Position numbers and translations under genes: made by a program
Assembly: GCF_012295525.1 (NCBI RefSeq)
Contig: NZ_CP051167.1
Coordinates: forward strand, 5,877,299 to 5,941,298
Direction: 5' to 3'
DNA: 64,000 nt
DNA from: Oxynema aestuarii AP17
GTDB lineage: Bacteria > Cyanobacteriota > Cyanobacteriia > Cyanobacteriales > Laspinemataceae
Shown: positions 1-64,000 of the stretch, piece after piece
Numbering within the stretch: the first letter of the stretch is position 1
Layout of the letters: the number at the start of each line of letters is the position of its first letter
The notes under the pieces: model-generated
Databases searched by the model: none
What the model saw: the letters and a program-made list of their open reading frames with translations, nothing else
Told to the model about the DNA's origin: nothing

Positions 1-2564
1 GGAAAGGGGGGTGCTGGAGGATTTTCTCCAAGGGGTGAGTTCAAATTCACTCCCTCTAAGCCCCCCTTATTAAGGGGGGTTGGGGGGATTTCTCCCCCCA
101 GCAACTGCCGCATTTGCGACCAGTCCAGTTCGGTCACCGCGTCGGCCCTACCGTAGAATAACCAAGACAAACAGGCATTTTTCCCCGCCTCCGCGACGGC
201 GAAGGCGCGCCCGACCTCACCCCGTCGCACGCACAGATCCACCGTTAACTGCTTAAAATCGGCAAACTGGAGGGCGAGTTGGCGTTGCTTCCCGGGACTG
301 GGGCAACAGTCCACCAAACGGCGCACCAGATCGGTTCCCCGCCGTTGCAACTCCTGGGCCTGTTCGATTTCGTCGAAGCTCAGCAATAGGCGAATCAAGG
401 GGCGTAAAACTTCTAAATGTCTTTCGGGATAGGCGGTTTCCGTAAGGGTTTCGAGGGCGAGATTGTAATGTTCGAATGCAGTTCTTCTATCCGGATCGCG
501 GTTGGTGGCTTTTCGGCGCGATCGAAGGTCATAGAGATTGCCGATCGCAAAATGTAAAGTACCCCACCCTTCCGGATGGGTGTCTTTCTGGCAATACTTC
601 AACCCTTCTCGGTAAGTGAGCAATGCCCCTTCAAACCCTCTCTGGTTCAAATCTGGGTTGAGGAGAGCGAGGTCAGAGGGCAAATAGGGAGAATTTCGTC
701 TGTCTACCTGGTTTGCAGCCTGACCCCGCATAGCCCAAGCTTCCCACTTATCGCGTTTGAGGATTAAGGCTGCATCATATGAGGCGATCGCCTCCTCATA
801 TTGTCCTAAGTTATCCTGCGCTGCCCCTCGGTTGTTATAAGCCTCGGGGTAATCCGGTCGGAGGCGGATGGCTTCGTTGTATGAGGCGATCGCCTCCTCA
901 TATTGTCCTAAGTTATCCTGCGCTGCCCCTCGGTTGTTATAAGCCTCGGGGTAATCCGGTCGGAGGCGGATGGCTTCGTTGTATGAGGCGATCGCCTCCT
1001 CATATTGTCCTAAGTTACCCTGCGCATTCCCTCGGTTGAAATAAGCCTCGGGGTAATCCCGTCGGAGGCGGATGGCTTCGTTGTATGAGGCGATCGCCTC
1101 CTCATATTGTCCTAAGTTACGCTGCGCTGCCCCTCGGTTGTTATAAGCCTCGGGGAAATCCGGTCGGAGGCGGATGGCTTCGTTGTATGAGGCGATCGCC
1201 TCCTCATATTGTCCTAAGTTATCCTGCGCTGCCCCTCGGTTGTTATAAGCCTCGGGGTAATCCGGTCGGAGGCGGATGGCTTCGTTGTATGAGGCGATCG
1301 CCTCCTCATATTGTCCTAAGTTACGCTGCGCTGCCCCTCGGTTGTTATAAGCCTCGGGGAAATCCGGTCGGAGGCGGATGGCTTCGTTGTATGAGGCGAT
1401 CGCCTCCTCATATTGTCCTAAGTTACGCTGCGCTATCCCTCGGTTGTTATAAGCCTCGGGGTAATCCGGTCGGAGGCGGATGGCTTCGTTGTATGAGGCG
1501 ATCGCCTCCTCATATTGTCCTAAGTTACGCTGCGCTATCCCTCGGTTGTTATAAGCCTCGGGGTAATCCGGTCGGAGGCGGATGGCTTCGTTGTATGAGG
1601 CGATCGCCTCCTCATATTGTCCTAAGTTACGCTGCGCTGCCCCTCGGTCGTTATAAGCCTCGGGGAAATCCGGTCGGAGGCGGATGGCTTCGTTGTATGA
1701 GGCGATCGCCTCCTCATATTGTCCTAAGTTATCCTGCGCTGCCCCTCGCAGGGCATAAGCCTCGGGGTAATCCGGTCGGAGGCGGATGGCTTCGTTGCAT
1801 GAGGCGATCGCCTCCTCATATTGTCCTAAGTTATCCTGCGCTGCCCCTCGCAGGGCATAAGCCTCGGGGTAATCCGGTCGGAGGCGGATGGCTTCGTTGA
1901 ATGAGGCGATCGCCTCCTCATATTGTCCTAAGATATGCTGCATACCCCCTCGGTTGTAATAAGCCTCGGGGTAATCCGGTCGGAGGCGGATGGCTTCGTT
2001 GCATGAGGCGATCGCCTCCTCATATTGTCCTAAGTTAAACTGCTCCTTCCCTCGCTCAAACCACACCTGAGCCTCATCTTTCTCCTTCTCCCCCGCTTCT
2101 GAAACCTTCTCCTCCGGTTCTGCAACCTTCTCCCCCGGTTCTGCAACCTTCTCCCCCGGTTCTGCAACCTTCTCCCCCGGTTCTGAAACCTGGGCTAACA
2201 CTTCCCTACCAATTTTCGCGGCAAGTGCGCCCCATTCCTCCCCATAAAGTTCGCCAAACTGCACCATCCGCCGTGCTAGTTCTTGATGCTGGGTGGGATT
2301 GTCCGACAAGCGATTGGCGAAACCTTCCAACCAAGTCGTCCACTGCGAGGGTGCAATTCCTTTGGCGATGAGGAACCCCTTCATCTGTCCGCGACTGGCC
2401 CCCTGTTCCATCCAATCGAGCAAATGTAGAAATGTAGACTCCAATTCCGTCGCCGAGAAAGACGGACGCGGTGGTGAGGGCGGCGGAGTCGGGGTCGGTT
2501 TGTGCCACCATTGCCGCAGTCGGCGATAGAGTCCGGTCAGCCAGCGCCACAGTCGATGCAACAT
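1..2564 (-). CDS. TPR-repeat protein, probably the N-terminal two thirds of a TPR-CHAT-type protein; the C-terminus runs off the window start
   Basis: Reverse-strand translation from the ATG at ~2564 reads MLHRLWRW...FGELYGEEWGALAAKIG, then (EPGEKVA)x4, then about 12 canonical 34-aa TPR units (AEAYYNRG..LGQYEEAIASYNEAIRLRPDY), then a non-TPR region (…VAEAGKNACLSWLFYG…). That last region resembles the segment preceding CHAT domains. AGGA lies 9 nt upstream of the ATG and an in-frame TAG lies 6 codons upstream. The minus frame whose + triplets start at positions = 0 mod 3 has no stop in nt 1-330. The gene is absent from the ORF track because it has no in-window stop. Confidence 0.7.
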   Translation of the reverse strand, partial: MLHRLWRWLTGLYRRLRQWWHKPTPTPPPSPPRPSFSATELESTFLHLLDWMEQGASRGQMKGFLIAKGIAPSQWTTWLEGFANRLSDNPTQHQELARRMVQFGELYGEEWGALAAKIGREVLAQVSEPGEKVAEPGEKVAEPGEKVAEPEEKVSEAGEKEKDEAQVWFERGKEQFNLGQYEEAIASCNEAIRLRPDYPEAYYNRGGMQHILGQYEEAIASFNEAIRLRPDYPEAYALRGAAQDNLGQYEEAIASCNEAIRLRPDYPEAYALRGAAQDNLGQYEEAIASYNEAIRLRPDFPEAYNDRGAAQRNLGQYEEAIASYNEAIRLRPDYPEAYNNRGIAQRNLGQYEEAIASYNEAIRLRPDYPEAYNNRGIAQRNLGQYEEAIASYNEAIRLRPDFPEAYNNRGAAQRNLGQYEEAIASYNEAIRLRPDYPEAYNNRGAAQDNLGQYEEAIASYNEAIRLRPDFPEAYNNRGAAQRNLGQYEEAIASYNEAIRLRRDYPEAYFNRGNAQGNLGQYEEAIASYNEAIRLRPDYPEAYNNRGAAQDNLGQYEEAIASYNEAIRLRPDYPEAYNNRGAAQDNLGQYEEAIASYDAALILKRDKWEAWAMRGQAANQVDRRNSPYLPSDLALLNPDLNQRGFEGALLTYREGLKYCQKDTHPEGWGTLHFAIGNLYDLRSRRKATNRDPDRRTAFEHYNLALETLTETAYPERHLEVLRPLIRLLLSFDEIEQAQELQRRGTDLVRRLVDCCPSPGKQRQLALQFADFKQLTVDLCVRRGEVGRAFAVAEAGKNACLSWLFYGRADAVTELDWSQMRQLLGGEIPPTPLNKGGLEGVNLNSPLGENPPAPPF
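779..2045. repeat. About 12 tandem, near-identical 102-bp units, each encoding one 34-aa TPR on the minus strand
   Basis: The + strand ORF-track artefacts show M at exact 34-aa spacing (779, 881, 983, 1085…1799). Units differ only at a few positions (gttatcctg vs gttacgctg; cggttgttataagc vs cgcagggcataagc). Confidence 0.9.
2096..2192. repeat. 21-bp tandem repeat, about 4.5 units (ggttctgcaaccttctccccc), encoding (EPGEKVA)n in the TPR protein
   Basis: Direct reading of the sequence; perfect copies at about 2117, 2138 and 2159. Confidence 0.85.
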
Positions 2565-2851
2565 AGAGCTTTTCCTCTGCTATGCAGGACATTGAGACCC
2601 CCCTAAATCCCCCTTGGGACTTTCCTCGTTCTCCCCGCCATCCTCCCAACCATCCCCCCAACCCCCCTTTGAAAGGGGGGCGAAGGGGGAATAGGGGGCG
2701 GAGGGGGGATCGGCACCGTACCTCATCAGACGCCCAAGTGCTGTATTTATTTTATAAACCGTCTGTGAATAGCGCCAATAGATAAGGAGGCCGATGGATG
2801 CCGATTTTTACCGAAATCATACTATGGGAAGGATACGGCAGTGCCGTGTCC

Positions 2852-4411
2852 TTACAGGCGATCGCCCCAATCGGTTTCGGGACGCAGAACGGGGGGTTTA
2901 ATATCGCCGAGTCGTTGACCGCGTTCTAAAGCATATTCGATATACTTCTCCATCGGGCGGGAGACGCAACGGGCGACAGGGGGCGCGAGTTGACCCAGTT
3001 GGCGGGCGTAACGATATTGGGGATTGGTTTGTAAGGCCCGGTCTAAGTCCCGGGCGAGGTCTGCGGCCCGATCGCCCGCCGCCTCGTCCAGAAACAGAAT
3101 ATAATGAGGGCGATCGCGCAAGCACGGGGTCAGCATGGCGAAACCGCCAGGATGCAGGGGCTGCAGTTGCGCCCAGACGAAGGCTTCGGTCAATTTTTCC
3201 CCACACAAGTCGCTGACCAGTCCCGCCCGTCCGATAAATTCCAGTTGGGGCGTTTGTCCGTACCATCCCGTCACTCGCACTCGATCGCCCAAGTCGTAGC
3301 GATACAAACCGCCATCGGTGGTGACGACGACTCGATAGACCCCGCCACTTTCGACCTCGTGGACGAGGCGCGATCGCCCGTCCTCGCCGATAAATTCGTA
3401 AAAGCCGCTCTCTACGGCCAATACGGGCGACGGACACCCGGCGATCGGGATCGTCACTGCTGCCTCGGTTGCCAGCAACCCTTTTCCCTGGATCCACACG
3501 TGAGGAAAAGCCCCTTGCAAGGAACGCACAAAAGCGGCGGCACTGGCATCGGTCCAACAGCTAATCGTATCCAACTGCGGCCACAACTGGCGGGTATCGA
3601 TCGCCCCGGAGGCGAGCGATCGTGACACTAAGTGAGCGCGCTCCGGGTTCGGCGGCAGGGGCGGTAACCCGGGAACGGTGGTTCCCCGCGCCAAATCGCG
3701 CACCAGGCGATCGCCGTTTCCCTCGATTTCGGCGAGCAATTCCAGCAAAAACGTGGGACTCCACACGGAAATTAAGGCCAATTGGGGCGACGCCAGCAAG
3801 TATAAAGCCGTGAGATAGCGCCAGCGATCGATCGCGGCGATCGCGGCAATTTGCGGCGGAACGGCGAGCAACTGCACGATGTGAGGGGCGAGGCGATCGC
3901 CAAAATAGAGGGCGTCATTGCCCGTCGGAAGGGTCACCGGGCCGACAGTCGGGGATTGGGGGCGGGCGATCGGCGAAATCGCCCAATAGGTCGGACCGCA
4001 GGCGATTCCCGGGCGATGTGCGAGCAAATTGGCCAACCAGGGAAACAGCGCCCTCTGAAACGCCGCCAAACTCCCTCGGGTGTAGGGAATCAGCTTACTC
4101 CCGGAGGTACTGCCCCCGGTCACTTCAACGGCGATCGCCTCATCGGCGCACAAAACCCCGGTTTCCCCCGCCGCCATCCGAGCGATCGCCTCGGCGAGGT
4201 CCTCGTAGGTGTGAATCGGGACGCGATCGCGATAGTCCCGGTCGTCGGCGATCGTCCCAAAGCCGTACCGCCGCCCGATTTCAGTGGTTTGGTTGCGGGT
4301 GAGAAGGTCGTGGAGGCGCGATCGTTGCACGGCGATCGCGCGATCGGTTGCGTTCGAGAAATCGACCCAAAACGGATCGCAAGCGTCTCGAATAAATTGC
4401 CAGTTTTTCAC
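2852..4411 (-). CDS. GH3 (auxin-responsive promoter) family adenylate-forming protein
   Basis: 519-aa ORF with the VTGGSTSGSKLIPYT motif typical of the GH3 / acyl-adenylate superfamily, and a YEDLAEAIARMAAGETGVLCADEAIAVEVTGG N-terminal region. Confidence 0.6.
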   Translation of the reverse strand: MKNWQFIRDACDPFWVDFSNATDRAIAVQRSRLHDLLTRNQTTEIGRRYGFGTIADDRDYRDRVPIHTYEDLAEAIARMAAGETGVLCADEAIAVEVTGGSTSGSKLIPYTRGSLAAFQRALFPWLANLLAHRPGIACGPTYWAISPIARPQSPTVGPVTLPTGNDALYFGDRLAPHIVQLLAVPPQIAAIAAIDRWRYLTALYLLASPQLALISVWSPTFLLELLAEIEGNGDRLVRDLARGTTVPGLPPLPPNPERAHLVSRSLASGAIDTRQLWPQLDTISCWTDASAAAFVRSLQGAFPHVWIQGKGLLATEAAVTIPIAGCPSPVLAVESGFYEFIGEDGRSRLVHEVESGGVYRVVVTTDGGLYRYDLGDRVRVTGWYGQTPQLEFIGRAGLVSDLCGEKLTEAFVWAQLQPLHPGGFAMLTPCLRDRPHYILFLDEAAGDRAADLARDLDRALQTNPQYRYARQLGQLAPPVARCVSRPMEKYIEYALERGQRLGDIKPPVLRPETDWGDRL

Positions 4412-4485
4412 CTCGTTAAAATTGATACAACTTCACTTAATCTTTGCAACTATAACAGAGTTTTGTTCTCTCAAAATTCAATCTT

Positions 4486-4965
4486 ATGGCAGGAGTTCTT
4501 AAACTTAAGATTCACGAAAGTGGGGAAGAACTTAAAAATTTACTCGCCAAACAAAGCACGGCGCGCGGTCGAGAACGGATCCAAGCTTTGTATTTACTGA
4601 AAATTGGACAAGTTAAAACCCTCAAAGAATTGGCCATTTTGTTAGGTCGAGATACAGCCACCCTTTATCGCTGGTTTCAAAAATATAAAGCTAAGGGTTT
4701 AGACGGGATGTTAGAAGTTAAAAAAGGTCAAGGTCGCAAACCTGCAATTCCCTCAGAAGTGATGGATTCTTTGCGCGATCGCCTCCAAGAACCGAATGGC
4801 TTTCAAAGTTACGGCGAAGTCAAAACATGGCTGAAAGAAAAATTCGATATCGATGCGTCTTATAAGGTCGTTCACGAAGCCGTTCGCTACAAATTAAAAG
4901 TCAAGCTCAAAACTTCTCGTAAAAGGCGCCGCAAGCGCGATCGAGACGTCCAAAAGCGGGAATAA
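4486..4965 (+). CDS. IS630/Tc1-family transposase N-terminal HTH (orfA-like) protein, orphan with no DDE orfB
   Basis: 159 aa: …RIQALYLLKIGQVKTLKELAILLGRDTATLYRWFQKYKAKGLDGMLEVKKGQGRKPAIPSEV…YGEVKTWLKEKFDIDASYKVVHEAVRYKLKVKLK. This is the typical IS630 orfA HTH, the GL-D-PR-GRP linker and a basic tail. No DDE ORF follows. Confidence 0.6.
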   Translation: MAGVLKLKIHESGEELKNLLAKQSTARGRERIQALYLLKIGQVKTLKELAILLGRDTATLYRWFQKYKAKGLDGMLEVKKGQGRKPAIPSEVMDSLRDRLQEPNGFQSYGEVKTWLKEKFDIDASYKVVHEAVRYKLKVKLKTSRKRRRKRDRDVQKRE

Positions 4966-5060
4966 AGCCCCTCAAAAACGATCGCGTTTTCCAGACGCCC
5001 TCCCTCGTCTGAAAAATTGATTCGAGCTAAAAATAGGAGCAATAGCGGGCGATCGCCCGT

Positions 5061-5819
5061 TTAAAAAACCGACGTTTTTAAGTACGGATCTGCCGATTTC
5101 ATTCCTTCAAGAAATCCGCGTTTCGCGTGCGATCGCATATTCTCTTCGGTCAGTTCCATCAAACACACTAACTCGTCGCCGCGATCGTAATTGGGATTGC
5201 GTTCTAAAAAGTAACGAACGTCCGGTTTTTGTCGATATCCCGGCTTAATCTCCGCCCAAATTCCGCTTAAATGTCCCCGAGATGCCGGAAATTGAACTAA
5301 CCCGGTTTCCCGGCGATAGTTGTCGCCAAATTTTAAGATTGCTAAATAATCCATTAAGTCGCGCATCGCATCGGGGGTGGGAGATCTCCAGGTGGGATAA
5401 AAAGATTTCGCAAATACGGGTAAATAGCGATAGGTTCGATATCCTTTGACGATTAAAAACCAATAAAGCGGTAACTGAGGCAATTCAGCTTTAATTTGAC
5501 CCGCCAAGCGACACCACGCCAGGGGTAAGATTTGCTCTCCCCAGTAGGGGCGATCGATAATTGTATCACCGGAAAACAAAGCGCGTCTCGGTTGGTTTTC
5601 CCACTCGAAATCAATAATTTCTAGGGTGGTAAATCCTCGCAAGACTTGGGAACGATCTAATAAAAGAATGGCGCAGTGTTTGCGTGCTAAATCTTCCCTA
5701 AACAGAGACCAATTGGTGCCGCCGTAGTAGTTTTGATAAAGGTCGTACATTTGCCGACATTGTGCTTCGCAAAAGTCGGATTTGAAAATGACGCGATCGG
5801 TAAGTTTATTCATATTCAA
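5061..5819 (-). CDS. Hypothetical protein, 252 aa, W/Y-rich; no family recognised
   Basis: Clean ORF in a lower-GC region; no recognisable motifs (…PYWGEQILPLAWCRLAGQIKAELPQLPLYWFLIVKGYRTYRYLPVF…). Confidence 0.5.
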   Translation of the reverse strand: MNMNKLTDRVIFKSDFCEAQCRQMYDLYQNYYGGTNWSLFREDLARKHCAILLLDRSQVLRGFTTLEIIDFEWENQPRRALFSGDTIIDRPYWGEQILPLAWCRLAGQIKAELPQLPLYWFLIVKGYRTYRYLPVFAKSFYPTWRSPTPDAMRDLMDYLAILKFGDNYRRETGLVQFPASRGHLSGIWAEIKPGYRQKPDVRYFLERNPNYDRGDELVCLMELTEENMRSHAKRGFLEGMKSADPYLKTSVF

Positions 5820-6068
5820 TGAGAACGAGTTGCGGCATTCTCTAGTTCAAAAAAATGGCAAATTTCAAAAAAAATGGCAGATACATGAAAAAGGGATAGA
5901 CTTGACGATCGCCCTCCCCCTCTAAAAGGGTAAAATAAAGCTCGCGAGATTCAATTTAAAAGTTGTCAAAATTTGTCAAAATTAACGATTGAACTCGTGA
6001 TTTTAGGTTCCGTTCTCTCGCCCCGTTTTTACGAAGTCGATCCGAGTTCCGATTCCCGGAATCGGCGC

Positions 6069-6233
6069 CTAACTTTCCGAGGGGGAAGGAACCCGAATTT
6101 TGCGGATCAGTTCGCGAATGACATCGGTTTTCGTCCGTTTGTTGAGATCGCAGTAGGTTTCCAAGCGTTCGAGTTCGACTGCAGGGAGGCGAATGGTTAA
6201 AACTTTATCCGATAATCTTTTTTTATTAGACAT
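6069..6233 (-). CDS. Ribbon-helix-helix (CopG/Arc-like) small DNA-binding protein, about 54 aa
   Basis: Manual translation: MSNKKRLSDKVLTIRLPAVELERLETYCDLNKRTKTDVIRELIRKIRVPSPSES. The beta-strand LTIRLP followed by two helices is the RHH signature. Below the 60-aa ORF-track cutoff; coordinates +/-2. Confidence 0.55.
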   Translation of the reverse strand: MSNKKRLSDKVLTIRLPAVELERLETYCDLNKRTKTDVIRELIRKIRVPSPSES

Positions 6234-6797
6234 GATACTTCCAAAAGTAGTACAACTCTATTATGACGAGGGCTTCCACGAGCCGCAATAGCCCGACGCC
6301 TCGATGCGCCATCCCACGGCGGCGATCGCTCTCGACCCCATCGAACCCTGGGTGAGTTCAAAAGAGCGCATTTGTAGGCTTCCCGCTTTTATTTCAAAAT
6401 GTAAAATTAATGTCAATTAACTTTTATTTTTGTAAAGTTTTTCAACTCGATTGACGAGCCCTGGGCGGGTCAAAAGACAATCGACCCCAGCCTTGAATTG
6501 TGGGGAGCTAACGGGAATGGGATCCACAAAAGCTAGCTCGTTTGTACCCCGGGAACGATCGCGACACGGCGATCGCACTCCCCGATTGCTACCCGGCATC
6601 CGTTCGAGGCGATCGCCGCTTCAACGCTTGACGAGACAAGGATTTCGCAAGGATCGACCCCGCTAAACTCCGAGCGGCGATCGACCCCTTACCACGGCGG
6701 CGATCGCAGGGAGGCGATCGAAAAAAACGCCGACAAATTTTGTGTTATAGTTGCATCAGTTAATTTTTCCTTTATGACCATCGCATAATTCAATCAA

Positions 6798-7253
6798 ATG
6801 GCAAAGACCTTAAATTTAGATATCCAAGAAAGTGCCGAAGAACTTAAAGCCCTGCTCAAACAACAAACCAACGCCCAACGTAAAGAAAGAGTCCATGCTT
6901 TATATTTACTCAAATCCAATCAAGTCACCACATTAGAAGAACTCTCGAAACTGCTGGTCAGAGATACCTCAACCATTTATCGCTGGTTTCAAAAATACAA
7001 ACAAGAAGGGTTAGACGGATTGCTCAAGCTCTACGAACCCGCAGGCAGACCGATTACAATTCCCCAAGAAGCTTTAGATAAATTGCGCCTCAAGCTGCAA
7101 GAACCGGAAGCATTCAAAAATTATGGGGAGATTCAAATCTGGCTCAAAGAAGAATGCGGCGTCGAGGTCGATTATCACGTCGTCTATCGCGCCGTCCGCT
7201 ATAAATTTAAAGCCAAATTAAAAAGTTCTAAATCCAGCCGAAAAAAAAAATGA
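6798..7253 (+). CDS. IS630/Tc1-family transposase N-terminal HTH (orfA-like) protein, paralog of 4486..4965, orphan
   Basis: 151 aa, collinear with the 4486 ORF at roughly half identical positions (…ALYLLKSNQVTTLEELSKLLVRDTSTIYRWFQKYKQEGLDGLL…AGRPITIPQEA…YGEIQIWLKEE…VVYRAVRYKFKAKLK). No DDE ORF downstream. Confidence 0.6.
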   Translation: MAKTLNLDIQESAEELKALLKQQTNAQRKERVHALYLLKSNQVTTLEELSKLLVRDTSTIYRWFQKYKQEGLDGLLKLYEPAGRPITIPQEALDKLRLKLQEPEAFKNYGEIQIWLKEECGVEVDYHVVYRAVRYKFKAKLKSSKSSRKKK

Positions 7254-7359
7254 TCGCCGGGTTAGTTTAATAAAATAAACCGTCAGTCATCATCTTTGAG
7301 ATTGGATTGACAACCTATCGCCATTCCCATCTAGCGAATAGAGGAAGTTTACGATCGAA

Positions 7360-8247
7360 ATGTCTCAATTTATCAAAGGGGGGCAAGTCGCCTGGTTTCA
7401 CGACGAAGGACATCCCGCCGGAATCTTTCATACTTACGACCAGTTTAGCGGCATCGACGGGAGCGATCGCCCGCGCAAAATCCATATTTTCTTACCCCGA
7501 AACTACGAAACCAGCGAAGATCGCTATCCGGTGGTTTACATGAACGACGGTCATACCGCCTTTTTCCGGGCCGGATTGGCGCGTCAGTCCTGGCAAGTCG
7601 CCGAACGGTTGGGGGAATTGTACGATCGCGGTGCGATTCCGAAACTGCTCGTCGTCGCCGTGCATCCACTCGACCGCGATCGTGAGTATACACCCGATAT
7701 TACTCCCAGTCTCGAACCCTCCGGGTTGGAAACCTACGCACCCTATTTAGTCAATTCCGTCAAAGGATTTGTCGATCGCCACTACCGCACCCGACCGGAA
7801 AACTCACAAACGACCGTGGTAGGGGCGGGACGGGCCGGACTAGCCGCCTTTTACATCGCCTGTCGCTACGGCGATCGCATCGGCAATGGGGCGGCGATGT
7901 CCCCCTCATTTTTCGTCGGTTTGGAGCGCGACGAAGACCTGTTTACCTCCCTGTCGCGATCGCCCCTGCTCAAACTGACCGGATCGGCGTTGGCCGATCG
8001 CGCCCGTCGTCCCCGTCTGTGGCTGGATTGGGGCTTAGTCCGCGACGGCACGGATCACAACAGCGCCATCGAACGGCAGACGACCAAGCGCGGGCGAGAA
8101 ATGGCCGAGTTGTTGCAGTATAAATACGGCTATCTCCGCGATCGTGACTTATTCGTGCGGGAAGATCCCGAGGGAGAACATTGCGAGGCGTCGTGGTCGC
8201 GACGGTTTCCCGAAATGTTAAAAGCCTTCTACGAAAAGTCTCACTAA
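7360..8247 (+). CDS. Esterase-family (PF00756-like, enterochelin/siderophore-esterase-like alpha/beta hydrolase) protein; the nucleophile motif may be degenerate
   Basis: 295 aa; …IHIFLPRNYETSEDRYPVVYMNDGHTAF…LLVVAVHP… The expected GxSxG position reads GAGRAG. Confidence 0.5.
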   Translation: MSQFIKGGQVAWFHDEGHPAGIFHTYDQFSGIDGSDRPRKIHIFLPRNYETSEDRYPVVYMNDGHTAFFRAGLARQSWQVAERLGELYDRGAIPKLLVVAVHPLDRDREYTPDITPSLEPSGLETYAPYLVNSVKGFVDRHYRTRPENSQTTVVGAGRAGLAAFYIACRYGDRIGNGAAMSPSFFVGLERDEDLFTSLSRSPLLKLTGSALADRARRPRLWLDWGLVRDGTDHNSAIERQTTKRGREMAELLQYKYGYLRDRDLFVREDPEGEHCEASWSRRFPEMLKAFYEKSH

Positions 8248-8383
8248 ATATTAATCTTGGGGTGTGTCTACTTCCCCATTCAAGCCAACCGGGGACGAGG
8301 GGGCCGGGAACGATCGCATTTTGTCGTATACTACAAGACCTAGCGATCGCCTATCCGCTTTTCGACTGCTATCGTCCTTGCCC

Positions 8384-9562
8384 ATGATGCCCAACGATCC
8401 CTATATTTGGATAGACCGCGCCCTCGATGCCATTCACCGGGCGAATTGGTATCGATCGCCGCAAGCGATTAGCGCCCCCGGGGCCGTGGTGGAAATTCAA
8501 GGGCAACGGCTGCTCAATTTCGCCAGTAACGATTATTTAGGCTTGGCAGGCGATCGCCGTTTGGTAGAAGCCGCCGTCGCCGCCACCCGCACCTACGGAA
8601 CCGGAACCACCGGATCGCGCCTGATTACCGGACATCGACCCCTGCATCGGGAACTGGAACGGGCGATCGCCGATCTCAAGCAGACCGAAGATGCCTTAGT
8701 GTTCAGTTCCGGCTACTTGGCCAATCTCGGCACGATCGCCGCGTTAGTCGGCAAACGAGATTTAATCCTCGGCGATCGCTACAATCACTCCAGCCTCAAA
8801 AATGGGGCGATTCTCAGTGGGGCCACGGCGATCGATTATCCTCACGCCGAGCTGCCAGCCTTGCGCGAGCTGCTCTCACAACATCGAGACCAATATCGGC
8901 GCTGTTTGCTGGTCACCGACAGTATTTTTAGTATGGATGGGGATTTGGCGCCCCTGCCCGCCTTACTCGACCTCGCCGACGAGTTTAGCTGCATGTTGCT
9001 GGTAGACGAAGCCCACGCCACCGGGGTTTTAGGGGCAACGGGAGCCGGGGCGATCGAAGCGTGCGGCGGTCGGGAACGCCCCTCGATCCAAATGGGAACG
9101 TTGAGTAAAGCCCTCGGCAGTTTGGGGGGCTACGTGGCGGGTTCGCGTCAGGCGATCGACTTTTTGCGAAACCGCGCGCCGACCTGGATTTATACAACTG
9201 GCCTCTCCCCCGCAGATACGGCGGCGGCGATCGCCGCGATCGCGATCGTGCGCGACGAACCCGAACGGCGGGCCCGACTGTGGCAGAATGTCGCATCTCT
9301 CAAACAGGGACTGGAACGGGCCGGAATCGAAGGGGTGTTACCGTCCGATTCGCCGATTATTTGCATCCAGATGCGCGACGCCGCCACCGTTCTTGAAGCC
9401 GGACGACTGCTCAAAAAAGCGGGGATTTTAGTCGCTGCGGTGCGCCCCCCGACCGTACCGACCAGCCGCCTGCGCCTCACCGTGATGGCGAGTCACACTC
9501 CCGAACAGTGCGCGGCGCTGGTTGACCGCCTCAAAGGGTTGAAAGAACGGGGATTGGGGTGA
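8384..9562 (+). CDS. bioF: 8-amino-7-oxononanoate synthase (PLP-dependent)
   Basis: Class-II aminotransferase-like: [19 protein letters not shown], and the PLP-lysine motif [16 protein letters not shown]. The ORF-track ORF starts at 8264, but the likely start is MMPNDP (~8384), giving about 393 aa. Confidence 0.8.
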
Positions 9563-10779
9563 ATGGGGAGTGGGCGATCGCCCCGGGGCTAAAGGTCGAG
9601 CGCCAATTTATCCGGATTGAAGTCGAGATCGCGCTTAAGATCGTGATTAAATCCTCACAGCCATTAACAACCGTGAAATTCATTCAAAGTTTAGCGATCG
9701 CCCTGAGTCTGGCGATTTCCCTCGGCGGTCCCGTTCCCCAGGTGGGCGCCACTTTACCCGTCGGCGCGATCGCCCAAACCAGCGCCGGAGATTTCTTAGA
9801 AAGCGCGATCGAAAAGCTCGACCGTCGCGCTTACCAGGAGGCGATCGCCGATTTGGACAAGGCGATCGAACTCGATCCCGATTTAGTCTCGGCTTATGCG
9901 GCGCGCGGGATTGCCAAACATCACCTGCGAGATTTTGGCGGGGCGATCGCCGATTTTAGCGAAGTGCTAGAACGCAATCCCAGCGATGCTGAAATGCTGA
10001 CCCTGCGAGGGATTGACTATCTTTATCTGGGGGATTACGACCGGGCGATCGCCGACTTCGACCGGGCGATCGAGAGCGATGGCGAACAGGCAGATATCTA
10101 CATGCTGCGCGCCGACGCGCGATCGCAGAAACTGGCGCTGGAACAGGCCCCGGCGCAACGCTACGATGTCGTCATCGCCGATTACGACCGCGCGATCGCC
10201 CTCGACGGCGACAATCCCCGTTACTATCAGCGACGGGGACAAACTCGGGCTCGCTTGCGACAATCGGAAGCGGCGATCGCCGATTATACCCGGGCGATCG
10301 AGCTGCAACCGACCAACGCCAACCTCTACGTGTTGCGCGGTAACGCTTACGACGATGCAGCCAACTGGCAAAACGCCCTCGAAGACTATACCCGGGCGAT
10401 CGAACTCAATCCCGATTTAGGGGATGCGTATTACAATCGCGGCGTCGCTTACCGTCGCCTCAACCAGTGCGATCGGGCGATCGCCGACTATAGCAAAGCA
10501 CTCCAACTCGACCCCGACGATTTCGGCGCCTACCTCAATCGAGGGGTATGCCACGCCAGCATCAACCAACTCGATCGCGCGATCGCCGATTACAACCGGG
10601 CGATCGAACGAAATCCCAACCTCGGCGAAGCCTATTATAACCGCGCCCTCGCCCAACAGCAGCTCAACCAAATCGAAGCCGCCCGCGCCGACTTTGAAAA
10701 AGCCGCCGATCTTTATCAACAACAAGGACAAGAAACAAAACTGCGCGACGTGCTCAACGCCCTTCGTAACTTGCCCTAG
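9559..10779 (+). CDS. TPR-repeat protein, probably exported
   Basis: About 10 TPR units ([30 protein letters not shown]…, [29 protein letters not shown]…) with a hydrophobic N-terminal segment ([16 protein letters not shown]). Its ATG overlaps the bioF stop (GTGAATGG). Confidence 0.7.
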
Positions 10780-11035
10780 CCCTCGATCGCCTCTCGTCAG
10801 AACCCTTTTAAAAGTAACAGCAACTAACCGATCTATCTCCTATTCTTTCTGGTTGGCTATTCTCCTACAGCCGGGATTAAAATCAATAGGAATAGATTTG
10901 CATGTTCGTCGAATCAATTCTTCTGACTTCTGCTAAAATGAAATATGCTATGACATTGTAAACATCACATGAAACAAAAATCATCATAATTTCCACCATA
11001 ATTCAAATCTTAGCATTGATAATATCTCGTCGTGG

Positions 11036-12124
11036 TTGACAATGAAAAGAATTACCTTTGCAGATATTTTTGCTGGAATAGGAGGGTTTAGAATTGGCCT
11101 AGAGCGCTTGGGCTTTGAATGCCTTTATTCTTGTGAAAAAAACGAAGCTTGTCGGCAAGTTTACTTTGACAATTTTGGTGACTTGCCAGAAATGGATATC
11201 TCCGATATTGATTTTTCTAAAATTCCAGATGTCAATATTATAACGGCTGGGTTTCCCTGTCAACCCTTTAGTATTTGTGGAAAAAGAAAAGGATTTTCCG
11301 ATCGACGAGGCACTATTTTTTTCCATCTGTGTAATCTCTTACAAGCCAAAAAGCCGGATGTAGCAATTCTTGAAAATGTCAAACACTTGCTTCATTTAGA
11401 AAAAGGATCTGTTTTTGAAGAAATCATTACTACTCTGGAAGATTTAGATTACTTCGTTCGCTATAGTTTACTCAATGCCAAAGATTTTGGACTCCCTCAA
11501 AATAGGGAACGTGTTTTTATTGTCGCCTCCAAGCATAAGCCATTTAATTTTTCACGAATTAAACCAAAATTAAAGATTCCACAGCTTAAAGAATTCTTGT
11601 CAAAAACCGGAGACTTTCAATATATTGATGACTCTGAATATACTCTAATTAAGCATCCAAAACAACAAGATTCAGGATTGATCTTTGTTGGTTATCGTAA
11701 TAAAAGTATTTGGAAAAAAGGCATTCGTCCCCATACCGAACACTTATCTCGCGTTCACCGACAACCCAACCGAATTTATTCCGTGGAAGGGGTACATCCT
11801 ACTTTACCTTCACAAGAATCCTCCGGACGGTTTTTTATTTACTTACCAGAAGAGAATCGGGTACGTAAGCTAACCATTGAAGAATGTTATCGGATTATGG
11901 GGTTTCCAAAATCCTTTAAAAGAAATGCTAGTTTAAGTGAAGCCTATAAACAAATTGGAAACTCAGTGGCAACGAATGTTATTTATGAGTTAGGAAAAGA
12001 AATAATGGAACAAAAACTAACGGTTCCATGCTCAAAATTTAATAATAGAGCTCGAGGTTTTAAAAAATCAGAAAAACCGATTCAGCTTACGATACCAGGC
12101 TTGCGGTTAACTCACTGCAATTAA
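11036..12124 (+). CDS. DNA (cytosine-5)-methyltransferase, orphan (no adjacent REase or Vsr)
   Basis: Motif I FADIFAGIGGFRIG, motif IV GFPCQPFS, ENVKHLL, and C-terminal QIGNSVA. Lies in an AT-rich, HIP1-free island. Confidence 0.85.
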   Translation: MTMKRITFADIFAGIGGFRIGLERLGFECLYSCEKNEACRQVYFDNFGDLPEMDISDIDFSKIPDVNIITAGFPCQPFSICGKRKGFSDRRGTIFFHLCNLLQAKKPDVAILENVKHLLHLEKGSVFEEIITTLEDLDYFVRYSLLNAKDFGLPQNRERVFIVASKHKPFNFSRIKPKLKIPQLKEFLSKTGDFQYIDDSEYTLIKHPKQQDSGLIFVGYRNKSIWKKGIRPHTEHLSRVHRQPNRIYSVEGVHPTLPSQESSGRFFIYLPEENRVRKLTIEECYRIMGFPKSFKRNASLSEAYKQIGNSVATNVIYELGKEIMEQKLTVPCSKFNNRARGFKKSEKPIQLTIPGLRLTHCN

Positions 12125-12324
12125 AAAGTGCATGATTTTCGATCGTAAAAATATACGTAAAAATATAGAGATTTGAGGATCGTGGGCATTGCCCACCCTA
12201 CTTGTTTTGTTTTGTCTTAAGTTATAAGAAATTGGTGATTTTAGAACGTCGATCGCCAGTCATACCGAGGATTGACTGTTTTAGCGTTGAGGAGGCTGTT
12301 GCAGAGTTGATAACTCATCCATAA

Positions 12325-13722
12325 TTGCAAACTTGCGCTAGCGTAGAAAATGCAATTTCATGCGATCGCGAACTGTCCGTGTTTGAAAAGAACTGCTCGA
12401 TCCGACTCCTGACTTTACTGGGACTGCTACTTTCGCTCACCGCCTGCGCGAACACGCCGGGTTCCAAACAGTTAGAAGACTCCCTCGCCCCCGATCCCAA
12501 ACTGAAAGACAACCCCGAATTGCTCGGAGGTTCTACGCCGTCGCCCTCTCCCGGGGCCACTCCAACTCAACTCCCGGAAGATTTTCCGAGGGAAATTCCG
12601 CAATATAACAACGCCGAATTGCAAAGTGTCAGCCGCAGCACTTCGGAACGATCGTCGCCACAAACTGAGGAAACGCCTAGGGTAACGACCCTTTGGGAAA
12701 CGGGCGATCGCGGCGATCGCGTCCGGCAATTCTATCAAACCCATTTTGAAGAAAACCAGTGGGAAATTCTGCCGACACCTGCCACAGAAACCCAAGGCGA
12801 TCGCTCCGTGAGTGCGCGCAAAGATAACTTGCAAGTCACAGTGGAGATCGTCAGCCAACCGAGCGACACCCCCACCGAATTTAGCCTCACTTACGAGCTT
12901 GAGAGCGCCACCAGTACCGCTAAAACACCGGAAACCTCAAAAAGCTCGACAACAACTGAAAAGGCCACAGAGACAACATTAGAGACAATTACCGAACCCT
13001 TGCGCCCTTACGTGAGCGACTTGCAACAACTCGGGATCCTGTCCCTGAAAGCGACATCCAGCGACGCCGACGCCGACGCGTGGAATCAGGCGATCGCCCG
13101 AGCCCAATATGCCGAATGGCTGATCGCTGCCAACAATCGCTTTTTCGACAACCAACCGAGCAAACAAATTCGCCTCGCCACTCCCAGTACCCAACCTGCC
13201 TTTCAAGATGTTCCCGCCACCCATCCGCAATTTGCGGCGATTCAGGGATTGGCGGATGCGGGAATTATCCCGAGTTCGCTCACCGGAGAGAATACGGCGG
13301 TTAACTTCCGTCCGGACGCCCCATTATCGCGCGAAGATGCGATCGCCTGGAAAGTCCCCCTCGATTTTCGCCAAGGATTACCTAAAGCATCGGTAGAAGC
13401 GGTGCGAGAAGCGTGGGGGTTTCAAGATGTCCCGAAAGTCGATCCGGCGATTCTCCCGGCGATTTTGGCAGACTATCAAAATGGAGAATTATCGAACATC
13501 CGGCGCGCTTTCGGTTACACCCGTATTTTCCAACCGAAAAAAGAAGTAACGCGGGCGGAAGCGGCGGCGACCTTGTGGTATTTTGGCGATCGCAACGAGG
13601 GTTTATCCGCCACAGATGTTGTCAACCGTCAGCCGACCCCTCAAGCTAATCCCCAGACGGGCGATCGCACCAATGTTCGATCCTCCGAACCGCCAACCAC
13701 TCCAGAAAATCAAGAAAATTAA
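12325..13722 (+). CDS. Lipoprotein with C-terminal SLH (S-layer homology) domains
   Basis: Lipobox LLSLTAC; Pro/Thr/Ser-rich linker; SLH-like FQDVPATHPQFAAIQGLADAGIIP and FQDVPKVDPAILPAILADYQNGEL…RAEAAATLW. The true start may be internal. Confidence 0.6.
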   Translation: MQTCASVENAISCDRELSVFEKNCSIRLLTLLGLLLSLTACANTPGSKQLEDSLAPDPKLKDNPELLGGSTPSPSPGATPTQLPEDFPREIPQYNNAELQSVSRSTSERSSPQTEETPRVTTLWETGDRGDRVRQFYQTHFEENQWEILPTPATETQGDRSVSARKDNLQVTVEIVSQPSDTPTEFSLTYELESATSTAKTPETSKSSTTTEKATETTLETITEPLRPYVSDLQQLGILSLKATSSDADADAWNQAIARAQYAEWLIAANNRFFDNQPSKQIRLATPSTQPAFQDVPATHPQFAAIQGLADAGIIPSSLTGENTAVNFRPDAPLSREDAIAWKVPLDFRQGLPKASVEAVREAWGFQDVPKVDPAILPAILADYQNGELSNIRRAFGYTRIFQPKKEVTRAEAAATLWYFGDRNEGLSATDVVNRQPTPQANPQTGDRTNVRSSEPPTTPENQEN

Positions 13723-13770
13723 GCGATACTCGATCGGGTCGTTGATGAGGTCGTTGATGAGGTTCAAGGC

Positions 13771-14397
13771 GTGAATAAATGGCTGAATAAATGTCTGAAA
13801 ATTTGGCCGTTGCACCGTCAAAAAACGTGGCTGCTGTTGGCGATCGCCCTCCTGGCGATTCTCCTCGGCTATATTCCCCTTCGTTTGGCAATCACTCAAG
13901 TTCGAGTCAGCCAACCGCAAGCCATTTTTGTATTGGGTGGACATTACCGACGCATGACATTTGCCGCCGAATTTTGGCAGTCCCATCGCGATCTCGAGAT
14001 TTGGTTATCGGGAGTGACGCCGAAACCGTCTTTACAGAGAGTTTTTGCGAAAGCGAACATCCCCGATCGCGTCATCCATTACGAGCAATGTGCGACCGAT
14101 ACAGTGACTAATTTTACTTGCAATGTCGATCGCTTCGCTCGCGATAAGATGTGGCGAGTTTATCTGATTACTTCCGACTATCACATGCGGCGATCGCGCG
14201 CGATTGCGACCTTCATTTTCGGCAGTCGCGGCATCATTGCCACCCCGATCGTCGTTTCACACCAATCCCCAAAACCCCGAGAATCGATCTGGAAAGTCCT
14301 ACGCGATTGCGTGCGATCGATCCTCTGGTTGTTCACCGGGCGATCGGGAGCGAGTTTGAATCCAGATTTATCAAGAGAAATTACCATCAAAAGTTAA
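13771..14397 (+). CDS. DUF218 (YdcF/SanA/ElyC-like) family membrane-anchored protein
   Basis: N-terminal TM segment; DUF218 pattern IFVLGG…IWLSG…ATDTVTNF…YLITSDYHMRRSRAIA. Confidence 0.6.
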   Translation: MNKWLNKCLKIWPLHRQKTWLLLAIALLAILLGYIPLRLAITQVRVSQPQAIFVLGGHYRRMTFAAEFWQSHRDLEIWLSGVTPKPSLQRVFAKANIPDRVIHYEQCATDTVTNFTCNVDRFARDKMWRVYLITSDYHMRRSRAIATFIFGSRGIIATPIVVSHQSPKPRESIWKVLRDCVRSILWLFTGRSGASLNPDLSREITIKS

Positions 14398-14462
14398 CCG
14401 TTAAAATTCATAACCCGAGCATTACTTTCTAAATCTAAGAGACTGTTTGTAAAACCAATCTA

Positions 14463-14519
14463 GTAGGGGTTAGGTTACCAAACTCCTACTTCTCTAGAGT
14501 TTGGTGACCCAACCCCTAC
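14463..14519. repeat. Long near-perfect hairpin with a 23-bp stem (gtaggggttaggttaccaaactc / gagtttggtgacccaacccctac)
   Basis: Inverted repeat read directly; one mismatch and one G-U pair; 11-nt loop. No T-run follows. Confidence 0.7.
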
Positions 14520-14660
14520 AAGACACAATAGACTGTTGAGAGCGTTCGGATAACGCGATGGTAGCCACGTGTCGTTTGATGCTCCGGCGATTGCCGCCTC
14601 TCAAACCGGGCTGTTGATGTTTATTTTATAAACAGTCTCTAAAAGCTAAAATCTAAAATC

Positions 14661-15698
14661 ATGACCCACGATCGCCTATTCCAGCTCATTGAAGAACTCG
14701 TCTTGCATCACTCTCCCAGTGGGGTCGAAACCGAAATCGATAACTTACTCCTGCGCCGTTTTCAAGCATTAGGTTTAGACACGTGGCTGGATGAAGCAGG
14801 AAACGCGATCGCCAAAATACCCGGTCGAAATCCGCAACGGGCGATCGCCATTACGGGACATAAAGACGAAATTGGGGCGATCGTCAAAAGTCTCGGACCC
14901 GACGGACGCCTCGAAGTTCGCAAACTTGGCGGAACCTTTCCTTGGGTTTACGGCGAAGGGGTCGTCGATATTTTAGGCGATCGCCAAACCCTCAGTGGTA
15001 TTCTCAGCTTCGGATCCCGTCACATTTCCCACGAATCGCCCCAAAAAGCCCTCCAACAAGACATTGCCCTCCGTTGGGAAGATGCTTGGGTCGAAACCAA
15101 ATGCACCGCCGCCGAGTTACACGCCGCCGGGGTTCGTCCCGGAACCCGCGTCGTCGTCGGGAAACACCGCAAACGCCCGATCCGCCTCAAAGACTACATC
15201 GCCAGCTACACCCTCGATAACAAAGCCTCCGTCGCCATCCTCTTGCAACTCGCCGAACGAGTCAAACATCCCCCCGTCGATCTCTACTTAGTCGCCTCCG
15301 CCAAAGAAGAAGTCGGCGCCCTCGGCGCCCTATATTTCACCAATCGCCATCGCCTAGACGCCCTCATCGCCCTCGAAATTTGTCCCCTCGCCCCGGAATA
15401 TCCCATCGAAGACGGCGACGCCCCAGTGTTGCTGTCCCAAGACGGTTACGGCATTTACGACGAAGGCTTAAACGCCGAAATTCGCGCCGCCGCCGATCGC
15501 GCCGCCATTCCCCTACAATTGGCTGCGATTAGTGGTTTTGGCAGCGATGGATCCATCGCCATGAAATTCGGTCACGTCGCCCGCGCCGCCTGTCTGTCCT
15601 TCCCCACTCAAAACACCCACGGCTACGAAATCGCTCACCTCGGGGCGATCGCCCATTGCACTCGCATCCTCGAAAGCTGGTGCGAAACCGCCTCTTAA
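14661..15698 (+). CDS. M42 family (FrvX/glutamyl aminopeptidase-like) metallopeptidase
   Basis: 345 aa; N-terminal LIEELVLHHSPSGVETEI…AGNAIAKIPG; metal-ligand region ITGHKDEIGAIV; typical M42 length. Confidence 0.65.
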   Translation: MTHDRLFQLIEELVLHHSPSGVETEIDNLLLRRFQALGLDTWLDEAGNAIAKIPGRNPQRAIAITGHKDEIGAIVKSLGPDGRLEVRKLGGTFPWVYGEGVVDILGDRQTLSGILSFGSRHISHESPQKALQQDIALRWEDAWVETKCTAAELHAAGVRPGTRVVVGKHRKRPIRLKDYIASYTLDNKASVAILLQLAERVKHPPVDLYLVASAKEEVGALGALYFTNRHRLDALIALEICPLAPEYPIEDGDAPVLLSQDGYGIYDEGLNAEIRAAADRAAIPLQLAAISGFGSDGSIAMKFGHVARAACLSFPTQNTHGYEIAHLGAIAHCTRILESWCETAS

Positions 15699-15794
15699 TT
15701 TGGCATTCACCCAGCTAGAACGCTTAAAATCCTTGTCCGGCCTAGCTTTGAGCGAAGCGAACCCAAAAAATTCAAAAAAATTCCCGCTCGGGTG

Positions 15795-15800
15795 TTGACA
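15795..15800 (+). promoter_or_regulatory. Consensus -35 hexamer TTGACA upstream of tRNA-Glu copy 1; the spacer holds the perfect palindrome CTGAATtttATTCAG
   Basis: TTGACA about 45 nt upstream of the tRNA 5' end; the -10 candidate TACCTT is weak. Confidence 0.35.
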
Positions 15801-15844
15801 ACTGAATTTTATTCAGTTACCTTAACAAAGGTGCTGAAACACAA

Positions 15845-15917
15845 GCCCCCATCGTCTAGAGGCCTAGGACACCTCCCTTTCACGGAGGCGACGGGGATTC
15901 GAATTCCCCTGGGGGTA
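15845..15917 (+). tRNA. tRNA-Glu (anticodon UUC), 73 nt, CCA not encoded
   Basis: GCCCCCATCGTCTAGAGGCCTAGGACACCTCCCTTTCACGGAGGCGACGGGGATTCGAATTCCCCTGGGGGTA: 7-bp acceptor stem, D-loop TCTAGAGGCC, anticodon loop CTTTCAC, T-arm GGGGATTCGAATTCCCC. Confidence 0.92.
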
Positions 15918-15940
15918 CTTGAAACATTTCAGCATCGCTA

Positions 15941-15970
15941 AAGGCGCTTCCCACCGGGAGCGCCTTTTTC
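15941..15970 (+). terminator. Rho-independent terminator after tRNA-Glu copy 1
   Basis: AGGCGCTTCCC acc GGGAGCGCCT followed by TTTTTC. Confidence 0.6.
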
Positions 15971-16021
15971 AGTGGGGATCCAATCAAAAATCCCAATCCT
16001 AAAAAAAAGCAAAAAAAAGTT

Positions 16022-16027
16022 TTGACA
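16022..16027 (+). promoter_or_regulatory. Consensus -35 hexamer TTGACA upstream of tRNA-Glu copy 2
   Basis: TTGACA about 44 nt upstream of the tRNA; the -10 candidates TAGTGT / TAAAAG are weak. Confidence 0.3.
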
Positions 16028-16070
16028 TTTCCGAAATTTTCCGTTAGTGTAAAAGACGTGGCAAAGACAG

Positions 16071-16143
16071 GCCCCCATCGTCTAGAGGCCTAGGACACCT
16101 CCCTTTCACGGAGGCGACGGGGATTCGAATTCCCCTGGGGGTA
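16071..16143 (+). tRNA. tRNA-Glu (anticodon UUC), second identical copy
   Basis: The 73 nt are identical to 15845..15917. Confidence 0.92.
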
Positions 16144-16157
16144 CTAAGCCACAAAAA

Positions 16158-16202
16158 GAAGACATCCAGTTTTGGGTGTCTTCTTTTTTTCTTCTTTTTT
16201 TT
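16158..16202. terminator. Strong bidirectional rho-independent terminator between tRNA-Glu copy 2 (+) and rtcB (-)
   Basis: GAAGACAtccagttttgggTGTCTTC followed by TTTTTTTCTTCTTTTTTTTT on the + strand, with an A-rich run upstream for the minus strand. Confidence 0.7.
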
Positions 16203-16231
16203 GGAAGGAGAAAGCAGGAGGTCTCCCAGCT

Positions 16232-17413
16232 TCAGCCTTTCACGCACAACACCTGTTTGAGAGTGGCGACGACTTCGACTAAATCGGACTGCTGGGCCAT
16301 GACCCGATCGATGGGCTTGTAGGCGCCGGGAATTTCATCGATGACGCCTTTATCTTTACGACATTCTACCCCGTCGGTTTGAGCAACGAGATCGTCGAGG
16401 GTGAAAGATTTTTTCGCTTTGCTGCGCGACATCAGGCGTCCGGCGCCGTGGGAACAAGAGCAGTAACTTTCGGCATTACCTTTCCCTTTAACGATGTAAG
16501 ATTTCGCCCCCATCGAACCGGGAATAATACCGTAGTCGTTTTCTCGGGCGCGTACGGCGCCTTTTCGGGTGACGTAGACTTCGCGATCGAAATGAACCTC
16601 TTTCTCGGCGTAGTTGTGGTGACAGTTAACCACGAGTTTCGGTTGGAGGGGTTTGCCACCAGCGACCTGTTGTTCGACAATCCGCTTGAGGCGGTCCATC
16701 ATTACTTTGCGGTTGAAGCGGGCGTAATCTTGCGCCCACTGCAAATCGCGCCAGTAGGCGTCAAACTCGGGAGTCTTGGCGACGAAGTAAGCCAAATCGC
16801 GATCGGGAAGCTCGATCTGAGCTAATTTCGCTAGCTCTTTGGCGGTATCGATATGATATTGGGCGAGCATGTTGCCGATATGACGGGAACCGGAGTGCAA
16901 CATTAACCAAACGTTGTTGTCTTCGTCGAGACAGATTTCGATGAAGTGGTTACCGCCGCCGAGGCTTCCCATTTGTTTGAGGGCTTTACCTTCGAGACGG
17001 GCGACGCCGCGATGTAGATCTTTGAATTGGCGCCATCCCATCCAATTGGTCACGGAGGTTTCGACGTTTTTGTTTTCGTTGAAGCCGACGGGAATCGCGG
17101 CTTCGATCTGTTGGCGAATGGTTTTGAGTTTGCCGTCGAGACGATCGCCTGTAAACGGCATTTGTAGTGCCATCATGCCACAACCGATATCGACGCCGAC
17201 GGCGGCGGGAATCAAGGCTTCTTCCGTAGCGATGACGGAACCGACCAGGGCGCCTTTACCGAGGTGAACGTCGGGCATGAGGGCGACGTGTTTGAAGACG
17301 AAGGGTAAGGAGGCCACATTTTGGGCCATTTTCGATTCGAGATCGCCGAGTTGGTGTCCGGCCCAGGAGAGAACCGGACTGGGGGTTTTTAAGTTGAGGG
17401 TTTCGTAAGACAT
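16232..17413 (-). CDS. rtcB: RNA-splicing ligase RtcB
   Basis: 393 aa; RtcB signatures: VGVDIGCGM, GGGNHFIEI, NCHHNYA, and the C-terminal SCSHGAGR with catalytic His. Confidence 0.85.
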   Translation of the reverse strand: MSYETLNLKTPSPVLSWAGHQLGDLESKMAQNVASLPFVFKHVALMPDVHLGKGALVGSVIATEEALIPAAVGVDIGCGMMALQMPFTGDRLDGKLKTIRQQIEAAIPVGFNENKNVETSVTNWMGWRQFKDLHRGVARLEGKALKQMGSLGGGNHFIEICLDEDNNVWLMLHSGSRHIGNMLAQYHIDTAKELAKLAQIELPDRDLAYFVAKTPEFDAYWRDLQWAQDYARFNRKVMMDRLKRIVEQQVAGGKPLQPKLVVNCHHNYAEKEVHFDREVYVTRKGAVRARENDYGIIPGSMGAKSYIVKGKGNAESYCSCSHGAGRLMSRSKAKKSFTLDDLVAQTDGVECRKDKGVIDEIPGAYKPIDRVMAQQSDLVEVVATLKQVLCVKG

Positions 17414-17706
17414 GAGAACGGTGGAGAGTTGAGATTTTAGATTTTAGATTTTCTATGGTTGGGGTGGGCTTGGCGCGATCGCTCATTCACCGTGAGGACG
17501 ATCTCATCACAGCCTCGATAAGGTTTATAGGTGATTTTACTCCCTTAGAATTTAGGCCGATCGCCGCCCGCGTCCGCGACTATTTTTGTAGTTTTTCATC
17601 ATTTAAATTATCCAGGTCACATTAATACTACATTTATAATACACGATTCATACAAAAAGAGCCATCCGATCGCCGTGCGATCGCCAATGGCTCCACAATC
17701 GAGGAT

Positions 17707-17750
17707 CTAAAATCTAAAATCTAAAATCTAAAATCTAAAATCTAAAATTC
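17707..17750. repeat. Heptamer tandem array (AAAATCT)x6, STRR-like; an inverted partial array (AGATTTT)x3 lies at ~17427..17448
   Basis: Read directly from the sequence. Confidence 0.85.
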
Positions 17751-17764
17751 CCACAACTCCTCCC

Positions 17765-18409
17765 TCACTGGCGATCGAGCCAAATGGCGTGCAGTCCCGC
17801 CGCTTTAGCCCCTTCGTAATCTTCTTTATAACTATCGCCGATATGCCATGCCCGTTCGGGCTGACAGTCGTGTTTGCTCAACGCCACCTCGAAAATTTGG
17901 CGATCGGGCTTGGCGGCGCCGACTTCCGTGGACAGAGTAACCGAGGTAAAGAAATCGTCTAAATCGAGGGCTTGGAGGACGCGATAAAGCCGGGAGTCAA
18001 AATTAGAGAGAATCCCGAATTGAGTAGAACTTCCTTTCAAGCGTTCTAAAGTCCGGGGAACGTCGGGATAGACGAACCAGGGTTCAGCCGTAGCGAAATA
18101 AGCGAAAAGTTGCTTGAAAAACTCTTGAAAATTAGAAAATTGCTCGAACGCACCGATACGCTGAAACGTCGTCATCGAAATCGCTTCCCACCATTCAAAC
18201 TCTAACTGGGGAATTTGGCTGGGTTCGGCGTCGGGAAAAGCGGGGGGAGTCGAGGCGCGGAAACTTTCGGTAAAAGCGCGATCCAGGCGCTGGGAATCGA
18301 CGGTAACGCCGTAATCGCGGGCTAAACGGGCGTAAGTTTCGCCGACAGTCCCGCGAACGGCAAACAGGGTACCGACGGCATCGAAAAAAATAACTTGAGG
18401 CGCGTCCAT
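17765..18409 (-). CDS. HAD-superfamily hydrolase
   Basis: N-terminal FFDAVGTLF (motif I DxVGT); C-terminal WHIGDSYKEDYEGAKAAG (motif IV). Confidence 0.7.
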   Translation of the reverse strand: MDAPQVIFFDAVGTLFAVRGTVGETYARLARDYGVTVDSQRLDRAFTESFRASTPPAFPDAEPSQIPQLEFEWWEAISMTTFQRIGAFEQFSNFQEFFKQLFAYFATAEPWFVYPDVPRTLERLKGSSTQFGILSNFDSRLYRVLQALDLDDFFTSVTLSTEVGAAKPDRQIFEVALSKHDCQPERAWHIGDSYKEDYEGAKAAGLHAIWLDRQ

Positions 18410-18455
18410 GGGTCAGTTGTGAGAAATCAAAAAGGGGCGAATAGGGAGGAACAGA

Positions 18456-19679
18456 TTAATCGAGAGAAGAAACCGTGGCGCGGGTTTTAGCGATCGCCTC
18501 GCGCAGAGGTTGGGTCATCCAATTAAACGCAACTTTGAGCTGGTGGTCGAGGGTGGGTAAGCGATAGAGATACGCCAAACGACGGAAAACCACTGCCGCC
18601 TGACCGTCGATTTTGACTCCCAATCCGGTTAAGGTAGCGTTTTCGAGTCCTAACGTCATCATTTCGCCGAGATTTTGATATTTAAACGGCAGTAGGGGGC
18701 GATCGCTCATCGAAGCCCAGACATTCCACGCCACATAATCCGCTTGTTGGATCGCCACTTGCGCCGTGGCGGGGACGCTTTGACCGCTTGCGTCGTGACC
18801 GTCAGCCAGATCGCCGAGGGCAAAAATCTCCGGGCGATCGATCGCCTGTAACTCAGGAGTGACGCGCACTTGACCCCGTTGATTTTTCGCCAAATCCAGA
18901 GCGGCGATCGCCGGGGCTACCTTCGTGCCTACCGTCCACAAGACCACATCCACCGGGATTTCGTCGAGTTTACCTTTGTAGAGTAACGAAATCGTTTGCG
19001 GTCCGATCGCCTCGACCGTCGTTTCTAAATCGATCCAGATCCCGCGTTCGTCGAGGGCAGCTTTAGCCGTATTGCGGTTAAACTCCGTCGCCGCATTGAG
19101 AATGCGATCGCCTTGTTCTACCAGGCGCAAGCGACCCCGTTCGCCGAGGCGATCGGCCAATTTGCACGCCAATTCAACCCCACTGTACCCCGCGCCGACG
19201 ACCGCCACCCGAATTTTATCTTTCTCCGACGCTTCCAACAGGCGCAACCGTTCTTCGAGGCGGTACGCATCGTCAATCGTGCGAAACGGCAAAGCATATT
19301 CGCGACTACCGGGAACGAGATCCACCGGAGTTTCGCCGCCTAATGCCAGAACGAGGCGATCGTAAGGTAACTCGACATCTTCGAGGAGGCGAACGCGGCG
19401 ATTGTCCAGATCGATTCCCGCGACTGTCCCCTGATGAAAGTGCACGTTGGTATGGGACAGCAGTTCCGAAAACGGGGGCGCAATTTCCCAGGTTTGCAAT
19501 TCCCCAGAAATTAATTCGTACAGCAACGGGGCAAACAAAAACCGATCTCGACTGTCGATGAGAACGATCTCGGGTTTGTCCGATGGACTCCAAGGAAGCT
19601 GATGCAGGCGCAAAGCCGAGTATAACCCGCCAAAGCCCCCTCCCAGGATACAAATTCGCCGCGTAGTCTCTTGGGTCAT
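18456..19679 (-). CDS. ndbA: Type II NADH dehydrogenase (NDH-2, FAD/NAD(P)-binding oxidoreductase)
   Basis: RICILGGGFGGLY (dinucleotide-binding) and a second GxGxxG, VAVVGAGYSGVE. Likely start MTQETTRRICILGGG (internal to the 18456..19790 track ORF). Confidence 0.7.
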   Translation of the reverse strand: MTQETTRRICILGGGFGGLYSALRLHQLPWSPSDKPEIVLIDSRDRFLFAPLLYELISGELQTWEIAPPFSELLSHTNVHFHQGTVAGIDLDNRRVRLLEDVELPYDRLVLALGGETPVDLVPGSREYALPFRTIDDAYRLEERLRLLEASEKDKIRVAVVGAGYSGVELACKLADRLGERGRLRLVEQGDRILNAATEFNRNTAKAALDERGIWIDLETTVEAIGPQTISLLYKGKLDEIPVDVVLWTVGTKVAPAIAALDLAKNQRGQVRVTPELQAIDRPEIFALGDLADGHDASGQSVPATAQVAIQQADYVAWNVWASMSDRPLLPFKYQNLGEMMTLGLENATLTGLGVKIDGQAAVVFRRLAYLYRLPTLDHQLKVAFNWMTQPLREAIAKTRATVSSLD

Positions 19680-19983
19680 AATTACGTCACAAAGCCTTGC
19701 CAGCACGATCGTCTCTTCCAAGATAGCAGGGCGATCGCTACCCGTAGGGCTGGAGTAAAAGGAGGGTTGGAGAGGGGGCGATCGCCTCATCCGACCCCAA
19801 CGGCGAGCCCAACCTAGAGCAAATTTGGGATTTGACTCGCACCCGTTCGGAGGATCCCCCGAAAAATGCCCTCCACGAAGCTGATGCTGGCAATTGTGCC
19901 CATTCAGTGAAAATCGAGCCGTCTAAAGTGGAACGCTCGTGCCAAAATAAGGGTGTTATTTTTGCCCATTCTTAATTTACAAG

Positions 19984-21012
19984 ATGGCTCAGCTCAAAGA
20001 CATTGACCGCATTTCCTCTCTGAGCGCCGTTGCGCTCGACGAGAGTCTCACTCGCGAGATCCAGCAGCAATTGATCGAGTTAAAAATTCTCGATCCGCCC
20101 GTCGATGGCATTTTGGGACCTCTAACCACTGCGGCTTACCATCGCTTCCAAATTATCGCCGGGATTAAAGGGGAAGAGAATGCTCTCGGGCCGAGAACCG
20201 CTCGGGGTCTACTCGGAGCCAATCCGGATACGTTTCCTCGCAGCGCGATCGCCATCCGTGCGGTTAGAAATACCGTTTTTAAGCTAAGACCCTTACAATC
20301 AACCGATCTCAAACCCGAAGAACGTCTCGAAGTCAAAGACGGCGAGGGTTTTGTTTTAACCGATTACGAAGCAGGTCACCGCAGTCACTACCGCATTACT
20401 GTCAAGGAACCGATTAATAAAAGTTACGTTTGGTATGCCTTCGACCAACATGTCGAAATCCTTGAAAATGATAAGTTAGTCGCTACGCCATCGTACAAGC
20501 CGAAATCGGTTCAGCTCAACGTGCCGTATAAGTCCCAAAATGACAACTGGTACAATCCCGGCGGCTCTTGCAATGTCACTTCGATCGCCATGTGTCTCGA
20601 ATATCTGGGGGTTCCCAGATATGACTATCGCTTTAGCCAGTTTGAAGACGAGTTGTATCAGTGGTGTCTCGATCGCGGCTACAGTCGTCACAGTCCGGAA
20701 GATTTAGCCCGGGTCGTCCGCGACTACCGCCGCCGCGACGATTTTACCTACTGGGGGACGATCGAACGCTGTAAGGAACACCTGCGCGGTGGCAATCCTT
20801 GCGTGATTCACGGCTATTTCACCAGTTTCGGTCACATCATTGTTTTGGTCGGGTTTGACGACAACGGTTTTATCGTCCACGACCCTTATGGAGAATGGTT
20901 CCCCACGGGTTACGATCGCTGGCGATCGGGCGCCAATCTTCACTATTCTTACAATCTGATTAGCCGTCTGTGTATTGACGATCAGTTCTGGGTTCATTAC
21001 ATCAGCCGTTAG
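19984..21012 (+). CDS. Peptidoglycan-binding-domain protein with C-terminal C39-like (papain-fold) cysteine peptidase domain
   Basis: PG_binding_1-like LKILDPPVDGILGPLTTAAYHRFQ; the C-terminal NVPYKSQNDNWYNPGGSCNVTSIAMCLEYLG … IHGYFTSFGHIIVLVGFDD matches C39-like Cys/His motifs. Confidence 0.55.
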   Translation: MAQLKDIDRISSLSAVALDESLTREIQQQLIELKILDPPVDGILGPLTTAAYHRFQIIAGIKGEENALGPRTARGLLGANPDTFPRSAIAIRAVRNTVFKLRPLQSTDLKPEERLEVKDGEGFVLTDYEAGHRSHYRITVKEPINKSYVWYAFDQHVEILENDKLVATPSYKPKSVQLNVPYKSQNDNWYNPGGSCNVTSIAMCLEYLGVPRYDYRFSQFEDELYQWCLDRGYSRHSPEDLARVVRDYRRRDDFTYWGTIERCKEHLRGGNPCVIHGYFTSFGHIIVLVGFDDNGFIVHDPYGEWFPTGYDRWRSGANLHYSYNLISRLCIDDQFWVHYISR

Positions 21013-21239
21013 GATCGATCGTCCAGACCGAACCGACGCGATTGGCCAGGATAAGTTTTAACTCGGGCTAGGACTCGGACTTATCCCGGCGATCGCCCGG
21101 CGTAGGGAGTAGAATATCGTTCGGCGATCGGTCAACCCCTTAAGAATTCTTCACTCCTCTCTCCCTCTACTTCTTAGCTTGCTGTGGAGGCGGGCAAGAT
21201 GTCCGCCCCACGGATTTCTCAGTCCTGATTTTCCCCCTC

Positions 21240-21938
21240 ATGAGTAATAGCCATTTGATTATCTTGGGCCTCCTGTTATTGTTTGCGATCGCCCATAGCG
21301 GTTTAGCCGCCTTACGCCCAAAAGGAGAAAAGATCCTCGGTCCGAGACTGTACCGGATTGGCTTTGCTTTAGTCAGTTTGCCCCTCGCGGTTATCTTAAT
21401 TATCTATTTCTTCAATCACCGTTACGACGGCGTGCAGTTGTGGCAATTGCAAGGAGTTCCGGCGGTCCAACCGATCGTTTGGATTTTATCGGCGATTTCC
21501 TTTTTCTTCCTCTATCCGGCGACCTTCAACCTCCTCGAAATTGCTGCCGTCGCCAAACCCGAAGTTCACCTTTACGAAACCGGGATCGTCAGAATTTGCC
21601 GACATCCGCAAATGGTCGGTCAGGTGATTTGGTGTATTGCTCATACCTTATGGATCGGTAGTAGTTTTACCCTAGTCACCTCCTTGGGATTGGTACTACA
21701 TCACCTGTTCGGCGTCTGGCACGGCGATCGCCGCCTGGGCGCCCGCTACGGCGAAGCCTTTGAAGCGGTCAAAGCGCGTACCTCGATCGTCCCCTTTTTA
21801 GCGATCGCCCAAGGACGGCAAACCTTAGAGTGGAAAGAATTCATCCGTCCCGCCTATCTCGGCGTCACCGGGTTTATCGCCTTACTTTGGTGGGCCCATC
21901 CCCTGTTACTACGAGCGACCGCCAGCGTTCCCTGGTAA
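21240..21938 (+). CDS. NnrU-family (Z-ISO-like) integral membrane protein
   Basis: Polytopic protein; TGIVRICRHPQMVGQ matches the NnrU TGIYR.TRHP motif. Confidence 0.65.
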   Translation: MSNSHLIILGLLLLFAIAHSGLAALRPKGEKILGPRLYRIGFALVSLPLAVILIIYFFNHRYDGVQLWQLQGVPAVQPIVWILSAISFFFLYPATFNLLEIAAVAKPEVHLYETGIVRICRHPQMVGQVIWCIAHTLWIGSSFTLVTSLGLVLHHLFGVWHGDRRLGARYGEAFEAVKARTSIVPFLAIAQGRQTLEWKEFIRPAYLGVTGFIALLWWAHPLLLRATASVPW

Positions 21939-22243
21939 GGGTCTCGCCGAAGTGGGGTGCGAGGCGCTGCTCTAGGGGCGTTCGCCGCGCGATCGGCCAG
22001 TTTCCACTGAGGGCTTAAATGTTGCTACTTTGTGCAAACTCTGCATGGATTGAAGGCAGAATTTTCGCGAGAAAATTAAAAAGATCTCGCGAAAATTCTG
22101 CCCTCGCTCTCCGGACAAAATTTATGACCAACCCCGATAAAAAACTACATAAAATTGGTACCCTGGAATCACTCAAGCGATCCCAAATCGAGGTAGCATG
22201 ATCCCGGTATCGATCTGAAAAAACGATTCAACATCGAGGGATC

Positions 22244-22672
22244 ATGGTATTGTCGGTTAACGAGCAAACGTTTAAAAAAGAAGTTTTAGAAGCAACCTCC
22301 CTAGTTTTGGTTCATTTTTGGGCTCCGTGGTGCGGTCCGTGCCGGATGATCGAGCCGATCTTGAGTGCGTTCGAGCAAGAATGGGGAGAAAAGCTCAAGA
22401 TCGTCGGAATTAATGCAGACCTCAACTTAAAGCTCGCCAGTGCTTATCGGTTGAGTACCTTGCCCACCTTGATTCTGTTCGATCGCGGTCAAATCGTGCA
22501 TCGCGTCCAAGGATTGCAAAACCGCGACGAGTTATATGACGCCGTGCGTTCCTTCGTGACGCTCGATCGCTTTGCCCGTCGGCCCGAGTCGGTCTCGGAG
22601 GTCGCGCAGGAGGGACTCGGCGAAACGATCGCCCCCGGTTCGCTCCCCAATTTAGTCAGCACCCCGCTCTAA
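22244..22672 (+). CDS. Thioredoxin-family protein with about 35-aa C-terminal extension
   Basis: Active site WAPWCGPCR; the last about 8 codons and the stop lie inside the structured repeat (copy A). Confidence 0.8.
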   Translation: MVLSVNEQTFKKEVLEATSLVLVHFWAPWCGPCRMIEPILSAFEQEWGEKLKIVGINADLNLKLASAYRLSTLPTLILFDRGQIVHRVQGLQNRDELYDAVRSFVTLDRFARRPESVSEVAQEGLGETIAPGSLPNLVSTPL

Positions 22673-23090
22673 AGAGACGGGGCTTCGTGCCTCTCCTTTA
22701 GTAGGGGCGTTTCGCGAAACGTAGGTAGGGGCGTTTCGCGAAACGCCCCTACCCAGCCTAAACCCTTCGAGGGCTACGTTATCGGTAAGGGTTAAAGTTC
22801 CTACCTTGGGATCCGTCGCCAGTCCCCTGCTCTAGAACCAAGCCGTTAAACCGTCGTACTAGGGGTAAGACCGTGCGGTTTGGAAAGTACCGACCGATAA
22901 CATTGGCGAGGCGCTATGACGCCGTGTACTTTAGGTGGCTCCGGCTCACAGGAGCGAGGGAAAAGTGCACCTCTTTTTGCTCCCCCACGAGGGGACGGCG
23001 ATTAAAACCGCCCGTGTCGTTTTTCCTCCCTGCGCTAAAGCGACAGGGTTTCCAAACAAGAGCGAAGATTTTCCGTGAACATTAGTGCTT
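22647..23090 (+). ncRNA. Structured ~440-nt repeat, copy A; candidate novel ncRNA or MITE-like element
   Basis: About 90% identical to 37347..37775, with indels and compensatory stem changes (ccctg…caggg vs ccccg…cgggg). Contains perfect hairpins (gtaggggcgtttcgcg aaacgcccctac; agcccttcgagggct); copy A has a 28-nt internal duplication. The short internal ORFs differ by frameshifts and many nonsynonymous changes. Confidence 0.45.
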
Positions 23091-23499
23091 AGTCCCCGAC
23101 CAAACCTCAGTAATAAATGCACTAAGATTGACAAGCTCTCCAGGTTAGTGGTTCGGAAACGTCAGGGGTCTGTCTTTTCACCCTCCCGATCTCGCTGTCG
23201 AACTCGACTCGCTTCGAGTTCGACGAGGTAGGCGTCCGCTCTCAATAAGTCCCGAGATGCCACTAGAGATGAGATGGCAACGTTAACCCCACCCAGTCTC
23301 AATTGGGGTGGGGTTCTTAACGCCAGGCGATCGCGATCCCGAATGCCGACAACTGACAAACTGACGAGTAACTTCTGACTGACGAGATCCCAGCCCCAGA
23401 CAACCGTTCGCAGGATTTCCAACTCCCGACTGCCGAGTGTGTGTCAAAATGTTAACGATTCCCCGTACTAAATAAAGAAGTATTAACTAGGCATCAGAG

Positions 23500-25569
23500 A
23501 TGGAAGCAATCTATCAGTATGCCTGGCTGATTCCAGTCCTGCCATTGGCAGGAGCGATGCTGGTCGGTCTAGGTCTGATTTCTTATAACCAAGCGACAAA
23601 TCGCCTCCGGCAAATCAACGCCATTGCGATCGTGTCCCTTTTGGGTATGTCTACAGTCTTGTCTTTCGCCTTACTGTGGAGCCAAATTCAAGGACACGAA
23701 CCGTACCTTCGCACCCTCGAATGGGCGGCAGCCGGAAATTTTCACCTGACGATGGGCTACACCATCGACCACCTGTCGGCCTTGATGCTAGCCGTAGTGA
23801 CGACGATCGCCTTTCTGGTGATGGTCTACACCGACGGTTACATGGCTCACGACGGCGGCTACGTGCGGTTTTATGCGTACTTGAGCCTATTTAGCTCTTC
23901 GATGTTGGGGTTGGTCATCAGTCCCAACTTGGTACAAGTTTATATTTTCTGGGAACTGGTCGGCATGTGTTCCTACTTGCTGATCGGGTTCTGGTACGAT
24001 CGCCAAGCGGCTGCCGATGCCTGTCAAAAAGCCTTCGTCGTCAACCGTGTCGGCGACTTCGGCTTGCTGTTGGGAATGCTCGGACTCTATTGGGCGACCG
24101 ATAGCTTTGACTTTCAAATTATCGGCGATCGCCTCCAAGACCTGGTACAGTCCGGCAACCTCGGCGCCGGAATTGCCGCGATCTTCGCGATCTTGGTCTT
24201 CCTCGGTCCAGTTGCCAAGTCTGCCCAATTCCCCTTACACGTCTGGCTTCCCGACGCGATGGAAGGTCCGACGCCGATCTCGGCCCTCATTCACGCCGCT
24301 ACCATGGTCGCCGCCGGAGTCTTCCTGATCGCCCGCATGTATCCGGTGTTCGAGCCGATCCCGGTGGTCATGGACACGATCGCCTGGACCGGATGCTTTA
24401 CCGCCTTCCTCGGCGCCACGATCGCCCTGACCCAGAACGATATCAAAAAAGGACTCGCCTATTCCACCATTTCCCAACTCGGCTACATGGTCATGGCGAT
24501 GGGGGTCGGCGCTTACGGCGCCGGACTGTTCCACCTGATGACCCACGCCTATTTCAAAGCGATGCTCTTCCTCTGCTCCGGTTCGGTCATCCACGGCATG
24601 GAAGGCGTCGTCGGTCACGACCCGATTCTCGCTCAAGACATGCGCTTGATGGGCGGCTTACGCAAATACATGCCGATTACCGCCGCCACCTTCGCGATCG
24701 GAACCCTCGCCATTTGCGGGATTCCTCCCTTCGCCGGATTCTGGTCTAAAGACGAAATCCTCGGCGCCGCCTTAGAAGCCAACCCGGCCCTGTGGCTGAT
24801 CGGCTGGCTGACCGCCGGAATGACCGCCTTCTACATGTTCCGGATGTACTTCCTCACCTTTGAAGGCCCCTTCCGAGGCAACGAAACCCACATCCGCAAA
24901 GAACTGCTCGAAGAAGCCGCCAGCATGGAAGCCGAACCCGCCCTCGCCTTCGGTCCGGGCGCGATGGATCCGAAAGAACTCGAAAGCGGTCACGACAGTC
25001 ACGGGCATCATAGTGAATTCCCGCACGAATCTCCCCTGACGATGACCCTTCCCTTGATGGCCCTCGCCGTTCCGTCGATCTTCATCGGTCTGTTGGGAAT
25101 GCCGTTTGCCAACTACTTCGAGCAATTCATTCACGCCCCCAACGAAAGCCTCGCCGAAGTCCTCGAACATGCGGAAGAATTCGAGTTGAGTCACTTCGTG
25201 GTTGAAGCGGGCGCCTCGGTCGGCATCGCCTTAATCGGCATTACCGTAGCGTCGTTGATGTACCTCAGCCGCAAGATCGATGTCGGGGCGATCGCCGACA
25301 AAATTCGCCCCCTCTACAACTTCTCGCGCAACAAATGGTACTTCGACGAAATCTATAACTTGCTCTTCGTCATCGGTTCGCGCCGCTTGGCCCGTCAAGT
25401 CCTCGAAGTGGACTATCGCATCGTCGATGGCGCCGTCAACCTCACCGGATTGATCGCCGTCATTAGCGGTGAAGGCTTGAAATACTTCGAGAACGGACGC
25501 GCCCAATTCTACGCCCTGATCGTCTTTGTCGCCGTTCTTGGGTTGGTCATTCTCTCTGGAATCACCTAA
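23500..25569 (+). CDS. ndhF: NAD(P)H-quinone oxidoreductase subunit 5 (NDH-1 NdhF, F1-like by length)
   Basis: 689 aa polytopic protein; MEAIYQYAWLIPVLPLAG start and proton-pumping antiporter-like motifs throughout. Confidence 0.9.
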   Translation: MEAIYQYAWLIPVLPLAGAMLVGLGLISYNQATNRLRQINAIAIVSLLGMSTVLSFALLWSQIQGHEPYLRTLEWAAAGNFHLTMGYTIDHLSALMLAVVTTIAFLVMVYTDGYMAHDGGYVRFYAYLSLFSSSMLGLVISPNLVQVYIFWELVGMCSYLLIGFWYDRQAAADACQKAFVVNRVGDFGLLLGMLGLYWATDSFDFQIIGDRLQDLVQSGNLGAGIAAIFAILVFLGPVAKSAQFPLHVWLPDAMEGPTPISALIHAATMVAAGVFLIARMYPVFEPIPVVMDTIAWTGCFTAFLGATIALTQNDIKKGLAYSTISQLGYMVMAMGVGAYGAGLFHLMTHAYFKAMLFLCSGSVIHGMEGVVGHDPILAQDMRLMGGLRKYMPITAATFAIGTLAICGIPPFAGFWSKDEILGAALEANPALWLIGWLTAGMTAFYMFRMYFLTFEGPFRGNETHIRKELLEEAASMEAEPALAFGPGAMDPKELESGHDSHGHHSEFPHESPLTMTLPLMALAVPSIFIGLLGMPFANYFEQFIHAPNESLAEVLEHAEEFELSHFVVEAGASVGIALIGITVASLMYLSRKIDVGAIADKIRPLYNFSRNKWYFDEIYNLLFVIGSRRLARQVLEVDYRIVDGAVNLTGLIAVISGEGLKYFENGRAQFYALIVFVAVLGLVILSGIT

Positions 25570-25666
25570 AGTTGTTTCGGGTTCTTCGTTCGTTTTCGCG
25601 GCGAACCCCATTCCCCGGCGGACGGGGAACCTCGAACCGACGAACTATCATCCATCCTGAACACAT

Positions 25667-27238
25667 ATGGCTGATTTTCCCTGGCTGACAACTATTATTC
25701 TGTTACCGATCGCGGCGACCTTGCCCCTGCCGTTCTTGCCGGACAAAGACGGCAAAACGGTACGCTGGTACGCCCTGATCGTCGGGTTAATCGACTTTGC
25801 CTTAATCGTCTACGCCTTTTGCACCCAATACGAGCTGGGCAATCCAGACCTCCAACTTTTTGAAAGTTACTCCTGGGTCGCCCCCCTCGATCTGAATTGG
25901 TCCGTGGGCGCCGATGGCTTGTCGATGCCCCTGATTATCCTGACCGGGTTCATCACCACCCTGGCGATGCTCGCCGCGTGGCCCGTCACCCTCAAACCCA
26001 AACTGTTTTACTTCCTAATGCTGGCCATGTACGGCGGTCAAATCGCCGTGTTTGCCGTGCAGGACATGCTGTTGTTTTTCTTGGTTTGGGAACTGGAGTT
26101 AATCCCGGTTTACCTGCTGCTGTCGATTTGGGGCGGTAAAAAGCGCCTCTACGCAGCGACTAAGTTCATTCTCTACACCGCAGGGGGTTCCCTGTTTATC
26201 TTGATTGCCGCCTTGGCGATGGCCTTTTACGGCGATACGGTCACTTTCGACATGAGCGCGATCGCCGCCAAAGATTACGCCATTAACGCCCAATTGCTGC
26301 TCTACGCGGCCTTTTTCATCGCCTACGCCGTCAAGTTACCGATTTTTCCCTTACACACCTGGCTCCCCGACGCCCACGGCGAAGCGACGGCTCCCGTTCA
26401 CATGCTCCTCGCCGGAATTCTCCTCAAAATGGGCGGTTATGCCTTAATTCGCATGAACGCCGGGATGCTCCCCGACGCCCACGCGATTTTTGCTCCCGTG
26501 TTAGTCATTCTCGGCGTCGTCAATATCGTCTACGCGGCGCTGACTTCCTTCGCCCAACGCAACCTCAAGCGCAAGATCGCTTATTCGTCGATTTCCCACA
26601 TGGGATTCGTCCTCATCGGTCTCGGTTCGTTTACCGATTTGGGACTGAGTGGGGCCGTGTTGCAAATGGTCTCCCACGGGTTGATCGGGGCGAGTTTGTT
26701 CTTTATGGTGGGGGCGACTTACGATCGCACTCACACCCTGATGCTCGACGAAATGGGCGGCGTCGGTCAAAAAATGCGCAAGTCTTTCGCCATGTGGACG
26801 ACCTGTTCCCTGGCGTCTTTGGCCCTGCCGGGAATGAGTGGTTTTGTGGCCGAATTGATGGTTTTTGTGGGATTTTCGAGCAGCGACGCTTACAGCACCC
26901 CGTTTAAGGTGGTCGTCGTCTTCTTGGCGGCGGTCGGCGTCATTTTGACCCCGATTTACCTCCTCTCGATGCTGCGCGAGATGCTCTACGGTCCGGAGAA
27001 TAAGGAGTTGATCGAACACGAAGCTTTGGTCGATTCGGAACCGCGCGAGGTGTTTATTATCGCGTCGCTGTTGGTTCCGATTATCGGGATCGGCTTGTAT
27101 CCGAAGTTGGTCACCCAGATTTACGATGCGACCACGGTGCAGTTGACCGCGAGATTGCGCGACTCGGTGCCGAGTTTGGGTAAGGGGACTTCGATCGCCT
27201 CGACCCCTTTACAAGCGCCCGCGATCGGCGATCGTTAG
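25667..27238 (+). CDS. ndhD: NAD(P)H-quinone oxidoreductase subunit 4 (NDH-1 NdhD, D1-like by length)
   Basis: 523 aa; [15 protein letters not shown]… antiporter-like subunit. Confidence 0.85.
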
Positions 27239-27425
27239 CTATCTTGTTCGCAACCATCCGATAGCACGAGGACAGGTGACCCCGCCTGTCCTTTCGTGTT
27301 TCTCGTTCGGTCTTTTTTTATGTTTTACTTGCAATTTCTAATGGCGAAATTTCCCCGATCGCCCACTCCCCATCCAACCCTCAATCTAAACTCTAAACTC
27401 CAAGTTTCTAAACTCCAAATTTCCC

Positions 27426-29063
27426 TCAATCCACCTCTAACGGACCGATCCCGCGATCGGGGACGTAGTGACTCATCTCTTGCACTAATTCCGTATCTTT
27501 AGACGCCGTTCGCGCCCCTGCTTCCGCCGCCCAATGCTTGAGATCTTCGATTTGGCTGCGCACGATCGCCGCAAGCGGAACTGTTTCCTCAATTGCGCGC
27601 AAGATATCTTCCGTGGAAAAATCCCGGCGTTGTCCGTTCTCCACCCGCGCGAACGCTCGATGCATTCCATCGACGATCGCCTGTTCGATTTCGGCGCCGC
27701 TAAAATTCTTCGCCTGAGTCGCCAGCAAAGCTAAATCGAATTCTCGCAAGCGCGACGGGCGCAATCGTTGCAAGTGTACTTTAAAAATTGCTTGCCGTTC
27801 CTCGAAATTGGGCAAATTAATAAAGAAAATTTCGTCAAATCGACCTTTTCGCAGTAACTCCGCAGGCAAAATTCGCACGTTGTTCGCCGTCGCCACGATA
27901 AACACCGGGGCGCTTTTTTCCTGCATCCAGGTAATCAACGACCCGAACACCCGGCGCGAAGTCCCCGAGTCCCCGTCGGTTCCACTGGAAATATTGCCGA
28001 AGGCTTTGTCGATTTCGTCGATCCAGAGGATACACGGGGCGATCGCCTCTGCAAGCTGGATCATCTGTCTCACTCGCGATTCACTTTCCCCGACAATTCC
28101 GCCGAACAGGCGCCCGCTATCCAACCGCAACAAGGGTAAACGCCATTCGTGGGCGATCGTTTTCGCCGAGAGGGACTTTCCCGTTCCCTGAATTCCCACC
28201 AGCAACACCCCTTTCGGATTCGGTATTCCGTAGCGCCGCGCCTCCTCGGTGAACACGTCCCGACGCATTCGCACCCACTGTTTTAAATTCTCCAATCCCC
28301 CCACGCTTTTGAGGGATTCTCGGGCGGTGAAAAACTCTAAAATCCCCGTCTGGCGGATAGTTTGGCGCTTCTCATCGAGCACCCCTTCGATGTCGGTTTC
28401 GTTGACTTCCTGTTTCGCCGCCAGCGCCAGGGCTAACACGCGCTGAATCCGGGCGCGACTCAATCCCTGACAGGCTTTCACCAGTTGTTCCCGCGCCACG
28501 GGGCTGAGTTTGAGCTTGTCCGGAGAGACGAGACGGGAGAGGAGATAGTCGATTTCCCGTTCGTTGGGGAGGGGAAAGTCGATGACGGTGACTTCTTCGC
28601 GCAGTTCCTCGGGGATGGCGAGCTCGTGACTGGTGAGAATGGCGGTTTTGCGCGATCGCTTTAACTCCCGGGTTAAGTTGCGCAATTCGCGCACTACCGG
28701 GGTATTACTACTGACGTGGGGGTTTTTTAAAATCGGGTGCAAGTCGCGCAGGACGAACAGGGTGTTATCTTGCGGCGGCGCCTTCGCCACCCGGTCTAAC
28801 GCCGCCATCACCGACCCTTTCGCCGATCCGTTGTCACTCCAACCGCGCACTAAATCCCACCACAACAATTGTCGGCGATCGAGGCGTTTTGCCACTTGGG
28901 CGAGCACTTCTTCGACGGGTTCTTCTTCGACGGCGACGATATACAGCAAGGGATAGCGCGCCCGAATCATTAAATCCAGTCGGGAAATCAGGGGCGCGTG
29001 AGGACTGCTTTCACCGCCGAGTACGGCGTCGGAGGGGGTCGGGTTTTGGGGAGTTCGTTGCAT
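27426..29063 (-). CDS. ycf46: Ycf46-like AAA+ ATPase
   Basis: N-terminal RARYPLLYIVAVEEE domain plus a C-terminal AAA module (GVLLVGIQGTGKS Walker A, ILWIDEID Walker B, arginine finger). The track ORF extends to 29126; the likely start is the internal M at ~29063. Confidence 0.6.
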   Translation of the reverse strand: MQRTPQNPTPSDAVLGGESSPHAPLISRLDLMIRARYPLLYIVAVEEEPVEEVLAQVAKRLDRRQLLWWDLVRGWSDNGSAKGSVMAALDRVAKAPPQDNTLFVLRDLHPILKNPHVSSNTPVVRELRNLTRELKRSRKTAILTSHELAIPEELREEVTVIDFPLPNEREIDYLLSRLVSPDKLKLSPVAREQLVKACQGLSRARIQRVLALALAAKQEVNETDIEGVLDEKRQTIRQTGILEFFTARESLKSVGGLENLKQWVRMRRDVFTEEARRYGIPNPKGVLLVGIQGTGKSLSAKTIAHEWRLPLLRLDSGRLFGGIVGESESRVRQMIQLAEAIAPCILWIDEIDKAFGNISSGTDGDSGTSRRVFGSLITWMQEKSAPVFIVATANNVRILPAELLRKGRFDEIFFINLPNFEERQAIFKVHLQRLRPSRLREFDLALLATQAKNFSGAEIEQAIVDGMHRAFARVENGQRRDFSTEDILRAIEETVPLAAIVRSQIEDLKHWAAEAGARTASKDTELVQEMSHYVPDRGIGPLEVD

Positions 29064-29473
29064 TGAGGATCGGATGAAACCAATCCTATTGTAGGAACAG
29101 ACCGGGGAAGTCAGGAATAGGAGCAATGGACGACTTTAGCGATCGCCCTCGACTGGATAGCGATCTCGATTGGTTAGTTGATGTTTCCATAGATGCAAGT
29201 TTGTTCGCTCGGTTGCGCGTGCAACACTACTGAGCAGATCTTTTAACTTGCTCGATTAATTTGCGAACGGTAAATACTTTAAAAGAGCATTTACCCAAAC
29301 CTATATTCAATCAAATTAAATGAAGTGATTCCCATCATTTAAAACTTAACTTGAGTCGATTTTCAATCCGCCCACTTCATTGAAAACCCATTTCATCTCC
29401 ATTTCATATTTATTTGTCAGAGTAAGAACAACTTGCCAAAGTTCCTCGATACCTTACTCCCGACAACAAACCG

Positions 29474-31015
29474 ATGAAACCTCGAACTTCATGGCGTCGA
29501 TGGGGTGCGATCGCCCTCAGTACCGTGTTAGCCTTAAGCTTAGGTAGCCGCGCGATCGCCGAACGACGCAACCTCGTTTCCCACCCGCGCACCCCCTACC
29601 GCCTCGCCTTCTACAACCGCCACAACCGTAGCTATCGTGTCGCCGGGGCGCTGCACTTCGCCCACAGCAAACTGCACGACGTTTTATTACTCACTCCCTT
29701 CAAAAATCACAGCGCCGAAGACGCCAAACTCTACGCCGAAATTATCGATTTTTACAACAATCCGCCGCGTATCGAACCCTCCATGGAACTGTACGCCCCC
29801 TACAGCGCCCGTGCAACTTGGCGGTTATTTCTCACTATCGATTCGATTCACCTCCTCCACGAGATGACCGAGGATATTATGTCCGATGCGGATATTCCTT
29901 GGAACCAGAAAGGAAAAGCCCTCTACGAAGCCTACGAATACTACAAATCCACCTATTCCGACATCGCCCTCAGTCCCGCGCCCCTAGATGTCACCATGCG
30001 CCGCGCCGCCGTGATGATGAAGCCCTACTTCAGCCTCACGCGCAACTACTATCCCCAATCGAATAACTTTTTCTATGCAGCACACTGGTGGCACCCCGCC
30101 GTTTACGAATCGATGATGGTCAGTGGGAACGACAGCGAACAGGACGCCACGATGCAACGGATGGAAGACTTATTTCAAGCGCAAGTCGTCCCCGACCCGC
30201 CATTGAGGATGATTTTATCCCGCGAAGGAATGCCGCGTTACAGTCGCCTCTCTCCGGAAACGGCGAACATTTTCGATAACCTGCACATGCTGCACGGGAT
30301 TACATACGATATTTTCGCCTATGACGGATGGACTGTGGAAGAAAAACGCGCCGAACTCTATCGCGTTCTCGATGCAATGAGTTATCAGCCCGGAGATGAA
30401 AAATTGGTGCGTAAATTTACGACACCCAAGCCAGAAATTAACCCGTTAGTTTATGACCAGTGGGTGAAAAGTCCCGAAGGCGCGATGAGTCAGATGATGT
30501 TAGAAATGCTCGATGAAATGATGCCGATGATGGCGAATTCTTCTGGCGTACACGGACACCAGACTCACGCCAATAGGGAAACGTCGCAACCTCATGATTC
30601 CCACGATGAAGAGGGTGAAAATCATGACAACCATGACGGTCATCGCGGTCATGGGAATGATGAGAATCATCATCAAGATGACGATCGCGATCGTCAGGCT
30701 AACTCTAATCTTTCCGAGATGACAATGTCCGCAGAAATGCAGGAGATGCACGAGCAATTACGGACGCAATTAAAACTTAAGTTAACTCCCGGAATTCAAG
30801 AGGGCGAAATTCCCGGATCGTTTGCAGATGCAATGCACGCGATGATGCCAGGGATGGAGATGTCTTCTCATTCGATGAAGGCGGGAGAGTCCAATCCGAA
30901 GATGGTAGAAATGATGCTAGAAGGATGGCGTCAGAAATACGGAGATTTAGCGGATATTGAGGGAATTGATATGGAACGCGATCCGTCTCCCTCCGAGTTA
31001 TCTCGTAGAGAGTAA
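29474..31015 (+). CDS. Secreted protein with novel N-terminal domain and C-terminal His-rich plus Met-rich (MxxM) metal-binding-like tail
   Basis: Signal peptide MKPRTSWRRWGAIALSTVLALSLGSRAIA; His-rich stretch HGHQTHANRETSQPHDSHDEEGENHDNHDGHRGHGNDENHHQDDD; Met-rich motifs MMLEMLDEMMPMM, MHAMMPGMEMSSHSM, MVEMMLEGW. Confidence 0.7.
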   Translation: MKPRTSWRRWGAIALSTVLALSLGSRAIAERRNLVSHPRTPYRLAFYNRHNRSYRVAGALHFAHSKLHDVLLLTPFKNHSAEDAKLYAEIIDFYNNPPRIEPSMELYAPYSARATWRLFLTIDSIHLLHEMTEDIMSDADIPWNQKGKALYEAYEYYKSTYSDIALSPAPLDVTMRRAAVMMKPYFSLTRNYYPQSNNFFYAAHWWHPAVYESMMVSGNDSEQDATMQRMEDLFQAQVVPDPPLRMILSREGMPRYSRLSPETANIFDNLHMLHGITYDIFAYDGWTVEEKRAELYRVLDAMSYQPGDEKLVRKFTTPKPEINPLVYDQWVKSPEGAMSQMMLEMLDEMMPMMANSSGVHGHQTHANRETSQPHDSHDEEGENHDNHDGHRGHGNDENHHQDDDRDRQANSNLSEMTMSAEMQEMHEQLRTQLKLKLTPGIQEGEIPGSFADAMHAMMPGMEMSSHSMKAGESNPKMVEMMLEGWRQKYGDLADIEGIDMERDPSPSELSRRE

Positions 31016-31078
31016 TTGCTTGAAATATCTTTCCTGTAAATTGGCTATAAATTCGGATTTGGGGAGTTATTTAAAACA

Positions 31079-31864
31079 GTGAAAAGCATGAAATCTCGGT
31101 TGTGGCCGATCGCGCCTTCCGTGCTGGCTATTTTAACGGGAGTAATCGCAGGATTGGGAATCTCAAAAGGGGCGATCGCTGCCGACCATCTTAACTTAGA
31201 GGAAGGACTTCCCGCCGAAGTCGAAGATGCGTATCCCCTCGGTTTTGGTGGCTTTGAATTTCAAGGAGTGTTCCATTACGATCGCGTTGAAGGTGAAGAT
31301 ATTTTTACCCTCGATCCTCGTTTAGAATGGGGTTTTGCTCGCAACTGGCAGGCAAAACTATCAGTTCCTGTCGTCCTCGGATCGGAAGAAAATGATATTG
31401 GCGATATCTCTGCAGAAGTTTTTTATAACTTTAATACGGAGACGTTAAGCACTCCGGCGATCGCCCTTTCCGCAAGTGCCGATTTCCCTACAGGTTCCGA
31501 TAGTGAAGGTATCGATCCAACTTTAAAATTATTAGTCACAAAAAGTATTGGAACTGGCAACAATCTCGATCGCCTGCACTTAAATCTTGGTTGGACTTAT
31601 AATAGCGAACAGCAAGATAACGAGCGGCAAAATGCTCTTTCGGTTGCATTAGGATACAGTCGTCGGTTGGGGTCGGAAACTATTTTAGTTTCGGATATTG
31701 TTTTCGAGCAGGAAAAAGAGGAAGATGCCGAAATATACTTAATCGAACTCGGCGTTCGTCACCAACTCTCTCCCCTCAATGTTTTAGCCATTGGCGCGGG
31801 AGTCGGACTCGGCGAAGAATCTCCTGATTTACGCATAACTGCAGGATTTCAACAGTCGTTTTAA
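31079..31864 (+). CDS. Outer-membrane beta-barrel protein (transporter-like)
   Basis: Signal peptide; alternating amphipathic strands; terminal aromatic …ITAGFQQSF. Confidence 0.55.
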   Translation: MKSMKSRLWPIAPSVLAILTGVIAGLGISKGAIAADHLNLEEGLPAEVEDAYPLGFGGFEFQGVFHYDRVEGEDIFTLDPRLEWGFARNWQAKLSVPVVLGSEENDIGDISAEVFYNFNTETLSTPAIALSASADFPTGSDSEGIDPTLKLLVTKSIGTGNNLDRLHLNLGWTYNSEQQDNERQNALSVALGYSRRLGSETILVSDIVFEQEKEEDAEIYLIELGVRHQLSPLNVLAIGAGVGLGEESPDLRITAGFQQSF

Positions 31865-32092
31865 AGCAAAGTCAAGTATTTTATCGCCGTTCTTAAAGTC
31901 CTTCTTTATCTCCTCCAATCTGTCATTTCTGTTGGGATAGGAATGACAGATTGCCAATCTTGTCGGTCAGAGGTTCTGACTCGAAGATTGTAACAATTTT
32001 TTAACTCACTGCATTTATTGTCCTCAGTTTCTGAGGTATGCTTCTGAGATATACTCGCTCAGCAGATTTATTGCAGTTGCTTTGGTGATATC

Positions 32093-32371
32093 GTGTTGAT
32101 TAATAAAGCTAGATTGCGTCAATTGCATCGTACTCTAGCCCCCATCATGGTTTTTCCTCTTCTCCTGACTTTAATTACCGGATTTGCTTTTCAATTTGCC
32201 GCACTTAATGATAAAAGTAGCGAATTTCTCTGGTTACTCGATCTCCATCGCGGTAAATTTGGCAGAATTGATTTACAAATGATTTACCCTTTTCTTAATG
32301 GGCTGGGTTTATTAACTTTAGTGATGACTGGGGTATTGATGTGGTTGCAAATTCCACCGCGTCGAAGTTAA
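32093..32371 (+). CDS. PepSY-associated-TM-like small membrane protein
   Basis: 92 aa; two TM helices flanking DLHRGKFG. Confidence 0.4.
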   Translation: MLINKARLRQLHRTLAPIMVFPLLLTLITGFAFQFAALNDKSSEFLWLLDLHRGKFGRIDLQMIYPFLNGLGLLTLVMTGVLMWLQIPPRRS

Positions 32372-32619
32372 TTCAATCAAATAAAGAGCAATTATCAACC
32401 ATCGTTGTAACCCTAGAGAGATGAAATTTTAACCCGATTTTCCCCTAGATAAATGCGAGGTAGGTGGGTGAATTTTTTATGGTAATGATAGCTTAAATCG
32501 AAGGAGTAAAATGATAAAAATTAGACGGAATACTCGTTTTTTAGTTGAGAAAACTTGCAAGATGTCTGCACCACAGGTTTAATGCTTATGATTTTTGTAT
32601 GTTTCTTTCTTGCTGTTAT

Positions 32620-33318
32620 ATGAAACTACTGTTAGTTGAAGATGAACCCGATCTCGGATCTGCGATTAAACGCACTTTAACTCAGGAGGCTTATGTTGTC
32701 GATTGGTTGCAAGATGGATGCGAAGCCTGGAGCTATTTAGAAACGGATTGGACGCAATATACTCTGGCTATTGTTGATTGGTTGTTACCGGGTTTATCTG
32801 GTTTGGAATTGTGCAAGCGATTGCGTCGCCAAAATAGTCCGTTACCCGTGCTGATGTTGACGGCGAAAGATACGGAAGCGGATAAGGTGGAAGGGTTGGA
32901 TGCTGGCGCGGATGATTATTTAGTCAAGCCATTTGGGATGGCGGAGCTATTGGCGCGGTTGCGGGCGCTGCAGCGACGATCGCCTCAATTGCAAGTCCAA
33001 CCTTTACAAGTGGGAAATCTAAGGTTGGATTACACCAAAAAATCGTTATTTTATCGGGAAAGTTCGGGAAAAGATCGCGAAATTTCGTTAACGAATAAGG
33101 AGTTTCAGTTATTGGAATATTTTATGCGCCATCCCAACCAAATTCTCGATCGCGATCGCATTTTATCCCAACTGTGGGAGGTCGGTGCAGAACCGGAAAG
33201 TAATGTGGTCGCCGCTCAAATTCGCTTGTTACGTCGCAAGTTATCTCAATGTCAATATCCGGAGTTTATTGAGACGGTTTATGGATTGGGGTATCGCTTC
33301 AATTCCGATCGCTGCTAA
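32620..33318 (+). CDS. OmpR-family response regulator (REC + winged-helix)
   Basis: MKLLLVEDEPDLG, phospho-acceptor region IVDWLLPGLSG, LTAKD; C-terminal trans_reg_C LTNKEFQLLEYFMRHPNQ…YGLGYRF. The track ORF starts at 32545; MKLLLVEDE is the likely start. Confidence 0.8.
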   Translation: MKLLLVEDEPDLGSAIKRTLTQEAYVVDWLQDGCEAWSYLETDWTQYTLAIVDWLLPGLSGLELCKRLRRQNSPLPVLMLTAKDTEADKVEGLDAGADDYLVKPFGMAELLARLRALQRRSPQLQVQPLQVGNLRLDYTKKSLFYRESSGKDREISLTNKEFQLLEYFMRHPNQILDRDRILSQLWEVGAEPESNVVAAQIRLLRRKLSQCQYPEFIETVYGLGYRFNSDRC

Positions 33319-33556
33319 TGGTTGACGATCGTGTTAATTTTTGTAAAAAATACGATTTTGTCGCGATTTTTTTGGTTTTGGCTCTTGTTTTTGACCGTCG
33401 CTTCTGGTAAAATTTTATATTATAATCGGGATCTTGACAAAAAAATTAAATTTAGTTATATCTCCATTATCTAAAATAATAGCATGAAATCAAGTTTTCC
33501 GCGCAAGAATTTTCCCTACTTTTTTAGCCACCAAGCGCCCTACAATCTACAATCCT

Positions 33557-34939
33557 ATGAATCCCCATCCCTTATTCCAAAAAACGCGCTGGCGGTTGGC
33601 GTGTTGGTATGCCGGAGTTATGGGAATCATCTTGAGTTTGTCCGGGTTTGGGGTTTACGAGGCGATCGCCCACGCCCATCGGATGACCCTCGATCGCGAA
33701 TTGGAATCGGTCGCGGGAACCTTGCACGACACCTTAGAAACGGTATTAGAAACTCCAGGACAGCTAGAAAGCGACGCCCTGAGATTTTTACCGGAACTGT
33801 GCCTGAGTGGGGTTTCGTGCGCGATCGCCCCCGGAAAAGAACCGATTCTCGGATCCCTGACCCAAAATCACTACTATTTGCGCCTGCTCGATCGGTCAGG
33901 AAGACCGATCGCCGTCGCCGGAGTGCTACCGGAAGGCTTGCAGATCCCGCCACCGCAGGTCCGATGGCAGACGATCGCCGATCCGACCGCGACGGGGCGC
34001 TATCACCAACTCTCACAAATGCTGCACACCCGCGACGGCCAAAATTGGGGATACTTGCAATTGGGGCGATCGCTCGAAGAATGGGACAACTACCTGCGGG
34101 CCGTCCGCATCGTCCTCATCCTCGGTTTACCCGTCGCCCTCGGCTTTACCGTCGTCGCCGGATGGATTCTCGCCGGAGTGGCGATGCAACCGATTTACCA
34201 CTCCTACCGCCACATCCAACAATTTACCGCCGATGCGGCCCACGAACTGCGAACGCCCCTCGCCGCCATTCGCGCCACTGTCGAAACCACCTTGCGATCG
34301 CCCGTTTTGAACGAAAACGACGCCCGCGAAACCCTCAACAGCGTCGAACGGCAAAACCTGAGACTGTCCGCCTTAGTGACCGATTTACTGTTGCTCTCGC
34401 GACTCGATCGCCAACAAGCACCGGAAAAACGACAACGGTGCAGCCTCGACGACTCGATCTCCGACGTGGTCGAAGAACTCGCCCCGTTGGCGATCGCCGC
34501 CGAGGTGCAATTGCGCGCCCAATTCAACGGGGATCTCCCCTGTGACGTCTGGGGTCACGAATCCCAACTGTATCGAGTGCTGTCCAACTTGGTCGCCAAT
34601 GCGATTCAATATACCCCCGCCGGGGGCGAAGTCGTCGTGAAGCTAGACAGTACCCCCCACTGGGCGATCGTCCGGGTCGTCGATACGGGAATCGGTATTC
34701 CTCCCGAACAACGAGGGCGCATTTTCGATCGCTTCTACCGGGTTCGCAACGATCGCTCCCGCCATACCGGAGGATCGGGATTGGGATTGGCGATCGTGCG
34801 GGCGATCGTTCAAAGTCACCAGGGGACGATCGACGTGGAAAGCGCCATCGGTCGAGGGAGTACCTTTACATTGAAATTACCCCGCGATCGCAAAACGGCG
34901 GCGATTTCATCGCAATTTCATCCTTGTTTGACAGAATAG
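33557..34939 (+). CDS. Sensor histidine kinase with about 150-aa periplasmic sensor domain
   Basis: Two TM segments; HisKA H-box AAHELRTPLAAI; HATPase N (NLVANAIQYT), G1 (DTGIGI), G2 (GGSGLGLAIV). Confidence 0.8.
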   Translation: MNPHPLFQKTRWRLACWYAGVMGIILSLSGFGVYEAIAHAHRMTLDRELESVAGTLHDTLETVLETPGQLESDALRFLPELCLSGVSCAIAPGKEPILGSLTQNHYYLRLLDRSGRPIAVAGVLPEGLQIPPPQVRWQTIADPTATGRYHQLSQMLHTRDGQNWGYLQLGRSLEEWDNYLRAVRIVLILGLPVALGFTVVAGWILAGVAMQPIYHSYRHIQQFTADAAHELRTPLAAIRATVETTLRSPVLNENDARETLNSVERQNLRLSALVTDLLLLSRLDRQQAPEKRQRCSLDDSISDVVEELAPLAIAAEVQLRAQFNGDLPCDVWGHESQLYRVLSNLVANAIQYTPAGGEVVVKLDSTPHWAIVRVVDTGIGIPPEQRGRIFDRFYRVRNDRSRHTGGSGLGLAIVRAIVQSHQGTIDVESAIGRGSTFTLKLPRDRKTAAISSQFHPCLTE

Positions 34940-35009
34940 AACTCAAGACATCGTCGGGGCGATCGCCAATTCCATTATTGTCCATCTTGGAAGCACCGAC
35001 CGCAATCTC

Positions 35010-35345
35010 GTGAACACCGAATTCAAACCGTCTCCAATCCTTGCCCTGACTCTAGCAACGATCGCCTCGGGAGCGATCGCGATCCAGTCCCCCGAGGCGA
35101 TCGCCCACGCCCCGAAATATCACCAGCGCTCTGAAAGTGAATCGAGTCCCTCGACCTCCCCTAAACCCGCATCCCAGAACGGATCCGAACCCTCTCAAGA
35201 CCCGACAGCCACCGTCGCCAGCCCTCACTCACCACGGACCGAACAGGGGAACTTACACCCGGGATGGAAAGAATCGGTTTTGGGTCTCCTATTCGGCGGT
35301 TACGGTCTTTTAGTCTGGCTCAAACAGCACCTGCATCAACCATGA
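35010..35345 (+). CDS. Small Ser/Pro-rich protein with N-terminal signal and C-terminal TM (doubtful)
   Basis: ORF only; low-complexity composition; overlaps the start of the next gene. Confidence 0.25.
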   Translation: MNTEFKPSPILALTLATIASGAIAIQSPEAIAHAPKYHQRSESESSPSTSPKPASQNGSEPSQDPTATVASPHSPRTEQGNLHPGWKESVLGLLFGGYGLLVWLKQHLHQP

Positions 35346-36337
35346 ACCACTCTTGTTTCTTTCGGATCGCCCGCTCGACGGCGATCGCCCTGTTCGCCGG
35401 AACTCTTACCCTGGGATGTTCGCCACGTCCCGAACTGCAGACGTTTTATCCGGCGCCGATGCCTTCTCCCTCGGTCCCGGCGACGCCGACGCGATCGCCC
35501 GCCGAACTCGCAGCACTGACCCGCGCCCCCAACTGGCAGCAGGACAACCACGTTCACGCCCTCGGCGTCGATCCGGACAATCCCGAAGTTCTCTACATTG
35601 CCACTCATTACGGCTTGGTACGACGCAGCGAAGACGGACAGTGGTATTGGGTCGGCGACGATCGCTCGGATTATATGGGATTTGCCGTGGATCCGGGCGA
35701 TCGCGACCGCTTTTATATGAGCGGACACCCGCCGACCGGAGGGAATTTGGGATTTCGAGTCACCGAGAATCGCGGTAAAGATTGGAAAACCGAGTCGATG
35801 TCCGGAGTAGATTTCCACGCGATCGCCGTCGCCCCGGCAGATCCGAAAACGATTTACGGATGGGCGACCTCCGGAGAAGTCGGCTTTTTCGTTTCCCGCG
35901 ATCGCGGTCAAACCTGGACCGAACTGCGACCGATCGGCTTGGAAGAGATGCCCTTTAATTTAATCGTGGATCCCGCTCGCCCGGATCGGGTATTTGCTAC
36001 GACCCGGGCGGGATTGTACCAAAGCAATAATAGCGGTCGCAACTGGGCGTTAGTCCCCAACACCGACACGGCGCCGATCGTCGGTCTCGCCGTTCTCGAA
36101 GACGGGACGGAAAGTACCCTCTACGGCTATCGCTTGCTCGACTCGGCTCCGGGACTGTATCGCAGTAACAATGGCGGTCAAACTTGGGAAACCTTCGGGG
36201 AAGGCATTGAAGGCATCGTCGTGCATTTGGTGCAGGCGCCGGGAAATTCCCAAATCCTTTATGCCGCGAACCAGGACAATGGTATCTTCCAATCGAGAGA
36301 TCGCGGCGCCACCTGGACGGCGATCGCGACTCCCTAG
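35342..36337 (+). CDS. Lipoprotein with BNR/sortilin-like beta-propeller (Ycf48-like fold) repeats
   Basis: Lipobox LTLGCS; repeated S.D.G.TW motifs (SEDGQWYW, TENRGKDWK, SRDRGQTWT, SNNSGRNWA, SNNGGQTWE, SRDRGATWT). Confidence 0.6.
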   Translation: MNHSCFFRIARSTAIALFAGTLTLGCSPRPELQTFYPAPMPSPSVPATPTRSPAELAALTRAPNWQQDNHVHALGVDPDNPEVLYIATHYGLVRRSEDGQWYWVGDDRSDYMGFAVDPGDRDRFYMSGHPPTGGNLGFRVTENRGKDWKTESMSGVDFHAIAVAPADPKTIYGWATSGEVGFFVSRDRGQTWTELRPIGLEEMPFNLIVDPARPDRVFATTRAGLYQSNNSGRNWALVPNTDTAPIVGLAVLEDGTESTLYGYRLLDSAPGLYRSNNGGQTWETFGEGIEGIVVHLVQAPGNSQILYAANQDNGIFQSRDRGATWTAIATP

Positions 36338-36356
36338 CCACTGAGTCCCGATTGGG

Positions 36357-36806
36357 TTAACGGGAGGGCAACAGGTCTGCTCGATCGCCGCCCCGTGCTT
36401 GCACGCGCAACGGATCGAATCCAGGTCCGGCGATCGCCCGTGCGGGATCCGCGACCGACAGGCGATCGGCAACGGCGGGGGTCAGGGATTCGGAGATCGT
36501 GGTCTGTTCGACGAACGAGAGGCGATCGCGGCGATCGGGCAATGTTACGCTCCGAGAAGTCGGGAACGGGGAACGGTCAATCTCGCATTGCCCCGCCGGA
36601 GCGAAGGTGATGCGGGGAGAAAGGCGCTGTTCGGTTGTGGCGATCGGACGGATCTCGATCCGGATCTGAAGGGAGTGGCGGGACAATGCGGGTAAAAATA
36701 GAGTGGCCAGGACGATCGCGCTCGTACACAACGTCGCCTGGTACAGATTGCTCCAACTCATCCCCTTAGACCTCCATTGGGATGGCTTCATTGCTTCCAT
36801 CCCCAA
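36357..36806 (-). CDS. Hypothetical ORF (doubtful; possible small secreted protein if it starts at the internal MSWSNLY…)
   Basis: ORF only. Confidence 0.2.
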   Translation of the reverse strand: MGMEAMKPSQWRSKGMSWSNLYQATLCTSAIVLATLFLPALSRHSLQIRIEIRPIATTEQRLSPRITFAPAGQCEIDRSPFPTSRSVTLPDRRDRLSFVEQTTISESLTPAVADRLSVADPARAIAGPGFDPLRVQARGGDRADLLPSR

Positions 36807-37346
36807 TTGTTCCGATCTCGCGCCGCTAAATTCATCGGCATTTGAATAAAGTCTTGCTCAACGTTGACCGCCATCACCGATCTCGATCGAGCGGATCGAG
36901 TCTTATTTAAGTCAGTATATAACGCCTTTCGATCGGAAATCATCCCCGATTTCTTGGATTTTTGTAAAGTTTAGATGGCGATCGACCCGCAATTTTCGAC
37001 CTCCTCCATCCAGGGCAATTACTAATCGATGGCGATCGCCCTTTTTCGGCGGCGCCCTAGTTATTTGGCCGTTATTTGGCCGTCGATGGCGCCGCGCGAT
37101 CGACGGGAGCAAGGCCCGATTCCGTGAAATGGGGTCGAGTGACTGTAGGCAGATCGGGGAACTGTTACAATATTGAGCCGCGATCGCCCCTCTCCTAGGG
37201 CCACCCCCGGCCTTGAGGAAGGGCGAATTGCCACATCTTACATAAATTAGCTAACTTGAATGAGACATCGTTCAGGTTGATGGTAAAGATGGAATATTAT
37301 ATAGAAGTCCCCTCGATCGCATGTAGAGTTAACCGACAGAGGATTA

Positions 37347-37775
37347 GGGTCAGCACCCCGCTCTAAAGAGACGGGGCTTCGTCCCTCTCCTTTCGTAGGG
37401 GCGTTTCGCGAAACGCCCCTACCCAGCCTAAGCCCTTCAAGGGCTACGTTATCGGTAAGCGTTAAAGTTCCTACCTTGGAATACGTCGCCAGTCCCCTGC
37501 TCTAGAACCAAACCGTTAAACCGTCGTCCGAGGGGTAAGACCGTGCGGTTTGGGAACTACCGACCGATAACATTGGCGAGGCGCTATGACGCCGGGCACT
37601 TTAGGTGGCTCCGGCTCACCGGAGCAAGCGAAAACTGCACCTCTTTTCGTTCCCCCCACGAGGGGACGGCGATTAAAACCGCCCGTGTCGTTTTTCCTCC
37701 CCGGTCTGAAGACACGGGGCTTCTAAACTTACCGGAGATTTCGTGAGAATCCAATGATGTCCCTCGACTCCAAAT
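37347..37775 (+). ncRNA. Structured ~440-nt repeat, copy B; ends at or overlaps the start codon of the NB-ARC gene
   Basis: See copy A; its 3' part (…ggagatttcgtgagaatcc) runs into the ATG at 37754. Confidence 0.45.
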
Positions 37776-39151
37776 ACCAGGAATTTCTCGACGCACAGGC
37801 CAAACATCACGCTTTATCTCATGCGGAATGGGAAGCCCTCAATTTAGCCGTAACAGGTCACGAAATTAGTGCCATTGCCGAACAACTGCACGTCCGACCG
37901 GAAGCGATCCGCCAGCGACTGAGTCAAATCTACCAAAAATTTAACATTCAAGGACGCGGCCCGGTCAAACTGGCGAAACTGCAAAAACTCCTGCAGCAGC
38001 GCTACCAAGAACATTGTATCGCCCGCGAAGCGGAACTAGGAAGTTGCTGCTGCGATCGCCTCGGGAGCGCCATTCCCCAGGATTGGGGCAACGCGCCCGA
38101 TCTGAGTAGCTTTTACGGACGCGAGGCGGAACTGGCCACTCTAAAGCGCTGGATCGTTGGCGATCGCTGTCGCTCGATCTCCATTTTAGGACTGGGTGGC
38201 ATCGGTAAAACCAGCTTGGCGATCGCCGCCGTCAAAGAAGTTCTCGAAGCGGGAAACTTCGACACGCTCATTTGGCGATCGCTCTCCCACGCACCGACCC
38301 CAGAAACTTTACTCGACGACCTGTTGCTGCGTTTCTATCCAGAAACCTTCGATCCGCCTGCGGCGATCGCCACCAAAATGACCCTCGTCATCGAAGGGTT
38401 GCGATCGCGGCGCTGCTTAATCGTCTTGGACGACGTCGAAACCATTTTACGCCCTGGCGACCGTCTCGGACGCTACCAAAGCGGCTACGAGGTCTACGGA
38501 CAACTGTTTCAACGCGTCGGAGAATCGCCCCATCAAAGTACCTTCCTGATTCTCTCTCAAGAAAAACTGCGAGAAATCTCCTTACTCGCCGGACCGAATC
38601 AACCGGTGCGCTTGCTCAAACTCGACGGACTCAAACTCGAAGATGCCCGACAATTGCTCCAGGAAAAACACCTGAGCGGACAACCGGAACATTGGCAAGA
38701 GTTAATCGATAATTATCGCGGCAATCCCCTCGCTTTAAAAATTGTCGCCACGACGATTCAAGAAGTGTTTGGTTGCAGCGTGGATCGCTTTATAAAATAC
38801 AAAACCTTGGTGATTAAAGACCTGTTTCTCGAAGTACTCGAACGACAATTCGAGCGTTTATCTCCCTTGGAACAAAAAATTGTTTTTTATTTAGCACAGA
38901 ATCAATATCCGCATTCTTTAGAACAAATTCACCTGCAAATGAAAACCACGAACTTGAGTCATTCCGACTTAATCGAACCGTTGGAATCCCTAAGCGGGCG
39001 ATCGCTGATCGAAAAAACCAAAAATCACGAAACCCACGAACCCCTGTTTACCCTCCAACCCGTGATTCGCAAATATGCGATCAAATACCACCTCGCCGAA
39101 ATGGAAGTCAGCGAGAGTGAGGGCGCCGCGATCGAACCGACCCGGTTATAA
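37754..39151 (+). CDS. STAND-type NTPase: N-terminal LuxR/GerE HTH plus NB-ARC domain, with no C-terminal repeat sensor
   Basis: HTH LSHAEWEALNLAVTGHEISAIAEQLHVRPEAIRQRLSQIYQKF; P-loop ILGLGGIGKTSLAIA; Walker B CLIVLDDVE; GNPLALKIV (GxP motif). Confidence 0.75.
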   Translation: MMSLDSKYQEFLDAQAKHHALSHAEWEALNLAVTGHEISAIAEQLHVRPEAIRQRLSQIYQKFNIQGRGPVKLAKLQKLLQQRYQEHCIAREAELGSCCCDRLGSAIPQDWGNAPDLSSFYGREAELATLKRWIVGDRCRSISILGLGGIGKTSLAIAAVKEVLEAGNFDTLIWRSLSHAPTPETLLDDLLLRFYPETFDPPAAIATKMTLVIEGLRSRRCLIVLDDVETILRPGDRLGRYQSGYEVYGQLFQRVGESPHQSTFLILSQEKLREISLLAGPNQPVRLLKLDGLKLEDARQLLQEKHLSGQPEHWQELIDNYRGNPLALKIVATTIQEVFGCSVDRFIKYKTLVIKDLFLEVLERQFERLSPLEQKIVFYLAQNQYPHSLEQIHLQMKTTNLSHSDLIEPLESLSGRSLIEKTKNHETHEPLFTLQPVIRKYAIKYHLAEMEVSESEGAAIEPTRL

Positions 39152-39464
39152 GATCCAGCCGACGGCGATAGGAGGAGTCGCGCACGCGAAAGCGCCGTGC
39201 TAATCCTCCTCGTTCGACGCTCTCCCCTACGACTCTCCCCCCATATGCTGCGACGCACCAAGCCCCCGACTATACTTTACGATCGCGCGACCGTCGCATC
39301 TCCGCCGCCCCTACTTTTCGCCGCTCCCTACGGTTAGCCTCTCACGGTGGCTACTACTATTTTAAAAAGTTAGAATAGTTATATATTTTCAACCCCTTCT
39401 CGATGGTGTCGTTTCTCTAGCTAATTTTTCGGTGAAATGCTTTTGTAACCATTTCCCTTAATAT

Positions 39465-41156
39465 GTGAAATACTGTATCAATCCAGCCTGTCAACACCGT
39501 CAAAATTCCGATGCTGCCCTATCCTGTCAGGGATGCGGCACCGATTTGCTCGTGGGCGGACGCTATCGCCTGCTCCAGCCATTGCGATCGCTCGAAGGTC
39601 ATTACCCCACGGAACTGTTCGAGGTAGACGATCGCGGTACCCCCAAAGTAATGAAAGTGCTGGTACAACGGCGCCCGGAAGCGATCGAGATGTTCGAGCG
39701 CGAAGCCCTGACCTTACAATCCATCCAGGCTCCGGGGATTCCTCGGGTGGAACTCGACGGCTTCTTTAGCGTCTCCCTCCCCGACAGCACGCGCCCGGTG
39801 TACTGCTTGGTCATGGAAAAAATCGACGGCGAAACCCTAGAGCAGTGGTCCGCGCGTTGGGGCAAACTCCCCCAACGCCTCGCCCTCAACTGGCTCAGAC
39901 AGCTCATCGCCATTTTAGATTTACTGCACGGGAACGGCTGCTTTCACCGCGATATCAAACCCTCGAATATTATTTTGCAACCGGACGGTCAACTGGCGTT
40001 GATCGACTTCGGTTCCGTTCGCAACGTCACCGATACCTACCTGGCGAAACTCAAAGGTGGACTCGCCGTGACCAGCGTCATTTCCGGCGGCTATACCCCA
40101 CCGGAACAAATCGAAGGGAAAGCCCTCCCTCAATCGGATTTTTTCGCCCTCGGGCGCACCTTCGTCCACTTGCTTACAGGTCAATCCCCCGTCGATTTAC
40201 CCTCCAATCCCAAAACGGGGAGGCTGATTTGGCGCGATCGCGCCGAACAGGTTTCCAAACCCCTCGCGGATTTTATTGACGAGTTGATGGCGCCGTTGCC
40301 CCGCCAGCGCCCTCAAGATACCGCCAGTATCAGACGTTACTTGAGCCGTCGGGGTTTGTGGCTGCATAGTATATTGGGGATGCTGCGATCGCCCCAGATG
40401 AAATATAGCCTTCTCGGACTGTTGGCCTTCGCGCTCTTGTATCGGTTCTCTTTCCCTACCCAAGCGCAATATTACTACGATCGCGGTCTCGAAGCCTACC
40501 GACAGAAAGAGTACGAACGCGCCCGCCATTATTACGAACAAGCCCTTGAATTCCATCCTACCGATCCGAAAATTTATAATAATTTAGGATTGTTGTGCGC
40601 TAAGGAATTTGACTGGGCTTGCGCTCAAGAAAACTATCAAAAAGCCTTGGATCTCAATCCAGACAATCCATTCACTCAGTATAATTTGGGGGGACTTTAC
40701 GACGATTCCGGCAACTTCGAGCAAGCCGAACGCTTGTACCGTCTTGCTAGCGAATCCCCCAATCCGGTGACCGCCCACGCCTTGAGCGATTTAGCGCGGA
40801 TGCACATTTTACAAGGGGATACCGAAGCGGCGATCGCCTTGAGCGAACGGGGGTTAAAAGCAACCGACCGTCCTAAAGTTAGGGCGGCATTATATAAAAA
40901 TCTAGGTTGGGCGTTCTGGATCGAAAACGATTACGCCCGCGCCGAATCGCACCTGCGAGCGGCGATCGCCGCCAACCCCGAACGGAGCGACAGTTACTGT
41001 TTGCTCGCCCAAGTTCTCGAAGCTCAAGGCGATCGCGACCCCCCCCTCATGTATTGGCAAAATTGCCTAAAGCAGAACCCCCGCATTCAATTAGACCTGC
41101 TCGCTTGGCAAACCCTCGCCCGCCAACGACTGAACCAGGCGCGAGGCGATCGTTAA
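39465..41156 (+). CDS. Ser/Thr protein kinase with N-terminal zinc-ribbon and C-terminal TPR repeats
   Basis: CINPACQHRQNS…CQGCGT; catalytic loop HRDIKPSNIIL; DFGS; TPR units after a TM segment. Confidence 0.8.
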   Translation: MKYCINPACQHRQNSDAALSCQGCGTDLLVGGRYRLLQPLRSLEGHYPTELFEVDDRGTPKVMKVLVQRRPEAIEMFEREALTLQSIQAPGIPRVELDGFFSVSLPDSTRPVYCLVMEKIDGETLEQWSARWGKLPQRLALNWLRQLIAILDLLHGNGCFHRDIKPSNIILQPDGQLALIDFGSVRNVTDTYLAKLKGGLAVTSVISGGYTPPEQIEGKALPQSDFFALGRTFVHLLTGQSPVDLPSNPKTGRLIWRDRAEQVSKPLADFIDELMAPLPRQRPQDTASIRRYLSRRGLWLHSILGMLRSPQMKYSLLGLLAFALLYRFSFPTQAQYYYDRGLEAYRQKEYERARHYYEQALEFHPTDPKIYNNLGLLCAKEFDWACAQENYQKALDLNPDNPFTQYNLGGLYDDSGNFEQAERLYRLASESPNPVTAHALSDLARMHILQGDTEAAIALSERGLKATDRPKVRAALYKNLGWAFWIENDYARAESHLRAAIAANPERSDSYCLLAQVLEAQGDRDPPLMYWQNCLKQNPRIQLDLLAWQTLARQRLNQARGDR

Positions 41157-41216
41157 CCGACCGTCCACTTGCTTTCCTTATTTCCATCCATCCCATCTCT
41201 GGAGGCAGAATAGTCG

Positions 41217-42131
41217 ATGAAACTCACTGGCTACCTCGGTTTGTGCGTCCAAACCCTTTTCGGACTGATTCAGTTTTTCGAGATCGCCCAACCCTTGAGA
41301 GCGATCGAGCATTCTCCGTCCCTGGCGGGCAACCTAACGACCGATTCCTGTCAGCGAATCGGACGGGTCTTGAGAGCGAACGACAATTCCCTGATGTCCG
41401 CCGAAAATACTGCCCTATGCGTCGAAACCGTCATCCAAACTCCCCCCGGTCGTCAATTGAGCGCCCTTTGCTTTGAGAATCTCGAAACCGTCGTGATTCC
41501 GGCAGGTCAGACTTGGCACGGTGGCGATCTGTGTCCCCCGGTTGCTCTCGTCTGCGACGAGGAACGCGGCTGCGCCCCTGAAGATCCGCGCAGCCCGGAA
41601 GAGCTACAAGACAGTCCCAGAATTGTCAGCCCGTACAACACGGCCTCGATCGACGATCGCCCTACCTTCTCCTGGAAGCACATCGCGGGAGTCGATTACT
41701 ATATCTTGAGAGTAGAAGATTTAAGCGGTAGCGACCAGAACCGAGAAAGCCGCTACACCCCCTCCGCCATGACAACGGGGGATCCGATCGAATTTCAATA
41801 TCCTTTTGACAAGCCTTTAACCCCAGGCAATGAATATATCACCACGGTCGAAGGGATTAGCAATACCAGCGATCGCCGGATCGTCAGATCGAGGAGTTAC
41901 TTAAAAATGCTCGACCGCAAAACCCACAGCCAGATCGATCGCGCGATCGCCCAACTCGACCGTCTCGACCTTTCCCCCCGCGAACAACTGCTCGACCGCC
42001 ACGCCATTTATATTAGCCACGAGTTGTTCGATCTCGCGATCGTCATGCTCGAAAACTGGATCGCAGACCATCCCCACGATTCCGAGATCGTCGGCTTACT
42101 TGAAGACCTCAAAAAAAACCAACAGATTTAG
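41217..42131 (+). CDS. Hypothetical Cys-rich protein, possibly exported
   Basis: ORF with a hydrophobic N-terminus; no family recognised. Confidence 0.45.
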   Translation: MKLTGYLGLCVQTLFGLIQFFEIAQPLRAIEHSPSLAGNLTTDSCQRIGRVLRANDNSLMSAENTALCVETVIQTPPGRQLSALCFENLETVVIPAGQTWHGGDLCPPVALVCDEERGCAPEDPRSPEELQDSPRIVSPYNTASIDDRPTFSWKHIAGVDYYILRVEDLSGSDQNRESRYTPSAMTTGDPIEFQYPFDKPLTPGNEYITTVEGISNTSDRRIVRSRSYLKMLDRKTHSQIDRAIAQLDRLDLSPREQLLDRHAIYISHELFDLAIVMLENWIADHPHDSEIVGLLEDLKKNQQI

Positions 42132-42191
42132 ATGTAAAATCTACAATCTACAATCTACAATTCCCAATTTTTTACACAGTTACGATCGCTC

Positions 42192-44912
42192 TCAATGCCA
42201 GTCTCCCGCGAGAATAAATGCCGCCCAATAGTAAGGTAAATGATAGTTTTGGTCGCGATATTGGGGATCGTGTAAAAACGTTAGTTGAGTCTGACGCAAC
42301 GCCTCCGCTTTCGTGAGGTTTGACTGGCGCCAATGGCGGTAAAACTCGCGCATGAATAACGCCGTCGAACCGTCGGCGACCTTCCACAAACTGGCTAAGG
42401 TACTGCGCGCCCCGGCTTGAACCGCGACCCCGGCTAGACCCAAACCGCCGCGACGGTCAGATTTCGCCGTTTCACAGGCACTCAAGACCAGTAAATCGAT
42501 CGGAAAAAGACTACTTTCGATCCGGCGTCGGACGAAGCGATCGAATTGACGGACGTTAATCGGGTCGTCGAAGGCGAGAATAAAGGTCTTTTGAGGATCC
42601 GAACTGAATTCACCGTGAGTGGCAATGTGAACGATCGAAAAATCGGCGTGATTGATTTGTTTTTCAAAAGCATCGCGGGTAAAGTCTTCGTCCAAAAGAA
42701 TCTTGCTGTCGCCGATTTCTGCTTGTACTTCCTGTAATTCTCTCTTTACCGCCGGGAGTTCGTCGAAGTTCGTTCCAAAACTCGGACCGTTTCTAACTCC
42801 TGCCAATAAACCCCGGGGTTCGGACGAAGTTGGGGGCGGATTCGAGTCGAGCTGCGATCGCAAACTAAACGCCAAGCTATATTTTTCAATTAAATATTGG
42901 CCTTGTTCGTCTTGCAACATGGCCATCGGAATAGTTTGTAGCAAACTGTCAGTAACAAACACTAAAGTTCCCGAATCGGGCAAGAGATCGCGAGTGGGTT
43001 GAATTAAAAGTTGGTAGAGTTCGCGAGCGGCTTTAGCGATTTGTTCTTGGTTAATACGAGGATTCAGTGAATACTCTTCTATAAAAAAATTTAAAGATTT
43101 AATTTGTCGTTTGACCGCCTGCCATGGGACTGAGTAATAGTAAAATTGCCGTTCGGAAGCATCGGGAACCTTGACTACGATCGCGATCGAATTGTACTTT
43201 TCTAAGACGATCGCGTACAGAATGGCTGCAGGGTTGTCTTGGAGGTCGGAGTCGGGCTGACTTTCGATCGATAAATCACAACCGAGAAAATTTTCTAATT
43301 CGGCCAACCCGAAGCGATCGATGAGTTGAGCCACGGTTGCGAGTCGATCTTCAAAGGGTTCCCATTTCAAAAGGACAAAAATATAGTCTTCATAAATATC
43401 TCGGACGGTTTCTTGAAAAGAAAACTGTACTTCTCTTTCTAGGGAAAGTAAATCTTGGCGAACTTGCTCTACTTGTTCGACTGCCATTTCGTAAGCGGCG
43501 ATCGCCATGGGAATTTCTCCGAGACTGTAGGCGATATTTCCTAACTGTTGTTGCCAGCGATAGCTCAGTTCTGGAGCGGCGATCGCTTCCGACAGTACCA
43601 CCGCTCGTTCGGTCCATTCTCGGGCGAGATTCAAGTTACTGTGTTTCTGGTAGAACATCCCCATCAGACCGGAGGCATAAATCTCGGTCTGAGTATGGTT
43701 CAATTGGCGAGATGCGCCCAGAGCTAACTCGATTTGGGCGATCGCCTCGCGACTGTATTGGCGATCGCCCCATTGCATTAAAGTATGGGCAAAATTGAGC
43801 CGCGCGTAGATTTCCTCAATCGCCGATAAGCCGGAAAATAATAACGGATCGGCGACTAACTGCTCCACGGTCGGTTCGATTTGAGCGTCGAGCTGGCGCC
43901 ACTCCTGAGTCAGGATCGCATTGTCATCCTGTCCGGCACCTTCCTCCTTCAACCACTCGGCGATCTCGACGAGCAAACTCAAGGCATTGAACAGCGCTTG
44001 AGAGCGGGTGCCGTTGGCACTTTCCCACTCATTCTCCCTTCGTCCTATACGGCGATAACGCTCCAGGGTTCCCTTACCCAATTCGATCGCTTTGATGCGA
44101 TCGCTGGATTGTTCGGTACGGTCGTAAAAACTGCGCTGGCGATTGTATCGCGCTCGTTGGGTGTTCGCCAAGCTCAGTTCGATAATAGCGATCTCCCGAC
44201 CCGAGCTCCACGATCTCGCCAGTTTCAGGGCTTGTTGCAACACCGTTTCCGATGCTTTCAATTTGCCGATCTCGCGCAAGATTTCCCCCAAATTCTGTAA
44301 GGCGAGCTTCTCGATTGCCGTGGAAAGACCGCAGTGCGACTCCGTACAAGCCAACTCGAACCCATCCTCTGTTTGGGCTTCACACAAAAGATCGCCCCCC
44401 TCAATCGGGAGAATCCCAACTAATACTTTACAAGCACGACGATATTGACCTTGGGTTTGGAAAACTACACTTTGGTTGATCTGGCTTCCTACGATCCCGT
44501 CACGATCGCCCAACTGGCGATACAGTCGTTCCGCTTCTTGCCACAACTCTAAGGCTTTTTGGTAGTTGCCCCGGGCAAAGTATTGGTGTCCCTCCCGGGT
44601 TAACAGGCGAGCTTGACGCCGCCATTGGGAGGACGGCGCGATCGTTTGCACCCGAAGCAGTTCCGAAGTGAGCGGGTTCGGGACGAACGGCAATGCGATC
44701 GCGCGTTGAGTCATTCCTTCGCCAAAAATTGTCCAGAGGAACAGGGCGGTTCCTCCCGCGATCGAAATAGAACGTATCCTAGCGCACCCCCGACGCTCCA
44801 GCCAAGGTTCTAGCATCTGAAATTTATAACAACCCCTGAATTGTCTAGAATCAGTCAACAGCGCACTTCTGACCCCTACTTGGCGCGATCGCCTCAGAAG
44901 TGACCGAACCAC
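42192..44912 (-). CDS. TPR-repeat plus CHAT-domain (caspase-like protease) protein
   Basis: 906 aa; TPR units in the N-terminal two thirds; C-terminal CHAT with HIATHGEF (His) and LLVLSACETA (Cys) catalytic dyad motifs. Confidence 0.8.
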   Translation of the reverse strand: MVRSLLRRSRQVGVRSALLTDSRQFRGCYKFQMLEPWLERRGCARIRSISIAGGTALFLWTIFGEGMTQRAIALPFVPNPLTSELLRVQTIAPSSQWRRQARLLTREGHQYFARGNYQKALELWQEAERLYRQLGDRDGIVGSQINQSVVFQTQGQYRRACKVLVGILPIEGGDLLCEAQTEDGFELACTESHCGLSTAIEKLALQNLGEILREIGKLKASETVLQQALKLARSWSSGREIAIIELSLANTQRARYNRQRSFYDRTEQSSDRIKAIELGKGTLERYRRIGRRENEWESANGTRSQALFNALSLLVEIAEWLKEEGAGQDDNAILTQEWRQLDAQIEPTVEQLVADPLLFSGLSAIEEIYARLNFAHTLMQWGDRQYSREAIAQIELALGASRQLNHTQTEIYASGLMGMFYQKHSNLNLAREWTERAVVLSEAIAAPELSYRWQQQLGNIAYSLGEIPMAIAAYEMAVEQVEQVRQDLLSLEREVQFSFQETVRDIYEDYIFVLLKWEPFEDRLATVAQLIDRFGLAELENFLGCDLSIESQPDSDLQDNPAAILYAIVLEKYNSIAIVVKVPDASERQFYYYSVPWQAVKRQIKSLNFFIEEYSLNPRINQEQIAKAARELYQLLIQPTRDLLPDSGTLVFVTDSLLQTIPMAMLQDEQGQYLIEKYSLAFSLRSQLDSNPPPTSSEPRGLLAGVRNGPSFGTNFDELPAVKRELQEVQAEIGDSKILLDEDFTRDAFEKQINHADFSIVHIATHGEFSSDPQKTFILAFDDPINVRQFDRFVRRRIESSLFPIDLLVLSACETAKSDRRGGLGLAGVAVQAGARSTLASLWKVADGSTALFMREFYRHWRQSNLTKAEALRQTQLTFLHDPQYRDQNYHLPYYWAAFILAGDWH

Positions 44913-45051
44913 AGAATCGGTTCTTTACTCTAGTTGATGACTGGCTATCAATATTTTCTCAGGCTTTTTCTGGGCTGGGGAGAACTTGCAACCGTTTGAA
45001 ATGTGCGATATCGAGATCTTGCCGATTGAGAATCACGAAACCCAATCCCTC

Positions 45052-45255
45052 TCAACCATCGGGAAACTGCCAGCAGCACAAATGCTCGACATCCGAACTG
45101 CCACACTCCGGACAATCCGCCTCTTCTGAAGAATCCACCCATTCGGCATCGCAACGGCGACAGTGGCAGAAAATGTTATTGCGATTGGCCTGTTCGATCC
45201 CCTGTTGCCATTCTTTGAGACCTTCGGAGTCGAACATTTTGGGAATTTCAGACAT
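45052..45255 (-). CDS. Small zinc-ribbon protein (CxCxxC … CPEC), 67 aa
   Basis: MSEIPKMFDSEGLKEWQQGIEQANRNNIFCHCRRCDAEWVDSSEEADCPECGSSDVEHLCCW. The 4-Cys arrangement suggests zinc binding. Lies directly upstream of and co-oriented with the CHAT gene. Confidence 0.4.
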   Translation of the reverse strand: MSEIPKMFDSEGLKEWQQGIEQANRNNIFCHCRRCDAEWVDSSEEADCPECGSSDVEHLCCWQFPDG

Positions 45256-45396
45256 TTCTCGAACTCGGGTAGATTTTAGATTGTAGATCTAAGATTTTAA
45301 GTTTTAGAGTTTATTGATTAGATCTCAAATTTTAATTACAAATTGCAAAGCGGGCAAGGATGCCCGCCCCTTTTCTAACTCCTGGCTTCTGCCTCC

Positions 45397-47043
45397 CTAT
45401 ACCGTCAATTCCAAACAAGCGGCCAAATCTTCATCCGGCGTCGAAATTGCTTTGAGGCCATATTTTTTCGATAACAACCCAAACACATTCGGCGAAATAA
45501 ATGCGGGCAACGTCGGACCCAAGCGGATATTTTCGATGCCGAGATATAACAAGGTCAGCAAAATCGCCACCGCTTTTTGTTCGTACCACGAGAGAATCAT
45601 CGACAACGGCAACTGATTGACCTCGACCCCGAAGGCATTCGCCAATCCCAAGGCAATCTGCAGGGCCGAATAGGCATCGTTACACTGTCCCACGTCCATC
45701 AGTCGCGGAATGCCGCCGATCTCGCCGAGGTCTTTGTCGAAAAAGCGGAATTTTCCGCAAGCTAAGGTCAAAACTACGCAATCGGACGGCACTTTTTCGA
45801 CTAATTCCGTGTAGTAATTGCGGGTCGGTTTGGCCCCGTCGCAACCGCCGACGAGGAAGAAATGACGGATTTTACCTTGTTTGACTGCTTCGACGACTTC
45901 TCCCGCCACGCTTAAGACTGCATTGCGCGCAAATCCAGTCATCACTTGACGGGAATCGCCCGTTTCGGTAAAGCCGGGTAAATTTTGGGCGATCGCAATT
46001 AACGCCGCGAAATCGTCATTTTTGATATGAGGCAAGTCGGGCCACCCCACCGGACCGAGAGTATAGACTCGATTTTTATAACTCTCGTGAGGGGGCATCA
46101 AACAGTTGGTGGTCATCAGAATCGGACCGGGAAAGGCGGCGAATTCTTTGGTTTGATTCTGCCACGCCGTCCCGTAGTGACCGTACAGGTGCGGGTATTT
46201 TTGTTTCAAACCGGGATAACCGTGGGCGGGCAGCATTTCGCCGTGGGTGTAGATCGAGATGCCCGTTGCTTCGGTTTGTTGTAACAAGTGTTCCAGGGCT
46301 TTGAGGTCGTGACCGGAGACTAAAATCGCTTTACCGACGCGCGGACCGAGGGGAACGGCGGTGGGGACGGGATGACCGTAGGTTCCGGTATTGCCCGCGT
46401 CGAGGAGTTCCATGGTCCGCAGGTTAATTTCGCCGAGTTTGAGGGCGAGATCGACCCAATCGTCCAAGGTTAGATCGTTGCGGTCGAGGGCGGCTAAGGC
46501 TTCGTGACAGAAGGCGTAAACGCGATCGTCTTCTTGGGATAATTCTCGGGCGTGGTAGGCGTAGGCGGCGATCCCTTTGAGTCCGTAGAGGACGGTTAAT
46601 TTTAAGGAGAAGATATCGACGTCGATCGCCGCTTTGGAGATAAATTCGTATTCGAGGTCTCGTCCTTGTTGGATTAACTCGTCGAGTCCGGTGGCGGGTT
46701 GGAAAGTGGCGGCGCCTTCGGGAATCGTCGCTTGGGGGGCGATCGCCTGTAACTGCTGTTTTAAGCCGTCTCTCAAGGCGATCGCGCGATCGATATAATT
46801 GACGAAGCTTTGCGGGTCGAAATTGACGTTCGTTAAGGTGGCGAATAGGGTTTCGCAACTGAAGCGGTCGGCGTCGCGATCGATGATACCGTAGTCGCGG
46901 GCGGCGATCGCCACCTGTCCCAATCCGCGTAAACTATGAATTAATAAGTCTTGTAAGGCGTCGAGTTCGGGGCTTTTCCCACAGGCGCCCCACTGATAAC
47001 ATCCTTCGCCTCGGCTGGTTTGTTCGCATTGGGTACAATACAT
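45397..47043 (-). CDS. hcp: Hydroxylamine reductase / hybrid-cluster protein
   Basis: N-terminal MYCTQCEQTSRGEGCYQWGACGK cysteine cluster; 548 aa; Hcp/CODH-fold motifs. Confidence 0.9.
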   Translation of the reverse strand: MYCTQCEQTSRGEGCYQWGACGKSPELDALQDLLIHSLRGLGQVAIAARDYGIIDRDADRFSCETLFATLTNVNFDPQSFVNYIDRAIALRDGLKQQLQAIAPQATIPEGAATFQPATGLDELIQQGRDLEYEFISKAAIDVDIFSLKLTVLYGLKGIAAYAYHARELSQEDDRVYAFCHEALAALDRNDLTLDDWVDLALKLGEINLRTMELLDAGNTGTYGHPVPTAVPLGPRVGKAILVSGHDLKALEHLLQQTEATGISIYTHGEMLPAHGYPGLKQKYPHLYGHYGTAWQNQTKEFAAFPGPILMTTNCLMPPHESYKNRVYTLGPVGWPDLPHIKNDDFAALIAIAQNLPGFTETGDSRQVMTGFARNAVLSVAGEVVEAVKQGKIRHFFLVGGCDGAKPTRNYYTELVEKVPSDCVVLTLACGKFRFFDKDLGEIGGIPRLMDVGQCNDAYSALQIALGLANAFGVEVNQLPLSMILSWYEQKAVAILLTLLYLGIENIRLGPTLPAFISPNVFGLLSKKYGLKAISTPDEDLAACLELTV

Positions 47044-47109
47044 GACGCTTGTCTCCTGATTCGCTTTCCTCTGCTTATCCCCACTCTAGAATCGCGATCG
47101 CGGCGTGAC

Positions 47110-47125
47110 CTTGACTTAAGTCAAG
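47110..47125. promoter_or_regulatory. Perfect 16-bp palindrome CTTGACTTAAGTCAAG (TTGAC-N4-GTCAA, Crp/Fnr-type box) in the hcp / regulator divergent intergenic region
   Basis: Read directly; lies between hcp (-) and the Crp/Fnr gene (+). Confidence 0.55.
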
Positions 47126-47162
47126 AACTGATTTTTTCCAGGTTGTTTTCTCTCAATTTCCG

Positions 47163-47876
47163 ATGAAACCCGCCGAATCTTCTCTTGCCGAACTCGTCCA
47201 ATTTTTGGCGACCACCCAACTTTTTGAGGGTCTTCCTCTCGAAGACATCGAAGCGTTAGCGGCGATCGCGGTTCAAAAAATGTATCGCAAAGGTGAGATT
47301 TTATTTTGGGAAGGCGATCGTGGGATTGGCTTTTTTGTTTTAATTCGAGGTCGGGTTAAGGTTTTTAAACAATCGGCGGAAGGCAAAGAACAAATTTTAG
47401 GCATTTTTGCGACCGGGGAGCATTTCGCCGAAGTTCCCGCCTTTGACGGCCAAGCTTTTCCGGCTTCGTCGGCGACGTTGGAGCAAACTCACGTTTTATT
47501 TTTTCCGAGGGTTGCGTTTTTTCAGTTAATGCAAGATCGACCGACGTTAGCGATGAATTTGTTATCGGTTTTTGCTCGAAAGCTGCGCCGTTTTAGCCGC
47601 GCGATCGAGAGTTTATCGTTAAAAGAAGTTCCGCAACGGTTGGCGGCGTATTTACTTTATTTAAATGAGTCGTCGGGCGATCGCGCTACGATGGAGTTGG
47701 ATATTACCAAAGGACAATTAGCCGCTTTTTTAGGCACGATTCCGGAAACGCTTTCCCGGGTTTTCGCCCGTTTGGTCGCCGAAGGGGCGATCGCGATCGA
47801 CGGTTCGACGATTACCTTGTTAAATCGAGATAGGTTAATCGCTCTGGCTGAGGGTCGGGTTAAACTTAAAAGTTAA
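47163..47876 (+). CDS. Crp/Fnr-family transcriptional regulator (HcpR-like by context)
   Basis: cNMP-binding-like fold (…GEILFWEGDRGIGFFVLIRGRVKVF…) plus C-terminal HTH (ITKGQLAAFLGTIPETLSRVFARL). Confidence 0.75.
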   Translation: MKPAESSLAELVQFLATTQLFEGLPLEDIEALAAIAVQKMYRKGEILFWEGDRGIGFFVLIRGRVKVFKQSAEGKEQILGIFATGEHFAEVPAFDGQAFPASSATLEQTHVLFFPRVAFFQLMQDRPTLAMNLLSVFARKLRRFSRAIESLSLKEVPQRLAAYLLYLNESSGDRATMELDITKGQLAAFLGTIPETLSRVFARLVAEGAIAIDGSTITLLNRDRLIALAEGRVKLKS

Positions 47877-48308
47877 TGATTCTTCGATCTTTTTAAGTCA
47901 TAAGCTGCTTCTCTTTTAAAATGCACAGGTGTAAGGAAGCGATCGTGTTTCCTGCAACATCGGAACAACTATAGCAATCCTAAATGATTTGTAACCTATG
48001 TAGGGAGCAAGATGCTCCCACTCCCAGGGGTTTCAGGTGGATCGCCCTGACTCGACTGATTTAGGAATGCTATAGATGATAGTTTTAGGAACATTATTGA
48101 CTTAAATCATGTACAGTGATTCTCGCAAAGATGCGATAATTTGAGGGGAGGGAAGCTCGCACTCCTAGATCCATGGCGATCTATCTACCTCATACATCCG
48201 AGAAACACTATATTTTAAATGTTTAATAGCTTAAAAACCTCGGCAGGAGTTTATCGAGTTTGCTCCTGCCTACATCTGTTTTATCGATCGCCCTAACTTC
48301 TAAATCCT

Positions 48309-48575
48309 TCAAACTTCCGGACGAGAAGCGGCGAGTTCGGCTTTGGCTTCGGAAACCAGTTCTTTACTGCCTTCATAAGCGACAATACCGCCTTTAACTG
48401 CCGTTTTGGCGATCGCCTTACCTGCTTTTTTGACGGCGGGAATGGCGATCGGAGCGACGACGAGGGCGCCGAGTGTTCCTAATAAAATCCATCCCATCCC
48501 CGGCACCGGACAGCGAAGCCCAAACGGACAAGTTCTCGCTAATTCTTCGCCGAATTCATATTCCCATTTCATCAT
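48309..48575 (-). CDS. Small membrane protein, 88 aa, immediately upstream of and co-oriented with the P-type ATPase
   Basis: ORF with a TM segment WILLGTLGALVVAPIAIPAV and a CPFGLRCPVPGMGW motif; a terminator-like hairpin plus T-run lies downstream on the minus strand (~48240-48275). Confidence 0.4.
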   Translation of the reverse strand: MMKWEYEFGEELARTCPFGLRCPVPGMGWILLGTLGALVVAPIAIPAVKKAGKAIAKTAVKGGIVAYEGSKELVSEAKAELAASRPEV

Positions 48576-48609
48576 GTCTTTATCCTCAAATTAGTCCTCT
48601 TTTTACGGC

Positions 48610-50886
48610 TTAATTATCCCTACCTTTAAGTAAGGGGCGCAGTCCGTTGACCCCAGCCGCGATCGCCGATCCGTTATGGACCACCGCCGCCGCTAACGGA
48701 TGAAGTCCTACGGTCGTTGCTAACAATAAAGCCGCCACATTTGGAATCACCGAAAGTCGGGTATTTTCACCGATCAATTGCTGGGTTTGTTGGGCTAGGG
48801 CGATCGCCTTGACCAGACTCTCTAAATTGTTTTCCATCAACACCACGTCCGCCGTTTCCCGGGCCACTTCGGATCCTTCGCCAAAGGACACGGAAACATC
48901 CGCATAAGCCAACGCTGCCGAGTCATTAATCCCGTCGCCGACAAACGCCACCGTTTTTCCCGATTCGTGCAGTTCGCGAACCACCGCAGCTTTTTGTTCC
49001 GGGAAGGCGTCGGCGTGAATGTTCTCCGTGGCGATCCCCAATTGTGAGGCAACGGTAACGGCCCGTTGGCGGCAATCTCCGGTGAGAATGTGAATGTCGA
49101 TCCCTTGCGCCTGCAAGGCTTGAATCGTCCCTTTCGTTTCGGGACGTAAGGGGTCGGTATATTCGATCGCCCCGAGTAATTCACCATTGCTGGCGACGTA
49201 AATCGCCGCCGATCCGCGCAAGTCGGGATACACTTCATAGATCCGTTCTAGGTCGATCTGTTCCTTCGCCATGAAGCGATCGCAGCCGACGCGAACCTCT
49301 TCTCCCTCAATTATAGCCCGCACGCCGAGACCGACTTGATAATCCCAGCCATCGCGCTCTAACGCCTCTACCCCGCATTCTTGGGCGTAATTGAGCAGTG
49401 CACAGGCGATCGGATGCGTGAGGCGTCGTTCCGCAGTGGCGGCGAAAGCTAACAACCGTCGTGGGTCGGCACCGTGGATCGTTCTCACTCCAGTGACGAC
49501 GACATCTCCCTGAGTGAGCGTCCCGGTCTTGTCAAACACCACGGCATCTACGTGAGCCAGTTGTTCCAAACTGCGCCCGCTTCGGATGAGGATGCCGCGC
49601 CGTGCTGCCGCACTCATCGACGCCAGTACCGTAGTCGGCACGGAAACGCGAATCCCGGTCATAAAATCGAGGGTCAGAATTGCTGCGGCTCTCGCCATGC
49701 TTCCCGTCACGACTAAGACCCCGGTCGAGAACGCGAAGGCGGGCAAAATCGCTTTGTCGGCCAGTTGGGCCGCGTAGTTTTCCATGCGCGTATCGCCGAC
49801 GGGAGCCTCTCGGACGAGGGTGATACTTTGTCCGGCGCGAGTATCCAGACCGGTTTTCTCGGTCAGGATATACAAATGACCTTCGCGTACCAACGTAGAG
49901 GCATAGACCGGATCGCCGACCGATCGCCGCACGGGAACCGACTCGCCTGTGAGTTTTTGCTGGTCGATCGTGGCTTGACCCCGGAGGATCGATCCGTCGA
50001 TCGGGATTTGTTCGCCGGGATAGACGATGACTGTATCCCCGGGACGGACGCGATCGAGGGCGATTTGCACTTTCATCCCGTCCCGTTCTACCCAGACGAC
50101 GCGATCGAGGGAATCGATCAATTCCGAGGCGTGGCGGGTCGTACTGCGGGCGGTGCGATCGCGGATCAGGTCCCCGAGTTTGTGCAGTAACAAGATCGTC
50201 GAAGGGGTGAGCGGATTGCCCTGTAACGTCGTCAGGGTCAGGGCCATCAAGTCGAGACAGTCGATGTTAATCCGCTTATCTTGCCACAAACTTTCGAGGG
50301 CTTTTTGCGCTACGGGCAGACTTCCGACGGCGATCGTCCCGACCACGGCTAGGGTCGGAATCGGCAACCCCATCGGTCCGGCGAGCAAGGCGAGGAGGCT
50401 GGCGACCAGGGGCAATTTCAGTTCGGACCAGGCGCTTTCCGCCTCCCCGTCGCCGTCAGCTCCCGGCGCCGGGACGATCGCCGTCGCCGCCAAGTCGATC
50501 AAGTTGCCCAAATGCTGCTGCATCTCCTCTACGGAAACGCGATCGCCGTGATAGTGGAGGGCGACGGACATCGCCTGGGGTTTCATGCGGACCTCGGTGA
50601 TGTACTCGTCAGCTTCGAGCAACATTTGCAATCGGTAGACGTAATGAGCGTCGCAACCGAGGCGAGGTAACCGCAACCGCAACCGCCCGGGAATACTGTG
50701 AATCACTTGATGGGGAATCCCCGGGCGCGCAGTCCGTGTTGACGGAGTTTGAACGGGGGAAATCGGTGAGTGCAGCGCTTCGCTATTGTCAAGGGCTTGG
50801 TCGATGGATTTGACCAGTGCGAGTGACCCTTTTTGCCTTGCGACTTTTTGTTGAGACTTGAAATGGACTGCGAGGGCTGCTGCCAT
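48610..50886 (-). CDS. P-type ATPase, P1B-like (heavy-metal-type) architecture but without a canonical CPx motif or CxxC metal-binding domain
   Basis: TGES (KLTGESVPV), DKTGTLT, GDGINDSAAL, TGD motifs. TM segments flank the ATP-binding domain. The position aligned to CPC reads SVPTT. The N-terminus has an HMA-like region without Cys pairs (IHSIPGRLRLRLP). Confidence 0.7.
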   Translation of the reverse strand: MAAALAVHFKSQQKVARQKGSLALVKSIDQALDNSEALHSPISPVQTPSTRTARPGIPHQVIHSIPGRLRLRLPRLGCDAHYVYRLQMLLEADEYITEVRMKPQAMSVALHYHGDRVSVEEMQQHLGNLIDLAATAIVPAPGADGDGEAESAWSELKLPLVASLLALLAGPMGLPIPTLAVVGTIAVGSLPVAQKALESLWQDKRINIDCLDLMALTLTTLQGNPLTPSTILLLHKLGDLIRDRTARSTTRHASELIDSLDRVVWVERDGMKVQIALDRVRPGDTVIVYPGEQIPIDGSILRGQATIDQQKLTGESVPVRRSVGDPVYASTLVREGHLYILTEKTGLDTRAGQSITLVREAPVGDTRMENYAAQLADKAILPAFAFSTGVLVVTGSMARAAAILTLDFMTGIRVSVPTTVLASMSAAARRGILIRSGRSLEQLAHVDAVVFDKTGTLTQGDVVVTGVRTIHGADPRRLLAFAATAERRLTHPIACALLNYAQECGVEALERDGWDYQVGLGVRAIIEGEEVRVGCDRFMAKEQIDLERIYEVYPDLRGSAAIYVASNGELLGAIEYTDPLRPETKGTIQALQAQGIDIHILTGDCRQRAVTVASQLGIATENIHADAFPEQKAAVVRELHESGKTVAFVGDGINDSAALAYADVSVSFGEGSEVARETADVVLMENNLESLVKAIALAQQTQQLIGENTRLSVIPNVAALLLATTVGLHPLAAAVVHNGSAIAAGVNGLRPLLKGRDN

Positions 50887-51379
50887 GATTTCCCCCTAAG
50901 ATTTGTCAATTGAACTTAGGTTAACTGAAGGTTAATTTCTTCTGAATTCAGTTTAATTCTCTGGGCCATAGAAAAGCAATTTTGTAATAGTTTGTAAGCT
51001 TTGATTTTTATTAAAAATCATTTTCGTTAACGGGCGATCGTTCTCGTTTGCCTCCCCTTGAAATTTGGGGTCGCGACGGGGGACTTGACGGCACAAAGCT
51101 AGATTTATCGAGGGTTTTCAGCCAAGCTACCCCTAAATTTCAACCCCGGCAAAGGGCGATCGCCTCTGCGGAAAAATTGCCTCGATACAGGGCTGTGATT
51201 TACTTTTTTGCCAAAAAATAGAGAAGGATTGCAAGTAGAAAACTTTGTCAATAACGCCAAGATTACAGAGATTTTCTTAAAAATTCTATAAGTTTGGGGT
51301 TAGGTTCCAGGGATTTTAACCGAAGCGACTACGATTTACTCGACCCCCCAAACCTTGCCAGTTATCCCCAGTTTTCGGC

Positions 51380-52966
51380 TTAGTGTAATTTGGCGATCGC
51401 CGAGCGCTCTACCAGTAATTCCCCGGTTAAAATATCGCGAACTGTCACTAACAACACCCGCATTTCGTCAATTTCAAATTGAACGGCGATGCGATCGAAA
51501 CCAACTTGTCCGGGGGGGTCGAGATGGGCGATACACACATCGGGATCCCGTCCTTGTAGGGAGCGAAATTGAGTCTGTTTTTGCAGCGCCGTGCTGCTCA
51601 TTTGACCTTCGGGGTCGAAAATCACCTCGGCTGCGGTAATTTCGGCGACTTCGCCAATATCCAGGCGAATTTCCCGTTGTCCTTCCACGGCGACTTGCAA
51701 AACCAACGGGCGATCGCCTGCGGTGGGATAGGAGGTTCCTTGTTCAAAAATCGGCCAATAAGAATAACTTTTACTATACGGTTCCCACAGTCGGATCGCG
51801 TAACTGTGGCGCAAATAGTCTTCAATTTTAACGTGGCGTTCGAGGGCTAAAGCACCATGGGCGACCGCTTCAAACGGCTTGTCTATTTTGACTTTCTGCC
51901 GTCCGAAATAAGAAATTATCAACTGAGCGATCGCGGGAATCAAACAACTGCCGCCGACTAATAAAACCCGTTCGATCTCCCGTTTGCTAATCCCTTTACT
52001 CGTGGCGATCGCTAGCACTTCGTCGATCGCCTCGCGCAAGCGATCGAGTAAACCTTTGCGTTCTAAAAGCTCTTCTAACTGCTGGCGGCTCAATTCAATT
52101 TTATAGGCTTGAAAGGTTTCCTCGTCAAACCAACTTTCTCGAACCATTTCTGTTTGAGAAAGCCGAATTTTCAAACGTTCGGCAATTTCGAGTAACTGCA
52201 ACCACCCCATTTCGCCGACTTGCGATCGATTCGATCCGATCTGACGCAAATAATCTTCCACGATCCAGCGATCGATATCTTCTCCGCCGAGATAGGCGTC
52301 GAACTTGGCGATCGCTTGCGCCCGAACCGTGGACGGGTCGCGATCTCGGGCGCCCCATTCCACGGTGCGAACTAAGCTCAAATCCAGAGTTCCGCCGCCG
52401 AAATCGACGACCAGGACGACGGCGCCGGGTGTTTGCAGGGCATATCCCAACGCCGCCGCCGTAGACTCGTCTACCACTTGCACCGATCCGACGCCGAGAA
52501 CTTCCCCCATCCCTCGTATCCATTCTAAATAGCGGTCGAAGGCGCCGACGGGAACGGTAAAAATGGCGCGGGTCGGGTCGATTCCCAGGCGGTGCAGTTC
52601 TTCCCAGATGGCCAGAAAAAACCGTTGGGCGATCGCCTGCGGGGTGTAGGCGATGCCGTCGATTTGGCGCGGCGGCGGCTGGAAGTCGGCCACCAGAGCG
52701 CGTTTGAAGCTACGAAACAGGCGATCGGGGTCGGCGGCGTCCAAGCGGCGCGATCGCACCGCTTGACCGAAGGTGAGTTGTTGGTTCTCGCCGCAAAAAA
52801 CCAGGGAGGGAATCACGGGAATTTCGTGGCGATCGCCGGAGCCGCGATGGAGGACGAAGCTGCGCGAAAGTCCTTCAAATTTAAGGGTTTCTGGGGTTTT
52901 GCGGTCGGGGCTGAGAATGCTGACGACGGTGTTGCTCGTGCCGAAGTCGATCGCGACTGCTGTCAT
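51380..52966 (-). CDS. Noncanonical short Hsp70-family protein (DnaK-like ATPase, about 528 aa)
   Basis: N-terminal AIDFGTSNT (phosphate-1); LVVDFGGGTLD (phosphate-2); ERLK; LVGGSCLIPAI (adenosine motif). The substrate-binding domain is shorter than in DnaK. Confidence 0.8.
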   Translation of the reverse strand: MTAVAIDFGTSNTVVSILSPDRKTPETLKFEGLSRSFVLHRGSGDRHEIPVIPSLVFCGENQQLTFGQAVRSRRLDAADPDRLFRSFKRALVADFQPPPRQIDGIAYTPQAIAQRFFLAIWEELHRLGIDPTRAIFTVPVGAFDRYLEWIRGMGEVLGVGSVQVVDESTAAALGYALQTPGAVVLVVDFGGGTLDLSLVRTVEWGARDRDPSTVRAQAIAKFDAYLGGEDIDRWIVEDYLRQIGSNRSQVGEMGWLQLLEIAERLKIRLSQTEMVRESWFDEETFQAYKIELSRQQLEELLERKGLLDRLREAIDEVLAIATSKGISKREIERVLLVGGSCLIPAIAQLIISYFGRQKVKIDKPFEAVAHGALALERHVKIEDYLRHSYAIRLWEPYSKSYSYWPIFEQGTSYPTAGDRPLVLQVAVEGQREIRLDIGEVAEITAAEVIFDPEGQMSSTALQKQTQFRSLQGRDPDVCIAHLDPPGQVGFDRIAVQFEIDEMRVLLVTVRDILTGELLVERSAIAKLH

Positions 52967-52984
52967 GACAAATGTCTGGATGGT

Positions 52985-53509
52985 TTAGTCGATCCCTGGC
53001 GGTAAGGTCCGGCTGACTTTCGCCGGACACAAGATGCGATCGCCCTGACGGTACCCGATAAAGCGAATGTAAACCAGTTCCCCCGGTTGGATGCTGTCGG
53101 TATCGGCTTGATGCCATTGAGGATTGTAACCGACTCGTTCCCACGGCGTCCCGATCGCCTCGTATCCCCAGTTTTCTAAAACCGTTGCTAGGGGAGTAAA
53201 TAAAGCGATTAAATTTCGCGCCGGAAGGTCGGGTTTTTCCCGGGCGAATTGACACGCACTCGGGTATTGAGTCAGCAAACTTTGCAATTGCTCGAAGGTG
53301 TCTCGATGCACTTGTGCGGTAATCTGCTGTTGCTGGTCGGACAATTGGGCGCGCAAGCGATCGCATTGTCGTCGCAACTGCTCTACTTCGTCGGAGATCG
53401 CCGTTGGGTCGGGGGCGGCTTCGCTTTCTTTTTTTAACGTAGAAATTAGCGCCAAACTGATAACAAACAGAACCCCACCGAAGGCGAACAAATTCGGATC
53501 TTCAACCAC
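52985..53509 (-). CDS. GrpE-like nucleotide-exchange-factor protein
   Basis: Coiled-coil QLRRQCDRLRAQLSDQQQQ; C-terminal LENWGYEAIGTPWERVGYNPQWHQAD…PGELVYIRFIGYRQGDRILCPAKV resembles the GrpE beta-domain. Confidence 0.6.
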   Translation of the reverse strand: MVEDPNLFAFGGVLFVISLALISTLKKESEAAPDPTAISDEVEQLRRQCDRLRAQLSDQQQQITAQVHRDTFEQLQSLLTQYPSACQFAREKPDLPARNLIALFTPLATVLENWGYEAIGTPWERVGYNPQWHQADTDSIQPGELVYIRFIGYRQGDRILCPAKVSRTLPPGID

Positions 53510-53518
53510 GGAAATCCC

Positions 53519-53746
53519 TTATTCCTCCTGTCGGATCGAGGCGGTGCGATCGCCCGTCAAGTTTTCATACCCCTCTTGGCGATCGTGGTAGTATTCTGGC
53601 AATAACTCCCGCGATTTCACCTGACCGAGTGCCGCTTCTAATCCGGCGGTGATTTCCGTACAACGCGTCCCGGACCCCTCGATCGCGGTTTCGATCGTGT
53701 TGCCGTCTTTCCCAATCCGATATTCAATTTTTTGATATTCTGCCAT
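53519..53746 (-). CDS. DUF2997-like small protein
   Basis: MAEYQKIEYRIGKDGNTIETAIEGSGTRCTEITAGLEAALGQV…PEYY matches my recollection of the DUF2997 pattern (EI.FRIGKDG…G..G..C…LE.ALG). The track ORF starts at 53788. Confidence 0.45.
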   Translation of the reverse strand: MAEYQKIEYRIGKDGNTIETAIEGSGTRCTEITAGLEAALGQVKSRELLPEYYHDRQEGYENLTGDRTASIRQEE

Positions 53747-53833
53747 AGAGAGAACTCCAAAACTTTCTGTCCCCTTCGCCCTCGCCAACGAGGGTAGAGG
53801 CTGTCTCTAGTTTACGGAAGTTCTCAGGATTTT

Positions 53834-54193
53834 TCACGCCCAGAAGCCGCCTTCAGGAAAGAAGGGAACCGCTTTCCCCTGTTTTTTCTCCCGCTTGCGG
53901 TTGTGATTTTCCAGTTCGCCGTGGGCGTGAGTTAACAACTCAAAAACTGATTCCCGCGAGTGGTTGAGCTTGAAAAATTTGAGATCTCCCGCTACCGTTA
54001 ACGGGGCGACAAAGGCAATGGAAGCCACTAAACCTCTTTGAATCGGTTTCCAAGTCAACAGTGAAAACATTTTTAAAACGTCCCTAAAATCTAAAGTGCC
54101 AACCGCCTGCAAGGCGTTCGATCGGTGGGCTGCAGCTTTTTTAAATATTGATTGAAGAATTCTTATGATTAATATTAGGTTATCTCTATGCAC
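53834..54193 (-). CDS. Hypothetical small protein; the true start may be the internal MFSLLTWKPI…
   Basis: ORF only; operon position after the DUF2997-like gene. Confidence 0.3.
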   Translation of the reverse strand: MHRDNLILIIRILQSIFKKAAAHRSNALQAVGTLDFRDVLKMFSLLTWKPIQRGLVASIAFVAPLTVAGDLKFFKLNHSRESVFELLTHAHGELENHNRKREKKQGKAVPFFPEGGFWA

Positions 54194-54309
54194 CCTTCAA
54201 GGATGGCACAAAAATATTCACAATCCTTGACATTATTTTATAATATGAGTCGCACTTTTGGATGCAATTCAAGGTATAATAGAGAGTTGGCTCTCTCAGG
54301 AAGAGCGAT

Positions 54310-55104
54310 TTAGGGGGTTGGGTGAGCCTGGCACGGGATTTCCCAAGGGCGAAGCTGGCGGGTGGTTGGGGTATCGGGAATCGGCCACCCCACACAGGTC
54401 GGCTGACGGTAAATTCGTTGCAGGGTATTGAGGTCCCGTGGGGAAATTCCCGGCGGTCGGGAGACTTGCGAGAAATACATCACGTCGGTCTGGCGATCGC
54501 TGTGTCCCCAGATACCCAAAGCGTGACCGAGTTCGTGGCGGGCGGCAGCTTTGAGATAATCCCCGGTTTGAGTGGGACTCAGGAAAATTTCGCAGTGATG
54601 GGTGAGGATTCGCCTCCCGGAGTCGGGGCGATCGCCAATTTGGTAGCGGGTTTGCGCCGATCGCGCCCGCAACAGTTCCCCGGTGGGCGACAGGCGCACG
54701 GGAGGACGGCGCGACCAGATCGTAATATCGGCGCCTTCGGGGTCGCCAACGAGGGTTAAGGGAAAATAGGCGCTCCATTCGGCCACTACTTCGCCAACCC
54801 CCTCGTTCCAGTCGCGCGATCGCGGCAAGTTCGGCGCCAGGGGTTCGATATAAACGGTAACCGGAAAGCGGGACCAAACGAGATAGCCGACATCGAGGGG
54901 GACGACTTCGGAGAAATAGTCACCGCGATCGCTCTCGTCGTACCATCGAGCGAGGGCTGGGGGCAGGGGATGGGGACGGGCGACGATCGCCCCGGACGCC
55001 TCGGAACCGGGAACGCGCAGGGCCGCCGCCGCGATCGCCCAACTCCAACAAACGAGAGCGACCGCCAGGGCGGCGATCGCCGTTTTCTTCCTCAGCCAAC
55101 TCAT
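54310..55104 (-). CDS. Secreted matrixin-like (M10 metzincin) zinc metalloprotease
   Basis: HELGHALGIWGHSD (HExxHxxGxxH) followed by a Met-turn candidate DVMYF; N-terminal signal/TM MSWLRKKTAIAALAVALV. The track ORF extends to 55134. Confidence 0.7.
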   Translation of the reverse strand: MSWLRKKTAIAALAVALVCWSWAIAAAALRVPGSEASGAIVARPHPLPPALARWYDESDRGDYFSEVVPLDVGYLVWSRFPVTVYIEPLAPNLPRSRDWNEGVGEVVAEWSAYFPLTLVGDPEGADITIWSRRPPVRLSPTGELLRARSAQTRYQIGDRPDSGRRILTHHCEIFLSPTQTGDYLKAAARHELGHALGIWGHSDRQTDVMYFSQVSRPPGISPRDLNTLQRIYRQPTCVGWPIPDTPTTRQLRPWEIPCQAHPTP

Positions 55105-55137
55105 TGCACGAAGCCGCGATCGCCGACTTGGCAAAAC

Positions 55138-55368
55138 CTAGCCCAACCATCCGGCGCTTAACACGATCGTTGTTCCCATAAACACGATCGTCAGCCCCCA
55201 GGTAATCCGGTTGAGGCTCGTTTCCGCACTTTTGGCGCTGGTAAACAGTTGGGCTTGTCCGCCAATCCCACCAATACCGTCGCCTTTGGGGCTGTGCAGC
55301 AACACCAAAATAATTAAGGCGATCGCCGAAACCAGCCAAATAATTTCTGTCAGTTGGGTGATGGTCAT
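55138..55368 (-). CDS. secG: Preprotein translocase subunit SecG
   Basis: 76 aa, two TM segments; LLHSPKGDGIGGIGG glycine-rich loop typical of SecG. Confidence 0.75.
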   Translation of the reverse strand: MTITQLTEIIWLVSAIALIILVLLHSPKGDGIGGIGGQAQLFTSAKSAETSLNRITWGLTIVFMGTTIVLSAGWLG

Positions 55369-55485
55369 AATTGCTACTGCTCAACAATGCTCGTTATCGA
55401 TCTCGATCCGCCAGGGATCCAAACAGCCCGAGCCTCCCAAAACTAGGGAGGCATTACGAGTCACTCGCTCGGTTCGCGATCGCGC

Positions 55486-57084
55486 CTACAGCGAAATCTC
55501 GACGGGTTTGCGACTCGGTTGGAACTTAACCCGACTCGAAACAATCATAGAACGTCCGGTCATCTCTGGCGGTTGCGGCAGACCCAAAATCTCCAAGATC
55601 GTCGGGGCAATATCCGCCAGACAGCCGTCCTCGCGCAAGGCGACTTCCGTTCCGTGTCCCGGAATCTTCAAGCCTTCCCCTTCCACCAAGATAAAGGGAA
55701 CGGGATTGGTCGTGTGGGCGGTCCAGGGATTACCTTGTTCGTCTTGCATATATTCGGCATTGCCGTGATCCGCAATAATAATCGCCGTTCCACCCCGACG
55801 GGAGATCCCCGCCAGTAAGCGTCCGATATTGCGATCGACCGTTTCGATCGCCTGAATTGCCGCCTCAATTTGCCCCGTATGACCGACCATATCCGGGTTG
55901 GCGTAGTTGATCGCCACAAAAGAATAGATCCCGCGATCGATCGCGGCGAGGGCGGTGTCCGTCACCGTATCCGCCGACATTTCCGGCTGTCGGTCGTAGG
56001 TCGCCACCATCGGCGAGGGGATTAATTCGCGGTCTTCCCCTTCAAACGGTTCTTCCAGACCGCCATTAAAGAAATAGGTGACGTGAGCGTACTTCTCGGT
56101 TTCTGCGGTACGGAATTGTCGCAAACCGCGATTGGAAATTACCTCGCCGAGAATCTGACTGAGATTTTGTGGCTCGAAGGCGACCAACACCGGGAGTTCG
56201 CTGTCGTATTGGGTGAAGGTGACGAAGTTCAAGGGCTTAATCTGCTCGCGCTCGAACTCGTCAAAGGCCGGATCCACAAAAACTTGAGTGAGCTGTCTGG
56301 CGCGATCGGGTCGGAAGTTGAAGAAAATGACGCCATCCCCCGCTTCTACCGCCCCGGGGGCGATCCGCGTCGGCATCACAAATTCGTCGGTGATCTCTTC
56401 GGCATAAGATTGCTCTAACAACTCGATCGCCGATCGCCCGTCCCCCGGTCCGTCTTGGGTCATGACTCTATACGCTTTTTCGGCTCGATCCCAACGGCGA
56501 TCGCGGTCCATCGCGTAGTAACGACCGCTCACCGTGACGATTTTACCCACGCCAATACGCGCGATCGCCTCCTCGATTTGCCCGACCGTCTCTATCCCTG
56601 ACGTCGGCGAGGTATCTCGACCGTCCGTAATCGCGTGAATGCAAACGTCTGAAATCTGCTGTGCTTTTGCTAAATCCAGCAATCCGATTAAGTGGCTGAT
56701 ATGGGAATGAACCCCGCCTTCGGAACACAGACCGATTAAATGGAGTTTTCCTCCGCTTGCTTTGACCTCATGACAGACTTTCACGAGAGCGGGATTACTC
56801 AGCAAGGAACCATCTTCGACGGCATCCGTAATCCGCATCAACTCTTGTTTGACAATCCGTCCGGCCCCGATGTTCATGTGGCCGACTTCCGAATTGCCCA
56901 TTTGACCTTCTGGCAGCCCGACAGCTTTCCCCGAGGTTTTGATTAGGGTACTCGGGTAGGTCTCCCAAAGGCTGTCCATCACGGGTGTATTGGCAGCAGC
57001 AATGGCATTTCCTTCAGTTGAGTCACTGTAGCCCCAACCGTCTAAAATGACTAGCACCACCGGAGATATAGGTGCTTGCGCCAT
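55486..57084 (-). CDS. gpmI: 2,3-bisphosphoglycerate-independent phosphoglycerate mutase
   Basis: 532 aa; VLVILDGWG, SEVGHMNIGAGR (catalytic Ser), ADHGN. Confidence 0.9.
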   Translation of the reverse strand: MAQAPISPVVLVILDGWGYSDSTEGNAIAAANTPVMDSLWETYPSTLIKTSGKAVGLPEGQMGNSEVGHMNIGAGRIVKQELMRITDAVEDGSLLSNPALVKVCHEVKASGGKLHLIGLCSEGGVHSHISHLIGLLDLAKAQQISDVCIHAITDGRDTSPTSGIETVGQIEEAIARIGVGKIVTVSGRYYAMDRDRRWDRAEKAYRVMTQDGPGDGRSAIELLEQSYAEEITDEFVMPTRIAPGAVEAGDGVIFFNFRPDRARQLTQVFVDPAFDEFEREQIKPLNFVTFTQYDSELPVLVAFEPQNLSQILGEVISNRGLRQFRTAETEKYAHVTYFFNGGLEEPFEGEDRELIPSPMVATYDRQPEMSADTVTDTALAAIDRGIYSFVAINYANPDMVGHTGQIEAAIQAIETVDRNIGRLLAGISRRGGTAIIIADHGNAEYMQDEQGNPWTAHTTNPVPFILVEGEGLKIPGHGTEVALREDGCLADIAPTILEILGLPQPPEMTGRSMIVSSRVKFQPSRKPVEISL

Positions 57085-58265
57085 ACTCAGTCACCCTTTC
57101 TTTTGTGATTTCTCCGCAATGATAGCATCTCCTCCGGGTATCCTCCAATCGGCTCGGATTCGGCAGCGTCGGTTCCTACAGGTCGGGGAGGTCGGTTGGA
57201 GCGGCGAACTGTACGGTTCGGATCGGGGAGGGGGTTTGGGGTGGCGTCGTTTACACGGCTCGGCTGCTTTTCCCGATCTGGGGTGGACTCGTTCGTGGTT
57301 TTTTCAATTGCTTTAACCCGAAATATGGTGCGTCATCGAACGACGCGCGATCGCCTTCAAAAGTGAACCGATCGCGGCGATTTTTTGGTGCTTGCCGACT
57401 CGATTTCGGGGAAAACAGAATCCATTTTAAGGTTGAAATATCCAGATTAAAGCGTATTCCTTTCGAGGGCGATCGCTCTCTAAAAAATAGATAATTTTCT
57501 TCCGGCTCGATCGCCCGTCATTCTTGGCGTTTGGAAAGGAGGAGATCGGCGATCGCCACGTCGGATCCCACGGTTTTAAAATAGAGTCGTCGTTCGTTGA
57601 ATTCTCACGTGAAATAGCGCACCCGATCGGGTCGTTATTCGGCGATCGCGATCGGGCTAAAGGTAAGGGGCTTAGGGGAGTCGATCTCCCTCCCCTCCCG
57701 GCAATCTCCCGAGCGATCGCCCCCGAGATCGAAACCAACGGCGATCGCCGCCGCAACCGTTGCCAAAAAACACCCCACGATTTTATTTTGACTTGCAAAA
57801 CTATCGAGTTTTAAAAAGCTCGGAAAGTCCGGTTGAAACGGAATTTAAACCCGAACAAACCATGACCTCCGGTGCAAAAAATGAAGGGGCGATCGCCGGG
57901 GAGAGAGAGGGAGGAACCAGGGCGAGGCGATCGGCGCGAAACCTCAGCTAGCCGCCGATCGAAGCCGCCCCTCAACAGGAGCCAAACCCGATCGATTCGA
58001 TCGCAATCCTTACAGATCGGGAACGAGATCGATTCAGATTAATTGACAAAAATGATTAAAACTTCTAATCGATCGAAATTTTCCTCGATTCCTATTGGCG
58101 GGTTCGGTCTGAAATCGCCGCCAAGCGGTCATTTGCCGAGAGAAATCTTATCCGTTGTAACAGACGATCGCCCCCGATTGAAGGGGGAATCTTTAAGAAA
58201 TTGCGATCGCCCGGTACGATTCCGAGATAGGATCGATGTTAATTTTAATTACAGCCTCTTGTCTG

Positions 58266-58670
58266 ATGATGTCCATAAAGAAAATATTCTCCCGCCTGTT
58301 CGCCTTAGTTTTAGTGGTAGCGATCGCTTTAGTCGGTTGTTCCAGTAGTGGGAGCCTCACGGGAAACTACCAACAAGATACCCTCGCCTTAGTTGACAGT
58401 CTGCGAACGGCGATCGAACTACCGGAAGACGCCCCCGAGAAAAAAACTGCCCAAGCCGAAGCGCGCGATCGGATTAACGAATTTTTCTCCCGTTACCGTC
58501 GCGATCCTTCCGTTTCCAAACAGGTGTCATTTACTACCATGCGAACGGCGATCGACAGCTTGGCCGGACATTATAACTCTTACCCGAATCGTCCGATTCC
58601 GAGCAAATTAAAAAAACGACTCGAACAAGAATTCCGACAAGTTGAATCTGCAATCCAACGAGGCGCCTAA
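58266..58670 (+). CDS. psb27: Photosystem II lipoprotein Psb27
   Basis: Lipobox LVGCSS; LTGNYQQDTLALVDSLRTAIELPEDAP…INEFFSRYRR…FTTMRTAIDSLAGHYNSYPNRPIPSKLKKRLEQEF is collinear with Synechocystis Psb27. The track ORF starts at 58236. Confidence 0.8.
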   Translation: MMSIKKIFSRLFALVLVVAIALVGCSSSGSLTGNYQQDTLALVDSLRTAIELPEDAPEKKTAQAEARDRINEFFSRYRRDPSVSKQVSFTTMRTAIDSLAGHYNSYPNRPIPSKLKKRLEQEFRQVESAIQRGA

Positions 58671-59298
58671 AACTGACGGCGAGGGAAGCGCCCGAAGCAG
58701 CCGCTCGAGCGCCTTCTCTCCCTCGAATTCGTTCGTCCGTCATCGGCTCGACCCATTGAGAGCGAGCGTCCTGACCTCATTTGGTTCGACTCCCTCACAC
58801 CGAGCCAGTCTTCTCCATCACCACCTGCACCCATCGAGCGCACGGCTGAACTGCAGACCAAATAATCCGGTTTCGATCGCAAGCAGTGGGAACAGATCGA
58901 CAGGAACTCGGGGTGCCACCGTTCATCAATTCGATCTGTTCGATCGCGCAAAACAGCTTTTCCCTTGCTCGAAACCGCCACCGCAAGGGTGGCGATCGTC
59001 CATCGACCCCTCATTGTGGTTTGTCGCACTGGCGTCCGACCTCAATCGAGGTTCGTCCCTGGGGAACAGACTGACAAGATGAATCGTTTCACGATCTCTG
59101 GCATAACCGAACGACCCCATTAAATTTTCCCGTGTCCTTCTCGGATGCCCCCAATGCAGCAACTGGAGGCGATCGCGAACCTCCCCACCCCCACCGTTCG
59201 GACATCGACCCGATGGGTGCGATCGTTGTGGATTCCCAAATGCTGCGACGGCTGCGCGATCCGAGCGTCTGCCCAAATCACTCAATTGTCTAACTGCG

Positions 59299-60819
59299 AT
59301 GCAACACTGGCGATCTTTGTACGGCGCTCTCGCCGGACTCCTCATAAGTACCTCCCTCATCCCCCCGGCATTCAGTCAAGTCTCGAATGCCCAAGGTGGC
59401 CCGACCTGTCAAGCCACTGCCGAACAAATTGCCGAAAAAGATCGATTGCGGCAAGCCGCCCTCTCTGGCGACGAGACAGCCCGCCAAGCTTACCAAGCCT
59501 TTCTCGAAGCCGAAGGCAAACGCCTCGACGAATGCCGCAACAAAACCTGGCCCCAAGATCAAGCCCTCTGGTTGAGACTGTATCCGTGTGACGCCCAACC
59601 CGGACAACTTGACGCCTTACTCGATCGCGTCGTCAACAAAGGATACAACAAAGTTTTTGTCGAATATTTCTATGACGGACAGGTCTTATTACCTGCCACC
59701 GACAACCCCACCCCTTGGCCCTCGGTCATCCGCACCCCGGGCTACGAAAATGTCGATTTATTAGCGGAATCCATCGAAAAAGGCCGGGAACGTGGTTTAG
59801 AAGTCTACGCTTGGCTGTTTACCCTCAATTTCGGCTATACCTACTCCCAAATGGAAGACCGACAAGGGGCTCTAGCGCGCAACGGCGAAGGTCAAACTAC
59901 CCTCAGTATCAACCAAGACCCCGCCTTACACGACCAAGTGGGAGCCAGTCACGCCAATCATGCCTTTATCGATCCCTACAGTCCTCAAGCCAGACGGGAC
60001 TACAGTTGGCTGATTGACGAAGCCCTCGAACGTCAACCCGATGGCGTCTTGTTCGATTACGTCCGCTACCTGCGCGGTACGGGTCCGGCCTCTGTAGTCT
60101 CCAAACCTTCCGATTTGTGGATTTACAGTCAGGCGTCCCAACAAACCCTCCTGCAACGCGGCATGAATCAAAAGGGACGGGAATTAATTCGCCGTTTTAT
60201 CACTCAGGGATACATCAGTGTTGGGGATATCGAAGAAGTCGATAAAATGTATCCCAACGAAGTCGAACCCCTCTGGCACGGTCGCACCCCACCGACGACC
60301 AAAACCCTCGCCCCCCCTGCCCAAAGACAGCCGCTTTTGCAATGGGAACTGTGGTATCTCAGTGTAGCCCACGCCGTCCAAGGGGTTCTCGATTTTGTCG
60401 ATGCGGCTGCCGAACCGATTAAAGAGCAAGGACTTGCCGCCGGAACGGTCTTTTTCCCGGGGGGCAATCGCCCGGTCGGTGACAAAGGATTCGACTCTCG
60501 CCTCCAGCCTTGGGATCGCTTCCCCGCTTGGATGGAGTGGCATCCGATGGCCTATGCCAATTGCGGCGATCCCTCCTGTATTATGGATGAAATTCAGCGC
60601 GTCGTCAGCATGGCCCCTGAAGGCACACAGGTGATTCCCGCCTTAGCCGGGGATTGGGGACAGTCCGTGAGTAATCGTCCGTCTCTGGAAGCCCAAATGT
60701 TTGCCTTGCAACGTCAGTTTGGGTCTAAAATTAATTCGGTCAGTCACTTTGCCTATTCTTGGCAAGAACCGGACTCCGATCGCGATCGCAAATTCTGTCA
60801 GCTTCCATCGCCTCAATAA
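59299..60819 (+). CDS. Exported glycoside-hydrolase-like family 10 (GHL10 / DUF187) protein
   Basis: Signal peptide; VVNKGYNKVFVEYFYDGQVLLP; GLEVYAWLFTLNFG; FIDPYSPQARRDYSWLIDEALERQPDGVLFDYVRY. Confidence 0.55.
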   Translation: MQHWRSLYGALAGLLISTSLIPPAFSQVSNAQGGPTCQATAEQIAEKDRLRQAALSGDETARQAYQAFLEAEGKRLDECRNKTWPQDQALWLRLYPCDAQPGQLDALLDRVVNKGYNKVFVEYFYDGQVLLPATDNPTPWPSVIRTPGYENVDLLAESIEKGRERGLEVYAWLFTLNFGYTYSQMEDRQGALARNGEGQTTLSINQDPALHDQVGASHANHAFIDPYSPQARRDYSWLIDEALERQPDGVLFDYVRYLRGTGPASVVSKPSDLWIYSQASQQTLLQRGMNQKGRELIRRFITQGYISVGDIEEVDKMYPNEVEPLWHGRTPPTTKTLAPPAQRQPLLQWELWYLSVAHAVQGVLDFVDAAAEPIKEQGLAAGTVFFPGGNRPVGDKGFDSRLQPWDRFPAWMEWHPMAYANCGDPSCIMDEIQRVVSMAPEGTQVIPALAGDWGQSVSNRPSLEAQMFALQRQFGSKINSVSHFAYSWQEPDSDRDRKFCQLPSPQ

Positions 60820-60978
60820 TATATTTTCCCAAATTCAACCCTTAAGGGGGTCGATCCGAGGGAGACTGTAGGTCTCCCTTGGATTTTTGCGTGCAAACTT
60901 GGTCAAACGCCGATTTTAGGCTTAAATCTGGTAAATTATCAAGTGAATTACATTTCAAAAAGTTGACGCGATCGGCTC

Positions 60979-61416
60979 ATGCGCTTGACCCACAATTTCT
61001 TAAAAATTGAAACGGGCGAAGGAATTTGCATCTATAACATTACGCCGCAAATTCAAGAACTCGTCGAAAAACACGGCATCAGACAGGGAAATGTCACCGT
61101 TATTTCTCAGCATACCACCACGGCTTTAACCATCAATGAAGCCGAAGAACGATTGCTCGAAGATATTAAAACGTATCTCAAAAAATTAGCTCCCCCGGAA
61201 GATCGATATTTACATAACGACCTTCATTTACGCGACGTTCCCGAAGACGAACCGATTAACGCTCATTCTCATTTAATGGCAATGACCATGGGAACGACGG
61301 AAACTATCCCAATTCTTAACGGTAAATTAGCGTTAGGAACCTGGCAATCGGTGTTGTTATTAGAGTTAGACGGACCGCGCACGCGCAAGGTTTTAGTACA
61401 ATTCTGGGGAGAATAA
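60979..61416 (+). CDS. YjbQ / UPF0047 family (secondary thiamine-phosphate synthase-like) protein
   Basis: 145 aa; ITPQIQELVEK…GNVTVISQHTTTALTINEAE…HLMAMTMGTTETIPILNGKLALGTWQSV. Confidence 0.7.
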   Translation: MRLTHNFLKIETGEGICIYNITPQIQELVEKHGIRQGNVTVISQHTTTALTINEAEERLLEDIKTYLKKLAPPEDRYLHNDLHLRDVPEDEPINAHSHLMAMTMGTTETIPILNGKLALGTWQSVLLLELDGPRTRKVLVQFWGE

Positions 61417-61521
61417 ATCGATCGCCGATCGCGATCTAAAAAAATAAAGGTTCAACTCTAAAATCACAATGTCCAATTAAAATATAAAACTAAACTGCCC
61501 CATTAAAATTCTTGCGCTCTA

Positions 61522-62841
61522 ATGAATCACGTTCGCTCCTGGGTCGCGCGTTCTCCCCAAACCCTCCTGAAAGTCGGATCGATCGCCGTGCTGACGATCG
61601 CCGCCTTGGGAGTCGCCAGTTGTCAGGCTACACCGGAAGCAGGCTCCACCCCAGGGGGACGAGGCAACCCGGAACGCACCGAGAACAACCAACCGATCGC
61701 CGTCGATATTGCGCTCGCCGAACGGCAGCCCTTACGAGAACCGATCCAATATACCGGAACGACGCGCCCGGTAGAGGAAGTGAGCTTGCGATCGCGCGCC
61801 GAGGGACAATTACTCGACTTGAGAGCCGATGTCGGCGATTTCGTCACCCAGGGCGAAATTCTCGGACGCATTGACGATACCTTAGCCGTCGCCGACGTGG
61901 TTGAGGCGGAAGCGGAACTGGCGGCCCTGCAAGCGGAAGTCCAACGGTTGCAAGCGGCGGTCCGCGACGCGCGATCGCAAGTCGAAAGCATCCGCCTCGA
62001 CCTGGAACAAGCGGAAAACGACGCCGAACGCCTCCAGTGGCTTTACGAAGAAGGGGCCTTGTCCGAACAAGAAGCGGAACGAGCCCGAACCTTAGCGCGC
62101 ACGACCCGCCAAGATTTAGAAGCGGCGAGAGAGCGGATCGGCACCCAGGAAAAAGCGGTAGAAGCGGCTCAAAAGCGGGTTTTGGCCCAAGAAGCGGTGC
62201 TGGCGGGATTGCGATCGCGCCGAAACTACAGCGTGTTGACGGCCCCCGTCTCGGGTTCGGTGGTCGAACGGTTGGTGGATCCCGGGAGTTTCGTACAAAC
62301 AGGCGGCGAAATTCTCAAAATCGCCGATTTCAGCCGCTTGGAGGTCGTCGTCAACCTTTCCGAACTAAAACTCAATCAAATTCGTGCCGGACAAACGGTT
62401 AACGTGCGTTTAGATGCATTTCCCGAAGATAGCTTTTTCGGCGAGATTTCGCGGATTTCTCCCGCCGCCAACGCCGAAACCCGTCAAATTCCCGTAGAGA
62501 TTATCTTGGATAATACCGATCGCCGCCTCGCCAGTGGCTTGTTGGCGCGGGTGAGTTTTGAAGCGGGCCGCACCCAGTCGGTGGTGTTACCCGAAAGTGC
62601 CTTGCAGACTGGAGAAACCCGGGCGAGATCGCTGCGCGAAGGCAGTGAGGCGACGGTGTTCGCGATCGTCGAAAACGAGCAATCGCCTCGGGTTGAGGCG
62701 CGTCCGGTGGTCATTGGGGAGCGGGTCGATGGCAAAGTGGAAATTCGCGCGGGCTTGGAATCGGGGGAACGGGTGGTCGTCAGAAGTAGTAAACCCTTGA
62801 AGGACGGCGATCGCGTGCGCCCCAGCATCCTGTCCGAATGA
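61522..62841 (+). CDS. Efflux RND periplasmic adaptor (membrane-fusion protein, HlyD family)
   Basis: N-terminal lipoprotein-like signal (LTIAALGVASCQA); long coiled-coil hairpin (AEAELAALQAEVQRLQAAV…); beta-barrel and MP domains (VLTAPVSGSVVERLVDPGSFVQTGGEILKIAD). Confidence 0.75.
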   Translation: MNHVRSWVARSPQTLLKVGSIAVLTIAALGVASCQATPEAGSTPGGRGNPERTENNQPIAVDIALAERQPLREPIQYTGTTRPVEEVSLRSRAEGQLLDLRADVGDFVTQGEILGRIDDTLAVADVVEAEAELAALQAEVQRLQAAVRDARSQVESIRLDLEQAENDAERLQWLYEEGALSEQEAERARTLARTTRQDLEAARERIGTQEKAVEAAQKRVLAQEAVLAGLRSRRNYSVLTAPVSGSVVERLVDPGSFVQTGGEILKIADFSRLEVVVNLSELKLNQIRAGQTVNVRLDAFPEDSFFGEISRISPAANAETRQIPVEIILDNTDRRLASGLLARVSFEAGRTQSVVLPESALQTGETRARSLREGSEATVFAIVENEQSPRVEARPVVIGERVDGKVEIRAGLESGERVVVRSSKPLKDGDRVRPSILSE

Positions 62842-63209
62842 GCGATCTGGACTCGGAACACAGGGCGATCGCCCGGATATTGATGTAGATCGCGCATCGA
62901 TTATATCTGCTTTTTGCATAATAATGCCCGATTTTGCTACTCTCGCTACAACTTTTCGCAGGTAAAAATGGGATTTCTACAAATATTAAGACGGGGTTAA
63001 AACGATTCTTGAGGAATCGATAACCTTTTGCTCGAAAGGTTACCAAGATTTCGATCGTTCGGCGATCGTGGACGGCGGTTCGCCAAAGCGATCTCAAACT
63101 AATTTTTAACAGCAAAACCGTTGAATCATTGGTGACCCAGTCAGCATAAAGCTGCCTTTATTTTTGTAGACTTCCTCTCATTTACACTGTAGAAATTTGT
63201 CGCCCTGCA

Positions 63210-64000
63210 ATGTCACAATTCTCCCTAAAGTCTTTGGCCACTCCTCTCTCGATCGCCGGGTTTGCTCTTCTAGGTGCGACTGTTTATCTCGATGGGGCGA
63301 TCGCCGCTCCCCCCTCGCTTCACCGTGCAACTGAATCGCAAAATCTGTTCCGACAAGGCGATCTCAACTCCCCCATCAGCCAGGAATTCGCTCCCCTCGA
63401 TCGCGTCAACTCCGTCAGCGACTTGAGCGATGTTAGCCCCAACGATTGGGCCTTCCAAGCCCTCCAATCCCTCGGCGAACGCTATCAATGTTTGCTCGCC
63501 TATCCCGACGGCAGCTATCGCGGCGATCGCGCCCTCACCCGCTACGAATTCGCCGCCGGACTCAATACCTGCTTAGACCGCATCCAAGTCCTCATCGAGG
63601 AAAACATTAGCGCGCTTTCCCCCGAAGACCTCGCCCAACTGCGCCGTCTTCAAGAAGAATTTGCCGCCGAACTCGCCACCCTCCGAGGTCGGGTCGATGC
63701 CCTCGAAGTTCGCACCGCCGAACTCGAAGCCAATCAATTTTCCACCACCACCAAACTCGTCGGCGAAGCCATCTTTAACCTCGCCGACAGTTTCAGCGAA
63801 AACGACGAGAGCCAATTCGCCTTCAGCCAACGGGTTCGCCTCAACTTCGTCACCAGCTTTAGCGGTAAAGATAGCCTCATTACCCGCCTCGAATTCGGCA
63901 ACATCGGCAACTCTTTCGCCGACGAAATCGGCACCAATGAAGGGCGCTACGCCTACGACGGCGCCGGAGATAATGTCGTGCGCCTCAACCGACTGCACTA
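63210..64000 (+). CDS. SLH-domain outer-membrane porin (OprB/SomA-like), N-terminal part; continues past the window end
   Basis: Manual translation from the ATG at ~63210: signal peptide, SLH motif (VSPNDWAFQALQSLGERYQCLLAYPDGSYRGDRALTRYEFAAGLNTCLDRI), coiled-coil (LAQLRRLQEEFAAELATLRGRVDALE), then beta-barrel start (TTKLVGEAIFNL). No stop before 64000. Confidence 0.7.
   Translation, partial: MSQFSLKSLATPLSIAGFALLGATVYLDGAIAAPPSLHRATESQNLFRQGDLNSPISQEFAPLDRVNSVSDLSDVSPNDWAFQALQSLGERYQCLLAYPDGSYRGDRALTRYEFAAGLNTCLDRIQVLIEENISALSPEDLAQLRRLQEEFAAELATLRGRVDALEVRTAELEANQFSTTTKLVGEAIFNLADSFSENDESQFAFSQRVRLNFVTSFSGKDSLITRLEFGNIGNSFADEIGTNEGRYAYDGAGDNVVRLNRLH

Follow-up and report, generated by a model that had tools for sequence, protein, structure and literature searches.

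A cyanobacterial operon encoding a cysteine-free, CoBaHMA-containing P1B-type ATPase and a putative DUF5132-type scaffold protein

Here we describe a two-gene operon on the minus strand of a 64,000-nt stretch of the Oxynema aestuarii AP17 genome, referred to here as the window, in which a promoter region is followed by the gene for a P1B-type ATPase that appears, as read from its motifs, to be catalytically competent, a 34-nt gap with a ribosome-binding site, the gene for a small membrane protein, and an intrinsic terminator. The pump and the small protein are members of a large, conserved family. What we observe is the arrangement of the genes, the families to which they belong, their motifs, and their co-conservation; how the partner acts, which way the pump transports, and what it carries are inferred. 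The best reading, which we consider probable, is that of an "effluxosome-like" pump-plus-scaffold operon exporting a divalent cation.

Organization of the locus

Both ORFs of the locus are real and lie on the minus strand.

48610..50886, minus strand: P1B-type ATPase gene, 758 aa (ORF, TIGR01525, Pfam, PDB, AF2, Foldseek)
50891..50896, minus strand: GGGGGA ribosome-binding site ahead of the ATPase ATG at 50886 (read from the sequence)
48583..48587, minus strand: GAGGA ribosome-binding site in the 34-nt intergenic gap (read from the sequence)
48309..48575, minus strand: small single-pass membrane protein gene, 88 aa, or 87 from the second ATG (ORF and 8 homologues)
48231..48270, minus strand: intrinsic terminator, GGCAGGAG, 13-nt loop, CTCCTGCC, then GAGGTTTTTAA (read from the sequence)

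The original prediction had recognized the co-oriented 88-aa ORF, which indeed exists and is conserved in 8 homologues, and had placed it immediately upstream of the ATPase; it is located instead on the 3' side of the ATPase, after the 34-nt gap. The terminator closes the operon and was passed over by a terminator scan because the loop limit of the scan was 8 nt. At the ribosome-binding site of the ATPase, the block TAGGGGGAA(A)TC is kept in the Baaleninema and Xenococcaceae loci. No metal-sensor regulator gene (ArsR/SmtB, MerR, or CsoR) adjoins the operon, no FeoA/B, ferritin-like, or DUF4405 gene lies near it, and the 64-kb window contains no calcyanin-like or other CoBaHMA ORF. Beside the cyanobacterial loci, we found no conserved gene for the homeostasis of iron, manganese, or another metal, and beside the related loci none connected with Ca or carbonate.

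The ATPase is of the P1B type

The 758-aa protein passes TIGR01525, "heavy metal translocating P-type ATPase" (508.6 bits; cutoff, 346), and TIGR01494 (242 bits; cutoff, 62), matches both the E1-E2_ATPase and Hydrolase models of Pfam, and has CopA as its closest PDB sequence match (2e-69); in public records the gene is annotated as "heavy metal/cadmium-translocating" or "Cu2+-exporting." The motifs of the P-type superfamily (DKTGT, TGES, TGD, and GDGxND) are all present, as had been proposed, with TGES at residues 313 to 316, DKTGT at 452 to 456, HP at 491 to 492, TGD at 602 to 604, and GDGINDS at 650 to 656, and all five, including HP, are invariant in a family alignment of 45 sequences.

49519..49533, minus strand: DKTGT phosphorylation motif, D452 (sequence; invariant in the family)

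The reference layout of the P1B subfamily comprises eight TM helices (MA, MB, and M1 to M6) and a small N domain bearing HP, without the large M7-M10 block. The proposed P1B-like architecture is likewise borne out by the score above the TIGR01525 cutoff and by the predicted fold: the AlphaFold2 model has eight TM helices, and only P1B pumps, namely, CopA, ATP7B, ZntA, and sCoaT, stand at the top of its Foldseek matches in the PDB.

The N-terminal domain is a CoBaHMA domain

The N-terminal domain of the ATPase is a CoBaHMA (HMA_2) domain, identical to what has been called the "R-rich motif" in ferrosome pumps.

50488..50709, minus strand: CoBaHMA (Pfam HMA_2) N-terminal domain, aa 60 to 133 (PF19991, own HMM, AF2, alignment)

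With the ATPase alone as the query, Pfam PF19991 gave an E value of 7e-4 and 20 bits, under the gathering score of 30; our own HMM of the CoBaHMA domain matched the ATPase with an E value of 2e-33, many homologues of the ATPase carry a precomputed PF19991 annotation, and the neighbours of the ortholog in Fischerella PCC 9605 pass the PF19991 threshold. The domain was modelled by AF2 with a beta-beta-alpha-beta-beta-alpha topology and a pLDDT of about 89 (strands 60 to 65 and 68 to 72, helix 80 to 92, strands 96 to 102 and 107 to 112, and helix 119 to 133). The CoBaHMA family is characterized by a ferredoxin-like HMA fold with an extra beta0 strand bearing a conserved His, by conserved basic residues in beta1/beta2, and by the lack of a CxxC motif (PMC8890360). 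The beta0 His, the basic residues, and the lack of CxxC are all found in the ATPase: His63 lies in beta0, and R68, R70, and R72, which are invariant in the 45-sequence alignment, lie in beta1 (IHSIPGRLRLRLP), within the R-rich stretch RLRLRLP. The N-terminal domain contains no CxxC, and its single cysteine, Cys78, is not conserved, in agreement with the original description of an HMA-like region without metal-binding cysteines; that this region is an already described domain had been missed.

The membrane ion site lacks cysteine

The motif SVPTT had been assigned to the position in TM4 at which P1B pumps carry CPC, CPH, or SPC. In HMMER alignments, CPC of A. fulgidus CopA and SPC of sCoaT fall instead opposite F408-M409-T410 (…LDFMTGIR…), and S415-V-P-T-T419 is the conserved "ATPTA" (A-T-P-T), eight residues past the CPx-equivalent position.

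49630..49677, minus strand: TM4 ion-site segment, aa 404 to 419, LTLDFMTGIRVSVPTT (HMMER alignments, family alignment, AF2)
48664..48744, minus strand: TM5-TM6 ion-site segment, aa 715 to 741 (alignments to CopA and sCoaT)

Residues D407, T410, G411, R413, and P417 are invariant in TM4, the helix of which is broken at L406-D407 in the AF2 model, and the CPx-equivalent tripeptide reads F-[A/M/V]-T among 121 family members, with Cys in only one. Neither CPx in TM4 nor CxxC in the N-terminal domain is present, as first noted. In TM5, P715-N716 lies opposite YN of CopA, and in TM6, H737-N738-G-S740-A741 lies opposite HEGST of the P1B-4 pump sCoaT, which ranks first among PDB entries when the query is restricted to the TM4 and TM5-6 segments (E value of 1e-16). 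The spacing from N716 to H737 is 20 residues, versus N-X18-HN given for P1B-6. D407, T410, G411, N716, and N738 are kept among representatives that are about 29 to 58% identical to the query, and most cyanobacterial relatives have N737 and A409 in place of H737 and M409. These alignments suggest an ion site of oxygen and nitrogen ligands plus one Met, the candidate ligands being D407 and T410 (plus M409) in TM4, N716 in TM5, and H737, N738, and S740 in TM6. R413, which is invariant, might act as a counter-charge built into the site.

Relationship to the P1B subclasses

The Cys-containing TM4 tripeptides of the P1B subfamilies (CPC, CPH, SPC, PCP, SCA, and CSC) are absent, with FMT at the aligned register. 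Where P1B-1 pumps have CPC, YN, and MxxSS, the ATPase has FMT, PN, and HNGSA, and its TIGR01511 score (330 bits) is under the cutoff of 397. The P1B-2 motifs (CPC, a TM5 Lys, and DxG) are unmatched, there being no CPC, and the ZntA models NF033775 and NF008262 give 249 versus 1240 bits and 273 versus 1005 bits, respectively; TIGR01512 is passed, in two pieces only (342 versus 313). The P1B-4 motifs (SPC and HEGxT) are not matched either: FMT stands opposite SPC, and HNGSA agrees with HEGST in part. P1B-5 and P1B-7 have PCP and CSC, respectively, in TM4 (PMC13460109), and both are absent from TM4 of the ATPase. Finally, opposite the P1B-6 motif D[Y/F]SCA stands D407-F-M-T-G, in which D-F is kept and S-C-A is lost, and opposite HNxxT stands H737-N-G-S-A, in which HN is present and Thr is replaced by Ala. 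Because the ATPase fits none of the published TM motifs of P1B-1 to P1B-7, the substrate is not readable from these subclasses, as the original prediction had held.

The P1B-6 pump FezB is defined by D[Y/F]SCA and HNxxT together with an R-rich N terminus, and CtpC shares the R-rich motif (bioRxiv 10.1101/2020.01.10.902569); CtpC has also been described as "P1B-6-like." We examined 120 near-full-length representatives, drawn from the best 150 matches obtained when cluster representatives at 50% identity were searched, and nearly all of the 120 carry H..PGR.R.R. Their motif classes are DYSCA with HNxxT, DxVCG with HNxAT, CPC with HNLST, and a cysteine-free class, DxxTG with [N/S/H]NGS; in a rough neighbour-joining tree the DYSCA, DxVCG, and CPC classes are cohesive clades, and the cysteine-free class forms no single clade. 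Two DYSCA-class pumps adjoin FeoA/FeoB or FeoA genes, one CPC-class pump adjoins ZnuABC, and another adjoins a DUF1490 gene; these neighbours, each from a single sampled relative, fit the metal assignments of the classes. The Oxynema pump is placed within a CoBaHMA-P1B superclade, next to FezB (P1B-6, D[YF]SCA/HNxxT) and the CtpC-like pumps (CPC/HNxST), and belongs to a large class without cysteine (D-[FY]-x-T-G-[IV]-R; [N/H]-N-G-S), with D-F-x-T-G in TM4 and H-N-G-S in TM6 being recognizable as derivatives of the P1B-6 (FezB) signature. No characterized member of the cysteine-free class was found in the literature. That the pump is no orphan had not been noticed before.

The small protein resembles PacL scaffolds

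The small protein has a TM segment with G33-T-L-G36, followed by a cytosolic helix that is first Lys-rich and then Glu/Ala-rich (…SKELVSEAKAELAA). The Pfam model of DUF5132 (PF17195), which consists of a TM helix and then GKP.AK..IKGG...YEK…ED.VAEA.AE, scored the small protein at 10.9 bits (cutoff, 25; E value of 0.51). Neighbouring small ORFs at related loci match Pfam DUF5132 with E values of 1e-14 to 1e-18, an HMM built from these ORFs matches the small protein of the window with an E value of 1.9e-16, and the protein is collinear with classical DUF5132 throughout except for an 11-residue deletion in the acidic helix. We treat it, on this sequence evidence, as a divergent, shortened DUF5132 member. 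A DUF5132-family ORF is found within 1.2 kb and on the same strand in 60 of the 63 related ATPase loci with enough flank, and further CoBaHMA membrane proteins with glycine-zipper-like hairpins are found in 56 of the 63.

In a comparison of one profile with a single sequence over 50 columns, the DUF5132 profile matched a PacL-like protein of the DUF1490 type, itself a weak Pfam hit (hhalign probability of 94.6%; E value of 6.6e-8). Both DUF5132 and DUF6110 are matched by a small ORF that adjoins one cysteine-free pump from outside the cyanobacteria. Homology of the DUF5132 family to the PacL scaffold family (DUF1490/DUF6110) is supported by one profile comparison. The elements of the PacL architecture (a TM GXXG motif, a Glu/Ala helix, and an operon with a P1B pump) are all found for the small protein; Pfam DUF1490 does not match it even at E values of up to 10, and its C terminus, AASRPEV, lacks the His-rich metal-binding motif that is optional in the PacL family and occurs only in an occasional relative (e.g., one ending in …HPETHDHHDHG). 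The AlphaFold2 model of the small protein is poor (pLDDT of 56). The proposal that the small ORF encodes a subunit or chaperone is strongly supported by the co-conservation with the ATPase and by the family homology, but the role implied for the two cysteines of its CPFGLRCP motif is not, as they are not conserved among the 8 homologues.

Proposed mechanism and substrate

In experiments on PacL proteins, the Glu/Ala repeats bind the N-terminal domains of the pumps, self-association occurs through a GXXG motif in the TM segment, and the pumps need PacL for their stability; pump binding and the stability requirement are known only for PacL1 to PacL3 of Mycobacterium tuberculosis (PMC9374683, PMC13043812). 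Three PacL papers, searched for both terms, make no mention of DUF5132 or cyanobacteria. By analogy with the PacL-Ctp "effluxosomes," the small protein would self-associate via its GxxG TM helix and bind the basic face of the CoBaHMA domain with its Glu/Ala-rich cytosolic helix, thereby stabilizing and clustering the pump, which would export a divalent cation from the cytoplasm, either through the plasma membrane or to a lumen, by an ordinary E1/E2 phosphoenzyme cycle.

Our guess for the substrate is Fe2+ or Mn2+, because of the kinship with the Fe-linked FezB clade and the retained HN motif and because the Asp/Asn/Met/His ligand set resembles that of the Mn/Fe carrier Nramp; Cu+, Zn2+, and Cd2+ appear less likely. 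Since most cyanobacterial relatives have N737 and A409, the Fe/Mn argument would hold at best for the subclade of the window, and since no characterized member of the class was found in the literature, both substrate and direction are guesses. Several observations count against the best reading: the small protein is shortened, without a His-rich motif, missed by the DUF5132 Pfam model, and poorly modelled, the ligands would fit harder cations, such as Ca2+ or Mg2+, as well, the cyanobacterial loci have no conserved metal-homeostasis neighbours, and the upstream element described below, being HLR1-like, looks light or redox related rather than metal related.

FezB itself belongs to the ferrosome (fez) clusters of Desulfovibrio magneticus and Shewanella putrefaciens. 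It shares with the Oxynema pump an N-terminal His-x2-PGRxRxR "R-rich" (CoBaHMA) domain instead of a CxxC HMA domain, D-[F/Y] at the start of TM4, H-N in TM6, a basic residue three past the Cys/Thr position (K in FezB-type pumps, R413 in Oxynema), and small hydrophobic Gly-motif proteins encoded with it; additional R-rich/CoBaHMA membrane proteins extend this likeness in most cyanobacterial relatives. In contrast, S-C-A of FezB is M-T-G in the Oxynema pump, so that the one Cys is Thr, HNxxT is HNGSA (NNGS[T/S] in most relatives), and 8 TM helices are modelled, versus the 6 predicted for FezB (bioRxiv 10.1101/2020.01.10.902569). The Oxynema locus also has no FeoA/B, ferritin-like, or DUF4405 genes nearby and comes from an oxygenic phototroph; the hosts of FezB are mostly anaerobes, strict or facultative.

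The CtpC-PacL1 system (with CtpG-PacL2 and CtpV-PacL3, all of M. tuberculosis) likewise has a P1B-6-like pump whose N-terminal domain is R-rich and whose TM6 contains HN (PMC9374683, PMC13043812). As in Oxynema, the operon also encodes a protein of about 90 aa, with a single TM helix that bears a GxxG motif of small residues and then a cytosolic Glu/Ala-rich helix, and the partner families are detectably homologous. However, CtpC keeps CPC in TM4, pacL1 lies upstream of ctpC rather than downstream, and the Oxynema partner is of the DUF5132 and not the DUF1490 type, with a shortened acidic helix, no disordered tail, and no His-rich metal-binding motif.

Alternative substrates

An ordinary heavy-metal efflux pump for detoxification of Zn2+, Cd2+, Co2+, or Cu+, with unusual ligands and a metallochaperone that hands the metal over, is an unlikely alternative, despite the public annotation and the passing of both TIGR01525 and TIGR01512. 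Related CtpC exports Zn2+ with PacL1, a Zn2+ binder (PMC9374683). Among the P1B-4 pumps used for comparison (sCoaT [structure 7qbz], PfeT, and CtpD), the Zn/Cd/Co pump sCoaT offers HEGST opposite HNGSA and the best PDB match to the ion-site segments, but SPC is F-M-T in the Oxynema TM4, Glu of HEG is Asn, and the pump solved as 7qbz has no CoBaHMA domain. We know of no partner protein described for P1B-4 pumps. All characterized P1B pumps for Cu, Zn, Cd, or Co carry one or more Cys in TM4; the Oxynema pump has none there and no CxxC in its N-terminal domain, and it scores far under the equivalog cutoffs for ZntA and CopA. Its partner has no His- or Cys-rich motif, with two cysteines that are not conserved, and no ArsR/SmtB, MerR, or CsoR gene adjoins the operon.

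Alternatively, the pump could belong to a CoBaHMA/DUF5132 network linked to cyanobacterial intracellular amorphous carbonate or other mineral inclusions, with Ca2+, possibly Mg2+ or Sr/Ba, as the substrate, which we again regard as improbable. The site is dominated by the O-donors D407, T410, N716, N738, and S740 and is purely O/N (A409 and N737) in most relatives, but His737 is kept and Met409 added in the subclade of the window, a combination ill-suited to Ca2+. The most widespread calcyanin type has CoBaHMA as its N-terminal domain, and the cluster is present in Chlorogloeopsis fritschii PCC 6912, which has been described with a ccyA-linked calcium/proton antiporter (PMC8890360). In Microcystis, ccyA and a Ca2+/H+ exchanger have on their flanks genes of the DUF5132 and CoBaHMA families, which are expressed together with ccyA (bioRxiv 10.1101/2024.07.07.602159). 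The two families are encoded side by side there, as in Oxynema, with the CoBaHMA beta0 His and basic patch and the DUF5132 TM segment and long soluble helix common to both (PMC8890360; bioRxiv 10.1101/2024.07.07.602159). The Microcystis pair, however, accompanies calcyanin and the exchanger, with no such P-type pump reported, whereas in Oxynema CoBaHMA is a domain of the pump, DUF5132 is the operon partner, and no other CoBaHMA gene lies in the window. The further CoBaHMA membrane proteins at the related loci would suit a link to mineral inclusions; against it, the family occurs in very many scanned cyanobacteria while most of 567 surveyed genomes lack ccyA (PMC8890360), the surroundings of the loci hold no conserved gene connected with Ca or carbonate, and the ccyA megaplasmid of Fischerella NIES-4106 is not among the 30 plasmid matches listed.

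A degenerate or regulatory P-type ATPase without ion transport, or one with a non-metal substrate, is very improbable: the canonical metal ligands are lost, R413 in TM4 is an invariant Arg, and in an adjacent group of relatives TM4 and TM6 are wholly aberrant and the CoBaHMA domain is missing, but the catalytic residues and Pro417 in TM4 are invariant across sequences only 53 to 72% identical, and the retention of D407, T410, G411, N716, and N738 at about 29 to 58% identity is the pattern of a used binding site.

The region upstream of the operon

Sequence elements in the upstream region of the proposed pump-plus-scaffold operon are as follows.

50921..50935, no strand: palindrome TTAAC-N5-GTTAA, TTAACTGAAGGTTAA (flagged in the original prediction)
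50942..50951, no strand: palindrome CTGAATTCAG (flagged in the original prediction)
50950..50955, minus strand: -10-like hexamer TAAACT (within the 11-nt block AGAATTAAACT)
50981..50998, minus strand: HLR1-like direct repeat cTTACAAA-ct-aTTACAAA (95 to 112 nt upstream of the ATG)
51002..51020, no strand: perfect 9-1-9 palindrome TGATTTTTA-A-TAAAAATCA (3 nt upstream of the HLR1-like repeat)

Both palindromes flagged earlier exist, but the weight given to them does not stand, as they are no more than chance gives: two perfect 10-mer palindromes were observed, versus a shuffle mean of 0.55, and 42% of the shuffles had at least one. Only TTAAC-N5-GTTAA recurs in orthologous promoters, in two other genera; it reads TTAACCTTnAnTTAAC in the promoters of Baaleninema and Xenococcaceae loci. 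No recurrence of CTGAATTCAG was found there. The 9-1-9 palindrome, which had been missed, may be an operator; the orthologous loci are not palindromic at this position. Since a consensus promoter scan reported no promoter, the -10-like hexamer is a putative assignment; the 11-nt block that contains it is identical in three genera. The HLR1 consensus is (G/T)TTACA(T/A)(T/A)-N2-repeat (PMC6525291), and the HLR1-like repeat, the only match in the 64 kb (0.11 expected), lies in a block that is kept in 6 related loci. It is a candidate binding site for RpaB or an OmpR-type regulator, and the conserved upstream element looks light or redox related rather than metal related.

A probable operon with a competent P-type catalytic core

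The pump and the small protein are encoded by two consecutive minus-strand ORFs, and together with the signals around them they look, by sequence, like one operon:

48610-50886, minus strand: 758-aa P1B-type ATPase, with the sequence of a ribosome-binding site, GGGGGA, before its start codon
34-nt gap between the two ORFs, minus strand: sequence of a second ribosome-binding site, GAGGA
48309-48575, minus strand: 88-aa small protein
48231-48270, minus strand: stem-loop GGCAGGAG-N13-CTCCTGCC followed by GAGGTTTTT, 40 bases beyond the stop codon of the small ORF

The operon reading follows from the short gap with its GAGGA, the GGGGGA ahead of the pump, and the stem-loop past the small ORF, which the terminator scan did not report because of that scan's loop limit. 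The small gene is hence the second of the operon and does not lie immediately upstream of the pump, as had been claimed. An Rfam search (E ≤ 1) revealed no known RNA element in the operon or the 490-nt upstream region, the sole match being a chance one inside coding sequence.

Pfam recognizes an E1-E2_ATPase and a HAD hydrolase domain in the pump, which scores 508.6 bits against the NCBIfam P1B model TIGR01525 (cutoff, 346) and falls far under the cutoffs of the ZntA and CopA equivalog models. The catalytic motifs TGES, DKTGT, HP, TGD, and GDGINDS are all present, in agreement with the original prediction, and are invariant across 45 aligned relatives with identities of 53-72%. An AlphaFold2 model (mean pLDDT, 76.9) predicts that residues 1-54 are disordered and that a compact N-terminal domain (residues 60-133) precedes eight transmembrane helices (152-169, 178-203, 208-221, 226-258, 367-394, 397-405/408-429, 689-725, and 730-748), with a helix break at L406-D407, which is the site where M4 unwinds at the ion site in P1B pumps. 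The top matches in a Foldseek search of the PDB were P1B pumps only, namely, CopA, ATP7B, ZntA, and sCoaT. The catalytic core is that of a competent P-type ATPase.

A conserved polar ion site without thiolates

The original prediction held that the pump has no CPx motif and that SVPTT occupies its place in TM4. The first part stands, but the second rested on a wrong register. A HMMER alignment with CopA from Archaeoglobus fulgidus places A-C-P-C-A-F-G-L-A-T-P-T-A opposite D-F-M-T-G-I-R-V-S-V-P-T-T, and a second with the P1B-4 pump sCoaT places S-P-C opposite F408-M409-T410. SVPTT therefore corresponds to the conserved (A/S)-x-P-T located after the motif, and the CPx equivalent is F-M-T, which has neither cysteine nor proline. 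A shifted but canonical CPx motif is ruled out by these two independent alignments and by the family alignment, and neither C-P nor P-C occurs anywhere in TM4 of the pump. Further along, the Y-N of CopA TM5 lies opposite P715-N716, and the H-E-G-S-T of sCoaT TM6 lies opposite H737-N738-G-S-A741.

Among 121 cyanobacterial family members, the TM4 consensus is S-[V/I]-L-T-L-D-F-[A/M/V]-T-G-I-R-V-S-V-P-T-T, with D407, T410, G411, R413, and P417 invariant. Positions 409, 737, and 741 divide these members into two paralogous types, which co-occur in several genomes. The window pump belongs to the smaller one (29 of 121), with Met or Val at 409, His at 737, and Ala at 741, and every M409 sequence has H737; the remaining 92 have A409, N737, and Thr or Ser at 741. 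The pump has a strictly conserved polar transmembrane site that lacks thiolates.

A cysteine-free branch of FezB/CtpC-type pumps

The P1B-6 pumps, to which FezB of the ferrosome belongs, are defined by D[Y/F]SCA in TM4, HNxxT in TM6, and, in the N-terminal region, an "R-rich" motif, RxRxR, which is also found in CtpC of Mycobacterium tuberculosis (bioRxiv 10.1101/2020.01.10.902569). CtpC, with CPC in TM4 and HN in TM6, has been termed "P1B-6-like." The corresponding features of the window pump are RLRLRLP, D-F-M-T-G, and H-N-G-S-A, the single cysteine of FezB being replaced by threonine, and by these motifs the pump is a recognizable derivative of the P1B-6 signature.

We searched 1.84 billion cluster representatives with HMMER and aligned the query with the 120 near-full-length sequences among the best 150 matches (121 sequences).

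Classes among the query and its closest cluster representatives (n = 121)
D-[F/Y/L]-x-[T/S]-G-[I/V]-R with [N/S/H]-N-G-S (cysteine free): 71
DYSCA[L/I]K with HNxxT (FezB type): 18
D[F/Y]VCG.K with HN[G/A]AT: 6
xCPCA with HNLST (CtpC type): 6
No N-terminal domain, aberrant TM4: 20

Nearly all members of the four classes that have an N-terminal domain carry H..PGR.R.R, and in a rough neighbor-joining tree, which is a sketch rather than a tested phylogeny, the cysteine-containing classes form cohesive clades amid cysteine-free sequences. The metal assignments of the cysteine-bearing clades agree with the gene neighborhoods of sampled relatives: DYSCA pumps adjoin FeoA/FeoB, one CPC pump adjoins ZnuABC, and another adjoins a DUF1490 gene. 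A scan of one genome per species for the exact TM4 peptide TGIRVS[AV]PT[TSA], drawn from an 11-sequence alignment, returned 308 loci, and the best 80 of these are from Cyanobacteria almost throughout, with a few from Thermoleophilia-type Actinomycetota. Taken together, the window pump is a member of a large, uncharacterized, cysteine-free branch of the FezB/CtpC-type P1B pumps, and its DUF5132-type partner appears related to PacL. The cysteine-containing TM4 tripeptide, on which the classification of P1B pumps and the prediction of their metals depend, is missing from this large class. Yet the class has lost no catalytic residue, and its polar site is strictly conserved, so that an entire branch of "heavy-metal ATPases" probably carries a wrong substrate annotation.

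Several other forms were noted among the relatives. About 20 P1B-like representatives (P0210, P0224, P0230, P0236, P0242, and others) lack the N-terminal CoBaHMA domain, have wholly aberrant TM4 and TM6 sequences, such as SNFMDTLR and YGVSL, and cluster by themselves in the rough tree. Long-form paralogues of 1,020 to 1,120 aa (proteins P0097, P0083, P0077, P0102, and others; loci L020-L023, L026, L050, L055, L059, and L060) carry two additions: an insertion in the N-terminal part that includes a hydrophobic, glycine-rich hairpin (…IPLVTGLLVTGALGIQGLMAFPVYMIT…) and an extension at the C terminus, the last portion of which is a conserved helix-turn-helix-like block, LAxRLxVSxxTISRRKSKPDFxxW…DPxGIxWxYS; at these loci, the DUF5132 gene is located upstream and not downstream of the pump. 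In two non-cyanobacterial metagenome/MAG contigs, L089 and L090, a cysteine-free pump is clustered with an HMA_2 protein and a sodium:dicarboxylate-symporter-family gene, in addition to DUF5132, PHO4, and HSP20 genes in L089 and an FtsZ/tubulin-like gene in L090, a layout that resembles an organelle gene cluster. The metagenomic locus L087 (439-1342) looks like a typical ferrosome-like cluster, with a FezB-type pump (DYSCA/HNGTT) preceded by a MamC-family protein and two more small hydrophobic ORFs and followed by three FeoA-domain genes.

The N-terminal CoBaHMA domain

Pfam HMA_2 (PF19991), which corresponds to the CoBaHMA domain, matches residues 60-131 of the pump under threshold, and many pump homologues carry a precomputed HMA_2 annotation. 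CoBaHMA domains have the fold of the HMA superfamily with an extra strand, β0, containing a conserved histidine, carry conserved basic residues in β1/β2, and have no CxxC motif (PMC8890360; bioRxiv 10.1101/2024.07.07.602159). In agreement with this description, the pump has His63, invariant R68, R70, and R72, and a predicted β-β-α-β-β-α arrangement at a pLDDT of ~89; its N-terminal domain is a CoBaHMA domain. When the two descriptions are compared, the "R-rich motif" of the ferrosome work appears to be the CoBaHMA signature.

At least one further CoBaHMA ORF was present within 5 kb at 56 of 63 related loci. In most cyanobacteria, the pump is flanked by multi-CoBaHMA proteins of ~190 to 450 aa (e.g., L003 3070-5577 and 8913-9494, with similar ORFs in 65 of the fetched loci), some of which combine two or three HMA_2 repeats with a glycine-zipper-like hairpin, and none of these is found in the window or its closest relatives. 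Besides CoBaHMA and DUF5132 genes, the cyanobacterial loci have no other conserved functional neighbors, the remaining neighbor clusters being antisense artifacts or Nostocales synteny (def, dnaA, and htrA). The ccyA megaplasmid of Fischerella NIES-4106 ("cation ATPases") was absent among the 30 matches listed in a tblastn search of a plasmid collection.

A probable DUF5132 partner that appears related to PacL

A hypothetical protein of Oxynema aestuarii shares 100% identity with the small protein. By itself, the small protein matches Pfam DUF5132 only weakly (E = 0.51), but the neighboring small ORFs of relatives clearly belong to DUF5132 (E = 1e-14 to 1e-18), which is also their RefSeq name on the plasmid of Gloeothece PCC 7822. 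An HMM built from these ORFs recovers the window ORF at an E value of 1.9e-16, and in the alignment the window type reads as a divergent DUF5132 protein that lacks 11 residues of the cytosolic helix and has an extended N terminus. The conserved part comprises the TM helix and PAVKKxGKSIAKTTVKGGIxxYEGSKELVSEAKAEL. A metal-binding role for its CPFGLRCP sequence is ruled out, as the two cysteines are not conserved among eight close homologues. An AlphaFold2 model from nine sequences (pLDDT, 56) was too poor for use.

At the loci returned by the TM4-peptide scan, a homologue of the small ORF lies on the same strand within 1.2 kb of 60 of the 63 pump genes that have ≥1.3 kb of flanking sequence on each side: 50 downstream of short-form pumps, 9 upstream of long-form pumps of 1,020 to 1,080 aa, and 1 upstream of a short form. 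The idea that the small ORF may encode a subunit or chaperone is therefore supported by its co-conservation and can be sharpened to a PacL-related DUF5132 partner with near-universal pairing. The window-type small protein goes with the M409/H737 pump type, which suggests coevolution of pump and partner.

PacL1 to PacL3 of M. tuberculosis are DUF1490 proteins of ~90 aa (PacL1 has 93 residues) in which a single TM helix is joined to a cytosolic helix of Glu/Ala repeats and whose genes accompany those for CtpC, CtpG, and CtpV. These proteins are needed for pump stability and cluster the pumps in membrane foci, self-associating via a GXXG motif in the TM helix and binding the N-terminal domains of the pumps through their acidic repeats (PMC9374683, PMC13043812). 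DUF6110 proteins have been described as "PacL-like" partners of P1B-6 pumps. Neither DUF5132 nor cyanobacteria are mentioned in three papers on PacL, and the small protein family has no direct match to Pfam DUF1490 even at an E value of ≤10. When a profile of 36 DUF5132-type partners was compared with a DUF1490 protein, itself a weak Pfam match and encoded directly upstream of a CPC/HNLST pump, hhalign gave a probability of 94.6% (E = 6.6e-8) for a match spanning …KGGI…ED(V/L)VAEA(R/K)xE…; the comparison with the small ORF of a FezB-type cluster gave 2%. Moreover, the 79-aa partner of a non-cyanobacterial cysteine-free pump matches both DUF5132 (26 bits) and DUF6110 (E = 1.3e-3). From the profile match and this bridging sequence, the family of the DUF5132 partner appears to be related to PacL, with DUF1490, DUF6110, and DUF5132 each accompanying one CoBaHMA-P1B branch. 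The components already have database names and have in part been described in publications; what sets the system apart is the absence of a thiolate site and the apparent link between DUF5132 and PacL. The near-obligatory pairing would carry the "effluxosome" principle known from PacL, namely, the binding of a small scaffold to the N-terminal domain of a pump, to Cyanobacteria and a third small-protein family, and it provides a concrete candidate partner for the conserved basic patch of CoBaHMA, the function of which has so far been guessed at.

Possible mechanism and substrate

By analogy with the homologous PacL-Ctp pairs, the partner would oligomerize through its G33-x-x-G36 helix, bind the basic face of the CoBaHMA domain with its Glu/Ala helix, and stabilize and cluster the pump. 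As previously noted, the substrate is not predictable from known P1B subclasses, and this still holds for a pump of this branch. Judging from chemistry and kinship, it would be a divalent cation exported from the cytoplasm. The candidate ligands in the window's subclade are Asp, Thr, Met, Asn, His, Asn, and Ser; Nramp transporters have an Asp/Asn/Met site. This resemblance and the kinship with the Fe-linked FezB clade make Fe2+ or Mn2+ our first guess for this subclade. The site of the majority A409/N737 type is even harder, so Ca2+ and Mg2+ stay candidates. Lys693 of ZntA serves as a built-in counter-charge, and invariant R413, which is replaced by Lys in DYSCA-class sequences, may act likewise.

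It is conceivable, although on balance unlikely, that the operon is the minimal core of a cyanobacterial ferrosome- or effluxosome-type platform, in which a PacL-like DUF5132 scaffold holds the thiol-free pump via a charge-complementary CoBaHMA contact and this P1B pump, having a new specificity (Mn2+/Fe2+ or an alkaline-earth cation), loads a lumen or inclusion instead of detoxifying the cell, with the larger clusters being the full organelle toolkit and DUF1490, DUF6110, and DUF5132 forming one superfamily of pump organizers, each coevolving with one pump clade. If so, the toolkit elsewhere would comprise the extra CoBaHMA glycine-zipper membrane proteins and, at non-cyanobacterial loci, the FtsZ-like, PHO4, and SDF genes. 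The two-gene version in the window is the simplest form of the system and hence convenient for testing.

Upstream region

Both palindromes named in the original prediction exist but are not statistically notable; TTAAC-N5-GTTAA alone recurs, in Baaleninema and Xenococcaceae promoters. Two other elements were found:

50981-50998, minus strand: 18-nt direct repeat cTTACAAA-ct-aTTACAAA, HLR1-like (candidate RpaB-type)
51002-51020: perfect 19-bp 9-1-9 palindrome TGATTTTTA-A-TAAAAATCA, three bases upstream of the repeat

The repeat fits the HLR1/RpaB consensus, (G/T)TTACA(T/A)(T/A)-N2-repeat (PMC6525291), save for the first base of each half. The 64-kb window has no second match (0.11 expected), and the repeat is kept in six related loci, upstream of the closest orthologous pumps, which hints at light/redox rather than metal control. 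The palindrome is AT rich with TGAT…ATCA ends and is reminiscent of Fur-family boxes; the orthologous loci are not palindromic there. Three genera share an identical 11-nt block, AGAATTAAACT, which includes a -10-like TAAACT; a promoter scan found no sigma-70 consensus promoter. Both the -10 and the HLR1-like assignments are our reading of conserved blocks. With TAAACT as the -10 box, the repeat would be centered near -46, inside the range reported for RpaB activation.

Other genes in the window

In the region 45397-47876, a minus-strand hcp gene for a hybrid-cluster protein (Prismane family, E = 8e-162) is divergent from a plus-strand Crp/Fnr-family regulator (cNMP_binding and HTH_Crp_2), which is oriented convergently with the pump operon. 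The two genes resemble an HcpR-hcp-type pair and apparently have no relation to the pump, as orthologous pump loci are without them. Just downstream of hcp, a 67-aa ORF (45052-45255, minus strand) has two CxxC pairs (CHCRRC…CPEC) and a weak HypA-like zinc-ribbon match (E = 0.004). Upstream of the pump on the same strand (51380-53788), a DUF2997 gene (53519-53788), a weakly GrpE-like 174-aa ORF (52985-53509), and a gene for a 528-aa Hsp70/actin-fold ATPase (51380-52966) may constitute a non-canonical chaperone module. Lastly, a 906-aa protein with TPR and CHAT domains (CHAT E = 2e-64) is encoded at 42192-44912 on the minus strand.

Follow-up and report, generated by a model that had tools for sequence, protein, structure and literature searches.

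The gene string at this locus in the window (the whole 64,000-nt stretch of DNA analyzed) falls into two separate units. A trio of minus-strand genes (positions 51380 to 53746) encodes, in its order on that strand, a DUF2997 mini-protein, a GrpE-like protein, and an Hsp70-like ATPase, with intergenic distances of 9 and 18 nt. The other unit is a block of gpmI (55486 to 57084), secG (55138 to 55368), and a gene for a metzincin (matrixin-like) peptidase (54310 to 55104/55134, minus strand), which are its first, middle, and last genes, respectively. An earlier note had described a single string of five genes with short gaps; all of the ORFs that it named are present on the minus strand at the coordinates it gave, and the three genes of the trio do belong together, but the peptidase is part of the other block, and 563 nt separate the peptidase stop from the DUF2997 start. 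This AT-rich spacer (53747 to 54309; GC content of 44% versus 53 to 63% in the flanking genes) is presumed to be the promoter region of the trio; a scan for promoters and terminators gave no signal over shuffle expectation, and a search of the spacer against Rfam gave no match. The small ORF of the earlier string (orf119, 53834 to 54193) lies within the spacer and is probably not a gene: it has an intergenic-like composition (GC of 45% and GC3 of 0.48, versus GC3 of 0.57 to 0.69 in real genes), no Pfam or NCBIfam match, and no homolog in 87 related loci.

The Hsp70-like ATPase (51380 to 52966, minus strand, 528 aa) comprises a nucleotide-binding domain, a divergent linker, and a substrate-binding beta domain; the alpha-helical lid is missing. 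The Pfam HSP70 model matches the ATPase domain only (residues 106 to 372; E = 4.8e-34), and neither the DnaK nor the HscA model of NCBIfam comes near its cutoff (115 bits versus at least 648). The catalytic residues D7, T10, K88, E167, D188, G190-192, T193, and D195 are kept, corresponding to D8, T11, K70, E171, D194, G196-198, T199, and D201 in Escherichia coli DnaK, whose reference sequence was checked against the PDB. The hhalign alignment spans DnaK residues 4 to 495, 'PPGQVGFDRIAVQFEIDE' pairs with the DnaK beta-domain hallmark 'PPAPRGIPQIEVTFDID', and Foldseek aligns the model over its full length with two-domain DnaK structures, lid-deleted constructs among them; the beta domain of the model is of low confidence (pLDDT of 45 to 75). 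The C-terminal and ATPase domains are equally conserved, and the linker with strands 1 and 2 is 48% invariant. Two J-contact positions are replaced (DnaK R167 by Q and N170 by D), as is the interdomain linker (VLLLD in DnaK, EDYLRH here), and these replacements are invariant in the family. By sequence, the protein proves to be a true two-domain Hsp70 with a predicted intact ATP-hydrolysis site and a predicted peptide-binding beta domain. The chain stops at the point where the lid of DnaK would start.

The GrpE-like protein (52985 to 53509, minus strand, 174 aa) has a predicted layout of an N-terminal transmembrane (TM) helix (about residues 5 to 26), a long helix (35 to 91), a second helix (95 to 113), and a beta domain (116 to 166). 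By itself it falls under the Pfam threshold (17.2 bits versus 25.8; E = 0.004); PF01025 matches 23 of 36 relatives, with a best E value of 4.6e-9. An hhalign comparison with residues 99 to 190 of E. coli GrpE gave an E value of 2.7e-5 and paired the motifs NPQxHQ and VGYRxGDRILCPAKV with DPNVHQA and KGYxLxGRxIRAAMV. The best 12 PDB structures found by Foldseek with the AF2 model (pLDDT of 82) are all GrpE, after which the E values jump to about 1. A TM-grade segment, acidic on its N-terminal side and basic on its C-terminal side, is found in 116 of 121 relatives. In about one-third of the relatives, an XRE-type helix-turn-helix (HTH) domain (XRE/HTH_26) follows the TM helix and precedes the coiled coil; its E values go down to 2e-6, and three matches are over the Pfam cutoff. 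A sister subfamily consists of soluble proteins with HTH, coiled-coil, and GrpE-like parts. No HTH domain was found in the GrpE-like protein of the window, and what is invariant across the family is the GrpE beta domain rather than the HTH. Sequence and model comparisons thus assign to this protein a predicted GrpE fold and GrpE motifs, with the N-terminal TM helix as a family trait.

The first gene of the trio encodes a DUF2997 mini-protein (53519 to 53746, minus strand, 75 aa), which matches PF11211 with an E value of 1.2e-17 (63.9 bits versus a cutoff of 24.1). The ORF is open back to a TTG at 53788; the ATG at 53746, which has a GGAG 8 nt on its 5' side, is the most likely start, and all orthologs begin with MAEY. 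Their consensus is MAEYxxIEYRIGKDGKITETVxNxxGxSCTxTTxxIExALGxVESQxLLPEYY. The earlier assignments thus stand for DUF2997 outright and for the GrpE-like protein at the level of family and fold.

The linkage among the three genes is also conserved, bearing out the suggestion that this Hsp70 lies outside the housekeeping system and has a GrpE-family partner of its own, along with a DUF2997 mini-protein. The loci were collected with a GrpE-like profile, and those of related organisms are nonindependent samples. In 51 of 65 informative loci, the next gene downstream of the GrpE-like gene is the Hsp70-like one; the DUF2997 gene lies immediately upstream in 53 of 65. The linkage, although strong, has exceptions: in about 20% of the loci, the GrpE-like gene has no adjoining Hsp70-like or DUF2997 gene. 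The trio is arranged in this order also in Pantanalinema, a Pseudanabaenaceae metagenome-assembled genome, Microcoleus, Oscillatoria acuminata, Oscillatoria nigro-viridis PCC 7112, and a JGI genome, and the organism names of the relatives place the family in many cyanobacterial orders. The trio is therefore a conserved unit across cyanobacteria, apparently without an earlier description. PADLOC gave no defense-system match. With tblastn, no J-domain was detected in 877 kb of locus sequence or in the window, and none of 87 loci has a linked J-protein gene.

The trio is probably a three-gene operon for a dedicated, J-less, membrane-tethered Hsp70 machine, a reading of the sequences that we hold with moderate confidence. 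The GrpE-like protein would dimerize through its long helix and be embedded in either the plasma or the thylakoid membrane, with most of the protein on the cytoplasmic side, the charge distribution predicting an N-out, C-in orientation. By binding the Hsp70-like ATPase domain, it would both tether the ATPase to the membrane and accelerate ADP release. The lidless beta domain would be expected to bind and release short extended peptides rapidly; deletion of the lid gives DnaK fast on/off peptide kinetics. For DUF2997, we can only guess at a third subunit that substitutes for a J-protein, as a hydrolysis trigger or a client-loading factor, or else that bridges to DUF1257 and an AAA+ ATPase. A housekeeping J-protein encoded elsewhere may be the J-protein partner.

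Candidate clients are suggested by genes that directly adjoin the trio in many other cyanobacteria. The tag QPxxYDAVLGG heads diverse proteins whose C-terminal domains are WD40, pentapeptide, LRR, or FGE-sulfatase, and an alignment of the tag places it also on an AAA+ ATPase. In the window, such an ATPase, a candidate partner or client with the N-terminal tag ...QNPTPSDAVLGG..., is encoded 22 kb from the trio (27426 to 29063, minus strand; Pfam AAA, E = 8.6e-32) and shares 76% and 71% identity with the AAA+ ATPases that, with DUF1257 genes, adjoin the trio in Oscillatoria acuminata and Halothece, respectively. In 8 of 56 loci, an AAA+ gene lies no more than 10 kb from the trio, each time along with a DUF1257 gene; no DUF1257 gene was found in the window, including beside its AAA+ gene. 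Of 40 loci, 10 have a same-strand tag-bearing gene that starts at most 1.1 kb downstream of the trio (at most 150 nt in four of these), versus about 0.7 expected from the density of tagged genes in those loci, and six tagged genes share a single 20-kb locus with the trio and the AAA+/DUF1257 pair. Most loci have no adjacent tagged gene, PCC 7112 and the window among them, and no tagged repeat-protein gene adjoins the trio in the window. That proteins with the N-terminal tag, the AAA+ ATPase included, are the clients of the trio is a more speculative proposal, to which we give somewhat less than even weight. Canonical DnaK disfavors Asp, and the tag contains one; a homotypic adaptor or a signal of some other type would be an equally good reading of the tag.

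The proposal that a single operon encodes an Hsp70/GrpE/DUF2997 machine and the secreted metzincin next to it, with the machine serving to secrete, activate, or quality-control the enzyme, fares worst in these comparisons. The peptidase carries a HELGHALGIWGH motif, a Met-turn (DVMY), and a signal-like N terminus, as read from the sequence, with a marginal Pfam M10 match (25.0 bits versus a cutoff of 24). It shares strand and adjacency with the trio in the window and in a 99.4% identical genome, it comes next after secG, and the GrpE-like protein has a predicted membrane anchor, all of which would suit such a service. However, this adjacency is seen in that one lineage only, no homolog of the peptidase, secG, or gpmI was found in any of the 87 loci with a GrpE-like gene, and the gpmI-secG-peptidase order is kept in three distant cyanobacteria, Phormidium ETS-05, Nostoc linckia NIES-25, and Chroococcidiopsis, where the trio is not adjacent. 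In addition, the peptidase is 33 nt from secG, with the AT-rich spacer between it and DUF2997. The comparisons therefore lend no support to a protease-dedicated chaperone, a model that is largely refuted and highly improbable. The peptidase is a neighbor by chance, outside the trio unit, and not a dedicated client.

An unlikely but better-placed alternative is a promiscuous Hsp70 paralog for general quality control or biogenesis of membrane proteins at the thylakoid or plasma membrane, with the tagged genes as coincidental neighbors in an island. The spread of the family over many orders, the lack of an adjacent tagged gene in most loci, and the predicted membrane anchoring of the exchange factor, which suits a membrane-directed chaperone, are consistent with it, and cyanobacterial DnaK3, for which work of this kind has been proposed, is a precedent for a thylakoid-associated Hsp70 (PMC7281324). 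However, the beta domain, above all the linker with strands 1 and 2, is unusually invariant, which suggests a specific ligand; moreover, no J-protein is linked, the J-contact residues are altered, and tagged genes occur downstream far more often than expected. Less probable still is a regulatory module, a signaling switch rather than a folding machine, in which the Hsp70-like ATPase sets a membrane-tethered or HTH-bearing GrpE-like regulator. Feedback between a repressor and a chaperone is exemplified by HspR-DnaK, and the HTH domains among the relatives and in the soluble sister subfamily point in this direction; against it, the protein of the window has no HTH, an HTH held at the membrane beside a TM helix would be oddly placed for binding DNA, operator-like repeats were not found, and conservation centers on the GrpE beta domain.

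The trio shares with the canonical bacterial DnaK-GrpE-DnaJ system identical Hsp70 catalytic residues, a predicted peptide-binding beta domain, and a GrpE-fold partner gene immediately upstream. It differs in having neither lid nor C-terminal tail, in its linker (EDYLRH, not VLLLD) and the R167Q and N170D replacements, in having no linked J-protein, in its TM-anchored GrpE-like protein and extra DUF2997 subunit, and in scores far under the DnaK and GrpE equivalog cutoffs. The GAP1-N2 GTPase conflict systems of actinobacteria and firmicutes include HSP70 and GrpE modules (Kaur et al. 2020, eLife, PMC7159879). There, too, an Hsp70 outside the housekeeping system is paired with a GrpE of its own and, in some genomes, surrounded by variable WD40, pentapeptide, or FGE-sulfatase repeat proteins with a constant N-terminal module; however, these systems belong to other phyla and center on a GTPase with FNIII/DnaJ-fused proteins, and neither a DUF2997 protein nor a TM anchor is described there (PMC7159879). 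No recurring GTPase or J-domain gene was found beside the cyanobacterial trio in the loci. Specialized membrane-associated Hsp70 roles are also known for cyanobacterial paralogs: DnaK3 acts at thylakoids (PMC7281324), and Nostoc punctiforme has a DnaK1-DnaJ3-GrpE system in which DnaK1 interacts with the single annotated GrpE homolog and is encoded at a grpE-dnaK1-dnaJ11 locus (PMC9239167). These paralogs use J-proteins, whereas the trio has a private exchange factor with a predicted membrane anchor and no linked J-protein. Yeast Snl1, an exchange factor anchored in the endoplasmic reticulum membrane (PMC3962485), would likewise bring Hsp70 to a surface; it is a eukaryotic BAG-domain protein with a fold unrelated to GrpE, and the analogy is functional only. 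DUF2997 and DUF1257 (Ycf35) are known neighbors in the cyanobacterial cluster with the ferredoxin Fed7 (PMC4284462), which shares with the trio the DUF2997 family and, in the 8 of 56 loci with an AAA+ gene nearby, DUF1257; the trio couples DUF2997 to Hsp70 and GrpE-like genes instead of a ferredoxin.

The genes of this locus all lie on the minus strand and follow one another, in transcription order, as gpmI (55486-57084), secG (55138-55368, with a Pfam SecG match), a gene for a metzincin-type peptidase (54310-55104/55134, with a marginal Pfam Peptidase_M10 match), a DUF2997 gene (53519-53746; Pfam E = 1.2e-17), a GrpE-like gene (52985-53509; sub-threshold Pfam GrpE match, E = 0.004), an Hsp70-like gene (51380-52966; Pfam HSP70, PF00012, E = 4.8e-34, ATPase domain only), and a gene for a P-type ATPase (48610-50886). 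The peptidase gene starts 33 nt (ATG 55104) or 3 nt (TTG 55134) past secG and ends 563 nt before the DUF2997 gene, and a second spacer, of 493 nt, separates the Hsp70-like gene from the P-type ATPase gene. The short gaps that an earlier note had seen along the whole string from protease to Hsp70 thus occur in the DUF2997/GrpE-like/Hsp70-like trio alone, where they measure 9 and 18 nt. The 563-nt spacer has a GC content of 44%, which resembles that of the other intergenic gap (41%), and the genes range from 53% to 63%. An Rfam search of 50500-57500 (E <= 1) found no structured RNA in the spacers, and a promoter and terminator scan gave counts not above the shuffled expectation and no clear boundary. 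A JGI genome that is 99.4% identical over 9 kb has the same gene order. The closest relatives of the window genes are cyanobacterial, with the peptidase showing 95% identity to one from Oxynema sp. CENA135.

The spacer holds a small ORF of 119 codons (53834-54193, minus strand), which the JGI record calls a gene and which had been counted as a gene of the operon. It was rejected as probably not a gene, having no Pfam or NCBIfam match, no homolog in the 87 loci compared, and an intergenic composition, with a GC3 of 0.48 versus 0.57 to 0.69 in real genes; it carries zero substitutions in the sole close genome (99.4% identical), which makes a dN/dS-type test impossible. A sigma-70-like match (11/12) lies near this ORF on the opposite strand (54217-54244, plus strand).

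Comparison of gene neighborhoods shows the DUF2997, GrpE-like, and Hsp70-like genes to be, as judged from gene order, a conserved three-gene unit. The sample comprised 87 loci (877 kb), 80 from metagenomes, found with a profile of the GrpE-like family, and 7 from genomes. Among the 65 loci with enough sequence, 51 have the Hsp70-like gene directly after the GrpE-like gene and 53 have the DUF2997 gene directly before it, counts that rest on metagenome contigs that are not phylogenetically independent; the GrpE-like gene is an orphan in about 20% of loci. The linkage of the three genes in other genomes, which the earlier note had named as a check, was thereby borne out, but homologs of the peptidase, secG, gpmI, the P-type ATPase, and the small ORF were found in 0 of the 87 trio loci, and the part of the proposed gene string that included the protease did not hold. 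A plasmid or phage origin of the trio was also considered and rejected, the GrpE-like protein having no tblastn match in plasmid or phage collections.

The peptidase has its own genomic association. Its zinc site and Met-turn (HExxHxxGxxH; HELGHALGIWGH...DVMY) can be read from the sequence, the Pfam M10 match (25.0 bits versus a cutoff of 24) covers just the C-terminal 54 residues, and its relatives go by the names "matrixin family metalloprotease" or "peptidase." Members of this family directly follow gpmI-secG in Phormidium sp. ETS-05, Nostoc linckia NIES-25, and Chroococcidiopsis sp. CCMEE 29, where the genes after the peptidase differ and none is a trio. By this gene order, gpmI, secG, and the metzincin peptidase gene form a block of three that is conserved among distant cyanobacteria. 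The block was recorded in the window (54310-57084, minus strand) and in loci L089, L090, and L091; a secreted or anchored peptidase fixed beside secG may be interesting by itself. Because the peptidase is absent from the 87 trio loci, follows gpmI-secG elsewhere, and is set off by the spacer, its juxtaposition with the chaperone genes is, on comparative grounds, specific to the lineage of the Oxynema window. The idea that the chaperone genes form one operon with the protease and serve it as a dedicated machine is consequently very improbable, given the linkage to gpmI-secG and the count of 0 in 87 loci, and on this evidence the link should be dropped. The annotation logic of the locus is corrected accordingly, the protease belonging with secG and not with the chaperone. 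The earlier observation is therefore partly confirmed and its interpretation partly supported, and the object of interest is the DUF2997/GrpE-like/Hsp70-like trio.

The 174-aa GrpE-like protein of the window scores 17.2 bits against PF01025 versus a threshold of 25.8 (E = 0.004), but 23 of 36 relatives match PF01025 at E <= 0.01 (best E = 4.6e-9). An hhalign comparison aligns the protein with residues 99 to 190 of E. coli GrpE (reference sequence checked against 1DKG_A) at E = 2.7e-5, and the GrpE beta-domain motifs DPxxHxA and KGYxLxxRxxRpAxV are present, NPQWHQA and IGYRQGDRILCPAKV aligning to DPNVHQA and KGYTLNGRTIRAAMV. The best PDB sequence match of the family profile is the Geobacillus GrpE (E = 0.029, near full length). 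The AlphaFold2 (AF2) model (pLDDT 82) contains a long N-terminal helix and a second one, followed by a C-terminal beta domain, and the best 12 Foldseek matches of this model in the PDB are all GrpE or GrpEL1 (probability 0.96 to 1.00), the next being at E of about 1. Sequence motifs, profiles, and the predicted fold thus support, at three levels, that this protein is a GrpE homolog. A word-based search returned 551 relatives, and the organism names among the 120 listed are cyanobacterial but for one Vampirovibrionales MAG; an exhaustive profile search covering 1.84 billion cluster representatives gave 503 relatives at E <= 1e-3, with 93 of them at E <= 1e-30.

The GrpE-like protein departs from soluble cytoplasmic GrpE in having a predicted transmembrane (TM) segment, a hydrophobic N-terminal helix at residues ~5 to 26 with a 19-aa mean hydropathy of 2.38. 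Such a segment occurs in 116 of 121 relatives, and the N-terminal segment is missing in the other five, three of which have only 145 to 154 aa. Because the charge is net acidic before the helix and net basic after it, the GrpE part is predicted to be cytoplasmic. In about one-third of the relatives (250 to 285 aa), which are often annotated as "XRE family transcriptional regulator," an HTH_26 domain is inserted after the TM helix and before the coiled coil; in relatives P0126 to P0132, P0140, and P0210, the XRE/HTH_26 domain comes right after the TM helix. A more distant sister subfamily (P0441, P0455, P0470, P0490, and P0510) consists of soluble proteins that combine an HTH, a coiled coil, and a GrpE-like domain, and no separate copy of it was found in the fetched loci. 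The fusion of a GrpE-type domain to a DNA-binding domain is unusual. These HTH-bearing forms would fit a regulatory switch, a reading that is nonetheless distinctly unlikely here, as the window protein has the short form, which lacks the HTH. Other architectures include relatives P0393 (1,218 aa) and P0484 (a 469-aa fragment), which have a long N-terminal region, resembling by eye mobile-element replication proteins, followed by a C-terminal GrpE-like domain, and relatives P0373 and P0408, which have, besides a TM helix and a GrpE-like domain, a very long Q-rich coiled coil.

The Hsp70-like protein (528 aa) is related to "Hsp70 family proteins" of 520 to 576 aa from Microcoleus, Leptolyngbya, Oscillatoria, Phormidium, Lyngbya, Tychonema, Oculatella, Xenococcaceae, and others, with identities of at most 63% apart from the near-identical genome. 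None of the NCBIfam DnaK, HscA, and GrpE equivalogs is approached by the window proteins, the best DnaK/HscA score of the Hsp70-like protein being 114.8 bits versus a cutoff of 648 and all models lying far below their cutoffs. Relative to E. coli DnaK (sequence checked against PDB 2KHO; residues 1 to 605 match, 1,302 bits), the catalytic residues of the actin-fold nucleotide-binding domain are all conserved and are invariant in 37 relatives: DnaK D8, T11, K70, E171, D194, G196-198, T199, and D201 correspond to D7, T10, K88, E167, D188, G190-192, T193, and D195. The sites of J-domain contact or coupling are changed (DnaK R167 to Q, N170 to D, Y145 to G, N147 to F, R151 to L, and E206 to R), and the replacing residues are invariant or near-invariant within the family. 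The hydrophobic interdomain linker of DnaK, VLLLD, is replaced by EDYLRH, in which D383, Y384, L385, and H387 are invariant. HMMER and hhalign alignments to DnaK run to residue 495 in the beta domain and include the hallmark PPxxxGIxxIxVxFxID (PPGQVGFDRIAVQFEIDE versus PPAPRGIPQIEVTFDID). The protein ends 12 residues past the equivalent of DnaK 495, i.e., at about DnaK 507, at the lid boundary; the lid (SBD-alpha) and the C-terminal tail are absent from the sequence, and the AF2 model (pLDDT 75; 80 to 90 in the ATPase domain and 45 to 75 in the beta domain) is all-beta, with no helix, after residue 378. With Foldseek, this model aligns over its full length with two-domain DnaK structures, lid-deleted constructs included, the beta domain being of low confidence. 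Conservation in the C-terminal domain is on a par with that in the ATPase domain, and 48% of the positions in the linker and strands 1 and 2 are invariant.

By its alignments, the Hsp70-like protein is a genuine Hsp70 of two domains that lacks the lid and fails several features of DnaK membership, in agreement with the earlier description of a short Hsp70 distinct from the housekeeping one, and the conserved residues show what looks like a catalytically competent ATPase. Lid-deleted DnaK binds short peptides with fast kinetics. PADLOC returned just a weak candidate match for the protein (PDC-M61B, E = 3.7e-6), and no tie between slr0086 ("similar to DnaK") and this family was found in the literature. 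Loci L066 (7858-9423, minus strand), L065, and L071 have a second, divergent Hsp70-like gene, with 33% identity to the window protein, that is placed upstream of the GrpE-like gene and in divergent orientation to it; these loci have no DUF2997 gene at that position.

The DUF2997 assignment was upheld by the HMM search (PF11211; 63.9 bits versus 24.1, E = 1.2e-17, profile positions 1 to 47 of 47). The orthologs are highly conserved, with the consensus MAEYxxIEYRIGKDGKITETVxNxxGxSCTxTTxxIExALGxVESQxLLPEYY followed by an acidic tail. Because DUF2997 is the sole other constant component of the trio loci, we infer that the machine uses it as a subunit or cofactor. A J-domain partner linked to the trio was sought by tblastn and found neither in the 87 loci (877 kb) nor in the window; a J-protein encoded elsewhere may still serve the machine. 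DUF2997 and DUF1257 (Ycf35) are known neighbors in the fed7 cluster (PMC4284462). A single annotated GrpE is reported for N. punctiforme (PMC9239167), which only hints that the trio may be missing from some groups, such as the Nostocales.

In 8 of 56 loci, an AAA+ ATPase gene occurs no farther than 10 kb from the trio, always accompanied by one or two DUF1257 genes. Most of these eight copies (e.g., that of Oscillatoria acuminata) have a convergent orientation relative to the trio, and the one in Halothece is adjacent and divergent. The window AAA+ ATPase (27426-29063, minus strand), which may be Ycf46, is 76% identical to the trio-adjacent AAA+ proteins elsewhere and lies 22 kb from the trio with no DUF1257 gene beside it. 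Its N terminus carries ...QNPTPSDAVLGG..., and this element (QPxxDAVLGG) is shared with a group of tagged proteins, whose N-terminal module (M..NQPxxYDAVLGGQxPPPxxxVLGGIEGVKxRL) precedes HEAT/GUN4_N-like helices. Solely this first element of the module also heads the AAA+ ATPases, the window copy included, and a KGK-domain protein. The C-terminal parts of the tagged proteins vary, with WD40, pentapeptide repeats, LRR, FGE-sulfatase, or no recognized domain. In 10 of 40 loci, the Hsp70-like gene is directly followed by a tagged gene in the same orientation, compared with about 0.7 of 40 expected from the density of tagged genes in those loci; in 4 of the 10 the distance is within 150 nt. In further loci tagged genes are dispersed around the trio, often as tandem paralogs. 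Such genes were recorded in loci L001 (9704-14587), L002 (9629-14595), L072 (217-18322), L029, L057, L022, L011, L024, L086, L059, L074, and L040, and the 20-kb contig of L072 holds six of them together with the trio and an AAA+/DUF1257 pair. Of these elements, the window contains just the trio and the distant AAA+ ATPase, which is the only tagged gene found there. At the left edge of the window, an ORF that runs past the edge begins with ...MRQLLGGEIPPTPLNKGGLEGV... (1-135, minus strand), which weakly resembles the VLGG...GGxEGV part of the tag module.

The usual Hsp70 system consists of an Hsp70, a J-protein, and a soluble exchange factor. Gene order, alignments, and structure models, all computational evidence, show the machine encoded by the trio as a conserved three-gene unit with a lidless Hsp70, a predicted TM-anchored partner of GrpE fold, and no linked J-protein. 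The trio is probably a variant Hsp70 system with a membrane-anchored exchange factor and a plausible client tag. The dimer of the GrpE-like protein would serve as both membrane tether and nucleotide exchange factor for the Hsp70-like protein, whose lidless beta domain, by analogy with lid-deleted DnaK, would bind short peptides with fast kinetics, and DUF2997 may substitute for a J-protein or form a bridge to DUF1257 and the AAA+ ATPase. The tag-bearing proteins are possible clients of this machine, although the case for them falls somewhat short of even. A general membrane chaperone is an unlikely alternative.

Comparably unlikely is a more elaborate proposal, according to which the trio would be the core of an Hsp70-centered system in which a membrane-tethered, lidless Hsp70 working without a J-protein recognizes QPxxYDAVLGG, a tag that usually precedes a HEAT/GUN4_N-like helical module, and gates the assembly or activation of the WD40, pentapeptide, LRR, and FGE-sulfatase proteins and of the DUF1257-paired AAA+ ATPase. 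DUF2997 and DUF1257 would join Hsp70 and AAA+ as a bi-chaperone, and the whole would parallel, with an Hsp70 at its center, the "ternary" systems built on MoxR-vWA or on GTPases that serve conflict or sensing in multicellular bacteria. The repertoire of tag-borne domains does recall, by analogy, the effectors and sensors found in NTPase-based conflict systems of such bacteria (PMC7159879). That paper describes HSP70 plus GrpE in actinobacteria and firmicutes, and only together with GAP1-N2 GTPases. No recurrent GTPase is present among the clustered ORFs of the 87 trio loci. The trio loci thus differ from the systems of Kaur et al. (2020), which have a GAP1-N2 or DO-type GTPase with or without tubulin or FNIII-DnaJ proteins nearby; they also have no J-domain, and PADLOC matched no system. 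A known defense system was likewise rejected, as PADLOC showed for the AAA+ ATPase no more than a generic resemblance to AAA (IetA). No paper on the trio or the tag motif was found in the literature.

This widely conserved cyanobacterial version combines three departures at once, namely, the loss of the lid, the lack of a linked J-protein together with altered J-contacts, and a membrane-anchored GrpE that is often HTH-fused, and it adds an extra small subunit, DUF2997. If true, the proposed mechanism would provide the first functional context for DUF2997 and, by extension, for DUF1257 (Ycf35), would make the exchange factor a means of recruiting Hsp70 to membranes, and would identify QPxxYDAVLGG as a candidate recognition tag common to a large family of cyanobacterial repeat proteins.

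Two further ORFs lie downstream of the trio. An 88-aa ORF (48309-48575, minus strand) just downstream of the P-type ATPase gene, which is also a gene call in the related genome, has a hydrophobic stretch and no family match. A 906-aa ORF (42192-44912, minus strand) lies 6.5 kb downstream of the trio, past the P-type ATPase, a Crp-family regulator, and hcp, and is probably unrelated to the trio; its counterpart in the 99.4% identical genome contains TPR repeats and a CHAT (caspase-like) domain.
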